DNA from: Promethearchaeota archaeon | GTDB taxonomy: Archaea; Asgardarchaeota; Lokiarchaeia; Sigyniarchaeales; SOKP01 | Length of the DNA: 29,554 nucleotides | Reading direction: 5' to 3' | Assembly: GCA_048938445.1 (NCBI GenBank) | Contig: JBHLME010000041.1 | Coordinates: 4,704-34,257, forward strand | Shown here: one piece after another, positions 1 to 29,554 of the stretch | Numbering within the stretch: position 1 is the first letter of the stretch | How the letters are laid out: every line of letters starts with the position of its first letter | Position numbers and translations under genes: made by a program | Notes under the pieces: generated by a model | The model's database searches: none | Told to the model about the DNA's origin: nothing | The model's input: the letters and a program-made list of their open reading frames with translations, nothing else

Positions 1-187
1 TGTAAATCGACCTGCGTATTTACCTATTCAGTAATTTTAGAAGAATTTCGATCTGGATTTATAATAATATTACCTTACTTATGGGATTAAATATTTTCTA
101 GTTTTGAAAACTAATTATTTGAAATTTAGTAAACTAATTTACATATAAAATTTTTTTTTTATTACTTACTTTCAATGTGATCATAAT

Positions 188-1084
188 ATGACAGAGATTT
201 ATATAGTAGGGGTAATTTTTGCGATTTTAGGAGGGATCATCAACATGGCTGGACAAATTCTTCAAAAAAAAGTAATTAATGAGATTCCAAGAGAGAAAAG
301 GGATAAAAAATTCATGAGAACCCTTCTAAAAAGTCCAATGTGGATAACAGGAATCATCATGATAATGGTTGGGAGCGCAATATTTTTTATTATTGCTCAA
401 GCAATCATTGGTGGGGCACTTGTTCCAGGTTTAAGCGCCTCAGGAATGATTATTTTGGTGATTGGAGCGACGAAAATCATTGGTGAAAAGATTGAACGAT
501 CTGAGTTGGTTGGAATATTTCTTTGCATGCTTGGGATTCTACTGATTGGCTTGAGTGAATTATCAATTGCAGGAGACCTGAATTATTTTACAGATTTATT
601 ATTTAATTTAAGAATTGGGGTGTTTACAGGGATTTTGATGGTTCTCTGGTTTATTTTTCGTATTGCAGGAAAGAAAAAATTACAGAAAAAAGCTTTGTAT
701 TTAGCATTAGCAGCAGGAATTCCATTCGCAATTGGTAATCTCTGGTTACAACCTTTTATTGTTGCAATTGCATCATTGTTTAGTGGAAGCGCGGGAATTT
801 TTGAAATTGTAGTATTTATTACATGTTCTCTATTTGTATCCTTCCCAAATATTCTTGGTATCAAGCATCTTCAAGATGCCTTTAAAAATGGTAATGTGAG
901 TAAGATTGCACCTATTCAAGCGATACCTATTCAAGTCATTCCAGTATTTATCTATTTTATTGTCTATTTCAAACCCGTCCCATCAATGTTTTCCCTAATT
1001 TACATTGTTGGTGGAATTATTTCTATTATTATTTGTGGTTTTTTATTGTCTAAGAAGCAAGAAGCAATGGAATCACTTAAATAA
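188..1084 (+). CDS. DMT-superfamily membrane transporter, NIPA-like (possible Mg2+ transporter)
   Basis: 298 aa with ~9 hydrophobic helices. N-terminal 'GVIFAILGGIINMAGQILQKK', 'LLKSPMWITGIIM' and 'IIGEKIERSELVGIFLCMLG' follow the NIPA/DMT pattern (LQKK, WxxG, LxE..G..LC). Confidence 0.65.
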   Translation: MTEIYIVGVIFAILGGIINMAGQILQKKVINEIPREKRDKKFMRTLLKSPMWITGIIMIMVGSAIFFIIAQAIIGGALVPGLSASGMIILVIGATKIIGEKIERSELVGIFLCMLGILLIGLSELSIAGDLNYFTDLLFNLRIGVFTGILMVLWFIFRIAGKKKLQKKALYLALAAGIPFAIGNLWLQPFIVAIASLFSGSAGIFEIVVFITCSLFVSFPNILGIKHLQDAFKNGNVSKIAPIQAIPIQVIPVFIYFIVYFKPVPSMFSLIYIVGGIISIIICGFLLSKKQEAMESLK

Positions 1085-1134
1085 TTTTAACCAATATATT
1101 TTAATCTATAATTTTAAATTTCAAGTGAAATATC

Positions 1135-1587
1135 ATGAATTTGGCGGAATTCGAAGAAAAATGGAAAATAGAAGGCAAGACAGAGGTAGGAACAATTAAA
1201 TGTTTTTTAATTGCAATTTTGGAATATCTAGATGGTAACGAAGAAGCAGAAAAAATGATTGTCCTCCCAATGCAAGAAAATGAGATTAATCGCGTGAAAT
1301 ATTATTTAACTACACAATTTGGCAGAACTAAAAATATTGCTGCATCCTATTTAGGTGGTACCCCTGATAATGATTATCAATATAATTATGATAATGAGGT
1401 AGTAATTCTAGAGAGCCAATCAAAACGAGGAGAAGATAAGAGCAAGATTTTTATAAAGAGTGGAGGAAAAGATTTGCCTTCTCCTGTCCATTTGCAAAAA
1501 GATGATCAGGGATATTGGAAATTAATTAATGTGAGCTCCATAGCCACAGGTGTACAAAAATCCAAAAGTGAAAAGGAAGAAAATTAA
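1135..1587 (+). CDS. Hypothetical protein, DUF6935-like
   Basis: 150-aa ORF. 'SYLGGTPDNDY' and 'KIFIKSGGKDLPSPVHLQKDDQGYWKL' resemble the DUF6935 signature as I recall it. Confidence 0.5.
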   Translation: MNLAEFEEKWKIEGKTEVGTIKCFLIAILEYLDGNEEAEKMIVLPMQENEINRVKYYLTTQFGRTKNIAASYLGGTPDNDYQYNYDNEVVILESQSKRGEDKSKIFIKSGGKDLPSPVHLQKDDQGYWKLINVSSIATGVQKSKSEKEEN

Positions 1588-1976
1588 GCGTTCAAAAGAA
1601 AACAATATTAGGAAATCATAAAAATTTTGAAGTCCAACTCAAATTTTAATTTTTTATTCTATTTTTTATAAAATCAATTGATCATTTAAATTTTAAAGAG
1701 TAAAGGTAATTATTTTAAGAAGTTATTCTTTCAAGTTGTGTATTTACCTATCTATCAAGGATGCTTTAACAAATAGATCACCAAGATAATGCCGAGAATT
1801 GAAATGGAAAGAAAAAAAATTAATAGTCTTATTCTAAAATACTATTAAATTAGCTCAATTCTTGAATAAATTGCCCTAAGCTTTATTATTTATAATAGTT
1901 CATTTTCATTCCAAACGATTTTTTAATATCATTTTTATTCCATTAAAATAAGCAAAAAAAAACAACTTGATGAAAA

Positions 1977-2510
1977 ATGTTAATAGCCCCCACTCAACAA
2001 GAAAAGATCTTGAAAATTATAGTAGCAGGTAATTCCGGTGTAGGGAAGACTACACTTTTAAAGCGATATGTTGAAGGAAAATTCATGCAAGCGTCTAAAA
2101 TGACTGTTGGAGTCGATCATTTCATTAAAGAATTACAGCATTCCAATACATTATGTAAAATGCAATTATGGGACTTAGGTGGTCAAGATAGATTTCGATA
2201 CATCGTAGATATCGCATTGCGCGGAACTCAAGGTGCGTTATTATTGTTTGATGTTACGAATTATAGCAGCTTTCTCTCCCTGGATAAATGGGTCAAGTTA
2301 TTACGTTCTCAAGATAAAGAATTACCTATCCTCTTAATTGCAACAAAATGCGACCTTTATGAGTTCTCCGTGGTTAAGAATGTTCTCATTCCTAAAATAG
2401 TAAAAAGAAATCAAATGTGTGATTATATTGAAACCTCTTCAAAAACTGGGCAAAATATCGAAAAAGTTTTTGAATCTCTTATTTCATATTTAATTACCCC
2501 TAAAGTCTAA
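1977..2510 (+). CDS. Rab/Ras-superfamily small GTPase (Asgard type, no C-terminal prenylation motif)
   Basis: G1 GNSGVGKT, G2 TVGVDH, G3 WDLGGQ followed by RFR, G4 variant TKCD, G5 ETSSK. Ends LITPKV with no Cys. Confidence 0.93.
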   Translation: MLIAPTQQEKILKIIVAGNSGVGKTTLLKRYVEGKFMQASKMTVGVDHFIKELQHSNTLCKMQLWDLGGQDRFRYIVDIALRGTQGALLLFDVTNYSSFLSLDKWVKLLRSQDKELPILLIATKCDLYEFSVVKNVLIPKIVKRNQMCDYIETSSKTGQNIEKVFESLISYLITPKV

Positions 2511-2682
2511 TTACAATGAGTTTTTCATTTTTGTTTAATTATAAAGGACAATCAAAAGGTGGGACACAACTACGGGACATCAGGGAAATAATTTAAATAA
2601 AAATAAAAAAAGGTTAAGGAAAATACTTATCAACGGGATCTATTTTGTCTTCTTGAATCTAAATTATTTTTAAATAGATATG

Positions 2683-3186
2683 CTAAATATAATGATGCTG
2701 TTCTCCACCACAATTTTCACAAAATTTTGCAGTTGCGTTGATCTTATACCCGCATAATCCACAAAACTTAGTTTTAATTGGTTCGACGTGATTCTTTTCT
2801 TTTTCCACCTTTTCTTGAACGAAGGGTAATTTAAAGGGTAATTTAATCACCGGGACAAACTGACCACATTGAGGACAATTAATTTTTCCTTTTTTACCTT
2901 GCTTGAAAGTTTTTCGTGGACCAAAACCAGACACTTGTCCCATGCAATCTGCACACCACACGCTCTTACAATTTTTACATGAAAAAAAGTAATTCTGCCA
3001 CGCTTCTCCCCAATAGGTCTTATCGTTGGTATTTCGATTGCATAACACGCAGTAATGATCGGATAGAGGCCTTCTTGGTATAATCGACCTCTCGTTAATA
3101 TTTTCACCCTTTTTAATAAGTACTTCATCAAATTCTTCACTATCACTTGGAAGCGATTTTTTATTTTTTACTTGTTCATTCAACAT
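2683..3186 (-). CDS. Zinc-finger protein: C4C4 RING/FYVE-like finger plus C-terminal zinc ribbon
   Basis: C46-x2-C-x20-C-x2-C-x4-C-x2-C-x22-C-x2-C107, then FCGLCG...FCENCG (C142/145/156/159). Confidence 0.75.
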   Translation of the reverse strand: MLNEQVKNKKSLPSDSEEFDEVLIKKGENINERSIIPRRPLSDHYCVLCNRNTNDKTYWGEAWQNYFFSCKNCKSVWCADCMGQVSGFGPRKTFKQGKKGKINCPQCGQFVPVIKLPFKLPFVQEKVEKEKNHVEPIKTKFCGLCGYKINATAKFCENCGGEQHHYI

Positions 3187-3359
3187 AATAATGCACTTTT
3201 TTAATTTATTTTAGTTTTCCCCATTAGGATGTTGCTTCAATGTATATCATTATCAATGATGATGCATATTAAAAGCATTTGGAGTCCAATTTTAATAAAT
3301 TTTGAAGGTAACTTGCAGGAAGCAAGGAAGAATGAGGATGATTTGGTATCATTGTTTGA

Positions 3360-4337
3360 TTATTTATCAGTTGAAAAATGTTTAAGAAATTGATCTTTTT
3401 TTTCTTTTGACATGCGAATGGTATTGATAAGGGAGGGATCTATACGAAATGCGGAGAGATTCTGGTAAAATTTTATGGGGAGCTTGTTTTGAACACACCA
3501 TTTAGCAAGTTCGACATCATCCTTTAATATTTCAAAATGTTCATAAAATTCATAAGAAGCATTATTTTGAAACCCCCATTTTGCTAACTCTGGAGCTTCT
3601 TTCAACTTATTGAAGTTATCATAGAAAACTTTATGAACTCGATTTTGAAAGGCCCACTTAGCTAACTCCGGATTCTCCTTAAATTTATCGAAATTATTAA
3701 AAAAATCTACATGACTACCCCAATACCACACGGGCGCAGAGTTTCGAAGAACCCATTTTGTAAGCTTTATATTTTTCATTAATTTATCAATATTGTTAAA
3801 AAAAGCTGGAGGGAGATCGTAATAAATGCCTTGAAGTATTATCTTCACAGTTGGAGATTTTACTGAATTAGAAAGGAGTTTAATTTCTTCAAATGAAAAA
3901 TTGTCAAGATACCCTTCTTTATGCAAGTAAATCACCACGTTATCATTGCCCTCTTCCAGCCGATATATTATCTCTTCTTTAAAGACTCTCTTGGCAACGG
4001 GATCCCCTATTTCCGTCAATTTTTTTAGCAAGGGAAATGCCAAATTTCTGTGAAGGAGTCGAGTGTCATAATCATTTTCAACCCAGGCGTGTATGTTCGA
4101 ACAATGTCCCCAAAATTCTTGTTCAGGACTTATGTCTAATTCCTTGTACGTGTTAGATCGATCGTTTTCCTCCATCTCATCTATAGATTGAATGTCATCA
4201 AATTCGTGAACTTCATCAATGGGAAAATTAAAAGCAAGATACTTGCATTGCTGGAATAAATGTTCATCTAAATAGATATTAGTATTAATCCCTTCCAACT
4301 TGAGCGTGATATAAGCGTTAATCTTGAATTCTTTCAT
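3360..4337 (-). CDS. Lokiarchaeal-type conserved N-terminal domain protein (family usually LRR-linked) with C-terminal ~26-aa helical repeats
   Basis: 'EFKINAYITLKLE...FQQCKYL...EQEFWGHCSNIHAWVENDYDTRLLHRNLAFPLLKKLTEIGDPVAKRVFKEEI' matches a domain I recall as expanded in Lokiarchaeia. The C-terminal repeats are directly visible. Confidence 0.75.
   Translation of the reverse strand: MKEFKINAYITLKLEGINTNIYLDEHLFQQCKYLAFNFPIDEVHEFDDIQSIDEMEENDRSNTYKELDISPEQEFWGHCSNIHAWVENDYDTRLLHRNLAFPLLKKLTEIGDPVAKRVFKEEIIYRLEEGNDNVVIYLHKEGYLDNFSFEEIKLLSNSVKSPTVKIILQGIYYDLPPAFFNNIDKLMKNIKLTKWVLRNSAPVWYWGSHVDFFNNFDKFKENPELAKWAFQNRVHKVFYDNFNKLKEAPELAKWGFQNNASYEFYEHFEILKDDVELAKWCVQNKLPIKFYQNLSAFRIDPSLINTIRMSKEKKDQFLKHFSTDK
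3429..3818 (-). repeat. Intragenic tandem protein repeat, ~26 aa x ~4.5 (consensus F(Y/F)xNFxKLKExPELAKWxxQN)
   Basis: Conserved Trp at aa 195, 228, 254, 280 and unit-initial Phe at aa 179, 212, 238, 264, 290. Confidence 0.85.
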
Positions 4338-4776
4338 TATAAATTAATTTCAATTTTTTGTCTAACATTAATAATAATTTGACACTCTTAAATGATATAA
4401 ATTCTCCCTGGTAAAATTAAGAGAAATGCAAATTTGAAAGTTTTAAAAAGATTTTTTAATTTAATGGACCTGCATATTATCCTTTCTTTTTACTACTTTC
4501 TCTTGATATTATATTCTAGAACCATTTAAATTTTTAATCAAGGATCTCTCATTTAATAATTGCATAATTTATTTTAATTAAGTTCTGGAAATAATATAAT
4601 AATTACATCATTGAAGTTAAATATTCAAATAATTAGATAAGATTATGTTAAGATAAGAGTTCTAAACCTCATAGTAGCATTTATTAAATGTAGATTGTAA
4701 GTAAATCCAATAAATCTTCTATTTGATAAATCTTATAAAGACCAATCTTTTCTAACTTTTTAACTTCTATAGAAAA

Positions 4777-7539
4777 TTATTTCCTTCCTAATTTGATAAT
4801 CATTACAATTACAGTACTTATAAGCCCTATAATTATAACAATGAAAATTATATCAGCTATATCTAATCCATTTAAATTATTATTATTTGAACTTATATTG
4901 AAATCAATTTTAATGCTCGTCTGTGGATCAGTAATAATGAATGTTTCGGTTTTATCTTGCGTTCCGATTATTATTGTATCACCATAATTGAAATTCAAGA
5001 TCGACAAATCAAACTCGTAATGATTATCCATAACATCTATTATTATAGATTCACCATTAGTGATATCTATAACCATTAAATTATATACTCCTTGTACATC
5101 ACCAAATATATAGAACGCTGGAGATGAACTTGCGAATAGTTGCACTTCTTTCACGTGCCACCATTGATTTTGACTGTTATAAGTTCCCGTTATTTTGATG
5201 AACCTTACCTTGGAATTGATCACGTCCCACTGCCACGATTTATGCTCTCCTGAGGTTTTATCCACGACAAGCGTCCAAGTCGTATTGTCCGTGGAAATTT
5301 CAATTTTATATTGATAATATCGATTATCCCCGTCCCAAAAATGGGTTTTAATTGCCCTAATATCATAATTACATGGTAATTCAATGTAAAGTGAATTACC
5401 AAGATCATTTGAAGCATATGTAGTGTCATCATCATCGACCATCTTACCGGCATCAGAGCTTCCATGTGCAATAGAATTAATTATAGGAGTACGGTAAAAT
5501 ACGAGTTCTTGTTCGTATGTGTTTTCGAGACCCCACAAATCCGTTGTTTCTATACGAATCGCATGAGTTCCAATATTATAATCAAACGTGTTTATTTTAA
5601 GTTCGGAAATCGTATCAGAATTGACAAGCCATTCCTTAAAACACAAATCTTCTACATGTTCTCCATCAAGATACCATGAAGCTCTCGTAATTAATTGGGC
5701 GTTTGAAATGCATTGTCCGAAATAAAGTGTCCTTGAAACGCTTGAAGTAGGTGTGGTATATCCAGATATTATAATGTCGCTCGTCGTGGGAATGATATCC
5801 AGATCTTCATTAAAATAATCACATATTCCTTTAAAAATGGCTAGAGCAATCTTGCTTCGAAGATTGATATTTGAGATTAAATTAAAATCTTCCTGATTCG
5901 AAAGGAATACAGGATATACCATTACAGAAGGCATGTTCGTGTTAGAAAGTTCATCAAAATGCCTACCAAGCGTGGTATAATCCCCTTTAGCACCTCTATT
6001 CGTTGTTTCTAAATCTGAAACTATTCGAGTTTGGATGTTGCTTGCAAGGTTAAGTCCATTGACAGAGTATGAAACATCACTTTCAGCCCAATAATAAGTC
6101 TCAGAACCTCTTGTTGCTGTTGATGAATCAAGATTATTACATTGAAGGCTCACAAAAATATCAGCATTATTATCATTTGCAGTAGCGCACCTTTGATCGA
6201 TTGAGACTGCTATATCAGAATCTCTTGTCATTAAAACTGAAGCACCTGCGTATAACAACATTTCTTTCAAGCGTAAACCAACATCAAGATTGAAATCTTC
6301 TTCATTTGGAAATGCAGGACCATCAATCCCGAGAACTCCTGTTTCTGCACCACCATCTCCAGGATCTATGCATATTATCTTTCCTGTCAATGAATTTGAT
6401 ATTTCAGAAAATTTGGAAATAATTAAAGACCAAATATCCGATGTTTCATAACCAAGAGCCCAAAATCCAACTCCTCGAAGATTAATTAAATTAACGTAAT
6501 CAAATTTTAATCCTAAAGATTCTGAATCTTCATACCAACATTGATGCCATTCAGATCCATCTTGATATCGATACCATGGTGTATGTGAGTTAGAATCCCA
6601 AATTCTCCCATATGTTTGAGCATTAATAATAGCATTTCTCAATAAAACACTTACACCAGAACCTATAGTTGAGGCTCCCGCTATACTTGAAGAACAAGGC
6701 CAATCATATCCATAGAAAGGAACTCCTAAGATAATTTGCGAATTTAAGTAATAATTTGTCAATCTATTCACAGAATCAACAATATCAAATTGATTTGGAT
6801 CATCATAAGGAGACACTGCTCCTGTAGTTGGACCACTTCTCCAATGGTAATCATAACCCATGAGGAATACCGCATCAGTATATTGAGATAAATAATTATT
6901 ACGATATATGCTTTCAACACTTCCTGAAACACAAAAAGATATATGATTATTAGGATTAGCAGTTTTGAGAGTATTAAATAGAATTTCCATTAATTGTTCA
7001 AATAATAATAAATTTGAACCTCCTGTAAGGGAATTAGTTGGATTCGGAAATTCAAAGTCCAAATTTACCCCATCAACATTATATGTTTCTAAAACATCTA
7101 AAACATTATTAGCAAAATCATTTTTATGATATGCAAATATACTGTCTTGAGTATTTTGATCAAAACAAGTGATACATATTGTTATTTTAACACTATTTTG
7201 TTGAGCATTTGTTTTTACCGTATTAAATTGGGCAATTCCTGGTGGTGATAACGTTCCATCACTATTTGCGCCCCAAGAAAAATATGCGATATATGTCAGG
7301 GCATCCCAATTTGGTTCATAGGAAGAAGGATTGGTCCAATAAGGCCAAAATCCATAAGTTAGTTTATTTCCCTCTAAATTTGATCTCTTCGGAGTCAAGT
7401 TATCAATATCATTGTTGTTTTCATAAAATTCAGAGATTATAGGATAATTTGATAATGATGAAATATATGTTATTAAAATACACGCAATTAAAACAATACA
7501 AATTTTTCCAGAGCTCTTTTTATTAATCAAATTTATCAC
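4777..7539 (-). CDS. Membrane-anchored GH18 glycoside hydrolase + inactive Amidase_3 domain + Ig-like region + F5/8 type C (discoidin) domain + C-terminal TM anchor
   Basis: N-terminal hydrophobic segment. GH18 motifs DGVNLDFE (D156/N159/D161/E163), LMGYDY, LGVPFYGYDW, GVGFWALG. Amidase-fold domain from aa ~385 with DPGDGG/SLQCN/MVYPVF. Discoidin region ~5131-5480. C-terminal IIFIVIIIGLISTVIVMII-KLGRK. The true start may be TTG at 7530, since the called GTG lies inside an AGGTGAT SD. Confidence 0.88.
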   Translation of the reverse strand: MINLINKKSSGKICIVLIACILITYISSLSNYPIISEFYENNNDIDNLTPKRSNLEGNKLTYGFWPYWTNPSSYEPNWDALTYIAYFSWGANSDGTLSPPGIAQFNTVKTNAQQNSVKITICITCFDQNTQDSIFAYHKNDFANNVLDVLETYNVDGVNLDFEFPNPTNSLTGGSNLLLFEQLMEILFNTLKTANPNNHISFCVSGSVESIYRNNYLSQYTDAVFLMGYDYHWRSGPTTGAVSPYDDPNQFDIVDSVNRLTNYYLNSQIILGVPFYGYDWPCSSSIAGASTIGSGVSVLLRNAIINAQTYGRIWDSNSHTPWYRYQDGSEWHQCWYEDSESLGLKFDYVNLINLRGVGFWALGYETSDIWSLIISKFSEISNSLTGKIICIDPGDGGAETGVLGIDGPAFPNEEDFNLDVGLRLKEMLLYAGASVLMTRDSDIAVSIDQRCATANDNNADIFVSLQCNNLDSSTATRGSETYYWAESDVSYSVNGLNLASNIQTRIVSDLETTNRGAKGDYTTLGRHFDELSNTNMPSVMVYPVFLSNQEDFNLISNINLRSKIALAIFKGICDYFNEDLDIIPTTSDIIISGYTTPTSSVSRTLYFGQCISNAQLITRASWYLDGEHVEDLCFKEWLVNSDTISELKINTFDYNIGTHAIRIETTDLWGLENTYEQELVFYRTPIINSIAHGSSDAGKMVDDDDTTYASNDLGNSLYIELPCNYDIRAIKTHFWDGDNRYYQYKIEISTDNTTWTLVVDKTSGEHKSWQWDVINSKVRFIKITGTYNSQNQWWHVKEVQLFASSSPAFYIFGDVQGVYNLMVIDITNGESIIIDVMDNHYEFDLSILNFNYGDTIIIGTQDKTETFIITDPQTSIKIDFNISSNNNNLNGLDIADIIFIVIIIGLISTVIVMIIKLGRK
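4915..6370. repeat. Copy 1 of ~1.45 kb duplicated module (pseudo-amidase/Ig-like/discoidin)
   Basis: Aligns to 8134-9589 at a constant offset of 3219 bp; 5153-5266 is identical to 8372-8485 (114 bp). Boundaries are approximate. Confidence 0.95.
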
Positions 7540-7594
7540 CTATATTATTTGTTTTTCTCAAAGGTTTTCAAATTAAATGAAAAATGATTTTAAT

Positions 7595-7604
7595 AAAAAA
7601 AAAA
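7595..7604 (-). terminator. Oligo-T (T10) tract, candidate archaeal terminator/attenuator between amidase and GH18 genes
   Basis: A10 on the + strand just downstream of the stop at 7612. AT-rich background lowers significance. Confidence 0.35.
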
Positions 7605-7611
7605 TATATAT

Positions 7612-10377
7612 TTAGTATTCAAACTTACATTTCGTACACACTCTTTTTGACTCATAAACTTTTTTAGGATAATAACTTATAACTTGATTTTTATCGACGA
7701 TTAATTTAATATCTCTTCCTTTAGCGTTACATCTTGGACATTGGAGGTTCTGGTTTAATCCAGAATATATATTTAAATAATTGTTAGCTGGATTTTGATT
7801 AGAAACATTTAATGATGAGTAATCATTATTTTTAATATTTTCTGTAATTTTTTCCGTATTTTGATAAATGTTTGTTTGTTGATTTTTTTGGGTATTTAAT
7901 GAACTTATCAACCTTGAAGTAGAATTATCTTTACGATAAATCTTATTCTCTTTTAATTTTGAACTGACATCTTTAGAAGATTTTTTCTTAGTATAAGCAA
8001 TACCCAATGTTAAAATAACTACTGATAAACCTACAATTATTAGAATATATATCAAATATTGTATATAATCTATAGGAATATCCGGATTTTCTGGTTCTGA
8101 TGAATCACTGTTTATGATTAGATCGATTTTTTTGCTCGTTTGTGGATCAATGACAATGAATGTTTCGGTTATATCTTGAAAAATGATTTGTATCGTATCA
8201 CCATAATTGAAATTCAAGGTCGATAAATCAAATTCATACCATTCCTCTATAACTTCAATCATCATTGATTGACCATTTGTAAGATCTGTGAACGTAATAT
8301 TATCCCCTCCTTGTACATCACCATATACATAGAACGCTGGAGAAGTTCGTGCGAATAATTGAACCTCTTTTACGTGCCACCATTGATTTTGACTGTTATA
8401 AGTTCCCGTTATTTTGATGAACCTTACCTTGGAATTGATCACGTCCCACTGCCACGATTTATGCTCTCCTGAGGTTTTATCCACGGCAAGCGTCCATGTC
8501 GTATTGTCCGTGGAAGTTTCAATTTTATATTGATAATATCGATTATCCCCGTCCCAAAAATGGATCTTAATTGCCCAAATATCATAATTACATGGTAATT
8601 CAATGTAAAGTGAACTACCAAGATCATTTGAAGCATATGTAGTGTCATCATCATCGACCATCTTACCGGTATCAGAGCTTCCATGTACTTTAGAATCAAT
8701 TATGGGAGTACGGTAAAATGCGAGCTCTTGTTCGTATGTGTTTTCGAGATCCCACAAATCCGTTGTTTCTATACGAATGGAATGAGTTCCAATATTATAA
8801 TCAAACGTGTTTATATTAAGTTCGGAAATCGTATCAGAATTGACAAACCATTCTTTAAAACACAAATCTTCTACATGTTCTCCATCAAGATACCATGAGG
8901 CTCTCGTAATTAATTGGGCGTTTGAAATGCATTGTCCGAAATAAAGTGTCCTTGAAACGCTTGAAGTAGGTGTGGTGTATCCAGATATTATAACGTCACT
9001 CGTCGAGGGAATGATATCCAGATCCTCATTAAAATAATCACAGATCCCTTTAAAAATGGCTAGAGCAATCTTGCTTCGAAGATTGGGATTTGAAATTAAA
9101 TTATAATCTTCCTGATTTGAAAGGAAAACAGGATATACCATTACAGAAGGCATGTTCGTGTTAGAAAGCTCATCGAAATGCCTATCAAGCGTGGGATAAT
9201 CCCCTTTAGCTCCCCTGTTCGTTGTTCCTAAATCTGACACTATTCGAGTTTGGATGCTACTTGCAAGGTTAAGTCCATTGACAGAGTATGAAACATCACT
9301 TTCAGCCCAATAATAAGTCTCAGAACCTCTCGTTGCCGTTGATGAATCAAGATTATTACATTGAAAGCTCACAAAAATATCTGCATCATTATTATTAGCA
9401 GTAGCACACCTTTGATCGATTGAGACGGTTATATCAGAATCTCTTGTCATTATAACCGTGCCACCTGCGTATAACAACATTTCTTTCAATCGTAAACCAA
9501 CATCAAGATTGAAATCTTCTTCATTTGGAAACGCAGGACCATCAATCCCGAGAACACCCATATCAGTACCACCATTTCCGGGATCAATGCAAATTCTTTT
9601 ATCTTCTATTCCATCAGAAGGATCTGAAGGAAAAACTGGTGTAACTCCAAAATAACTACAAATCCCTCTATAAATACCTACTGCAGCTTTATAACGGTTG
9701 TTAGCGATAGAAATGTAGTTAAAATCATCTTGATTTGACATGAATACACATTCGGGTAATGCTGCGGGCATATCAGTGTTACTAAGAACATATAAATGAT
9801 AGGTTAAATAAGGATAATCCATTTTTATTCCCCTATCGATCCTCCCCATCTCTAATATTAATCCTTTTTGGATACCATCAGCTAATCTTCTTCCATTTAC
9901 TGAATATACAGAACTACTTTCACCCCAATAGAGGGTTTCAGTACCTTTTGCAGCAGAATTAGAATTAGCATTATTATGAACACTAACAAAAATGTCTGCA
10001 CTATTGCTATTTGCGATACTGCATCTAGATGCAAGTGATACAGTTGTATCACTAGTTCTCGTCATGATGACCGTGGCTCCAGCATATATTAATAGATCTC
10101 TTAGGTGTAAAGAAATATCAAGATTGATATGTTTTTCATCAGGATATCCTGATCCATCAATTCCTGTTGTTCCTGATTCAGTACCTCCATGGCCTGGATC
10201 AACACAAATTTTTTTACCTGATAAAATGGCAGATGATTTTAATTCTTCATTTCGAGAATCTTTACTTTTATCAACTAATAATCCTGTATTTAATGTGTTT
10301 ATAGATATGAAAATAAGAAAATTTGTAGTAATTATACAAATGATTATTATTACAATCGAAATCTTTTTTGATTTCAT
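7612..10377 (-). CDS. Membrane-anchored N-acetylmuramoyl-L-alanine amidase (Amidase_3, intact) + inactive Amidase_3 + Ig-like + discoidin + TM + cytoplasmic C4 zinc finger
   Basis: Domain 1 has all four canonical residues: H63 (DPGHGG), E81 (DEKHINL), H134 (SVHNNA), E209 (LPECVF). Domain 2 has N268/E286/Q339/Y415. N-terminal TM/signal, TM at ~7992-8067, Lys/Asn-rich linker, terminal CPRC...CTKC. Confidence 0.9.
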   Translation of the reverse strand: MKSKKISIVIIIICIITTNFLIFISINTLNTGLLVDKSKDSRNEELKSSAILSGKKICVDPGHGGTESGTTGIDGSGYPDEKHINLDISLHLRDLLIYAGATVIMTRTSDTTVSLASRCSIANSNSADIFVSVHNNANSNSAAKGTETLYWGESSSVYSVNGRRLADGIQKGLILEMGRIDRGIKMDYPYLTYHLYVLSNTDMPAALPECVFMSNQDDFNYISIANNRYKAAVGIYRGICSYFGVTPVFPSDPSDGIEDKRICIDPGNGGTDMGVLGIDGPAFPNEEDFNLDVGLRLKEMLLYAGGTVIMTRDSDITVSIDQRCATANNNDADIFVSFQCNNLDSSTATRGSETYYWAESDVSYSVNGLNLASSIQTRIVSDLGTTNRGAKGDYPTLDRHFDELSNTNMPSVMVYPVFLSNQEDYNLISNPNLRSKIALAIFKGICDYFNEDLDIIPSTSDVIISGYTTPTSSVSRTLYFGQCISNAQLITRASWYLDGEHVEDLCFKEWFVNSDTISELNINTFDYNIGTHSIRIETTDLWDLENTYEQELAFYRTPIIDSKVHGSSDTGKMVDDDDTTYASNDLGSSLYIELPCNYDIWAIKIHFWDGDNRYYQYKIETSTDNTTWTLAVDKTSGEHKSWQWDVINSKVRFIKITGTYNSQNQWWHVKEVQLFARTSPAFYVYGDVQGGDNITFTDLTNGQSMMIEVIEEWYEFDLSTLNFNYGDTIQIIFQDITETFIVIDPQTSKKIDLIINSDSSEPENPDIPIDYIQYLIYILIIVGLSVVILTLGIAYTKKKSSKDVSSKLKENKIYRKDNSTSRLISSLNTQKNQQTNIYQNTEKITENIKNNDYSSLNVSNQNPANNYLNIYSGLNQNLQCPRCNAKGRDIKLIVDKNQVISYYPKKVYESKRVCTKCKFEY
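8134..9589. repeat. Copy 2 of ~1.45 kb duplicated module
   Basis: Colinear with 4915-6370 (offset 3219 bp), with scattered substitutions. Boundaries are approximate. Confidence 0.95.
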
Positions 10378-10875
10378 AATAAATATACCTATTTTTTTTT
10401 GTTGTTTTTTCTTGGTAAATTAGATTTTAATATAGGTGTTTATTTTCAAATATAAACTGTGTACTATTATGTAAATATTTTTTAAACAAATCCCTAGTTT
10501 TCATATGAAAAATAGGAAAAGTGAGAATCGATCAATCTTAGTAACTAAAAAATAATGAAGATCAGTTCAATATTTCAGTTCTCGTTTTTTATAATCATCT
10601 ATGGGATTTAAATATCAAACTTTTATTGTAATTCTTCAATTTTATTCAAATTGATTCTATATTTTATATCTCGATTTAATGCTTAAAGTTATTAAATTAT
10701 ATTTTGTTTATTGTAGGAACTTCCTATTAAAACCTCCTGGTATTTACTTATTCTTCACGATACAACTAAGAAGGAAGCATCATTGTTGAATATCATAGTG
10801 AGAAAACATTCAAGGGTTATTCATAAATATAAGTGATTCTAATTATTATATGTTAGACGAAAACTTGGTTTTATA

Positions 10876-12021
10876 ATGACAAGTCAAAAATTCCTTCAAG
10901 TATTTATTGTTTTGAGAACAATAATTAATGTTTATTTTTTTATTATTGTACCTATGAATAATGAAAATGATCTTTATTTTTCAGTCTATAATAATGATTC
11001 TAATGGCTATTCCTCTTACCGGGAAGCAATTGAAAGTCGTGGTTACGAAGTAATGAGCTTGCAATCAAGTTTAAGCGCAATTAATAATATAGATAAATCA
11101 ATATGCTTGGTTTTGCTCGGACCTAACCAATTTTATGATCCAATATTTGATATTCCTTTCTTTATAGATTTTTTAAGAGATGAAAATTATGATAATTCAA
11201 TATTAATTTGTCATGAATACGGTTGTACAAATACATTATTATATGAAATTATGTTAGCAAGCATTCGGAACCTTTGGAGTGATCCTGATCCAGAAATTTT
11301 TCCTTTAGCAATTTTTGCAGATGGTCTCTTAAGAGATAACTTCTCATGTTTACAAAATGATGTTGGATTAGTAGATCCCACGTATCCAATAGTGAAAATA
11401 ACTGAAAGCCATCCCACAACAACAGGGATAGATGAAGTTGTTCTTTCTCAAGCAACGGCTGCAGCAGGAGGAAGAGTTCTTTATGAAGCACTGGGTTGGG
11501 ATGTAATTGGAGAAACTACACCATTTTATAGCTGGGTTGATAAAAATGGTGATGGAGAATTTAAAACATTACCAAATAGCACGATTCCTGCTGATGATTA
11601 TCTTGACTTGTCTTATTTAATTGGTATTGTAGATGGACTATTAGGAGGAGGTATTAATACTAGTATTTTAGAAAGATTCCCACTTGGTGGCGCAGGTTTT
11701 GACCCTATGGTATTTCTGGCTAAGGAATTGGATAATAATAGGGTATATATAACTTCAGATGCGAGTTGTTTCTCAAACGATTTAATAGATGAATGTGATA
11801 ATTTACAATTTGGACTCAATATTATTGATTGGCTTACTTACAATGGTATTGATGACCCAGATGATTGGATTATTGTTTTTGATGAAACGCATATTCGTTC
11901 AGAAGATTCACCAGAATTAACCTATATAGGAATTTTAATAATTTTTATTGTAATGAATTTAATTTTAGTCATTCTTATTGTAATAATATTAAAGGTAATA
12001 ATTCACCCTCGATTACCTTAA
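10876..12021 (+). CDS. DUF4350-like membrane-anchored surface protein
   Basis: N- and C-terminal TM segments. 'FSVYNNDSNGYSSY', 'LVLLGPNQFY', 'RVYITSDASCFSNDLI...NLQFGLNIIDWL' and 'IVFDETH' fit the DUF4350/GATase-like fold pattern. Confidence 0.65.
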   Translation: MTSQKFLQVFIVLRTIINVYFFIIVPMNNENDLYFSVYNNDSNGYSSYREAIESRGYEVMSLQSSLSAINNIDKSICLVLLGPNQFYDPIFDIPFFIDFLRDENYDNSILICHEYGCTNTLLYEIMLASIRNLWSDPDPEIFPLAIFADGLLRDNFSCLQNDVGLVDPTYPIVKITESHPTTTGIDEVVLSQATAAAGGRVLYEALGWDVIGETTPFYSWVDKNGDGEFKTLPNSTIPADDYLDLSYLIGIVDGLLGGGINTSILERFPLGGAGFDPMVFLAKELDNNRVYITSDASCFSNDLIDECDNLQFGLNIIDWLTYNGIDDPDDWIIVFDETHIRSEDSPELTYIGILIIFIVMNLILVILIVIILKVIIHPRLP

Positions 12022-12089
12022 TTACCTTTAAAGAATAATTTTTATAAAGTGAATAAATAACTATATATATTACAAATGTAATTTCAAAG

Positions 12090-12377
12090 GTGAGGAGAAT
12101 TAATAAATTTTGTCCATTATGCGGAGCAGAAAATCCAGTAAATTCAAGGAATTGTAAAGACTGTGGTTCTCCATTTGAAGAATCCTCTATAAGTGAGGAA
12201 GATGAACAATCTCCAATGAAAACAAGAATTAAGGATGGTAGCGACAGCAGTGATAGCAGCGATGGTAGTGATAGCAGTGATAGTAGTAATGCTACAGTTT
12301 CAAAACCAATGACTTATCTTATAAGTTTCAGTCTAATGTTTTTTATAGCGATACTATATTTCGTAATATTTTACTAA
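12090..12377 (+). CDS. Small zinc-ribbon protein with Asp/Ser repeat and C-terminal TM (tail anchor)
   Basis: FCPLCG...NCKDCG, (D-G/S-S)6, hydrophobic C-terminus. The GTG start overlaps an SD-like AGGTGAGG, so the start is uncertain. Confidence 0.75.
   Translation: MRRINKFCPLCGAENPVNSRNCKDCGSPFEESSISEEDEQSPMKTRIKDGSDSSDSSDGSDSSDSSNATVSKPMTYLISFSLMFFIAILYFVIFY
12234..12287 (+). repeat. 9-bp x 6 coding tandem repeat (27-bp higher-order unit x 2) encoding DGS-DSS-DSS-DGS-DSS-DSS
   Basis: gatggtagc gacagcagt gatagcagc gatggtagt gatagcagt gatagtagt. Confidence 0.9.
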
Positions 12378-12407
12378 ATTATATTTTTAAAAGGTTGTAA
12401 TTCGGCC

Positions 12408-13901
12408 TTGAAGTTATCAAATAAAGCTATAATGAATTTTGATGAATATTACGAGAAATGGTTAGAAGATCATGCTTATAATGATAGCAGTACTGTAAAG
12501 GGATGGTTAAAGTTATCATATTACACATGTAGATATGTATTTCTTCCATTAAAATTTACACCATTAAGAATTGATTTTTTAAGTCTTGCTTTATCACTTC
12601 TAATCATGGTTATTTTCTCTTTATTTCCTTATTTAGATGAAATTGGATTATTGGTTAGTGGATTTTTAATTATTCTCTTACTGTTTAGTATAGGAATGAT
12701 GGATAATATAGATGGTATACTCGCACGTTTAAGAAATAAAAAAACGCGAAGGGGATCATATCAAGATTTAATTTTTGACAGAATAAATGATGGAATTATT
12801 CTCATTAGTCCTATCTTTTCACATTTTACTCAAATAAGTTCTATTTTATATCTACTATTTACAATATTTCTATTTGAAAATTTACGTTCTATCCACGTTT
12901 CAGCAGGCATTCCCCTATTTAGTACTTTAGCAGAAAGACATGCAAGATTAACTTTTCAAATGGGATATATTGGGATATGTGCTTGTAGATTTTATCTCAT
13001 ATCTTTAGGAATTTTTCCAGAACTTCAAATCTTTGGAAAGATTATAACTTTCTGGCCAAATCTCGATATTTTATATATTTGTTTAGGATTTATTTCTATA
13101 TTTGGTATGGTTCAACTAATGTTAAAAATTACGAAAATAAAAATACCTCCATTAAAATTATCAAATAGCAAAATACCAATATCAAGTATTAAGAAATATG
13201 AAATAAATGAATCTGATGCCCTTCTTAAAGAAATAAGTGGAGAAGAATTTAGAGAAGCATATAAAAACCTCATCTCCGCCACTTATCTATATGAATTTAA
13301 AAATAAAATAATGAGATTAGCTTATTTTCAAGGAAAAAAACTAAATTGGATTATAAAAAAACCAAGGATGTTATTTCTGATAATATTGATAGCAGATATC
13401 ATATTTTTTTCCATGTTATTACTAAAACTTAACTTAAAATCAACGAATTTTGTAATTGAGATATTAATTAACGTTATTATTATTGCTTATTTCTTATTTT
13501 TTATGGGAAATTTAAAAAAATTACTAAATTATTCAGCTTATAAAAAATATTTATCAAAACATTCTCTCATCTTTTTCCATTTTTTAGATTTGATAACAGA
13601 AGTATTACTTCTAAGTATTTTATCCTTTATAATCTCAAATATTACTTGTCAAATTTTCGTGATTTTTTGTCTAATTGTTCAATTATGTCATACAGCTAAT
13701 ATATTGAATCAAAGAAGAAAAGTTAGCGAACCAAAAACATATTTCGCACATTATTTTTTTAATATTATTGATCTATTCGTACTACTAGGAATACTTTTTA
13801 ATTTTCTCATTCAAGAAATTTATGTATTGATTGGTTTTAGCTTAATATTTTTATCTTTACTTATTAAAAATATTTTAATTACTAATTCCTTCTTAAAGTA
13901 A
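12408..13901 (+). CDS. CDP-alcohol phosphatidyltransferase family protein with an extra C-terminal membrane domain
   Basis: Complete signature D99xxD102G103xxAR107...G116xxxD120xxxD124 (DNIDGILAR...GSYQDLIFD). About twice the usual length. ATG at 12432 is an alternative start. Confidence 0.85.
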   Translation: MKLSNKAIMNFDEYYEKWLEDHAYNDSSTVKGWLKLSYYTCRYVFLPLKFTPLRIDFLSLALSLLIMVIFSLFPYLDEIGLLVSGFLIILLLFSIGMMDNIDGILARLRNKKTRRGSYQDLIFDRINDGIILISPIFSHFTQISSILYLLFTIFLFENLRSIHVSAGIPLFSTLAERHARLTFQMGYIGICACRFYLISLGIFPELQIFGKIITFWPNLDILYICLGFISIFGMVQLMLKITKIKIPPLKLSNSKIPISSIKKYEINESDALLKEISGEEFREAYKNLISATYLYEFKNKIMRLAYFQGKKLNWIIKKPRMLFLIILIADIIFFSMLLLKLNLKSTNFVIEILINVIIIAYFLFFMGNLKKLLNYSAYKKYLSKHSLIFFHFLDLITEVLLLSILSFIISNITCQIFVIFCLIVQLCHTANILNQRRKVSEPKTYFAHYFFNIIDLFVLLGILFNFLIQEIYVLIGFSLIFLSLLIKNILITNSFLK

Positions 13902-13989
13902 ATAAAATTATAAGAATATCCTCTGTTTTTCTTTTTCAAATGTTACAAGTAATAATATGGATGATGTGAATCGTGATACATTAAGAAAA

Positions 13990-14008
13990 AGAGAAGTATG
14001 ACTTCTCT
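13990..14008. other. Perfect 8-bp inverted repeat AGAGAAGT-atg-ACTTCTCT between convergent genes
   Basis: Directly visible; function (terminator or protein-binding site) unknown. Confidence 0.4.
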
Positions 14009-14106
14009 AAATGGATTGTAAGATAATTGATAGAATAAAATTTAATTCCTCTCCTATTTGTTGAAATTCGCTGAAAATGTTTTTAAGTTCTCAATTTTAT
14101 CCACAT

Positions 14107-15444
14107 TTACTTTTCAATTCTTTTATCCTCTATTTCTTTTGATTCTTTCATTTCAATTAGGTCTATCTCATCTTTAAATTCATCGTATAAATCTGAAAAT
14201 TCATCTAAAGTGGATATTGGGAGTCTGGCCAACTCATTCAATATAGACTCATATTCATCCTTATCTGAAAAAATCGTTTTTAATTTATTTTCAATTTGTT
14301 TTGGAATTTTTTTAAAATTGCATGATAAGGTTAGTACTTGGTCTTTATCCTTGATAAGATGATATGGGACGTTCGAAAAATATTTATTGATAAGTTCATA
14401 AGCAGACCTATATTTTTCTTTATCTGTACAAGATTTTTTAAGCAACCTTTTAAATTTATTCTCAAAGTCATTCGAAAAATTAACAACACAATCCCGAAGG
14501 AGCTTAGAAGCCTTAGAAGCAACCAAACCAACAATTATATATTCCGATCTATTTATAAAAACAATCCCCTCGTTTAAATTAATGTCAACGATTCCTCCTA
14601 TATTCATTACCTCTTCACTCATTATCTGTATTGCATTAAGAAATCCGGTAAATATCGTTTCACTTATGTTTAAATCCGACCAGTCATGATCATATAATGA
14701 ATTGCCTTTATGGTCTCTAATTGAAATTTTATAAACATGATAAGGTAATATATGAAGCAACTTGAAATTTGTTGAAATGATTATTGTTACAATTAATAAA
14801 CCTATAAGATTTAGAATATAGAAAAGGATAGTAAAAATCGTATCGATATAGTAGAATAAATATAATAATCCTCCTCTAAAAACTAGAATTATATTACCAA
14901 TCAGACTAATAAATGCCTTTTTTTTAAGATAAAATGGACTCCCTGACCAAGTTTTATATCCCCAATAAAAAAAGTAACCTAAAAATAAATACCAAAAAAT
15001 GATTTGTACAATATTAAAAAGACCAAAAGGTACGTACTTTTCAATTACTAATCCTTCTACAAATATTACCGCATTAGGTTGTATTCCTAAGAAAATCAAT
15101 GAAAACCCTAGGCAACATGAGACAACAAGACCAATTGAGTAATATGATTCTCTTATAATATTATTTACAAATAAAATGAAGAAAAAAGTATATGGAAACA
15201 TTAGTAAAAAATGTATTCGGGCAAATTGTTCATTATTAAGTAAGATAGAAATAATTTTTGTTAAAAAATACAAAGTCAATGACCAAGTAGCCAATCTCAA
15301 ATAAAATAGAAGGGGAAATTGTTTAGATTTAGCAGATAACTGAAGTGTTATGGTTAAAATAAACCAAATGACGGTTGTAAGGATTAAAAAAGTTAGTTCT
15401 AATACCAAAAATTGCTCCATTTTTATTCTCCTTTTTTTATTCAC
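14107..15444 (-). CDS. 7TM membrane protein with cytoplasmic longin-like domain
   Basis: Seven hydrophobic helices (aa ~12-225), then 'VYKISIRDHKGNSLYDHDW...IFTGFLNAIQIMSEEVMNIGGIVDINLNEGIVFINRSEYIIVGLVASKASKLLRDCVVNFSNDFENKF', the beta-beta-alpha-beta-beta-beta-alpha pattern of Asgard longin-like domains. Likely start is ATG at 15420, after AGGAG. Confidence 0.7.
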   Translation of the reverse strand: MNKKRRIKMEQFLVLELTFLILTTVIWFILTITLQLSAKSKQFPLLFYLRLATWSLTLYFLTKIISILLNNEQFARIHFLLMFPYTFFFILFVNNIIRESYYSIGLVVSCCLGFSLIFLGIQPNAVIFVEGLVIEKYVPFGLFNIVQIIFWYLFLGYFFYWGYKTWSGSPFYLKKKAFISLIGNIILVFRGGLLYLFYYIDTIFTILFYILNLIGLLIVTIIISTNFKLLHILPYHVYKISIRDHKGNSLYDHDWSDLNISETIFTGFLNAIQIMSEEVMNIGGIVDINLNEGIVFINRSEYIIVGLVASKASKLLRDCVVNFSNDFENKFKRLLKKSCTDKEKYRSAYELINKYFSNVPYHLIKDKDQVLTLSCNFKKIPKQIENKLKTIFSDKDEYESILNELARLPISTLDEFSDLYDEFKDEIDLIEMKESKEIEDKRIEK

Positions 15445-15467
15445 TCTAATTTTCTTTATTTTTTGCT

Positions 15468-16163
15468 TTATTTATTAAAATTTTTTATCAAGAGATAATT
15501 TTTCATGTAAGGTGAGATACTAATTTCCTTCTTTAATTCATCATAATATCTTAAAATATTATTCTCTAATAATATTTTTAACCTATAATTTACATTCTCT
15601 CTTTTGAAGTTTATTTTCTTATAAATTGTCGTCTTGGTAATTTTATTATTATGTAAGAGGAGTTCAATTATCTTCCTGTTTAACTCATCTTTCATATAGA
15701 AATGCAATTTTCCTAAATCATCTTCCATTTCTATTGGAAGAAAGACAGAATAATTCCCTATTTTAATCTTTTTGATGTAATTAAATTTTAAGAGCATCTT
15801 TAAATGCCATAAGAGCTGTCCTGCACTTCCTGAACTTTGTGTAAAAATTGTTTCTCTTAAAAAAGAAAATGTTGCACCCTTTTGCTCATTAATCACTTTA
15901 TAGATTCTTTTCCTATATAAATTAAATAATATAGTATCTCTAGTATGTTTTGAACCATCAATGAGAATTTTTTTGTTTGTTAAGACTTCTAATATCTCTA
16001 AAATTGCACTTCCAGGTATATCCAATGATTTAATGGCTTTATCGTATAAGGTTTTAATCTTTAATACTTTATTTTGTTCGATTAATTCTTTTGCAATTTC
16101 AATTACTTTTTGAACTTGTATATTTTCTAATGAAAGAGGCCTTTTAATATTTTTAAAATCCAT
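15468..16163 (-). CDS. Multi winged-helix transcriptional regulator (archaeal ArsR/HVO_0163-like)
   Basis: 'RKRIYKVINEQKGATFSFLR...GQLLWHLKMLLKFNYIK' and 'RKIIELLLHNNKITKTTIYKKINFKRENVNYRLKILLENNIL' are two wHTH units, with a possible third at the N-terminus. Divergent from the ABC operon. Confidence 0.8.
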   Translation of the reverse strand: MDFKNIKRPLSLENIQVQKVIEIAKELIEQNKVLKIKTLYDKAIKSLDIPGSAILEILEVLTNKKILIDGSKHTRDTILFNLYRKRIYKVINEQKGATFSFLRETIFTQSSGSAGQLLWHLKMLLKFNYIKKIKIGNYSVFLPIEMEDDLGKLHFYMKDELNRKIIELLLHNNKITKTTIYKKINFKRENVNYRLKILLENNILRYYDELKKEISISPYMKNYLLIKNFNK

Positions 16164-16365
16164 TTTAAATAAAAATTCTATGAGAAAGTACAGATATTCT
16201 AATTAATAGTTTGGCGAGATCTTTTCTATAAATAATTATTTCTAATATTATAAATAGGTTTTGGAAAAATTCAGTCCTTATGCCTTTAAATAACGCCAAA
16301 ATTAATAATAATTTGTCAATTTAAGTATAATTATAGTGGATATATAAAAAAAAAGTGAATAATAA
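16164..16365. promoter_or_regulatory. Divergent promoter region (regulator / sugar ABC operon)
   Basis: 202-bp gap between head-to-head genes. TATA-like TTTAAATA at 16285-16292. Inverted pair TTTGGCG (16210-16216) / CGCCAAA (16294-16300). Confidence 0.5.
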
Positions 16366-17721
16366 ATGAAACCTAGACAACAAACAGCATTATTCGTATT
16401 AATTGCTGTAATATCTACTGCAGGTATCGTGGGGGGTATCATGTATGTTCTTCTTAATCCTGCGACTCCAGAAGGGAACTCTATTGAAATATATCATTGG
16501 TGGACATCAGGTGGAGAAGCTACTGCAATAAACGGATTAATAGATGTATTTGAAGCGAATTATCCTGGAACGACTGTATATTCAGTTCAGATTGCTGGAG
16601 GTGCTGGAGCAGAAATGAGAACTAAAATCAAAACGTTAATGATTGCAGGAGAACCACCAGATACGTTTCAAATACATGCCGGATATGAATGGAAAATTTT
16701 CTATGAGGGAGGATTCTTGGAACCTATAAATGATATTTGGACACCAGAATTACAAAGTGTTATACCAGACGTTATAGAAGATATGAACAAAGGTCCCGAT
16801 GGAAATTATTATTCTGTACCTGTTAATATTCATAGAAGTAACTTAATCTGGTATAATAAACATATTCTAGATAACAACGGAATTGATCCTGCAACATTAA
16901 CAACGTGGAATGCATTTTTTTCAGCTTGCCAAACTATACAGGCTAATAATTTTAGTGTTTCAGGTAGTCCTGTTGCAATGGGGAAAACTTGGACAGAAGT
17001 ACATGCTTTCGAAACTATAATGGCAAGCCAAGGAATGAATGCTTATGAAGCTTGGATTAATGGTGATATTGATAGCACGGGGGCCACTTATTATCCTGAT
17101 CTACTCCAAGCTTGTATTGATTTCGACAACTTGACAAGTAATTATATCAATTCTGATTATGTAGGAATAGATTGGGACAGCGCTCTAGCAAAAATAATTT
17201 CAGTTATTTCACCTACTGCTGCTTTTAGTATAATGGGTGATTGGGCTGATGGAGAATTTCAACAGGCGGGATGGACATTTAATACAGATTATGGTGTAAT
17301 ACCTGTTCCAGGGACAAATAACACTTATGGGCTTGTAGTAGATTGTTTCGAAAAACCAAAAAATATCGAACACCCTACAAATGTGGGTAGATGGTTAACT
17401 ACAGTCAGTTCTGTAGCAGGTCAAGATGCATTCAATCCTTCGAAAGGATCAATTCCTGCACGAACTGATTGCAATGTATCACTCTATGGACCTTATCAAC
17501 AATGGGCAATGTCAGATTTTAGTATTGTTGATGCTTCTGGAACCTTTTTTCCATCAGTTGCTCATGGAAGTGGTATACCTGAAGAGTTTGCTACAGATTT
17601 AGGACCTATCATTGGATCTCTTACAGCTGGTTCAATAACTCCTGCTCAAGCAGCAACTCAAATTGTAGCTTTAGCTGTAACATATAGCACTGATTTCACG
17701 AGAATATGGGCGTTAGATTAA
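16366..17721 (+). CDS. Carbohydrate ABC transporter substrate-binding protein (glucose/mannose-binding type, CUT1)
   Basis: N-terminal TM anchor; 'EIYHWWTSGGE', 'PPDTFQIHAG', 'VPVNIHRSN', 'IMGDWADG', 'FNPSKGSIPARTD', 'PSVAHG'. Confidence 0.92.
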   Translation: MKPRQQTALFVLIAVISTAGIVGGIMYVLLNPATPEGNSIEIYHWWTSGGEATAINGLIDVFEANYPGTTVYSVQIAGGAGAEMRTKIKTLMIAGEPPDTFQIHAGYEWKIFYEGGFLEPINDIWTPELQSVIPDVIEDMNKGPDGNYYSVPVNIHRSNLIWYNKHILDNNGIDPATLTTWNAFFSACQTIQANNFSVSGSPVAMGKTWTEVHAFETIMASQGMNAYEAWINGDIDSTGATYYPDLLQACIDFDNLTSNYINSDYVGIDWDSALAKIISVISPTAAFSIMGDWADGEFQQAGWTFNTDYGVIPVPGTNNTYGLVVDCFEKPKNIEHPTNVGRWLTTVSSVAGQDAFNPSKGSIPARTDCNVSLYGPYQQWAMSDFSIVDASGTFFPSVAHGSGIPEEFATDLGPIIGSLTAGSITPAQAATQIVALAVTYSTDFTRIWALD

Positions 17722-17749
17722 ATGATGTATAATTTAAAATTTTTAAATC

Positions 17750-17762
17750 TTCTTTTTTTTTT
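17750..17762 (+). terminator. Oligo-T tract after the SBP gene (partial intra-operon terminator)
   Basis: TTC followed by T10 (17753-17762), ~30 nt after the stop codon, preceded by an AT palindrome at 17732-17748. Confidence 0.45.
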
Positions 17763-17800
17763 ATTATTGATTTAACTTAATAAATGATAAAGGTGACAAA

Positions 17801-18772
17801 ATGAAAGCATTGAAAAAAGAACACTGGAATACTAATAAAAGTATTTTAATTAATATAAATGGAATCCCTAAGACAAAATGGATAATGAAATCAATCTTTG
17901 CTAGGGATAAATTCATAATTAGGTTAATTTTCATTATTTCTTGTATTTTAATTATATATTTCGTTTATTTTTTCATAGTTTGGAATGTAATCGTGTCATT
18001 GACAGGTTGGGAAGGATTAGTTCAAACTTATGATTTTATTGGTCTTGAAAATTATTCTCAAATGAGCCAGGATTACGTTTTTTGGACTTCATTACTAAAC
18101 AACTTCATATTTATGGGAATATTTATCCCTTCTAGTATTATTTTAGGTCTTTTGTTAGCTATAATATTAGATCAAAAGGTTAAAAGAGAAGGATTTTTTA
18201 GGTTGATCTATCTGCTCCCCTATGCCCTTTCATTTGTAGTTACGGCATATTTATGGCAGTGGATGTTTACTAGTGATGGTGTATTAAATATTTTAATTGA
18301 TGCAATAGTACCTGGAACTATCGAAATATCTTGGTTAGGAAATCGCTATTTAGCACTTGTAAGTATTTCAATTGCTATGATTTGGCAATTTTCTGGTTAT
18401 GTAATGTTGGTTTTTTTAGCAGGAATAAGATCAGTTCCCCCTTCTATTATTATGGCTGCTAGGATAGATGGTGCTTCTGGATTTAAATTATATACCCGTA
18501 TAATTATTCCACAAATTAAAACTTCTGCATTTACAGCTTTTGTTATTCTTATGATTTTTACATTAAAAGCCTTTGATTTTATTTATCTATTAACTGGTGG
18601 TGGTCCGGGATATGGTACTTATATTCTTCCAATTATGATGTACGAAGAAGCTTTTGCAAAAAATCAATTTGCTTATAGTTCAACTATCGCTACGACCTTA
18701 TTGATAGTCGTTATGATGATAACCATTCCTTATCTTTACATTACATACAGAAAGAGGGATAATCAAAAATGA
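17801..18772 (+). CDS. Carbohydrate ABC transporter permease 1 (MalF/UgpA-like)
   Basis: 'FIGLENY', EAA-loop variant 'AARIDGASGFKLYTRIIIP', 'LTGGGPG'; AGGTGA SD upstream. Confidence 0.93.
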   Translation: MKALKKEHWNTNKSILININGIPKTKWIMKSIFARDKFIIRLIFIISCILIIYFVYFFIVWNVIVSLTGWEGLVQTYDFIGLENYSQMSQDYVFWTSLLNNFIFMGIFIPSSIILGLLLAIILDQKVKREGFFRLIYLLPYALSFVVTAYLWQWMFTSDGVLNILIDAIVPGTIEISWLGNRYLALVSISIAMIWQFSGYVMLVFLAGIRSVPPSIIMAARIDGASGFKLYTRIIIPQIKTSAFTAFVILMIFTLKAFDFIYLLTGGGPGYGTYILPIMMYEEAFAKNQFAYSSTIATTLLIVVMMITIPYLYITYRKRDNQK

Positions 18773-19686
18773 CTTTAGATAATATGATTGAGATGATCAA
18801 TTCAGAATTAGATAATGAAATGGTATTTTCTATAAAGAATAACTCGAAAACAATATTATTCTATAAAATAAAGCGAACAATTAAACGTGTGACCCTTTAT
18901 GTGTTTTTAATTATAATGGCAATTATAATGTTCATACCCTTATGGTCTGGAATCATAGCTGCTTTCAAATCTCAAGCAGAATTATCTTTAACATCACCGC
19001 TTTTACCCTCGTTAAGTCCAACATTAGATCCTCTTACTGCAGCTATGAATGAATTGATGAGACCCATGCTGAATTCATATCTATTCACGTTTATGGCAAC
19101 AATCGGATCTTGTTTGATAGGATCTATATGTGGGTTTGTATTAACAAAATTAAAATTTAAAGGATCTAACATCGTGTTTCTTTTCCTTATAATAGGAATT
19201 TTTCTTCCATATCAATCAATTATAATCCCTCTTTTTATAACAATAAGGGATTTAGGATTATATGATTCTCTATGGGGTATGACTGTGGTACACATAATAT
19301 ATGGAATTCCAATAACAACATTACTTTTTAGAAGCTATTATGAGAACATACCGGATAACTTGTTAAACGCAGCTAAGGTTGATGGTGCTGGAATAATGAC
19401 CATTTATAGGCGGATTATCCTCCCGTTATCTCCTCTACCTTTTGTCGTAGCAGCGGTTTTTCAATTTACAACAATTTGGAATGATTATCTCTTTGCTTTG
19501 ATACTCACAGGATCAGATTTTGAACCCGCTTCATTTGCACTTTCAAACCTTGCTGGAGGAACAGAAACAGCATGGAATAATACGATGGCAGGAGCTCTCT
19601 TATATTCATTACCAATTATATTTATTTTTATATTTTTAGGTAAATATTTAATGCAAGGATTAATAGCAGGAGCGATAAAAGGATAG
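18769..19686 (+). CDS. Carbohydrate ABC transporter permease 2 (MalG/UgpE-like)
   Basis: 'IPDNLLNAAKVDGAG', 'FTTIWNDYLFAL', 'GLIAGAIKG'; ATGA overlap with the previous gene. Confidence 0.93.
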   Translation: MTLDNMIEMINSELDNEMVFSIKNNSKTILFYKIKRTIKRVTLYVFLIIMAIIMFIPLWSGIIAAFKSQAELSLTSPLLPSLSPTLDPLTAAMNELMRPMLNSYLFTFMATIGSCLIGSICGFVLTKLKFKGSNIVFLFLIIGIFLPYQSIIIPLFITIRDLGLYDSLWGMTVVHIIYGIPITTLLFRSYYENIPDNLLNAAKVDGAGIMTIYRRIILPLSPLPFVVAAVFQFTTIWNDYLFALILTGSDFEPASFALSNLAGGTETAWNNTMAGALLYSLPIIFIFIFLGKYLMQGLIAGAIKG

Positions 19687-19698
19687 GAGTGATTTAAA

Positions 19699-20805
19699 AT
19701 GGTAAACGTAAAAATAAAGAATTTAGTGAAGAAATATGGTAAAACAATAGCAGTAAATCATGTAAATTTAGAAGTCAAAGATGGTGAATTATTTATACTA
19801 CTTGGACCATCTGGATGTGGAAAATCCACTACGCTTTTAAGTATTGCTGGATTGATTAATCCAGAAGAAGGTGAGATTTGGTTTGGAGATAAAATAATTA
19901 CTGATGCAAGTAGGAATTATTTTCAAAGGCCACAAGATAGAAACGTTGCAATGGTTTTTCAAGATTATGCAATTTATCCCCACTTGACGGTTTTTAAGAA
20001 TATTGCATTCCCTTTACAAGTTAGAAAAGTTGAATCAGAAAAAATTAATAAATTAGTTACTGAAGTTGCGAAGAGTCTAGATATTGAAAATCTGTTAGAA
20101 AGGAAACCAAGGCAATTAAGTGGTGGCCAAAGGCAAAGAGTAGCTCTGGCAAGAGCAATTGTTAGGCAACCTAATATCTTCTTGATGGATGAACCCCTTT
20201 CTAATCTTGATGCAAAATTGAGAGTATTTGCTCGAGCAGAATTAAAAAAAATGCATAAAAAATTAGGTATAACTATCATTTATGTAACTCACGACCAAAT
20301 CGAGGCATTATCTATGGGGAATACTATTGCTATTTTAAATAATGGTAATTTAGAACAAGTAGATACACCAGATAATATATATAATCGTCCAAAAAATATT
20401 TTCGTGGCGGGATTCATTGGAAGTCCCCCAATGAATATGATTGATGGTACTATTGAAAAAAATAATGATGAACTATTCATCAATGTTTATTTTAAAAAAT
20501 TAAAACTTAATAAAAATCTAGAGAAAGATAAATACATTATATATGATAAAATAATCTTAGGGATAAGACCAGAAGATATTTTATTATCGAAAAATAACAC
20601 CAATAATTCTGTCGAGGCAAAAATTGATATTATAGAACCAATGGGGAGAGAATTTGAAATTCATTTGCTTATAGGTAATAAACCAATTATTATGGTCTCC
20701 AAAATTATTGATGATATGAAGGTTGGTGATATTGTGTATCTCCATTTTAATAATGAAAAATTCCACGTGTTTGATAAAGAATCAGGTGAAAATATCTTTA
20801 CATGA
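19699..20805 (+). CDS. Carbohydrate ABC transporter ATP-binding protein (MalK/UgpC family, C-terminal TOBE)
   Basis: Walker A GPSGCGKS, Q-loop MVFQDYA, signature LSGGQ, Walker B FLMDEP, H-loop YVTHDQ, FIGSPPMN, LGIRPED. Confidence 0.96.
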   Translation: MVNVKIKNLVKKYGKTIAVNHVNLEVKDGELFILLGPSGCGKSTTLLSIAGLINPEEGEIWFGDKIITDASRNYFQRPQDRNVAMVFQDYAIYPHLTVFKNIAFPLQVRKVESEKINKLVTEVAKSLDIENLLERKPRQLSGGQRQRVALARAIVRQPNIFLMDEPLSNLDAKLRVFARAELKKMHKKLGITIIYVTHDQIEALSMGNTIAILNNGNLEQVDTPDNIYNRPKNIFVAGFIGSPPMNMIDGTIEKNNDELFINVYFKKLKLNKNLEKDKYIIYDKIILGIRPEDILLSKNNTNNSVEAKIDIIEPMGREFEIHLLIGNKPIIMVSKIIDDMKVGDIVYLHFNNEKFHVFDKESGENIFT

Positions 20806-21079
20806 TTTTTATATAACATTACTAAATCATTATAACAAGATAAAAATAAAAAGTTATAATAAATTAACCACAAAAACGAAAAAAATATAGTTCATTTGAA
20901 ACAGTGAGAGAATTTTTTATAACTTGGAATGTTCTATTAAAAAATTTATTGCTATAGAATTAGGATGATTTTTAAGAACATTTAAAAACATACTAATGGT
21001 TAAATGTGTTATTTAATATTAAAATAATAATAATAACATTTTTCTCAAGATACAGGTTATAACATGGATGAGGTGATTC

Positions 21080-22117
21080 ATGATGTCTGAAGAAAAAGAA
21101 AAGTATGAATTCTCAAAATGGACTGTAAAACAATTGAGAGAATTTAGTAGCAAAAATCATATAAAAATTCCCTCAGATGTAAAAAAAAAAGCTCAAATCA
21201 TTGAATTTCTTCAGAATATTGTGTCCCATCCAGATTTTGTTGACCGTTCGCAAGAAGAAGTAGAAGAAGAATTAGAAGAGGAACTAGTAGCTGATTTTGA
21301 AGAACAAAATGATTACGATCCAGCGTTGGAACATAAAGAAAAAATAGAATTAAAATTCTGGCAAAAACCTCCTTTTTCTAGCTTACTGGATGCTGAAGTT
21401 GCGAAAGAATCAAAAGTCGCGTTTTATGATTTATCCTCGCTCGTGGATAAATTCTTTGATCAAATGTTAAAAGAAGAGTTCATCAACTATAAAATATCGG
21501 GCATTGCTCTCAAAACTTCCGCGAGTTTACATCATTATAAAATATCCTCGATCATTCGGGAAGAAGAGGAGATTCAAAGAAAGGAAGAACTTGAAAAATT
21601 TAGACAAAGACACTCCCGAACAATACCAAAAGCTCTACCTCAGCCAATCCAACCTAAAATGCAAATTGCTACGAAAGATGAATTGTTCGAAGCAATGAGA
21701 TCTGCTATTATAGAGACAATGCAGAAGAAGGAAAAACTAAGAAGAATGCGAGAACGTAGGGATGAATTAAAGGCTAAAAGATTACAAATAAAATCCCAAG
21801 CAAAATTGCCTAAAGAACTATTAAAACACATCAGCGGTAAGGAGCAAACTGTTGAAGAGTTGCATGACAGCTGGTTAAAAAGGATTAAAGCAACTGCTCA
21901 ACTTGAAAATACAAATGAAACAACTTTCTATGAAATGTTAAATCTCATTAAAAACGATGAAGAAACAAGTTTAGGCCGAAAATTTGCTTTAGTAAAAATG
22001 TTTTTAGCATTAATGTTTCTCTCAACAGCAGGAGCAAGTGGAACGGGAAAGACTACAACTGAAATTGAATTGTCTCAAGACGATGATTTTAAAAACATTC
22101 ATATTAAATTAAAATAA
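21080..22117 (+). CDS. scpA: Segregation/condensation protein A (kleisin) with N-terminal HeH/SAP/Rho-N-like extension
   Basis: Kleisin-like N-region 'YDLSSLVDKFFDQM...NYKISGIALKTSASLHHYKISSI' and C-terminal winged helix 'VKMFLALMFL...IELSQDDDFKNIHI'. Immediately upstream of scpB. GAGGTGAT SD. Confidence 0.8.
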   Translation: MMSEEKEKYEFSKWTVKQLREFSSKNHIKIPSDVKKKAQIIEFLQNIVSHPDFVDRSQEEVEEELEEELVADFEEQNDYDPALEHKEKIELKFWQKPPFSSLLDAEVAKESKVAFYDLSSLVDKFFDQMLKEEFINYKISGIALKTSASLHHYKISSIIREEEEIQRKEELEKFRQRHSRTIPKALPQPIQPKMQIATKDELFEAMRSAIIETMQKKEKLRRMRERRDELKAKRLQIKSQAKLPKELLKHISGKEQTVEELHDSWLKRIKATAQLENTNETTFYEMLNLIKNDEETSLGRKFALVKMFLALMFLSTAGASGTGKTTTEIELSQDDDFKNIHIKLK

Positions 22118-22132
22118 AATTAAAATGATTAA

Positions 22133-23113
22133 GTGGGAATAGTGAACACGTTTGAAGAAGAAATAGACGAAGAAAATTCTGATGATTCCGAAGATGAAAC
22201 AGGAGAAGAATTGACGGAAGATAATGAAATAGAAATCATTTCTGAAGAGGACATTCAAGAAAATATTGAGGGATCAGGTGATGAAATAGGAGAAGAATTA
22301 ACGGAAGATGATGAAATAGAAATCCTTTCTGAAGAAGACATTCAAGAAAGCATGAAGGAGTTAGATGAACATGATGAAGAGACCCCTCCTCCGGATACAG
22401 AAGAAATTGAGGAATTAGTTGAGCAATCATCAACAGTCGAGGAAAAACCAGAAGAGTTATCTAAAGAAGACTTAGAAAAACAACTAAGAGAGTACCATAA
22501 AAATCTCATTGAAGCGGCTCTATATGCTGCCGGAAAACCGCTTAATGTAGAGATTTTATCAACTAAATTAGAAATTCCTAAGAGAACTGTGGATGAATTG
22601 TTAAATGAACTAGCTTTTGATTACTTGGAGCGTGATACTGCGTTAATCATCAATCAAGTAGGGGATAGCTATCAAATGGCCATAAAAAATGAATATGTTG
22701 AAAAAATTTCTAAATTCGCAACAGGAGGGGCAATCGCAGAAAAATATCTTAGAACCTTAACTATAATTGCTTTAAAGCAACCCATCTTGAAATCGATGGT
22801 CATTAAATTAAGAGGTTCCGGAGCTTATGAACATATAAAATATCTTTTAGATAATGACTTGATCGATGCGGTCAAAAAAGGGCGCTCTCAAGAACTCACG
22901 ACCACCGATAAATATGCTGAAATGTTTGGTTTACCTAAAGATAAAGAAACAATGAAACAAATGATGATATCTCAACTAGGGCTTGGTGATCTAGACAATC
23001 AACAGGATTCGGATTATCAAGCAGATGATAAGGAAGAATATTCAGAGCAAAACCAAGAAGAATATCAAGAAGATGAACAAGATGATATTCAAGAAGTTGA
23101 GAGTCAAGAATGA
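22133..23113 (+). CDS. scpB: Segregation/condensation protein B (kite) with long acidic N- and C-terminal tails
   Basis: 'LIEAALYAAGKPL', 'LRTLTIIALKQPILKS', 'LRGSGAYEHIKYL', 'TTDKYAEMFGL'. The start could be GTG 22133 or a nearby downstream codon. Confidence 0.92.
   Translation: MGIVNTFEEEIDEENSDDSEDETGEELTEDNEIEIISEEDIQENIEGSGDEIGEELTEDDEIEILSEEDIQESMKELDEHDEETPPPDTEEIEELVEQSSTVEEKPEELSKEDLEKQLREYHKNLIEAALYAAGKPLNVEILSTKLEIPKRTVDELLNELAFDYLERDTALIINQVGDSYQMAIKNEYVEKISKFATGGAIAEKYLRTLTIIALKQPILKSMVIKLRGSGAYEHIKYLLDNDLIDAVKKGRSQELTTTDKYAEMFGLPKDKETMKQMMISQLGLGDLDNQQDSDYQADDKEEYSEQNQEEYQEDEQDDIQEVESQE
22193..22349 (+). repeat. 87-bp (29-aa) tandem duplication in the acidic N-tail of ScpB
   Basis: 22193-22262 vs 22280-22349: DETGEELTEDNEIEIISEEDIQE / DEIGEELTEDDEIEILSEEDIQE. 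Confidence 0.92.
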
Positions 23114-25714
23114 TTATTTATAAAAATAGATACTCAATTCAAGCTCTTCTATAGATTCTTTATTATCAGGATTGTCTTTAATTGTTGATTCTTTAGCTTT
23201 TTCAATAATTTCCAATTTCTTTATCCTTATCGTGTTTTCAATATCTTCTTTCAAGTTTTTAAGAAATTGTAATTGTTTCTTTTCTGTTAATATTATTACT
23301 TTTGAAACTTCTTGATTTAATGGTATCTGTAATGAGGATTTAATAGTTCTTAGATTTTTAATTATATCAAGTCCAACTTTACCCTGTTCCGCTGATTCTT
23401 CAGAAAGATTTTCATAAGTTGATGGCCATTTCTCCAAATGAATTGATTTTTTATTATTAAAAGCTTTATACAAGATAGAATTGATTTCTTCTGAAATGAA
23501 CGGCATTATTACTGCAAATATCTTTAACATGCGATAAAAAAGATTTAGTGCATTTTTTAGTGCAAATTCTCGCTTTTTTTGATCATCTGAATAAAATTTG
23601 TATTTTATTGCCTCAATGTAATTATCACAAATATCATTCCAGAAAAATGGTCGTAGAAGGGCAAATCCTTCGTGCCAATTATATCCATCAAAATATTCAT
23701 TAATAGCAAGGAGCTTCTTGTTATATTCTGAAAAAATATAACTTTCAATGGGAGAAAGTTGTTTATCGTCAATTTCTATATCGTTAATCTTAATTTTATC
23801 TAAATTAATTTTTAAGAATCTATAAGCATTCCAGATTTTTGTTAAAAACCTTGATGCTCCTATTAATTGTTCATATCTTCTTTTATATTTATTATTAAAT
23901 TTATTTTCAGGAAGGCGTTGCATTTCTTTTTTGATAAATTCATCGCTTACAGGTTGTTTTGATTGTATATTAATCCAAGTATATTCGAAAGGGTAATCAT
24001 CACCTAAAGAACCCATTGCTCCCCATTGTCTTATGGCATCTGCTCCAAATTCCGGCATAACCTCATCAGGAGAAACGATATTTCCGAAACTCTTCGACAT
24101 CTTTCTACCATCAGGCCCTGCTACCATACCATTTATCATCGTTTCGGAAAATGGGGCTTTCCCGGTTAATTTTTTGCATCGAAATAGAGTATAAAACAAC
24201 CATGTTCTAATGATTTCATATCCCTGGGGTCTATGGACATTTGCTCTCATATAGGTCTTATTAAAGAAGTCATCATCATCCAACCATTTAGCAATGGCTA
24301 ATGGCGTGATGCTCGAATCAATCCAACAATCACAAACATCCTTTTCACCTTCTATATTTGAACTCTTACATTTTGGGCATTTTTTAATAGGAGATTGCAA
24401 TGTTATTGGGTCTAAGGGTAAATCCTCTTCTTTAGGAGCGATAATTTCTCCACAATCCCGGCAATACCAGAATGGAATTGGCGTGCCAAATACTCGCTGT
24501 CGAGAGATGACCCAATTCCAATCAAGGCCTTCACACCAATCCAATAACCTTTGCTTATGTTTTTCTGGATACCATTTCATAGCTTCTCCAGATTCGATTA
24601 TCTCTTGTGTGAAATCTTTTACGTTGATAAACCATTGATAAACGGGTAAAAATTCAATAGGTTTCCTACAAGACGAACGTTCTGTATGAATGACCACCCT
24701 ATGTTCATAATCCTTGATATCCGTGATTAATCCCATTTTATCCAGATCTTCTACAATTTTTTTTCTTGCTTCTAAAATCGTCATTCCCTTGTATTTAGAA
24801 TTTTCATTCATGTGTCCATCTTCAGTAAATATTTGAATTTCATCAAGTCCATGTTCAAATTTCCATTTGATATCCATTTCATCCCCGTATGTACAACAAT
24901 ATACAATTCCTGTTCCAAAATTCATATCTACATTTCTATCCATTTCGATTCGAACTGTACGGTCCGTTAAGGGGATCTTAACCTCAGCAGCAGAAAGGTG
25001 ATAATATCTATCATCATTTGGATGAATAAAAACACCAACACATGCTTCTATATATTCAGGTCGGGTGGTCGCAATAGTAATGTATTCATTTTCAGCACCA
25101 ATAATTGGTAATTTTAAATACCATAGCTTTCCCTCTTCATCTTGATATCCTACTTCTGCTTTTGCCACTGAAGTTTCACAATTCACGCAAAAATGAGTAG
25201 GAAATTTTTCTCGGTATAACCAACCCTTTTTATAAAAATATAGTAATGACCATTGAACCTTATATTTATATTCATCATCCATCGTGCGATAGGTGTAATT
25301 CCAATCCGTGGAATATCCCATTTCATCAAATTGTTTTGTCATGTTTTTAATGTTATTGTCCACCCATTCAATGCACTTTGTTAAGAACTTTTCCCTCTCA
25401 TGTTTTGAAATTCCATAGTTTTTTTCAACAGCAAGTTCTACTGGAAGCCCATGGCAATCAAATCCCTGAGGAAAGTAGACATTTCTCCCTTTCATTTTGT
25501 TATATCTTGCAACAAAATCTATCCAGGAGTGGTTTAAAATATGCCCTAAATGTAATGTTCCGCTTACAAACGGAGGAGGCGTGTCAATTGTAAAGATATT
25601 CTTGCCCTCTTTAATGTCAAAATTATTGATTTTTTCCTTACGCCAATAATCTGTCCACTTTTTTTGGACTTCATCAAATCGAAATCTTTTTGGATATGCA
25701 GTTTCTTGTGTCAT
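23114..25714 (-). CDS. valS: Valine--tRNA ligase (archaeal type)
   Basis: 'IDTPPPFVSGTLHLGH' (HIGH), 'GFDCHGLP', 'IATTRPE', 'FGTGIV', 'WNWVISRQRVFGTPIP', 'RPQGYEIIRTW', KMSKS. No bacterial C-terminal coiled-coil arm. Its stop abuts the scpB stop with no gap. Confidence 0.96.
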   Translation of the reverse strand: MTQETAYPKRFRFDEVQKKWTDYWRKEKINNFDIKEGKNIFTIDTPPPFVSGTLHLGHILNHSWIDFVARYNKMKGRNVYFPQGFDCHGLPVELAVEKNYGISKHEREKFLTKCIEWVDNNIKNMTKQFDEMGYSTDWNYTYRTMDDEYKYKVQWSLLYFYKKGWLYREKFPTHFCVNCETSVAKAEVGYQDEEGKLWYLKLPIIGAENEYITIATTRPEYIEACVGVFIHPNDDRYYHLSAAEVKIPLTDRTVRIEMDRNVDMNFGTGIVYCCTYGDEMDIKWKFEHGLDEIQIFTEDGHMNENSKYKGMTILEARKKIVEDLDKMGLITDIKDYEHRVVIHTERSSCRKPIEFLPVYQWFINVKDFTQEIIESGEAMKWYPEKHKQRLLDWCEGLDWNWVISRQRVFGTPIPFWYCRDCGEIIAPKEEDLPLDPITLQSPIKKCPKCKSSNIEGEKDVCDCWIDSSITPLAIAKWLDDDDFFNKTYMRANVHRPQGYEIIRTWLFYTLFRCKKLTGKAPFSETMINGMVAGPDGRKMSKSFGNIVSPDEVMPEFGADAIRQWGAMGSLGDDYPFEYTWINIQSKQPVSDEFIKKEMQRLPENKFNNKYKRRYEQLIGASRFLTKIWNAYRFLKINLDKIKINDIEIDDKQLSPIESYIFSEYNKKLLAINEYFDGYNWHEGFALLRPFFWNDICDNYIEAIKYKFYSDDQKKREFALKNALNLFYRMLKIFAVIMPFISEEINSILYKAFNNKKSIHLEKWPSTYENLSEESAEQGKVGLDIIKNLRTIKSSLQIPLNQEVSKVIILTEKKQLQFLKNLKEDIENTIRIKKLEIIEKAKESTIKDNPDNKESIEELELSIYFYK

Positions 25715-25743
25715 AGTATTTCAGTTATTTTATAAAAAATTAA

Positions 25744-25828
25744 AAGATCTAGGAGGAATAGTTCTAAAAATGGATTAAATTTATATTAATAAACATCAAT
25801 CCAATTACTACTTCCCACGTTCAATCTT
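25744..25828 (-). promoter_or_regulatory. Candidate structured RNA (three-tier stem-loop) in the valS 5' region
   Basis: Nested pairings 25771-25784/25789-25803, 25753-25762/25807-25816 and 25744-25749/25823-25828. Five of six non-Watson-Crick positions are G-U on the minus (valS sense) strand. Confidence 0.55.
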
Positions 25829-25904
25829 GATATTTGTTTAATTTATCGTTAAAAAATAGAATAATAAATAAATAAAAAATTTTAATATTTTAAATAAAAA
25901 GAAG

Positions 25905-26333
25905 CTAAAAAAAACTCATTTTAAAATAAACCTTCAATCTTGTAATAAAATCATCAAATAAGGAGTAATCACCATTCCATTCCTTTATAGCATCAATTGT
26001 TATTAATTCTTTAAACATGCTCTCAATAATTTCACATGTTTTCAAGATTTTTTTATCTTTCATTTTAAGAATTGCTCGATAGATAATTATCACATTATCA
26101 TCATGAAAGAAATAACAACAATATTTCCCCCAACCTACATTAAAAACTCTTAATTCTTCTTTATAATAGGCCTTACGTGTGTCAATGGCCTTTTCCAGAT
26201 AAAAAATAATCTCATCTAAATTATCTACCTCAAAGGATGTAATTATTTGTTGCTCATCCTTGTTTATGGTAAAATCTACAATCAATTCTTTATCTTTCGT
26301 GAAGATCCAAAATCTTTCTGGTAATGTGGGCAT
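25905..26333 (-). CDS. Small stand-alone longin-like protein (Asgard type)
   Basis: 142 aa. N-terminal beta hairpin 'ERFWIFTKDKELIVDF', central beta strands, C-terminal 'IESMFKELITIDAIKEWNGDYSLFDDF' typical of Asgard longin/sedlin-like proteins as recalled. Confidence 0.55.
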   Translation of the reverse strand: MPTLPERFWIFTKDKELIVDFTINKDEQQIITSFEVDNLDEIIFYLEKAIDTRKAYYKEELRVFNVGWGKYCCYFFHDDNVIIIYRAILKMKDKKILKTCEIIESMFKELITIDAIKEWNGDYSLFDDFITRLKVYFKMSFF

Positions 26334-26361
26334 TTTATTCTTACAAGATTACTATTATTGT

Positions 26362-26706
26362 TTAAACCTTTTCGGATACAATTATTTTATACGTTTTATG
26401 ACTCAAACTTATTATAAGGTTTACAAATAAACCACCAAACAAGTAAACTATTGCGGTCATTATTTGTATAATCTGACTTAAGTCTATGGCTTGTCCTAAG
26501 TTAATAGCTAAGAAAATGATGTTACATACATATCCCGCTAAAAAACCATAGATGAGTATTTGCATTAAATTCCATTTTTTTATAGCTTTTGCTCCAGCAG
26601 GGAACATTTCTTTTATTTTCTTAATGATAAGTAAGCTATTGATAAAAAAGATTACACCCCCAATAGAACAAATCAAGTTGAGAATAAAATTTGCAATTAG
26701 ATCCAA
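26362..26706 (-). CDS. Small three-TM membrane protein
   Basis: 114 aa with three hydrophobic helices. TTG start preceded by AGGTGAT SD (26710-26716). 28-bp gap to the longin-like gene. Confidence 0.75.
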   Translation of the reverse strand: MDLIANFILNLICSIGGVIFFINSLLIIKKIKEMFPAGAKAIKKWNLMQILIYGFLAGYVCNIIFLAINLGQAIDLSQIIQIMTAIVYLFGGLFVNLIISLSHKTYKIIVSEKV

Positions 26707-26859
26707 AAAATCACCTTTAGTGTAAATTGTTATTTTATTATATTTTATAATTATTTTATAAATAATACTTGTAAATTAATATAAACTGTATTTATTATCT
26801 AAAAAGTAGAGCTTTTTAAATTAAGATATAAAAGATAATTTTTTTACTTTACCAAATTT

Positions 26860-27429
26860 TCAACTAATCTTCTTAGTGTTGAAAAGATATACAAAGTTTG
26901 TAATTACTGCGCTAATTGGAATGCTAAAAAGAATAATTAATCTAGCCCCTTCAATCTCAAATAGAAGCATGAGTATTGCTCCTAACGCTATGATAATCGC
27001 TCCAGATGTTTGAGTAATATACTTTTCTTTATACGCAATCCACAAAAGGAAAAAAACATATGGAACATTAAATACAAGCCCAGTTATTACTCCTGGAAAA
27101 TAATCGCTAAATATAATTGTCAAAAAAAAATGGAAAAACGCGTTAGAAAACTGTGCTGCTGCGAGTAAGGTTAAAATGAAGTATGCATTTGTACGATTAG
27201 GCTGGAGAGTGAATAAGATAAGCAAGATAATATATACTATTATGATGAACAAATAAGTTATTAAAAAATTAATAAGACTCAAATCCACTCCAAAGTGCCT
27301 ATATATGTAATTGGAAAAGCCAAATACTCCTTCTTCAATGATATGTATCACAAAAATTAAGGGTGAAAACCAAATTGCTTTTTTAAATGTGAAGTTATGG
27401 AATAAATTTTCAATGCTAAATTTGCTCAT
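26860..27429 (-). CDS. HXXEE domain membrane protein (paralog 1)
   Basis: 'VIHIIEE', 'NAFFHF', 'YFPGVITG'; multi-TM. Confidence 0.88.
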   Translation of the reverse strand: MSKFSIENLFHNFTFKKAIWFSPLIFVIHIIEEGVFGFSNYIYRHFGVDLSLINFLITYLFIIIVYIILLILFTLQPNRTNAYFILTLLAAAQFSNAFFHFFLTIIFSDYFPGVITGLVFNVPYVFFLLWIAYKEKYITQTSGAIIIALGAILMLLFEIEGARLIILFSIPISAVITNFVYLFNTKKIS

Positions 27430-27467
27430 CTTGAACAGTTAATGTCGTTTAATGGTATGGGAAGATA

Positions 27468-27500
27468 GGAACATTGGTTCTTTATAAAGTTTTTGAGAAA
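27468..27500 (-). promoter_or_regulatory. BRE/TATA-like promoter plus adjacent imperfect palindrome upstream of HXXEE paralog 1
   Basis: Minus strand TTTCTCAAAAAC-TTTATAAA-GAACCAATGTTCC; conserved with 28193-28225. Confidence 0.6.
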
Positions 27501-27530
27501 TGCTCTAATATTTTATTTAAGTGTATTAAT

Positions 27531-27541
27531 AAAAAAAAAAA
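27531..27541 (-). terminator. Oligo-T (T11) candidate terminator after HXXEE paralog 2
   Basis: A11 on the + strand, ~35 nt downstream of the stop at 27576 and upstream of the next promoter. Confidence 0.45.
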
Positions 27542-27575
27542 TTTATTCTACAATCAAACTAATATTTCCACTGTA

Positions 27576-28160
27576 TCATTTCTTACTTTTAGATTTGAAA
27601 TAATAAATAATGTTTGTTGCTACTACTATAATTACTGAGATTACTAGTGTTGCTATTTGAAGACCTGGTAACTCAAATAAAAACATGAGCGTAAATCCTA
27701 ATAATACGATGAGAATAGCCGTAGTTTTTGTGATAAATTCATCTTTATAAGCAATCCACAAGAGAATGCTCACATAGGGGACATATAATGCAAAACCAGT
27801 AACTACACCTGGACAATATTCCATGAAGACAATAGTCCAATATAAATGGAAGAACGCATTAAAAAACTGTGCTGCAGTGAACAAGGTTAAAACAAAGAAT
27901 GCATTTGCACGATTAGGTCGAAGAGTGAATAAGATAAGTAAGACAATATAAACTAACATTATGAACATGTTCGCTATTAGAAAACCGGGAAGACCGAAAT
28001 TTACTGATAAACCTCTATGTATAGCCACGAAATCGTAAAAACGAAATACTGCCTCTTCAATCATATGAAACAAATAAAGGATAGGTGCGAGCCAAACTGC
28101 CTTTTTAAATGGAACCTTATCCAGTGTTGTTTTAATTTTTGAAATACTCATTTTACTCAT
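27576..28160 (-). CDS. HXXEE domain membrane protein (paralog 2)
   Basis: 'LFHMIEE', 'NAFFHL', 'YCPGVVTG'; colinear with paralog 1 (FKKA.W..P, LLILFTL.PNR.NA, AAQF.NAFFH). Confidence 0.88.
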   Translation of the reverse strand: MSKMSISKIKTTLDKVPFKKAVWLAPILYLFHMIEEAVFRFYDFVAIHRGLSVNFGLPGFLIANMFIMLVYIVLLILFTLRPNRANAFFVLTLFTAAQFFNAFFHLYWTIVFMEYCPGVVTGFALYVPYVSILLWIAYKDEFITKTTAILIVLLGFTLMFLFELPGLQIATLVISVIIVVATNIIYYFKSKSKK

Positions 28161-28192
28161 ATTAAAAATTATATTTTAATACTTGGGTTAAT

Positions 28193-28225
28193 GGAGCATT
28201 GCTCCCTTAAAAAGTTTTTGAAAAA
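28193..28225 (-). promoter_or_regulatory. BRE/TATA-like promoter plus adjacent perfect palindrome GGAGCA-N-TGCTCC upstream of HXXEE paralog 2
   Basis: Minus strand TTTTTCAAAAAC-TTTTTAAG-GGAGCAATGCTCC. Confidence 0.62.
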
Positions 28226-28521
28226 AATACTCTTATTTAAATTCGTATAACAGAAAAAACTATATAAATAACAAAAACTCGTTTTATTGTTTTGTTTATT
28301 AGCGGATTAAAATCCAAATTTTACAACTCCTATAAAATTTTAAAGGATTTGCTTGTTACTCCAATGATGTTTTAAATGATTTCTTTTTAAGCTAATTTTT
28401 TTAAATACCATATTACTCCAACACTCAATTTTTAAGAAAAAGTCTGAGGAATTTATATTATAGGGAGTGAATATAAAAGCTCATTATTTAATACTATCCC
28501 TTTAAAATAGAAATATAAAAA

Positions 28522-28659
28522 TTAAGATTTATAACTTTTAAGAAGGATTTTTTTAACACTTTCCGGTAACATCAAAACTAAATAAAATATGATAGCACTA
28601 ACAATTCCGATTATTCTAGAGAGTAAAATAAGCAAAATAATTTCTCCAGAGAAGAGATC
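28522..28659 (-). pseudogene. Probable 3' remnant of a membrane protein gene (last TM helix and tail)
   Basis: 45-codon frame DLFSGEIILLILLSRIIGIVSAIIFYLVLMLPESVKKILLKSYKS*, preceded directly by TAA. Resembles the 'R(I/L)...SA..FY...LPE.VKK' ending of Lokiarchaeal multi-TM proteins as recalled. Confidence 0.4.
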
Positions 28660-28798
28660 TTACGATTTATTAAATTAATATTTTAAGTATAAATAACAGA
28701 TTATAATAGCATATATAAATGGTATAAATTGTAAAATAAGCTTTTAATCTATTACCAATAAATGATATGATAAATATAATTTTAATTTTTTAAATATT

Positions 28799-29554
28799 TT
28801 AAAAGCGTGACTCCTTTTGTGATTTAAGTTTACTTTCAATCGCTTTAGTCTCATCCTCTAATCTCTTCCTTGATAAGGCGGTATTTTGTATTGCTTCTTG
28901 ATCTGGTTGATTCTTGCGATCTACTATTGCCCAATATGGAAATGCTTCAAGTGGAGGGCATCCTAATACAATCAAGCAGTTTTTACCGCTATCTATTATT
29001 TTTTTTTTAATATTTTTAGTGCAATCTCCCATTAGAATAAGATTTTTGCCAAATGAGACTCCTTCAGGTATCTCCTTTTTTCTCCCCACAACGATATCAA
29101 TTCCCTTATTTTTTTCATATTCACCTAATAATTTCAGTTTTGCCATGGTAAATGCTACAAGTCCTTGACAGGAACTGCATGCATTTTCAATATGAAAATT
29201 ATACTCGGGCCATGCCTTAAAACCTTCTAAATATGGGAGATCCAATTGCTTATAAACTTCTTTAATATTATTTCCTTTGATCTCAATCCTATTCTCATCA
29301 GCAAATCCTATGCCTCGATCACGTGCTGATTTAAAATAATCTACCTTTGCTATATCTAGTCCAACCATCCTACATACAGTTGCATCAAGAGCTACAGGAT
29401 CTTGACTTGCAACAACGCATCCAAGATCTACAGGATTTCCTGTTGTGTGAGGTCCAAAACCCTCCATTGGTCTAATTAGATCTGCAATTGAAAGATCTGC
29501 CCTAATTACAGACCAGAGATCCATCATCGCATCAGCTAGATTGGTCATGTGCAT
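28799..29554 (-). CDS. DUF362 family Fe-S protein, 5'-truncated by the window edge
   Basis: 'DLSIADLIRPMEGFGP...GCVVASQDPVALDATVCRMVG' DUF362 motif; C-terminal Cys set ACSSC, GDC, GCPP. The frame is open at position 29554. Confidence 0.82.
   Translation of the reverse strand: MHMTNLADAMMDLWSVIRADLSIADLIRPMEGFGPHTTGNPVDLGCVVASQDPVALDATVCRMVGLDIAKVDYFKSARDRGIGFADENRIEIKGNNIKEVYKQLDLPYLEGFKAWPEYNFHIENACSSCQGLVAFTMAKLKLLGEYEKNKGIDIVVGRKKEIPEGVSFGKNLILMGDCTKNIKKKIIDSGKNCLIVLGCPPLEAFPYWAIVDRKNQPDQEAIQNTALSRKRLEDETKAIESKLKSQKESRF

Follow-up and report, generated by a model that had tools for sequence, protein, structure and literature searches.

The window analysed here, 29,554 nucleotides in its whole length, carries two adjacent genes on the minus strand, listed among its open reading frames as P0001 (920 aa, GTG start, a GH18 protein) and P0002 (921 aa, ATG start, an Amidase_3 protein). 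Their common orientation, lengths near 920 aa and spacing of 72 bp are as described in the first-pass annotation of this DNA. The start of P0001 may be a TTG three codons inward, since the database copy of the protein has 917 aa. Both genes have a G+C content (0.34-0.37) a little above that of their flanks, and a profile search places the only Amidase_3 and GH18 matches of the genome at this locus. About 6 kb separates the pair from a sugar ABC transporter of the CUT1 type. Judged from its sequence, the contig is Asgard, as had been assumed, because its ValRS is 69-81% identical to proteins of which the named ones all carry Asgard labels, a genome of the same genus holds an ortholog (P0036) and a Loki-specific domain ends the amidase ORF itself. 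The features of both genes are collected in Table 1.

Table 1. Features of the amidase gene (P0002), the GH18 gene (P0001) and the spacer between them; positions are those of the window, residue numbers those of each protein.
Feature	Position	Strand	Details
P0002, whole gene	7612..10377	minus	Order: signal/anchor, active Amidase_3 (predicted), degenerate Amidase_3, Ig-like, CBM32, beta domain, TM, cytoplasmic tail with Zn domain
P0002 N-terminal hydrophobic segment, residues 6-24	10306..10362	minus	Signal peptide or signal anchor; from hydropathy only; charge before it +3
P0002 Amidase_3 domain 1, residues 55-246	9640..10215	minus	Intact by residues: H63, E81, H134, E209
P0002 degenerate Amidase_3 domain 2, residues 260-452	9022..9600	minus	N268, Q339 and Y415 replace His, His and catalytic Glu
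P0002 stalk	8083..9021	minus	Ig-like 453-563; F5_F8_type_C/CBM32 567-671; C-terminal beta domain 672-765
P0002 transmembrane anchor, residues 775-793	7999..8055	minus	Net charge -4 before, +4 after
P0002 cytoplasmic tail	7615..7998	minus	Asn/Gln/Ser-rich linker 794-876; C-terminal (CxxC)2 Zn domain 877-921
Spacer between P0002 and P0001	7540-7611	minus	72 bp; T run after P0002 stop; A/T-rich stretch directly before P0001 start
P0001, whole gene	4777..7539	minus	Order: signal/anchor, GH18, degenerate Amidase_3, Ig-like, CBM32, beta domain, TM, five-residue tail
P0001 GH18 domain, residues 65-364	6448..7347	minus	D156, N159, D161, E163, Y229-D230, W360
P0001 degenerate Amidase_3, residues 387-579	5803..6381	minus	D395, Q466, Y542
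P0001 stalk	4870..5802	minus	Ig-like 580-690; F5_F8_type_C/CBM32 693-798; beta domain 799-890
P0001 transmembrane anchor, residues 897-915	4795..4851	minus	Followed by five residues only, three of them basic

Pfam recovers Amidase_3 (PF01520) in P0002 as two stretches that together reach 292.8 bits (cut-off 27); the stronger one covers residues 57-240. Within it, H63, E81, H134 and E209 align with their equivalents in the solved amidases Cwp6, 4RN7 and CwlV. Conservation of coordinating histidines, a glutamate and another Glu throughout Amidase_3 is described in the part of the source used here (PMC9245657), together with the residue roles in LytH. Judged by its residues, domain 1 of P0002 is an intact Amidase_3, as claimed at first reading, and the catalytic residue numbers given then, E209 in P0002 and E163 in P0001, are exact. 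Among NCBIfam models CwlD fits the amidase heads best, with a score of 189.6 that falls below its cut-off of 221.55.

The head of P0001 matches Glyco_hydro_18 at residues 65-364 with 109 bits (cut-off 29.6), spanning positions 3-316 of the 317 in the Pfam profile, and is followed at 389-573 by an Amidase_3 match of 128.2 bits. Its motif reads D156-x-x-N159-x-D161-x-E163, and the classical GH18 catalytic motif is DxxDxDxE. The D-x-E pair, nearly invariant across 52 relatives, is present and intact in P0001 as D161/E163. The middle Asp of the classical motif is replaced by Asn in P0001, by Ser or Cys in the Thermoplasmata homologs and by His in SleL. The DGxNxDxE motif given for SleL in the first-pass annotation does not agree with the solved SleL chain at the aligned positions. 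The kinship with SleL/YaaH that it proposed is borne out: among single-domain PDB matches to the P0001 GH18 domain SleL is the best (74.8 bits, residues 27-324 of the 326-aa query) and YaaH reaches 67.8 bits, while many relatives are automatically named SleL/YaaH-like by JGI. The top whole-sequence PDB score belongs to a cell-surface chitinase of Paenibacillus, and two ChiW domains score 45-49 bits each.

Beyond their heads the proteins share one gap-free block of 517 aa (P0001 378-894 against P0002 251-767; 438 identities, 85%, BLASTP), which comprises a degenerate amidase, an Ig-like domain, a CBM32/discoidin domain and a beta domain, with the TM anchor next to it. This is the pseudo-amidase/Ig-like/discoidin stalk reported earlier. 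Its amidase-like domain, which scores 200-212 bits against domain 1 of P0002, has N268/D395, Q339/Q466 and Y415/Y542 (P0002/P0001) at the positions of His, His and the catalytic Glu, and the ligand Glu alone is kept. The shared domain has the Amidase_3 fold but, by these residues, should not be counted as an Amidase_3 enzyme. The same-genus ortholog P0036 has a residue state identical in kind, and dN/dS against this ortholog is 0.16 for the degenerate amidase domain and 0.21 for GH18. Purifying selection acts on the degenerate amidase, a feature that the first reading had overlooked.

Searches with whole proteins match F5_F8_type_C at residues 693-798 of P0001 with 34.1 bits (cut-off 28.2) and at 567-671 of P0002 with 26.6 bits, just below the cut-off; with isolated stalks, the match is found in nine out of nine family members. 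The CBM32 of AlyQ in the PDB matches the stalk at 3.1e-13, and the CBM32 matches in the PDB are alginate lyases and a protein of the N-acetylglucosaminidase family. The Ig-like assignment (P0001 578-690) is made solely from structure look-alikes in the Atlas (TM 0.62-0.70). Pfam finds no LysM, SH3, PG_binding or similar wall-binding domain in P0001 or P0002.

Hydropathy delimits exactly two hydrophobic segments in each protein. Net positive charge precedes the N-terminal segments, and the C-terminal ones have net negative charge before and +3/+4 after; because these flanking charges follow the positive-inside rule, the enzyme domains are expected outside the cell. Hydropathy and charge, from which alone the topology is drawn, support the prediction that both proteins are extracellular and membrane-tethered, with an N-terminal hydrophobic segment and a TM anchor as first suggested. 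The anchor of P0002 is confirmed, but the protein does not end there: a predicted cytoplasmic tail of 128 aa, missed in the first-pass annotation, extends beyond it.

The extreme C-terminus of this tail is a (CxxC)2 domain, roughly 45 aa long and homologous to the Zn domain of 2DGel. No Pfam family exceeds its cut-off in the domain; its profile matches residues 286-331 of 7whg_G with an E value of 1.1e-5, the next match standing at 0.025. The four Cys are invariant in all 12 aligned tails, and every tail is C-terminal. The succession of TM helix, low-complexity linker and Zn domain recurs on other ectoproteins of the relatives and on a fused homolog, P0004. Besides 2DGel, which is an actin-severing gelsolin, many coiled-coil, proline-rich proteins terminate in this domain. 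P0002 resembles the Lokiarchaeota gelsolin 2DGel (PDB 7WHG chain G) in this C-terminal domain and differs from it in that the Zn domain stands behind a TM helix, the bulk of the protein being predicted extracellular and bacterial in origin. In the part of Akil et al. 2022 (PMC9433394) used here, the Zn domain also terminates unrelated multi-domain Loki proteins, and a position behind a TM helix on such an ectoprotein is not mentioned. The isolated Loki Zn domain, in the portion of the published work drawn on, did not associate with F-actin in vitro.

The homologs of the pair point to its origin. P0004, from the sister genus (G020), consists of GH18, two Amidase_3 domains, the stalk, the TM anchor and the Zn tail, whereas P0005 (L059) and the Thermoplasmata proteins P0006-P0009 consist of GH18, an intact Amidase_3, the stalk and the TM anchor. 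The bifunctional GH18+Amidase_3 form is thus encoded as a single gene in the sister genus, in metagenomes and in Thermoplasmata MAGs, and NCBI labels the family N-acetylmuramoyl-L-alanine amidase. Such homologs with both heads in one polypeptide strongly support the earlier suggestion that the heads are complementary and functionally coupled. At the DNA level the cores of the two paralogs are 90-99% identical, against about 80% identity to the ortholog. On sequence comparison, the two genes go back to one gene for a bifunctional GH18+Amidase_3 surface protein, which was duplicated in tandem and split. The paired, shared-stalk, membrane-bound architecture that had been singled out does exist, but it is a derived arrangement, produced in this lineage when a bifunctional protein family shared with Thermoplasmata was split.

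More distant arrangements are also found. A Thermoplasmata protein of 1284 aa (L024) carries Amidase_6, SH3_3 and a GH25 muramidase in the place of GH18 on the Amidase_3 and CBM32 scaffold. Close GH18 representatives scanned singly all contain GH18 (19 of 19); three have Amidase_3, in differing order, one has Amidase_2, one has Amidase_6 with the same CBM32 and CarboxypepD_reg stalk, and 14 have no wall-related domain. The nearest stand-alone GH18 relatives bear the names Dehalococcoidia, Methanoperedens and Methanosarcina. Only 8 out of 400 genomes in the phylum have Amidase_3, so the genes are an accessory trait and do not characterise Asgard archaea in general; outside the tail, matches occur in only 2 of 40 other genomes. 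No conserved gene neighbourhood was found among the homologs, so no pathway context favours any particular use.

We propose that P0001 and P0002 are probably a cell-surface, membrane-tethered pair that degrades bacterial peptidoglycan, in a Loki-lineage host with no detected murein-synthesis family. An ancestral bifunctional gene (GH18, Amidase_3, stalk and TM) would have been tandemly duplicated and one active head left in each copy; the shared amidase domain would have lost its metal and catalytic residues and stayed under selection, and gene conversion would maintain the likeness of the two stalks. P0002 would display a MurNAc-L-alanine amidase, predicted active, that strips stem peptides, and P0001 a YaaH/SleL-like GH18 that most likely cleaves a GlcNAc-containing glycan, presumably peptidoglycan. 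The common stalk would offer a non-catalytic amidase fold that probably binds wall, an Ig-like spacer, a carbohydrate-binding CBM32, a beta domain and a TM helix. Peptidoglycan is the favoured substrate because GH25 swaps for GH18 on the scaffold and the GH18 subfamily is fused to Amidase_2 or Amidase_6 elsewhere. Neither Mur_ligase_M nor FtsW/RodA (SEDS) has a match in the host genome, which is 96.5% complete, in agreement with the earlier statement that archaea make no MurNAc peptidoglycan; the target is therefore expected to be a foreign wall. Action on it may serve the scavenging of peptides or amino sugars, antagonism or, as also suggested at first reading, partner handling; amino-sugar feeding is made less likely by the lack of any MurQ or NagA match above cut-off in the genome.

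Several observations count against this proposal. P0001 has Asn in place of the second Asp of the classical motif, both proteins lack a recognised wall-binding domain, the nearest stand-alone GH18 relatives carry the names given above, and an intact Gram-negative wall would be out of reach for a tethered enzyme. GH18 enzymes are mostly chitinases, as is the protein with the top whole-sequence PDB score, and neither an amidase nor any other wall-related domain is found in 14 of the 19 close GH18 relatives. These last points would suit an alternative that we consider unlikely, in which the two proteins have separate jobs: GH18 would harvest chitin or chito-oligosaccharides or trim the chitobiose core of N-glycans, only P0002 would touch peptidoglycan, and the degenerate amidase of P0001 would be an inherited spacer. 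CBM32 binds various sugars, its PDB matches coming from alginate lyases and an N-acetylglucosaminidase-family protein, and the nearby sugar transporter fits as well. Many non-chitin substrates are listed for GH18 in the part of the source used (PMC11218509), which leaves room for this alternative and means that the substrate cannot be read from family membership. Against it stand the fusion of GH18 to an intact amidase in most family members, the GH25 muramidase in the GH18 position of the same scaffold, the independent fusions to Amidase_2 and Amidase_6, the lack of any chitin-binding family in the top 25, by frequency, of the 43 that occur in the 52 relatives, and the lack of NagA above cut-off in the genome.

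The retention of a non-catalytic amidase fold under purifying selection raises another prospect, that of a receptor-like adhesin instead of a digestive pair, whose degenerate amidase and CBM32 would bind wall while the P0002 tail reported or anchored the contact inside, at whatever the Zn domain of 2DGel binds. The recurrence of the TM-linker-Zn arrangement on other ectoproteins and P0004, and the profile match to Loki 2DGel, are consistent with it; we nevertheless hold it to be quite improbable, since the intact active heads argue for catalysis, the tail is absent from P0001 and the Thermoplasmata homologs, and the Zn domain, which in the work drawn on does not associate with F-actin by itself in vitro, has no known partner. 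The sensing role proposed at first reading found no direct support. More speculatively still, and with little likelihood, P0002 would be an outside-in coupling device: its ectodomain would engage a bacterium and its Zn domain would dock the contact site to a shared intracellular partner, linking contact to cytoskeleton-driven membrane behaviour.

Degradation of a foreign wall must also be set against remodelling of the archaeon's own envelope, for example of an own glycan or peptide-linked polymer. Both proteins are anchored in the producer's membrane, and Methanosarcina and Methanoperedens, which have envelope polymers of their own, contain close stand-alone relatives of the GH18 domain. Such a role is very unlikely given the lack of both Mur ligase and SEDS polymerase in a nearly complete genome and the rarity of the genes (2 of 40 and 8 of 400 genomes, as above), which is unexpected for envelope housekeeping. 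Finally, bacterial contamination or a chimeric join within the metagenome-assembled genome, suggested by an estimated contamination of 8.17%, catalytic domains of bacterial type and the slightly raised G+C of both genes, has a negligible chance in view of the Loki-specific Zn domain in the amidase ORF, the archaeal or Asgard-like ValRS, Ras-family GTPase and ScpB of the contig, the ortholog in the same genus and the fused homolog in the sister genus, a Logan contig that spans the gene junction (6283-8401) with zero mismatches, even if its run is perhaps that of the source sample, and exact pieces within both genes in runs of two further studies.

The proposed tethered, wall-degrading pair has several parallels. 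Staphylococcal Atl is a bifunctional autolysin with amidase and glucosaminidase activities (Amidase_2 and GH73) and repeat binding domains. The fused homologs P0004-P0009 are like it in that stem-peptide removal and glycan cleavage would be joined in one gene product; the family differs in its Amidase_3 and GH18 folds, its CBM32 and Ig-like modules, its C-terminal TM anchor and its presumed foreign target. Two kinds of spore-cortex enzyme, the GH18 N-acetylglucosaminidases SleL/YaaH and the Amidase_3 enzyme CwlD, provide the closest single-domain PDB match for the GH18 head and the best NCBIfam model for the amidase, respectively. SleL/YaaH enzymes have N-terminal LysM domains and spore-forming hosts; P0001 has no LysM, and its host is an archaeon that forms no spores. 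SleL and P0001 are alike in having replaced the second Asp of the motif, with His and Asn, respectively. Non-catalytic peptidoglycan-recognition proteins have amidase folds that bind without cutting and, like the shared domain here, conserve the fold despite the loss of metal and catalytic residues, but they belong to Amidase_2, whereas the shared domain is a putative binder of the Amidase_3 type with no known signalling output.

Archaeal peptidoglycan hydrolases as such are already known. Those of Strock et al. 2025 (PMC12352652), in the part of that survey used here, are weaponised enzymes of patchy distribution, the pattern seen in our family, and the GH25 muramidase of Aciduliprofundum boonei is cited among them; they share bacterial-type domains, murein-less hosts and predicted export with the proteins described here. 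The survey required a catalytic domain together with a recognised cell-wall-binding domain, which P0001 and P0002 do not have, whereas the Thermoplasmata L024 protein has SH3_3. The present proteins differ further in being membrane-anchored and bifunctional or split, one of them with a Loki cytoplasmic domain; the words Asgard, GH18, Amidase_3, transmembrane and tethered do not occur in the main text of PMC12352652. In the literature searched, we found no description of peptidoglycan hydrolases that are from Asgard, membrane-tethered or joined to a lineage-specific cytoplasmic domain.

The locus shows clearly how, in nature, duplication, complementary loss and gene conversion can turn one bifunctional enzyme into two genes, and its conserved pseudo-amidase may represent a new kind of wall-binding module. 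It also offers testable parts: the amidase Glu E209, the GH18 Glu E163, the conserved pseudo-amidase and the Zn-domain tail. Physical dealings of Asgard archaea with bacteria, be it feeding, fighting or the holding of partners, bear on models of the origin of the first eukaryote.

The enzyme pair consists, as the first-pass annotation had described it, of two co-oriented open reading frames of about 920 codons separated by a 72-bp spacer, one encoding the GH18 protein P0001 and the other the amidase protein P0002. The stalk block which the two proteins were thought to share is confirmed: residues 378-894 of P0001 align without gaps to residues 251-767 of P0002, with 438 of 517 positions identical (85%). 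Hydropathy analysis reveals exactly two hydrophobic segments in each protein, an N-terminal one with basic residues ahead of it and a C-terminal one with acidic residues ahead and basic residues after. By the positive-inside rule, this arrangement would place the enzyme domains of both proteins outside the cell, an argument from hydropathy which agrees with the tethered, extracellular heads proposed earlier. No RNA run is present among the listed holders of the locus.

Features of the enzyme pair, its neighbours and related loci (nucleotide positions in the window unless another locus is named)
Feature	Position	Strand	Description
P0001	4777-7539	minus	ORF, 920 aa
P0002	7612-10377	minus	ORF, 921 aa
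P0001 GH18	residues 65-364		Pfam
P0001 Amidase_3 match	residues 389-573		Pfam
P0001 F5_F8_type_C	residues 693-798		Pfam
P0002 Amidase_3	two stretches		Pfam
P0002 F5_F8_type_C	residues 567-671		Pfam
Gene directly downstream of P0001	3360-4337	minus	no Pfam match
Upstream neighbour	10876-12021	plus	381 aa, weak DUF4350 match
CUT1-type sugar ABC transporter	16366-20805	plus	complete
ValRS	23114-25714	minus	inserted segment, residues 373-427
HXXEE-family membrane proteins	26860-27429, 27576-28160	minus	two adjoining paralogs
Heliorhodopsin gene, L017 (G020)	10195-11040	minus	298 bits
Peptide-processing enzyme gene, L024	10041-11327	minus	Thermoplasmata
Peptide-processing enzyme gene, L021	6711-7817	minus	Thermoplasmata
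L051 (G020:C200)	80-2422	minus	780 aa, membrane protein with Zn-domain end
L052 (G008:C267)	621-2621		666 aa, membrane protein with Zn-domain end

A His/Glu/His metal site and a further Glu are conserved across the amidase family (PMC9245657). We aligned the amidase domains to solved amidases and numbered their residues: the first domain of P0002 retains H63, E81, H134 and E209, in support of the intact Amidase_3 head that had been recognized. The Amidase_3 domain common to P0001 (387-579) and P0002 (260-452), to which that first domain is just 50% identical, displays Asn or Asp and Gln at the two His positions and Tyr at the position of the catalytic Glu. Two of the metal positions and the catalytic position are substituted in both proteins, and the pseudo-amidase suspected in the stalk is borne out. 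The substitutions are not a sequencing error, since P0036, the ortholog of P0001 in the same-genus genome G004, shows the identical state. The dN/dS of the shared domain is 0.16 between orthologs and again 0.16 between paralogs; that of GH18 is 0.21. Purifying selection therefore acts on the shared domain, a maintained pseudo-enzyme that is most simply seen as a putative binding module. The GH18 motif of P0001 reads D156-x-x-N159-x-D161-x-E163, its D-x-E pair being near-invariant among 52 relatives. Residues 578-690 of the P0001 stalk resemble Atlas models of bacterial Ig (Big_7-like) domains (TM 0.62-0.70); the Ig-like assignment, drawn from these structural look-alikes alone, is offered as a lead only. 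A CBM32/F5_F8_type_C domain follows this region in all nine family members, with AlyQ CBM32 as its best PDB match (3.1e-13), and in two of the nine the final beta domain has a CarboxypepD_reg match.

P0001 and P0002 are the sole Amidase_3 and GH18 matches in the genome. Amidase_3 is rare in the phylum: eight of 400 genomes, the host included, have a match, seven of them above the cut-off. Among 40 other related genomes, just two match outside the P0002 tail. The sister-genus genome G020 encodes a single protein of 1244 aa with GH18, an intact Amidase_3, a second Amidase_3 (first His missing, other residues kept), the stalk, a TM segment and a P0002-type tail; G004 has a GH18 plus degenerate-amidase gene at a contig end. 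GH18, intact Amidase_3, stalk and TM are also combined in one gene on the metagenome contig L059 and in Thermoplasmata MAGs, where the fused proteins carry the NCBI name N-acetylmuramoyl-L-alanine amidase. Some Thermoplasmata members (L022, L024, P0011) are without a TM anchor and have instead a common C-terminal domain of ~90 aa with no Pfam name. A metagenome scan with P0002 alone as the query gave no matches; a second scan, with alignment A1, gave 68 loci, and the one examined, L059, holds a single bifunctional gene and no tandem pair. One weak match in a viral scan, to the amidase part alone at 30% identity, indicates no viral vector.

The amidase domain tree omitted near-duplicates (P0003, P0013-15, P0021, P0033), the split match P0030, the short L031 match, and L019-L021, whose proteins are identical to P0008, P0010 and P0007. 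In this tree, the first domain of P0002 groups with the first domain of the G020 protein (support 99/89), the degenerate domains cluster in a clade with long branches, and Verrucomicrobiota and a bacterial-like cluster adjoin the archaeal amidase group with just 81-91% bootstrap. Over residues ~408-797 the paralogs in the window share 90-99% DNA identity, which falls sharply beyond, while P0001 and its ortholog share only ~80%. As the paralogs are closer to each other than P0001 is to its ortholog, gene conversion between tandem copies best explains the pattern. One bifunctional GH18-amidase gene would have been duplicated in tandem, and each copy would then have lost the opposite head. The paired, shared-stalk design is thus no architecture of its own, but was derived by splitting within a bifunctional family that is also present in Thermoplasmata. 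G020 and G004 contain GH18/amidase homologs; no second split pair was found, and the G004 contig stops just upstream of its GH18 gene.

P0002 extends 128 residues past its TM helix, with an Asn/Gln/Ser-rich linker followed by a C-terminal (CxxC)2 domain of ~45 aa; P0001 has no such tail. Every Pfam family falls below the cut-off for the tail. A profile of 12 tails matched one PDB chain, residues 286-331 of the Lokiarchaeota gelsolin 2DGel (E 1.1e-5), the next match being far weaker (0.025). According to PMC9433394, this Zn domain is widespread in Loki, always at the C-terminus, in 2DGel and in unrelated proteins, and is not consistently found outside Loki; it showed no F-actin binding in vitro, and its authors consider it a likely binder of some cellular feature. 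P0002 matched 37 of 41 related genomes, in most through the tail rather than the enzyme part. In the loci examined, the tail ends soluble proteins with coiled coils and proline-rich stretches; those at L008-L016 and at L053-L056 of the host genome are 150-340 aa long and Pro/Gln-rich, with several per genome. Proline-rich stretches beside a gelsolin-associated domain hint at a possible link to the actin system. Two membrane proteins of related genomes, L051 and L052, consist of an N-terminal hydrophobic segment, an ectodomain of ~350 aa, a TM segment, a low-complexity linker, a coiled coil and the Zn domain; their ectodomains display, by eye, a putative transglutaminase-like Cys/His/Asp pattern. 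This family of archaea may have used the combination of ectoenzyme, TM segment and Zn domain repeatedly.

The estimated contamination of the metagenome-assembled genome is 8.17%, yet contamination or chimerism at the locus is very unlikely. Among its best 120 matches, the contig ValRS is 69-81% identical to 119 other proteins, and all named matches bear the label of Promethearchaeota, Lokiarchaeota or a further Asgard group, as the presumed Asgard origin of the contig predicted. Actin-family matches in the genome reach 424 bits, a Ras-family GTPase is encoded at a distance of 2.3 kb from P0001, and G004 holds the ortholog; all point to an Asgard host. The strongest argument for native origin is the Loki-specific tail within the P0002 reading frame itself. 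The locus is seen in sediment metagenomes from three studies, and one metagenome contig, possibly from the source sample, spans the gene junction with zero mismatches; in runs X3, X5 and X7, no piece among those listed bridges P0001 and P0002. The segment inserted in the ValRS has a sub-threshold match to DUF6487, which also appears in precomputed Pfam lists of some Asgard ValRS homologs.

The neighbourhoods of the homologs (G020, G004, two Thermoplasmata loci, L059) have nothing in common. Both flanking genes, searched in five other genomes of the genus, belong to paralog families, making an empty-site comparison impossible. The downstream family is strongly expanded, with 11 matches in the host genome and 12-36 in each of four other genomes of the genus, the fifth having none, and has a conserved N-terminal region of ~160 aa followed by repeats of ~85-115 aa. 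A second copy of the upstream neighbour, 72% identical, is present at another site in the genome. Related genes in the genus lie in open reading frames of 615-623 aa, so that the copy next to the pair may be a shortened form. The sugar transporter (solute-binding protein, two permeases, MalK-like ATPase) lies ~6 kb from the pair on the opposite strand. In G020, the heliorhodopsin gene is directly downstream of the fused gene and a MacB/FtsX-type ABC exporter upstream.

Fold and residues point to MurNAc-L-Ala bonds as the probable target of the amidase. In the GH18 search of the PDB, the highest summed score belongs to a chitinase with two GH18 domains, and among single-domain matches the cortex-lytic SleL ranks first, followed by YaaH; many relatives are auto-named 'spore germination protein YaaH' by JGI. 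Sequence alone is insufficient to settle the GH18 substrate, and architecture is the stronger evidence. Most family members carry GH18 and an intact amidase in the same polypeptide, and in Thermoplasmata L024 an Amidase_6, SH3_3 and GH25 muramidase replace GH18 on the Amidase_3 and CBM32 scaffold. Close GH18 representatives scanned singly have GH18 in 19 of 19, together with Amidase_3 in three (order varying), Amidase_2 in one and Amidase_6 in one, the latter on the CBM32 and CarboxypepD_reg stalk seen in the pair; the Pfam tally of GH18 relatives covers 52 of 150 listed representatives and names 25 of the 43 families found. Against a wall substrate, 14 of the 19 are without a wall-related domain, and Dehalococcoidia, Methanoperedens and Methanosarcina are the names given to the closest stand-alone GH18 relatives. 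The host genome (96.5% complete) has no match to Mur_ligase_M or FtsW/RodA, so that peptidoglycan, if it is the substrate, would be foreign. The reading that fits best, and a fairly probable one, is a tethered module that degrades peptidoglycan, and to this extent the earlier proposal of peptidoglycan attack stands; the usual bacterial amino-sugar catabolism is not evident, as neither MurQ nor NagA is above the cut-off in the host genome. Peptide scavenging or antagonism would be possible uses. Genes for a gamma-glutamyltranspeptidase at one locus and an M29 aminopeptidase-like enzyme at another flank the Thermoplasmata hydrolase gene, which could fit stem-peptide use or, with two loci, be chance.

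Archaeal peptidoglycan hydrolases of bacterial origin are established by a survey that required a recognised wall-binding domain (PMC12352652). The main text of that survey mentions neither Asgard, GH18 and Amidase_3 nor membrane tethering; our literature search returned no description of this architecture, and S2 Table of the survey may list related proteins. The amidase protein joins an ectodomain of bacterial type to a cytoplasmic module specific to Loki, and the new points of the locus are this Zn-domain tail and a pseudo-amidase kept under selection.

Follow-up and report, generated by a model that had tools for sequence, protein, structure and literature searches.

Why should an archaeon encode, in two neighbouring genes, a peptidoglycan-amidase domain in which three of the four catalytic positions have been replaced? 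The question is raised by a window of 29,554 nucleotides (the whole stretch of DNA analysed here) from contig JBHLME010000041.1 of a member of the Promethearchaeota (Asgard archaea), which are not known to make peptidoglycan. We rejected the possibility that the contig is a bacterial contaminant, for the window also encodes a Ras-family GTPase and a class I aminoacyl-tRNA synthetase that shares 81% identity with its counterparts in Promethearchaeota genomes.

Domain architecture of the two proteins

Two minus-strand open reading frames, gene A (P0001) and gene B (P0002), encode proteins whose ectodomains are flanked by an N-terminal hydrophobic segment and a C-terminal membrane anchor, as judged by hydrophobicity, and probably lie outside the cell. 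In each, an Amidase_3 domain that is catalytically inactive by sequence (hereafter, the dead domain) is placed between a catalytic head and the remaining ectodomain. The features are as follows:

7612-10377, minus strand: gene A, 921 aa; from N- to C-terminus, hydrophobic segment, intact Amidase_3, dead Amidase_3, beta-rich middle region, F5/8 type C (CBM32-like) domain, small beta domain, membrane anchor, and cytoplasmic tail with a terminal Zn ribbon
9640-10221, minus strand: gene A domain 1, intact Amidase_3 with H63/E81/H134/E209 (159.6 bits)
9028-9603, minus strand: gene A domain 2, residues 259-450, dead Amidase_3 with N268/E286/Q339/Y415 (134.9 bits)
8689-9027, minus strand: gene A beta-rich middle region, residues 451-563, kept in archaeal relatives
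8359-8688, minus strand: gene A F5/8 type C domain, residues ~564-673, fold CBM32-like
7987-8073, minus strand: gene A C-terminal membrane-spanning segment, residues 769-797 (Kyte-Doolittle scan)
7615-7764, minus strand: Zn ribbon (CPRC...CTKC) at the C-terminus of the gene A cytoplasmic tail
4777-7539, minus strand: gene B, 920 aa; from N- to C-terminus, hydrophobic segment, GH18, dead Amidase_3, middle region, F5/8 type C domain, small beta domain and membrane anchor, without a Zn-ribbon tail
6448-7347, minus strand: gene B GH18, residues 65-364 (Pfam Glyco_hydro_18)
5809-6384, minus strand: gene B dead Amidase_3, residues 386-577, with D395/E413/Q466/Y542 (132.2 bits)
5146-5463, minus strand: gene B F5/8 type C domain, residues 693-798 (34.1 bits)
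4783-4875, minus strand: gene B C-terminal membrane-spanning segment, residues 889-919 (Kyte-Doolittle scan)

Nucleotide identity between the two genes amounts to 90-98% in a tract that starts where the dead domain starts. The dead amidase, the beta-rich region and the CBM32-like F5/8 type C domain are a conserved cassette under two different heads, an intact Amidase_3 and a GH18. Among assembled reads, only short contigs cross this repeated cassette, including one of 2119 bases from X1 that spans 6283-8401, from gene B into gene A.

Domain 1 of gene A can be aligned end to end with CwlV-type amidases and is presumed to be an active N-acetylmuramoyl-L-alanine amidase. The GH18 domain of gene B scores 109 bits against its profile (cut-off 29.6); its catalytic motif DxxDxDxE reads DGVNLDFE, where Asn has replaced the middle Asp but the Glu and the other two Asp remain, and its full-length relatives in the PDB include the spore-cortex enzymes SleL/YaaH as well as YdhD. 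Judged by sequence, both heads would be of peptidoglycan-related kinds. In the G000 genome (96.5% complete), neither MurQ (TIGR00274) nor NagA (TIGR00221) was found above cut-off, so that these two families lend no support to a canonical MurNAc/GlcNAc pathway fed by released amino sugars.

As for the accessory modules, the F5/8 type C profile matched gene B above its cut-off (34.1 versus 28.2 bits) and gene A slightly below it (26.6 bits). The model of this domain resembles CBM32 chains (7d29, 4a42_B and 5zu6; TMt 0.62-0.74), a comparison made from a structure of moderate quality (mean pLDDT 67.6, about 80-88 within the F5/8 type C part). The middle region of gene A (residues 451-563) had no Pfam match and gave a low-confidence structure model. 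No Pfam family scored above its cut-off on the Zn ribbon of gene A, which is conserved in a protein from another genus (G020) and forms the C-terminus of seven other open reading frames in the genome to which the window belongs, where it also ends soluble coiled-coil proteins.

An Amidase_3 fold with three of four catalytic positions replaced

Pfam found Amidase_3 in two stretches of the gene A protein (E = 1.2e-87) and at residues 389-573 of the gene B protein (E = 4.6e-37). When domains were scored singly against PF01520 (gathering cut-off 27 bits), both dead copies proved to be members of the family by profile. The copy in gene B, which the original prediction had placed at about 5810-6387, does exist, with its boundaries at 5809-6384.

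Residues were assigned through HMMER alignments to the solved amidases Cwp6 (5j72), AmiC2 (5emi) and CwlD (7rag). N268 aligned with the His of the GHGG motif, Q339 with the second His, Y415 with the Glu on the '..E..F' strand, and E286 with the ligand Glu. In place of the His-Glu-His zinc triad, the dead copies hence have N/D268-E286-Q339 (gene A numbering), and a Tyr (Y415 in A, Y542 in B) stands for the catalytic Glu. Replacement of three of the four positions is common to all three known dead copies, which read NEQY in gene A, DEQY in gene B and NEQY in the congener G004. According to PMC7694207, Amidase_3 enzymes bind zinc through the signature H-E-H triad and depend critically on the Glu for activity. 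Given these established roles, the dead domain is predicted to lack amidase activity.

Around these positions much has been preserved. Among 27 intact domains, 43 columns reach a conservation of 80% or more, and 35 of these are kept in all three dead copies, including E286, T311-R312, N328, N341, G351-E353-T354, R388-G389 and N421. Some conserved positions next to the groove have changed as well (A275V, V403E and Y396T), which is why ancestral ligand contacts may not survive. The AlphaFold2 model (pLDDT 93.2, pTM 0.91) confidently predicts a canonical Amidase_3 fold: Foldseek superposed it on CwlV (1jwq) with TM 0.87/0.93 and rmsd 1.5 Å, on AmiC2 (5emi) with rmsd 1.4 Å and on 4rn7 with rmsd 1.9 Å, the TM scores for the three structures spanning 0.86-0.93. 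When domain 1 and the dead domain were submitted as two chains to a complex prediction, run without controls, the score was 0.00, which weighs neither for nor against docking.

The original prediction had described a domain that lost three of four zinc/catalytic residues while retaining its fold and most conserved positions, and translation, model and column counts agree with it. The residues that it listed for domain 1, domain 2 and the gene B copy were all recovered on translation, as were the quoted motifs (IMTRDSD, ADIFVS, GSETYYW, MP..VF.SN, GIDG, YSVNG and GICDYF), and the comparison with AmiC and CwlV that it had suggested returned, as far as the fold is concerned, the canonical structure.

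Origin of the dead domain

The dead domain of gene A is 90% identical to the gene B copy (173/192) and 53% identical to domain 1 (101/191). The tree places it in one subfamily with the active domain beside it and supports an origin by tandem duplication. The G020 protein carries GH18, an intact amidase and a D-E-H-E domain in a single chain and is an apparent intermediate. In the tree, its D-E-H-E copy was placed with the dead copies, weakly (87/59), with alternative placements at p = 0.048 and 0.11 in AU tests, and the stem branch leading to the dead copies is long (0.36 changes per site). The occurrence of both domain types within a single G020 chain, in another genus, makes it probable that the duplication predates the A/B locus. 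The original prediction had derived the dead domain from its active neighbour by duplication, on the strength of shared idiosyncratic motifs. Shared subfamily and tandem duplication are upheld, though the event is probably older than this locus; the motifs are also found in Thermoplasmata relatives with a single, intact domain (L089-L091 and P0004), and being family-wide, they are by themselves no proof of descent from the neighbouring domain.

Where the dead domain stands in A and B, relatives have an intact amidase (P0006, P0007 and L091) or the D-E-H-E domain (G020), which argues that the dead unit descends from a genuine peptidoglycan-binding enzyme. The NEQY state is retained in a second species, G004, at 80% identity; the contig of this congener breaks off at the repeat, and its gene A is not among the sequences recovered. 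Genes of this family are few and scattered, occurring in 3 of the 154 genomes of the order; a word search for proteins of near-equal length found only three, and when metagenomes were scanned with the dead domain, the sole match was a distant one (L099, 28% identity, on the contig of L092, labelled Treponema sp.). Sequencing runs containing the locus comprise 11 DNA-type runs from five studies, mostly labelled sediment metagenome; no RNA run is among those listed for the locus, which has no bearing on expression.

Purifying selection on the dead domain

Comparing the gene B orthologues of G000 and G004 (NG86, bootstrap ranges), we obtained a dN/dS of 0.154 (0.089-0.245) for the dead domain, an estimate resting on essentially one orthologue pair, since only three dead copies are known, in two genomes, and a homogenised paralogue pair accounts for two of these. 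The same orthologues gave 0.20 (0.13-0.31) for the GH18 domain and 0.21 for the middle region, so that the value for the dead domain is no higher than those of its GH18 and CBM32-like neighbours (F5/8 type C point value 0.12); the paralogues A and B gave 0.18. Neutral decay across homologues, against which the original prediction had wished to be checked, was thus not seen among orthologues (0.15) or paralogues.

Constraint was spread evenly, with no hint of extra conservation or remodelling at the former active site. In crude one-dimensional counts, 12 of 52 sites no more than six residues from a catalytic position were variable, as were 32 of 140 elsewhere (odds ratio 1.0), and 3 of 15 lineage-specific fixed changes fell within six residues of these positions (Fisher p = 0.76). 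The listed pieces X3, X4 and X5 matched the locus without base changes (one with a 1-base insertion) and displayed no population variation. Because it combines a confident fold, 35 of 43 retained columns and a dN/dS of 0.15, the dead domain is a pseudoenzyme maintained under purifying selection and not in decay.

Candidate roles

What, then, is maintained? For this Amidase_3 pseudoenzyme of a surface-anchored cassette, kept by selection, we tentatively favour non-catalytic peptidoglycan recognition as the most likely role. The dead domain would recognise the MurNAc-stem-peptide region of peptidoglycan, to which its enzyme ancestor bound, and, with the help of the CBM32-like module, hold or orient the catalytic heads on bacterial cell-wall material; the C-terminal membrane anchor would tether A and B to the surface of the archaeal cell. 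Peptidoglycan binding by the dead domain is a plausible prediction. The original prediction had it steer the GH18 head to peptidoglycan rather than chitin; the CBM32-like module of the cassette could provide such targeting alone.

Somewhat unlikely, in our judgement, is an inert structural module, that is, a folded spacer or stalk that distances the head from the membrane or stabilises its neighbours without any ligand. The placement of the domain between head and remaining ectodomain in both proteins would suit such a module, as would the even purifying selection without a focus on the old pocket and the availability, in the cassette, of the CBM32-like domain as a second binding candidate. 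A 190-residue alpha/beta domain held at a dN/dS of 0.15 would, however, be an expensive spacer, and the relatives P0006 and L091 do with a single, intact amidase domain at this place. Moreover, the replacements are polar and near-isosteric (His to Asn or Asp, His to Gln) rather than random, so that a polar pocket is kept.

We regard it as improbable that the dead domain is a partner which docks on the intact amidase or the GH18 head, in cis or between proteins, and regulates or stabilises it (compare the degenerate LytM factors). CwlV-type amidases are not known to have the inserted autoinhibitory helix of AmiA, AmiB and AmiC; domain 1, which aligns with them end to end, is therefore in no obvious need of an activator, and the same dead domain stands behind the unrelated GH18 head, too. 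These points have to be set against the immediate succession of intact and dead or degenerate copies in gene A and G020, and against precedents in the PDB (LytH-ActH, 7tj4; CwlD-GerS, 7rag; AmiB-EnvC, 8c0j), in keeping with the frequent need of Amidase_3 enzymes for partner proteins (PMC9245657).

Little probability likewise attaches to a changed chemistry or ligand, with the pocket formed by N/D268, E286, Q339, E403 and Y415 binding a hard metal or another glycan or peptide, or catalysing a reaction other than the hydrolysis of amides. Each replacement introduces an oxygen-donor side chain, an additional Glu (V403E) became fixed on the same branch, and the G020 intermediate with its D-E-H-E site may still be an enzyme. 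Yet no precedent was found in this analysis, a Tyr occupies the place of the general-base Glu, and variation between Asn and Asp at the first position speaks against a precise metal site.

Least of all do we expect a functionless remnant that was recently inactivated and is heading for loss, a disfavoured reading to which the rare, patchy family and the long stem branch would lend themselves, and against which stand a dN/dS (0.15; 0.09-0.25) no higher than that of neighbouring functional domains, intact reading frames, the retained columns and the NEQY state shared with a second species.

Peptidoglycan recognition, if correct, might be extended to a receptor or adhesin on the Asgard cell surface that grips the peptidoglycan of partner or prey bacteria and is linked through the membrane, in gene A and G020, to the Zn-ribbon module; we consider this a speculative and improbable extension. 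As the Zn-ribbon module is also found on coiled-coil proteins, bacterial contact would then be coupled to an intracellular scaffold.

Comparison with known systems

Non-catalytic PGRPs are amidase-derived peptidoglycan sensors with demonstrated binding. Like the dead domain, they derive from an amidase and have lost zinc ligands; unlike it, they have the Amidase_2 fold, and binding is demonstrated for them and inferred here. Since the Pfam search of A and B matched Amidase_3 and returned no Amidase_2, the resemblance is one of analogy only. RipD of M. tuberculosis reportedly has an NlpC/P60 domain adapted to non-catalytic peptidoglycan binding, and thus also uses a cell-wall hydrolase domain as a binding module, albeit of an unrelated fold and in a bacterial host. 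EnvC and NlpD have the M23 fold and bind the amidase, not the wall. These degenerate LytM factors share with the dead domain the loss of peptidoglycan-hydrolase function and a non-catalytic role beside Amidase_3 (PDB 8c0j), and differ from it in fold (M23 versus Amidase_3).

Closer in fold is mycobacterial CwlM (Ami2, Rv3915), an apparently inactive Amidase_3 homologue with a non-hydrolytic job, as described in PMC7694207. It resides in the cytoplasm without a secretion signal, has PG_binding_1 repeats and activates MurA in a phosphorylation-dependent manner, whereas the dead domain is part of an archaeal ectodomain fused to hydrolase heads; in A and B it lies between two hydrophobic segments, and the Pfam search gave no PG_binding_1 match. 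Clostridial multi-amidase proteins (P0012-P0014, P0031 and P0040, from Clostridium ganghwense, C. brassicae and Oceanirhabdus seepicola) resemble gene A in combining live and dead tandem Amidase_3 copies in one secreted-type protein, the C-terminal copy reading H-E-H-E and upstream copies R-E-S-T, R-E-G-A and S-D-R-Y. They differ in their independent origin, their substitutions, their Big_4/Big_5 partner domains and their bacterial hosts, and are annotated merely as amidases; our literature search found no paper on these degenerate copies. Degenerate Amidase_3 as such is therefore already known from CwlM and the clostridial amidases, and the search for inactive, degenerate or non-catalytic amidases and pseudoenzymes found no extracellular dead Amidase_3.

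Archaea without peptidoglycan encode modular peptidoglycan hydrolases with binding domains, which have been read as antibacterial weapons (PMC12352652, PLoS Biol 2025). A and B differ in that they are anchored in the membrane, not freely secreted, and contain a dead catalytic domain. The main text of that article is without the terms 'Asgard', 'Lokiarch', 'PF01520' and 'inactive', and its supplementary tables might list Asgard hydrolases. Nothing relevant on Asgard archaea with peptidoglycan amidases emerged from the literature search.

Implications

Were peptidoglycan binding by the dead domain to be demonstrated, an Amidase_3 enzyme would clearly have been turned into a wall-recognition module, parallel to the Amidase_2-derived PGRPs of animals, and the domain might serve as a compact peptidoglycan probe. 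The H-E-H-E, D-E-H-E and N/D-E-Q-Y sites in related genomes form a small natural series from enzyme to pseudoenzyme. As a set of cell-wall-degrading proteins tethered to an Asgard membrane, A and B are rare (3 of the order's 154 genomes) and offer a testable handle on how such archaea make physical contact with bacteria, feed on them or attack them. Should the receptor reading hold, the set would constitute an archaeal counterpart to transmembrane receptors that sense peptidoglycan, in the lineage nearest to eukaryotes.

Catalytic residues are replaced in one Amidase_3 domain of each of two adjacent genes

The domain of main interest sits in the second (gene A, protein P0001) of two adjacent minus-strand genes, the other being gene B (protein P0002):

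7612-10377, minus strand: gene A, 921 aa; two Amidase_3 stretches and an F5/8 type C domain (Pfam)
7615-7764, minus strand: C-terminal Zn ribbon of gene A, ~45 residues
4777-7539, minus strand: gene B, 920 aa; Glyco_hydro_18, one Amidase_3 and an F5/8 type C domain (Pfam)

A Kyte-Doolittle scan indicated an N-terminal hydrophobic segment and a C-terminal membrane-spanning segment in each protein, an arrangement from which the catalytic and binding domains should form a cell-tethered ectodomain. Gene B ends directly after the membrane anchor; in gene A the anchor is followed by a cytoplasmic tail of ~125 residues, closed by a CPRC...CTKC Zn ribbon, for which a Pfam scan returned no family over its cut-off (top: zf_CopZ, 19 bits vs 28.4). 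Further copies of this ribbon lie at the C-terminus of seven other ORFs of the source genome (L104-L110; E 1.6e-12 to 4e-3), and the six examined were 185-317 aa long, without a membrane segment by hydrophobicity scan and mostly coiled-coil or low-complexity in appearance.

Translation bore out the residues listed in the original prediction, namely H63/E81/H134/E209 in the first Amidase_3 domain of gene A, N268/E286/Q339/Y415 in the second (9028-9603) and D395/E413/Q466/Y542 in the gene B copy (5809-6384). In HMMER alignments to solved amidases, the first domain (the live domain) matched the ligand and catalytic residues exactly, and N268 and Q339 fell on the two ligand histidines and Y415 on the catalytic glutamate. 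Published work describes the H-E-H triad as the signature by which Amidase_3 binds zinc, and the glutamate as critical for activity (PMC7694207). With two histidine ligands of the zinc missing, along with the glutamate that acts as general base, there is a strong argument that the ancestral amidase reaction should be gone from the altered copies, hereafter dead domains. Scored separately, the three domains nevertheless reached 159.6 (live), 134.9 (gene A, second) and 132.2 bits (gene B) against a Pfam Amidase_3 cut-off of 27 bits; sequence identity is 90% between the dead copies and 52-53% between these and the live domain.

The dead domain is folded and maintained

An AlphaFold2 model of the dead domain (31-row alignment; mean pLDDT 93.2, pTM 0.91) superposed by Foldseek on CwlV (TM 0.87/0.93, rmsd 1.5 Å), AmiC2 (rmsd 1.4 Å) and C. 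difficile 4rn7 (rmsd 1.9 Å). In the same alignment, 43 columns show at least 80% conservation across the 27 intact domains; all three dead copies keep 35 of them, the eight changed being H268, D272 (one copy), A275, L320, H339, V403, L413 and E415. For the single orthologue pair of gene B and its counterpart in a congener genome (L005, with an identical 899-aa frame in L088), the dead domain gave a dN/dS (NG86) of 0.154 (bootstrap 0.089-0.245), whereas GH18 gave 0.20, the middle region 0.21, F5/8C 0.12 and the last ecto-domain 0.33. The congener likewise carries N-E-Q-Y. Neutral decay, named in advance as evidence against a functional module, is therefore not the pattern seen on this pair, given the low dN/dS, the kept core and the shared signature. 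Thus, the dead domain is a folded, maintained domain, as judged from the only three copies, in two genomes, that all searches recovered.

A tandem duplication may underlie the dead domain

A genome of another genus in the same family (L004/L007) encodes a single 1244-aa chain, P0005, comprising GH18, an H-E-H-E Amidase_3, a D-E-H-E Amidase_3, tail, anchor and a Zn ribbon as in gene A. P0005 is possibly both the ancestral fused form and an intermediate toward the dead domain. A maximum-likelihood tree built from 19 domains placed the six from Promethearchaeota in one clade (94/97), within which the live domain grouped with the first domain of P0005 (95/90) and the dead trio (100/100; stem 0.36) joined the D-E-H-E domain weakly (87/59). 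AU tests, with groups chosen after the tree, were marginal both for forcing the live domain with the dead trio (p 0.048) and for forcing the two P0005 domains together (p 0.11). The favoured but unproven order would be a tandem duplication predating the split of the two genera, loss of the first histidine (to Asp), H-to-Q and E-to-Y changes within the genus of the source genome, and a split into two genes, each keeping the cassette of dead amidase, beta-rich middle region and F5/8C.

The dead copy of gene B is closer to that of gene A than to its own orthologue (100/92), and nucleotide identity between the genes is 90-98% over a tract that opens with the dead domain's first codons and runs through the end of F5/8C (5809-6384 with 9028-9603, extending to ~5146 and ~8359), beyond which it drops to 70-80% and then to none, the genes being unrelated there. 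This pattern suggests gene conversion or recent re-copying of the cassette. Assemblies from other sequencing runs break at this repeat. GIDG, YSVNG and GICxYF, previously taken as marks of local duplication, are family-wide and occur in Thermoplasmata proteins too; they are markers of the subfamily, not of a local duplication.

A rare accessory locus in an Asgard host

Other features of the window include:

1977-2510, plus strand: Ras-family small GTPase (Pfam Ras, E 2.2e-41)
3360-4337, minus strand: 325-aa ORF directly downstream of gene B, with several repeats ending '...ELAKW' or '...LTKW'; no Pfam match
16366-20805, plus strand: four-gene ABC sugar-type importer (SBP_bac_1, two BPD_transp_1 permeases, MalK-like ATPase with OB/TOBE)
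26860-27429 and 27576-28160, minus strand: two adjacent paralogous HXXEE-domain genes (PF13787, Pfam)
9992-10423 (plus), 8439-8699 (minus) and 5220-5471 (minus): ORFs of 83-143 aa within genes A and B, on the opposite strand or in another frame

Ras-family GTPases are typical of Asgard archaea, with which the GTPase here is consistent. The class I aminoacyl-tRNA synthetase of the window had best matches of 66-89% identity among the top entries (best full-length 81%), nearly all from archaeal metagenome-assembled genomes mostly labelled Promethearchaeota or another Asgard group. Thus, the host is an Asgard archaeon (about 30% G+C), which is not known to make peptidoglycan. Its genome (4.6 Mb, 96.5% complete, 8.2% contamination) holds only three Amidase_3 domains, all in genes A and B, and one GH18. 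Amidase_3 was present in 4 of 61 sampled relatives, the source genome included; across the order, the dead domain had relatives in 3 of 154 genomes. The hydrolase locus is accessory and rare. Outside this group, the nearest proteins come from Thermoplasmata/Thermoplasmatota archaea or are unnamed metagenome proteins; they share the tail and have a single intact amidase. P0006, P0007 and L091 show the order GH18-amidase-tail, and precomputed Pfam annotation of P0004 (L089, L090) lists GH25, Amidase_6, SH3_3 and F5/8C besides the amidase.

The importer lies ~6 kb from the hydrolase genes, and uptake of wall fragments by it is only a guess; a profile search of the source genome found no MurQ or NagA over cut-offs. 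The short inner ORFs most likely stay open by chance, the DNA being AT-rich, and two of the three represent a single frame present in both copies of the duplicated cassette.

What the dead domain may do

Peptidoglycan recognition is the reading we tentatively favour, because the unit derives from a MurNAc-peptide-binding enzyme, still has a polar pocket together with most of its conserved core, shows conservation as strong as that of the functional domains beside it and is used by two different wall-related heads. For one of these heads, the GH18 of gene B, the motif DGVNLDFE keeps the catalytic Glu; its full-length solved relatives include cortex-lytic SleL/YaaH (4s3j, 4s3k) and YdhD (3cz8) as well as true chitinases, and its substrate may therefore be either peptidoglycan glycan or chitin. 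Against a simple targeting module stand the CBM32-like domain already in the cassette, altered groove-adjacent residues (e.g., V403E, Y396T) and one-dimensional proxies, which detected no added constraint near the old active site. A structural spacer is less likely. That the domain partners or regulates the heads is improbable, as is altered chemistry or an altered ligand, and a decaying remnant is very unlikely given the selection pattern.

Pseudo-hydrolase domains are known in cell-wall biology, among them RipD, degenerate LytM factors and non-catalytic PGRPs. CwlM, an Amidase_3 homologue, is reported to be apparently inactive and to act as a regulator (PMC7694207). A signature survey of 184 Amidase_3 domains in 153 proteins (150 best representatives plus the proteins of the present analysis) found H-E-H-E in 145, a gap at a signature column in 17 and a complete non-canonical signature in 22, four of these from the gene A/B family and 18 from other proteins (including R-E-S-T, R-E-G-A, S-D-R-Y and H-E-H-Y). 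Several non-canonical copies belong to triple-Amidase_3 proteins, three of them named from Clostridium and Oceanirhabdus. Clostridial-type proteins (P0012, P0013, P0014, P0031, P0040 and others) have two or three Amidase_3 domains each, the upstream copies degenerate (R-E-S-T, R-E-G-A, S-D-R-Y) and the last H-E-H-E, with Big_4/Big_5 domains alongside and an annotation as amidase only. Given the degenerate copies in other multi-Amidase_3 proteins, dead-plus-live tandems are a recurrent pattern, apparently undescribed, as a literature search found no paper on them. New here are the membrane-tethered archaeal setting of a dead Amidase_3, the pairing of a single dead-amidase cassette with two heads, and the occurrence of an apparent intermediate in a sister genus.

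Follow-up and report, generated by a model that had tools for sequence, protein, structure and literature searches.

Gene layout and the predicted outward-facing domains

The window, by which the whole analysed stretch of 29,554 nucleotides is meant, carries the amidase gene P0001 and its tandem paralogue P0002 on the minus strand. Unless otherwise stated, coordinates are positions in the whole window and residue numbers are those of P0001. P0001 begins with a hydrophobic anchor, which is followed in turn by one Amidase_3 domain that is intact and a second, Amidase_3-like one that is degenerate, a discoidin-like domain, a transmembrane (TM) helix, TKKK, a linker and a C4 finger. The features are as follows:

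7612..10377, minus strand: P0001, whole gene (921 aa and the stop codon), coding for a membrane-anchored protein with two Amidase_3 stretches and a predicted cytoplasmic zinc-ribbon tail
10291..10362, minus strand: hydrophobic segment near the N-terminus, residues ~6-29, preceded by MKSKK; either a signal peptide or a signal anchor
9658..10209, minus strand: Amidase_3 domain 1, residues 57-240; PF01520, E 1.2e-87 for the protein; H/E/H/E intact
9013..9600, minus strand: Amidase_3-like domain 2, residues ~260-455; second PF01520 stretch, degenerate
8365..8679, minus strand: F5/8 type C (discoidin-like) domain, residues 567-671; weak match to PF00754
7993..8058, minus strand: C-terminal TM helix YLIYILIIVGLSVVILTLGIAY, residues 774-795; hydropathy 2.9, followed by TKKK
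7750..7992, minus strand: linker, residues 796-876, predicted cytoplasmic; TKKK, then N/S/K/Q-rich low-complexity sequence
7615..7749, minus strand: C4 zinc ribbon ('Zn domain' of the Loki 2DGel family), residues 877-921; Cys 880, 883, 914 and 917
4777..7539, minus strand: P0002, tandem paralogue of P0001; GH18, degenerate Amidase_3, discoidin, TM helix and KLGRK stub

All strings that a first-pass annotation of this DNA had quoted for the tail (TM helix, TKKK, linker, C4 finger) are present in the ORF 7612..10377(-), in which window positions 7612-8070 hold the stop codon and residues 770-921. The tail junction is also found in the assembly of another study, where a 421-base contig, corresponding to 7716-8136 with 0 differences, spans part of the finger, the entire linker, the TM helix and 26 ectodomain codons. 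No RNA data set was listed as containing the sequence.

The N-terminal segment reaches a Kyte–Doolittle 19-aa mean of 2.9, with a charge of +3 ahead of it. PF01520 was matched in two stretches with 292.8 bits (gathering score 27). In domain 1, the metal and catalytic positions read H, E, H, E and align with those of Cwp6 and 4rn7 (PDB amidases including Cwp6 and CwlV); going by the roles assigned in work on CwlV/AmiC, H, E and H would be the zinc ligands and E would be catalytic. At the same four positions domain 2 has N/E/Q/Y and the GH18 paralogue D/E/Q/Y, and domain 2 of P0001 is probably a binding module. The discoidin-like domain scored 26.6 bits against PF00754 (cut-off 28.2), with 34.1 bits for the 85%-identical paralogue. 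P0001 stayed below the NCBIfam equivalog cut-offs (CwlD: 189.6 vs 221.55).

The catalytic domain 1, with its H/E/H/E, is shared with bacterial Amidase_3 amidases (CwlD/CwlV, AmiA/B/C, C. difficile Cwp6). In contrast to these, P0001 belongs to a host without peptidoglycan, has an extra degenerate Amidase_3 copy, and carries a C-terminal TM helix with a predicted cytoplasmic tail in place of cell-wall-binding repeats. In the literature searched, no paper was found in which Lokiarchae* is named together with N-acetylmuramoyl-L-alanine amidase. Strock et al. (2025, PLoS Biol) describe bacteria-killing peptidoglycan hydrolases of archaea; the demonstrated examples come from halophiles and are active in the supernatant, and the main text makes no mention of Asgard, transmembrane or GH18. 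P0001 and these enzymes are alike in being archaeal and directed at a bacterial-only polymer, which by analogy suggests antagonism or scavenging, whereas P0001 is predicted to be cell-bound and to bear a cytoplasmic tag.

Membrane helix, linker and C4 finger

The TM helix was modelled as helical at pLDDT 85–87 (tail model), and 126 residues follow it to the C-terminus. Over 15 aa on either side, the flanks of the helix have net charges of −4 (before) and +4 (after), compared with −2 and +6 in the orthologue P0004. Topology was derived from hydropathy and charge. A cytoplasmic location of the tail, as in the first-pass annotation, is the most probable one, given the positive-inside rule and the solubility of the finger's other carriers, whose domains are cytosolic (gelsolin, Ras-like GTPase, TPR, coiled coils); nothing predicts it outside. 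Peptidoglycan, the presumed substrate, is extracellular, in agreement with an ectodomain on the outside. An archaeosortase-type sorting signal (Loki-CTERM, PGF-CTERM) was considered and rejected, with no NCBIfam CTERM model matched at E ≤ 1 for P0001, P0002 or P0004.

The linker (79 aa: N16, S12, K10, Q6; pI 9.7) is probably disordered, with a pLDDT <50 for residues 805–876 in a tail model whose alignment held just 2 sequences. CPRC...CTKCKFEY forms the final 42 residues of P0001, so that the finger domain reaches the last residue; it is basic (pI 9.5) and was modelled with AF2 at pLDDT 84.9 with two long strands. A linker predicted as disordered followed by a finger predicted as folded gives a tether-like design.

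Family membership of the finger was assessed with a leave-one-out profile, built from 12 other fingers of the same genome with the window's finger excluded. Against 29,633 six-frame ORFs, P0001 scored 47.7 bits (E 1.7e-12), compared with 14.1 bits for the best non-family ORF and at most 11.3 bits for 1000 finger shuffles. The finger-family profile also matched residues 287–333 of the PDB construct 7whg_G, 'Lokiarchaeota gelsolin (2DGel)', with E 1.4e-18. By this sequence match, the finger is the already published 'Zn domain' of the Loki 2DGel gelsolin (Akil et al. 2022, Commun Biol 5:890; PMC9433394) and not a new one. The PDB 7WHG construct includes the Zn domain, but the domain is not resolved. 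In its passages on the Zn domain, Akil et al. 2022 report that it sits exclusively at the C-terminus, both of 2DGels and of multi-domain Loki proteins unrelated to these, that it also exists as a stand-alone protein, and that a loop tyrosine is conserved; the Loki2DGel Zn domain did not associate with F-actin, eukaryotic actin having been used. No functional study of the Asgard gelsolin/2DGel Zn domain was found in the literature after 2022, and a 2025 preprint on Asgard crawling, in its passages on 2DGel, still calls the extensions 'of unknown function'. The finger of P0001 has (CxxC)2, the loop Tyr, the strictly C-terminal position and the long linker ahead in common with the Zn domains of Loki2DGel/MKD1-2DGel, but follows the TM helix of an extracellular enzyme instead of belonging to a soluble actin regulator.

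All 16/16 paralogous fingers of the genome share the residues C, C, D, Y, C, C without exception, and in the best 150 of 530 database representatives the four Cys and the Asp are likewise invariant (150/150). The Tyr at position 34 of the 47-aa piece, present in P0001, is invariant among the paralogues and conserved in 98% of these representatives. Further near-invariant residues of the family are a G behind Cys2, an E, and KK behind the Tyr. Of 15 columns conserved at ≥80%, the P0001 finger keeps 12 (departures G→N, E→L and K→S), and it lacks the usual RR ahead of Cys1; these changes could mean weaker binding or ongoing drift. Binding of one zinc ion is predicted by modelling, both here and in Akil et al. 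2022.

Against Pfam, no family reached its cut-off with the finger, and the same holds for NCBIfam except for TIGR02098 (generic MJ0042-type CXXC) on one stand-alone paralogue, with 23.0 vs a cut-off of 20.9 and 15 residues covered. With the finger model, Foldseek against the PDB gave nothing at E ≤ 1e-3; weak neighbours were Rpp21, Rpb9 and Elf1 (Foldseek, E 1–5) and, with VIA, NrdR (best, Z 3.9) and TFIIS, Rpb9, TFS4 and Elf1 (Z 2.5–3.4). From the model, a generic zinc-ribbon fold is all that can be concluded.

Relatives of the tail and other carriers of the finger

P0002 ends in ...MIIKLGRK, that is, in a 5-aa stub without a tail after its TM helix, in accordance with the earlier description of the GH18 partner. 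In the 439 nt downstream of P0002 that were searched for a tail remnant, neither a profile match nor DNA similarity beyond chance was found. The P0002 orthologue in genome G004 likewise ends in a 5-aa stub; hence half of the known ectodomain relatives are without the tail, which, to judge from these two sequences, is dispensable. The sole full-length orthologue of P0001, P0004 (1244 aa), comes from another genus (g4) and does carry the tail: the same TM helix, N-rich linker and finger follow collinearly (154 aa vs 156 aa), and its finger keeps 15/15 of the conserved columns. Of 41 related genomes, 2 have the architecture of TM helix, linker and finger on an amidase. When residues 760–921 were used in a word-indexed search for other long proteins with the P0001 tail, only the protein itself was found among 335 candidates. 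The first-pass annotation had missed that the finger is published, that the second amidase domain is degenerate, and that the paralogue does without the tail, which few relatives have.

The recurrence of similar C-terminal fingers in many Lokiarchaeal proteins, which that annotation had stated, was borne out: the genome has 16 finger ORFs, all with the finger at the C-terminus and with 50–80 bits against a profile including the window's finger, and a search of 1.84 billion proteins yielded 530 representatives (50% identity, E ≤ 1e-3). The finger ends ≤5 aa from the C-terminus in 142/152 proteins examined. It is present in 41/41 genomes of the host's order, with the highest copy number of these relatives in the present genome; elsewhere in the phylum it occurs as a single stand-alone protein of ~50 aa, which is the probable ancestral state.

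The company of the finger is cytosolic. Among the 15 other carriers of the genome, 13 have no hydrophobic 19-mer above 1.6 and 2 have one weak hydrophobic segment each (1.61 and 1.85), strong segments (2.9) being confined to P0001; the 15 include a two-domain gelsolin (PF00626, E 2e-32) and several coiled coils. In the best 150 of the 530 representatives, Pfam domains at E ≤ 1e-6 were Ras, gelsolin, TPR, GFO_IDH_MocA, generic zinc-ribbon/zinc-finger and coiled-coil families, and secreted-enzyme domains were absent at this threshold. GFO_IDH_MocA is a cytosolic NAD-binding fold. Gelsolin repeats were found in 96 of the best 120 (of 690) longer finger proteins, and PF01520 and PF00704 in none of these 120. 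P0104 and P0032 are rare carriers in which an N-terminal membrane anchor is followed by a long linker and the finger, which argues that the finger's target is not the membrane surface itself. One or two members of the set of 150, namely P0141 (where LIGC resembles a lipobox) and P0042, have N-terminal signals that would place the finger outside the cell, so that a cytoplasmic location is not universal in the family. Around the carrier genes (14 carrier loci and the window), no family recurs in ≥3 of the 15 regions, and the stand-alone finger genes of 5 other Asgard genomes have no common synteny.

Possible roles of the tail

In the reading that we prefer, and to which we give an even chance, P0001 is a membrane-held surface peptidoglycan hydrolase, the tail of which acts as a docking tag for a partner common with other carriers and not as a conventional signal transducer. 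The active-looking Amidase_3, degenerate Amidase_3-like and discoidin-like domains would face outwards, aimed at bacterial peptidoglycan, with both the N- and the C-terminus predicted in the cytoplasm. There, the Zn domain would serve as it may on the unrelated cytoplasmic proteins (2DGel gelsolin, coiled coils, Ras-like GTPase) to which the order has attached it as a C-terminal tag: on its flexible linker of ~80 residues, the 45-aa finger would bind the same putative partner as the other carriers. Such docking could determine where on the surface the enzyme is found, by localisation, clustering or retention at certain sites, near actin-regulating and coiled-coil proteins. Against this reading stand the rarity of the architecture, the missing tail in the paralogue and the 3 changed columns of the finger. 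Positioning of the enzyme by a cytoplasmic scaffold, one of two ideas of the first-pass annotation, is the better of the two and may apply; the gelsolin copy is without reported F-actin binding. The Zn domain, a tag specific to this lineage, is found on the Asgard actin regulator that has been studied best. A carrier that spans the membrane offers a new handle on the purpose of the tag, which in P0001 would also link an outside, bacteria-directed enzyme with the cytoplasm. If the common partner were cytoskeletal or ESCRT-related, P0001 would bear on how Asgard archaea handle bacterial neighbours, which is central to models of eukaryogenesis.

Alternatively, the tail may have been gained by fusion with the 3′ end of a finger gene and now be a minor or decaying appendage, with the TM helix alone anchoring the enzyme. 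P0002 and its G004 orthologue do manage with a 5-aa stub, the departures from conserved columns and the restriction of the architecture to two genomes would fit, and the family is expanding here, its 16 copies making chance fusions likelier. Yet the tail persists in two genera, neither of which has lost any of the four Cys, the Asp or the Tyr, the orthologue's finger is complete in all conserved columns, and the open frame is intact in the other study's assembly; we regard this explanation as unlikely.

Somewhat less probable still is a signalling receptor, in the sense of the 'receptor-like' tail of the first-pass annotation. Binding or cleavage of peptidoglycan would alter the tail, by clustering or release, and the ribbon would inform a cytoplasmic effector in a manner analogous to PGRP-LC of animals. 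Receptors of the PGRP-LC type combine an extracellular, wall-recognising, amidase-derived part with a single TM helix and a cytoplasmic tail that recruits partners, and catalytically degenerate amidase domains serve in non-catalytic peptidoglycan sensors. The domain order of P0001 (peptidoglycan-recognising ectodomain, one TM helix, conserved cytoplasmic domain) fits this picture, and its N/E/Q/Y domain 2 may resemble such sensor modules. Inward signalling of bacterial contact found no backing in the tail, however, where Pfam and NCBIfam recognise no kinase, HTH or other output domain. Moreover, gelsolin, coiled coils and stand-alone 50-aa proteins bear this finger as well and do not resemble signalling chains, no conserved neighbouring regulator was seen in the 15 regions (14 carrier loci and the window), and a disordered linker of ~80 aa would pass on a conformational change poorly.

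The likeness to PGRP-LC-type receptors, as to integrin-type couplers, is one of function and layout: amidase-derived or wall-recognising domains outside, a single TM helix and a partner-recruiting tail. The fold is unrelated (Amidase_2 in PGRP-LC, Amidase_3 in P0001), and orientation and tail motifs differ. More speculatively, and with a similarly small chance of being right, P0001 could be a transmembrane coupler that grips and cuts bacterial peptidoglycan outside and, inside, plugs into the hub also used by gelsolin, coiled-coil tethers and a Ras-like GTPase, which would be the actin cortex or the ubiquitin/ESCRT machinery. Wall-degrading activity would then be concentrated at contact sites or protrusions, or loaded into vesicles, and a primitive adhesion- or uptake-type link would run from the bacterial partner to the archaeal cytoskeleton.

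A ubiquitin/ESCRT sorting tag, with the finger recognising the Asgard ubiquitin-like system or ESCRT and sending its carriers to budding membranes or vesicles, is doubtful. In eukaryotes, diverse proteins are known to end in zinc fingers that bind ubiquitin. In 201 genomes sampled from the phylum, 16/16 finger-bearing families also have the ubiquitin-family gene PF00240 and the 5 ubiquitin-less families are all finger-less, as are 6 ubiquitin-positive ones; the distribution of gelsolin, taken as a control profile, does not follow that of the finger (family f5: finger 4/4, gelsolin 0/4; family f9: finger 0/43, gelsolin 43/43). This co-occurrence is, however, nested and confounded by common ancestry. 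No Pfam ubiquitin-binding finger family (NZF/UBZ/A20/ZnF-UBP) was matched at E ≤ 1, short fingers being easily missed, and the Cys pairs lie 28 residues apart, compared with ~10 residues between the pairs of NZF fingers. At the 5 loci read, neither ubiquitin nor ESCRT genes lie next to the stand-alone finger genes. A complex prediction of the finger with the genome's ubiquitin-like protein (84 aa, ending in ...QAGGI) scored 0.02 and counts neither way.

Least probable is a nucleic-acid-binding ribbon, tethering DNA or RNA to the membrane or acting after intramembrane proteolysis: the finger is basic and its weak structural neighbours (VIA, Foldseek) are all zinc ribbons of nucleic-acid machinery, but none of these matches is significant, reflecting as they do the generic fold, the fusions to gelsolin and Ras-like GTPase are hard to reconcile with such a role, and no site-2-protease-type context was seen. 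In an ESM Atlas look-up, a stand-alone finger fell to unnamed, uninformative clusters at 0.90–0.91.

Gene pair, ectodomain and orthologue

The protein carrying the finger, P0001, and its tandem GH18 paralogue, P0002, were annotated together with the neighbouring genes of the window, using Pfam for domain assignment, as follows:

1135-1587 (+): DUF6935 protein, a few kb away from the P0001/P0002 pair
1977-2510 (+): small GTPase of the Ras family (PF00071, E 2e-41), likewise a few kb away from this pair
2683-3186 (-): 167-aa protein, also a few kb away from this pair, with weak matches below cut-off to Zn_Ribbon_1 (21.7 vs 25 bits) and DZR (20.3 vs 27.3 bits)
3360-4337 (-): 325-aa ORF lying downstream of P0002, with '...ELAKW...' repeats about 28 residues apart; no Pfam match
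4777-7539 (-): P0002, next downstream of P0001; GH18, Amidase_3, F5/8-type-C and TM, ending in KLGRK
7612-10377 (-): P0001, 921 aa, tail at the 3' end; Amidase_3 (PF01520) matches twice (E 1.2e-87), F5/8-type-C weakly (26.6 bits vs cut-off 28.2)
10876-12021 (+): divergent 381-aa ORF with hydrophobic N- and C-terminal segments and a weak DUF4350 match; probably a further surface protein

P0001 starts with MKSKK (+3 charge) ahead of about 24 hydrophobic residues. Its amidase domains were aligned with solved Amidase_3 enzymes at four positions, which we take, from work on CwlV and AmiC, to be metal ligands and the catalytic Glu. Domain 1 carries H, E, H, E, and domain 2 (9013-9600, -) carries N, E, Q, Y, with three of the four positions lost. 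The sole amidase domain of P0002 (5800-6390, -) reads D, E, Q, Y, likewise with three of the four lost, and the DGxNxDxE motif is retained in this GH18 paralogue. Given these residues, P0001 probably combines one active amidase with one binding module, and P0002 would be a GH18 enzyme whose amidase-like module is dead; domain 2 of P0001 and the amidase domain of P0002 are probably wall-binding pseudo-enzyme modules.

The two genes lie on the same strand with 72 nt between them, and over about 560 residues their products share 81-85% identity. Across 4777-10377 (-), the N-terminal enzymes are swapped and the C-termini differ; in a related genus, GH18, two Amidase_3, TM and tail are fused in a single gene (L021, 394-4134). 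The arrangement looks like a recent duplication with partitioned domains.

Besides P0002, a search with P0001 residues 480-921 returned one protein, P0004 (1244 aa), which spans 100% of the query with 44% identity and comes from a genome of a different genus in the same family (G020). It comprises GH18, two Amidase_3 (domain 1 with all four positions intact, domain 2 reading D, E, H, E), discoidin region, TM, RKK, N-rich linker and CPRC...CRNCGFED. The tails of P0001 and P0004 are collinear (156 vs 154 aa, 32% identity; finger 47%), and 15/15 conserved finger columns are kept in P0004. Among the 41 relatives, ectodomain homologues were limited to G000, G020 and G004, the G004 copy being an orthologue of the stub-ended P0002 on a contig that starts inside the gene. 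No tail relic was found behind P0002 in the window. The tailed architecture is conserved in two genera, yet rare, and the tail is dispensable in the paralogue.

The tail and its zinc ribbon

The observation of the first-pass annotation is confirmed: all the elements quoted there were found where it had placed them. The second strong hydrophobic segment of P0001 (YLIYILIIVGLSVVILTLGIAY, residues 774-795) is followed by TKKK, by an N-, S-, K- and Q-rich stretch of 79 aa (16, 12, 10 and 6 residues, respectively), and by the C-terminal 42 residues, CPRC-x28-CTKC-KFEY. A structural model of the tail gave a helix at pLDDT 85-87, about 70 residues below 50 and a folded ribbon at the end; with an underlying alignment of only two sequences, this suggests a disordered linker. 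The tail is built like a tether. A contig from another study's run matched the window at 7716-8136 with 0 differences, running from within the finger through linker and TM into the first part of the ectodomain. Third-position GC along 7612-10377 (-) was 0.09-0.22 in TM, linker and finger and 0.19-0.32 in the ectodomain, a gap that may reflect amino-acid composition or separate origin of the parts.

A profile of this genome's fingers retrieved 16 six-frame ORFs at 50-80 bits, all others scoring ≤14. When the profile was rebuilt without the window's finger, the window ORF scored 47.7 bits (E 1.7e-12), with a maximum of 11.3 bits for 1000 shuffled versions. C, C, D, Y, C and C are invariant in the 16 copies; the best 150 of 530 database representatives all have the four Cys and the Asp (150/150), and P, I, E, P, Y, K and K are at least 90% conserved in them. 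Of the 15 columns conserved at ≥80%, the window finger retains 12 and is changed in three (G to N, E to L and K to S), and it is without the RR usual ahead of the first Cys.

The recurrence of this finger among Lokiarchaeal proteins, as given in the first-pass annotation, is correct, but the module itself is not new: it is the previously described Asgard 'Zn domain' of Akil et al. 2022 (PMC9433394), and residues 287-333 of PDB construct 7whg_G, 'Lokiarchaeota gelsolin (2DGel)', match the family profile (E 1.4e-18). Among the 16 carriers of this genome there is likewise a gelsolin of two domains (PF00626, E 2e-32), followed by linker and finger. Akil et al. describe the domain as exclusively C-terminal, mention small proteins made of it alone, note a conserved loop tyrosine, did not consistently detect homologues outside Loki and report no F-actin association of the Loki2DGel Zn domain; a preprint of 2025 on motility in Asgard archaea still terms the 2DGel extensions of unknown function.

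No Pfam or NCBIfam family reached cut-off over the finger, except for a trivial match of the generic MJ0042 CXXC model to one stand-alone copy. From the alignment of the 16 copies, AlphaFold2 predicted with confidence (pLDDT 84.9) a fold with a long beta-hairpin, for which Foldseek returned no match at E ≤ 1e-3 and VIA gave a top Z of 3.9 (NrdR), followed by TFIIS, Rpb9, TFS4 and Elf1 ribbons. As modelled, the finger is a generic zinc ribbon whose fold gives no pointer to function.

Membrane side and role of the tail

The tail is predicted to be cytoplasmic, as three lines concur. Charges in the 15 residues before and after the TM are -4/+4 in P0001 and -2/+6 in P0004, and the N-terminus of P0001 has +3 ahead of its hydrophobic segment. 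The ectodomain modules of P0001 are of typically secreted kinds, with an extracellular substrate. The fellow carriers appear cytosolic: 13 of the 15 others in this genome have no hydrophobic 19-mer above 1.6, the remaining two having one weak segment each, and Pfam (E ≤ 1e-6) assigned Ras, gelsolin, TPR, GFO_IDH_MocA, generic zinc-ribbon/zinc-finger and coiled-coil families, and no secreted-enzyme domain, to the best 150 of the 530 representatives. A cytoplasmic finger is probably not a universal rule, however, judging from the 5 of these 150 with an N-terminal hydrophobic segment: charges keep the finger inside in P0104 and P0032, but a lipobox-like LIGC in P0141 (96 aa) and a strongly basic N-terminus with weak TM in P0042 (156 aa) would put it outside.

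The tail would dock the surface enzyme to a partner common to finger carriers, and the enzyme would thereby be positioned or clustered, a proposal to which we give even chances. One specific common partner is the simplest reading, because the non-structural D, Y and KK are strongly conserved and unrelated cytosolic proteins share the finger. In rare relatives a long linker separates an N-terminal membrane anchor from the finger, which argues against the membrane surface as such being the target. The first-pass annotation had read the tail as receptor-like; its cytoplasmic placement agrees with charge, ectodomain and cytosolic carriers, whereas signalling in the usual sense is unsupported, since Pfam and NCBIfam revealed no output domain in the tail.

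As to the partner, no neighbour family occurred in at least 3 of 15 regions (14 carrier loci and the window). In the 201-genome sample of the phylum, 16/16 finger-bearing families have a ubiquitin-family gene; the finger is absent from all five ubiquitin-negative families and from six ubiquitin-positive ones. Gelsolin is distributed differently from the finger (finger vs gelsolin: family f5, 4/4 vs 0/4 genomes; family f9, 0/43 vs 43/43). These ancestry-confounded tallies are a weak lead towards the ubiquitin/ESCRT system, and away from gelsolin having been the ancestral context.

Bacteria-killing archaeal peptidoglycan hydrolases were demonstrated in halophiles by Strock et al. 2025; a search of their main text returned no reference to Asgard archaea or membrane anchoring. 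Our literature searches returned no description of the finger as a cytoplasmic tail on a membrane-spanning enzyme against bacterial walls, and this use of it appears to be undescribed.

Distribution and history of the finger

Among 1.84 billion proteins, the profile matched 530 representatives at E ≤ 1e-3; at E ≤ 1e-5 and a length of 106-2000 aa, it matched 690 clusters. Among the best 120 of the latter, 96 have gelsolin repeats and none an amidase or GH18 domain, and the source labels are Promethearchaeota or Lokiarchaeota with a few other Asgard names. The finger occurs in 41/41 genomes of the order at 4-16 copies, this genome having the most, and in 102/201 sampled genomes of the phylum; outside the order, 58/157, from many Asgard families, carry exactly one copy. 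In five genomes outside the order (G075, G064, G046, G041, G051; loci L015-L019), this copy is a stand-alone protein of 48-53 aa, and no neighbours are common to the five loci. The stand-alone single-copy ribbon is probably the ancestral form; it is probable that an ancient ribbon became a C-terminal tag in this order and then multiplied.

Tandem stand-alone ribbon genes also occur in this genome (contig C121; L007, 5001-5177 (+) and 5401-5568 (+)). Relatives have convergent pairs of finger genes, e.g. 419-aa with 150-174-aa carriers (G006:C46, G110:C190, G169:C141). Several carriers have N-terminal domains without a Pfam family (L009, 5001-6095 (+); L004, 5001-5780 (+); L013, 4740-5537 (+)), those at L004 and L013 resembling paralogues of one another.
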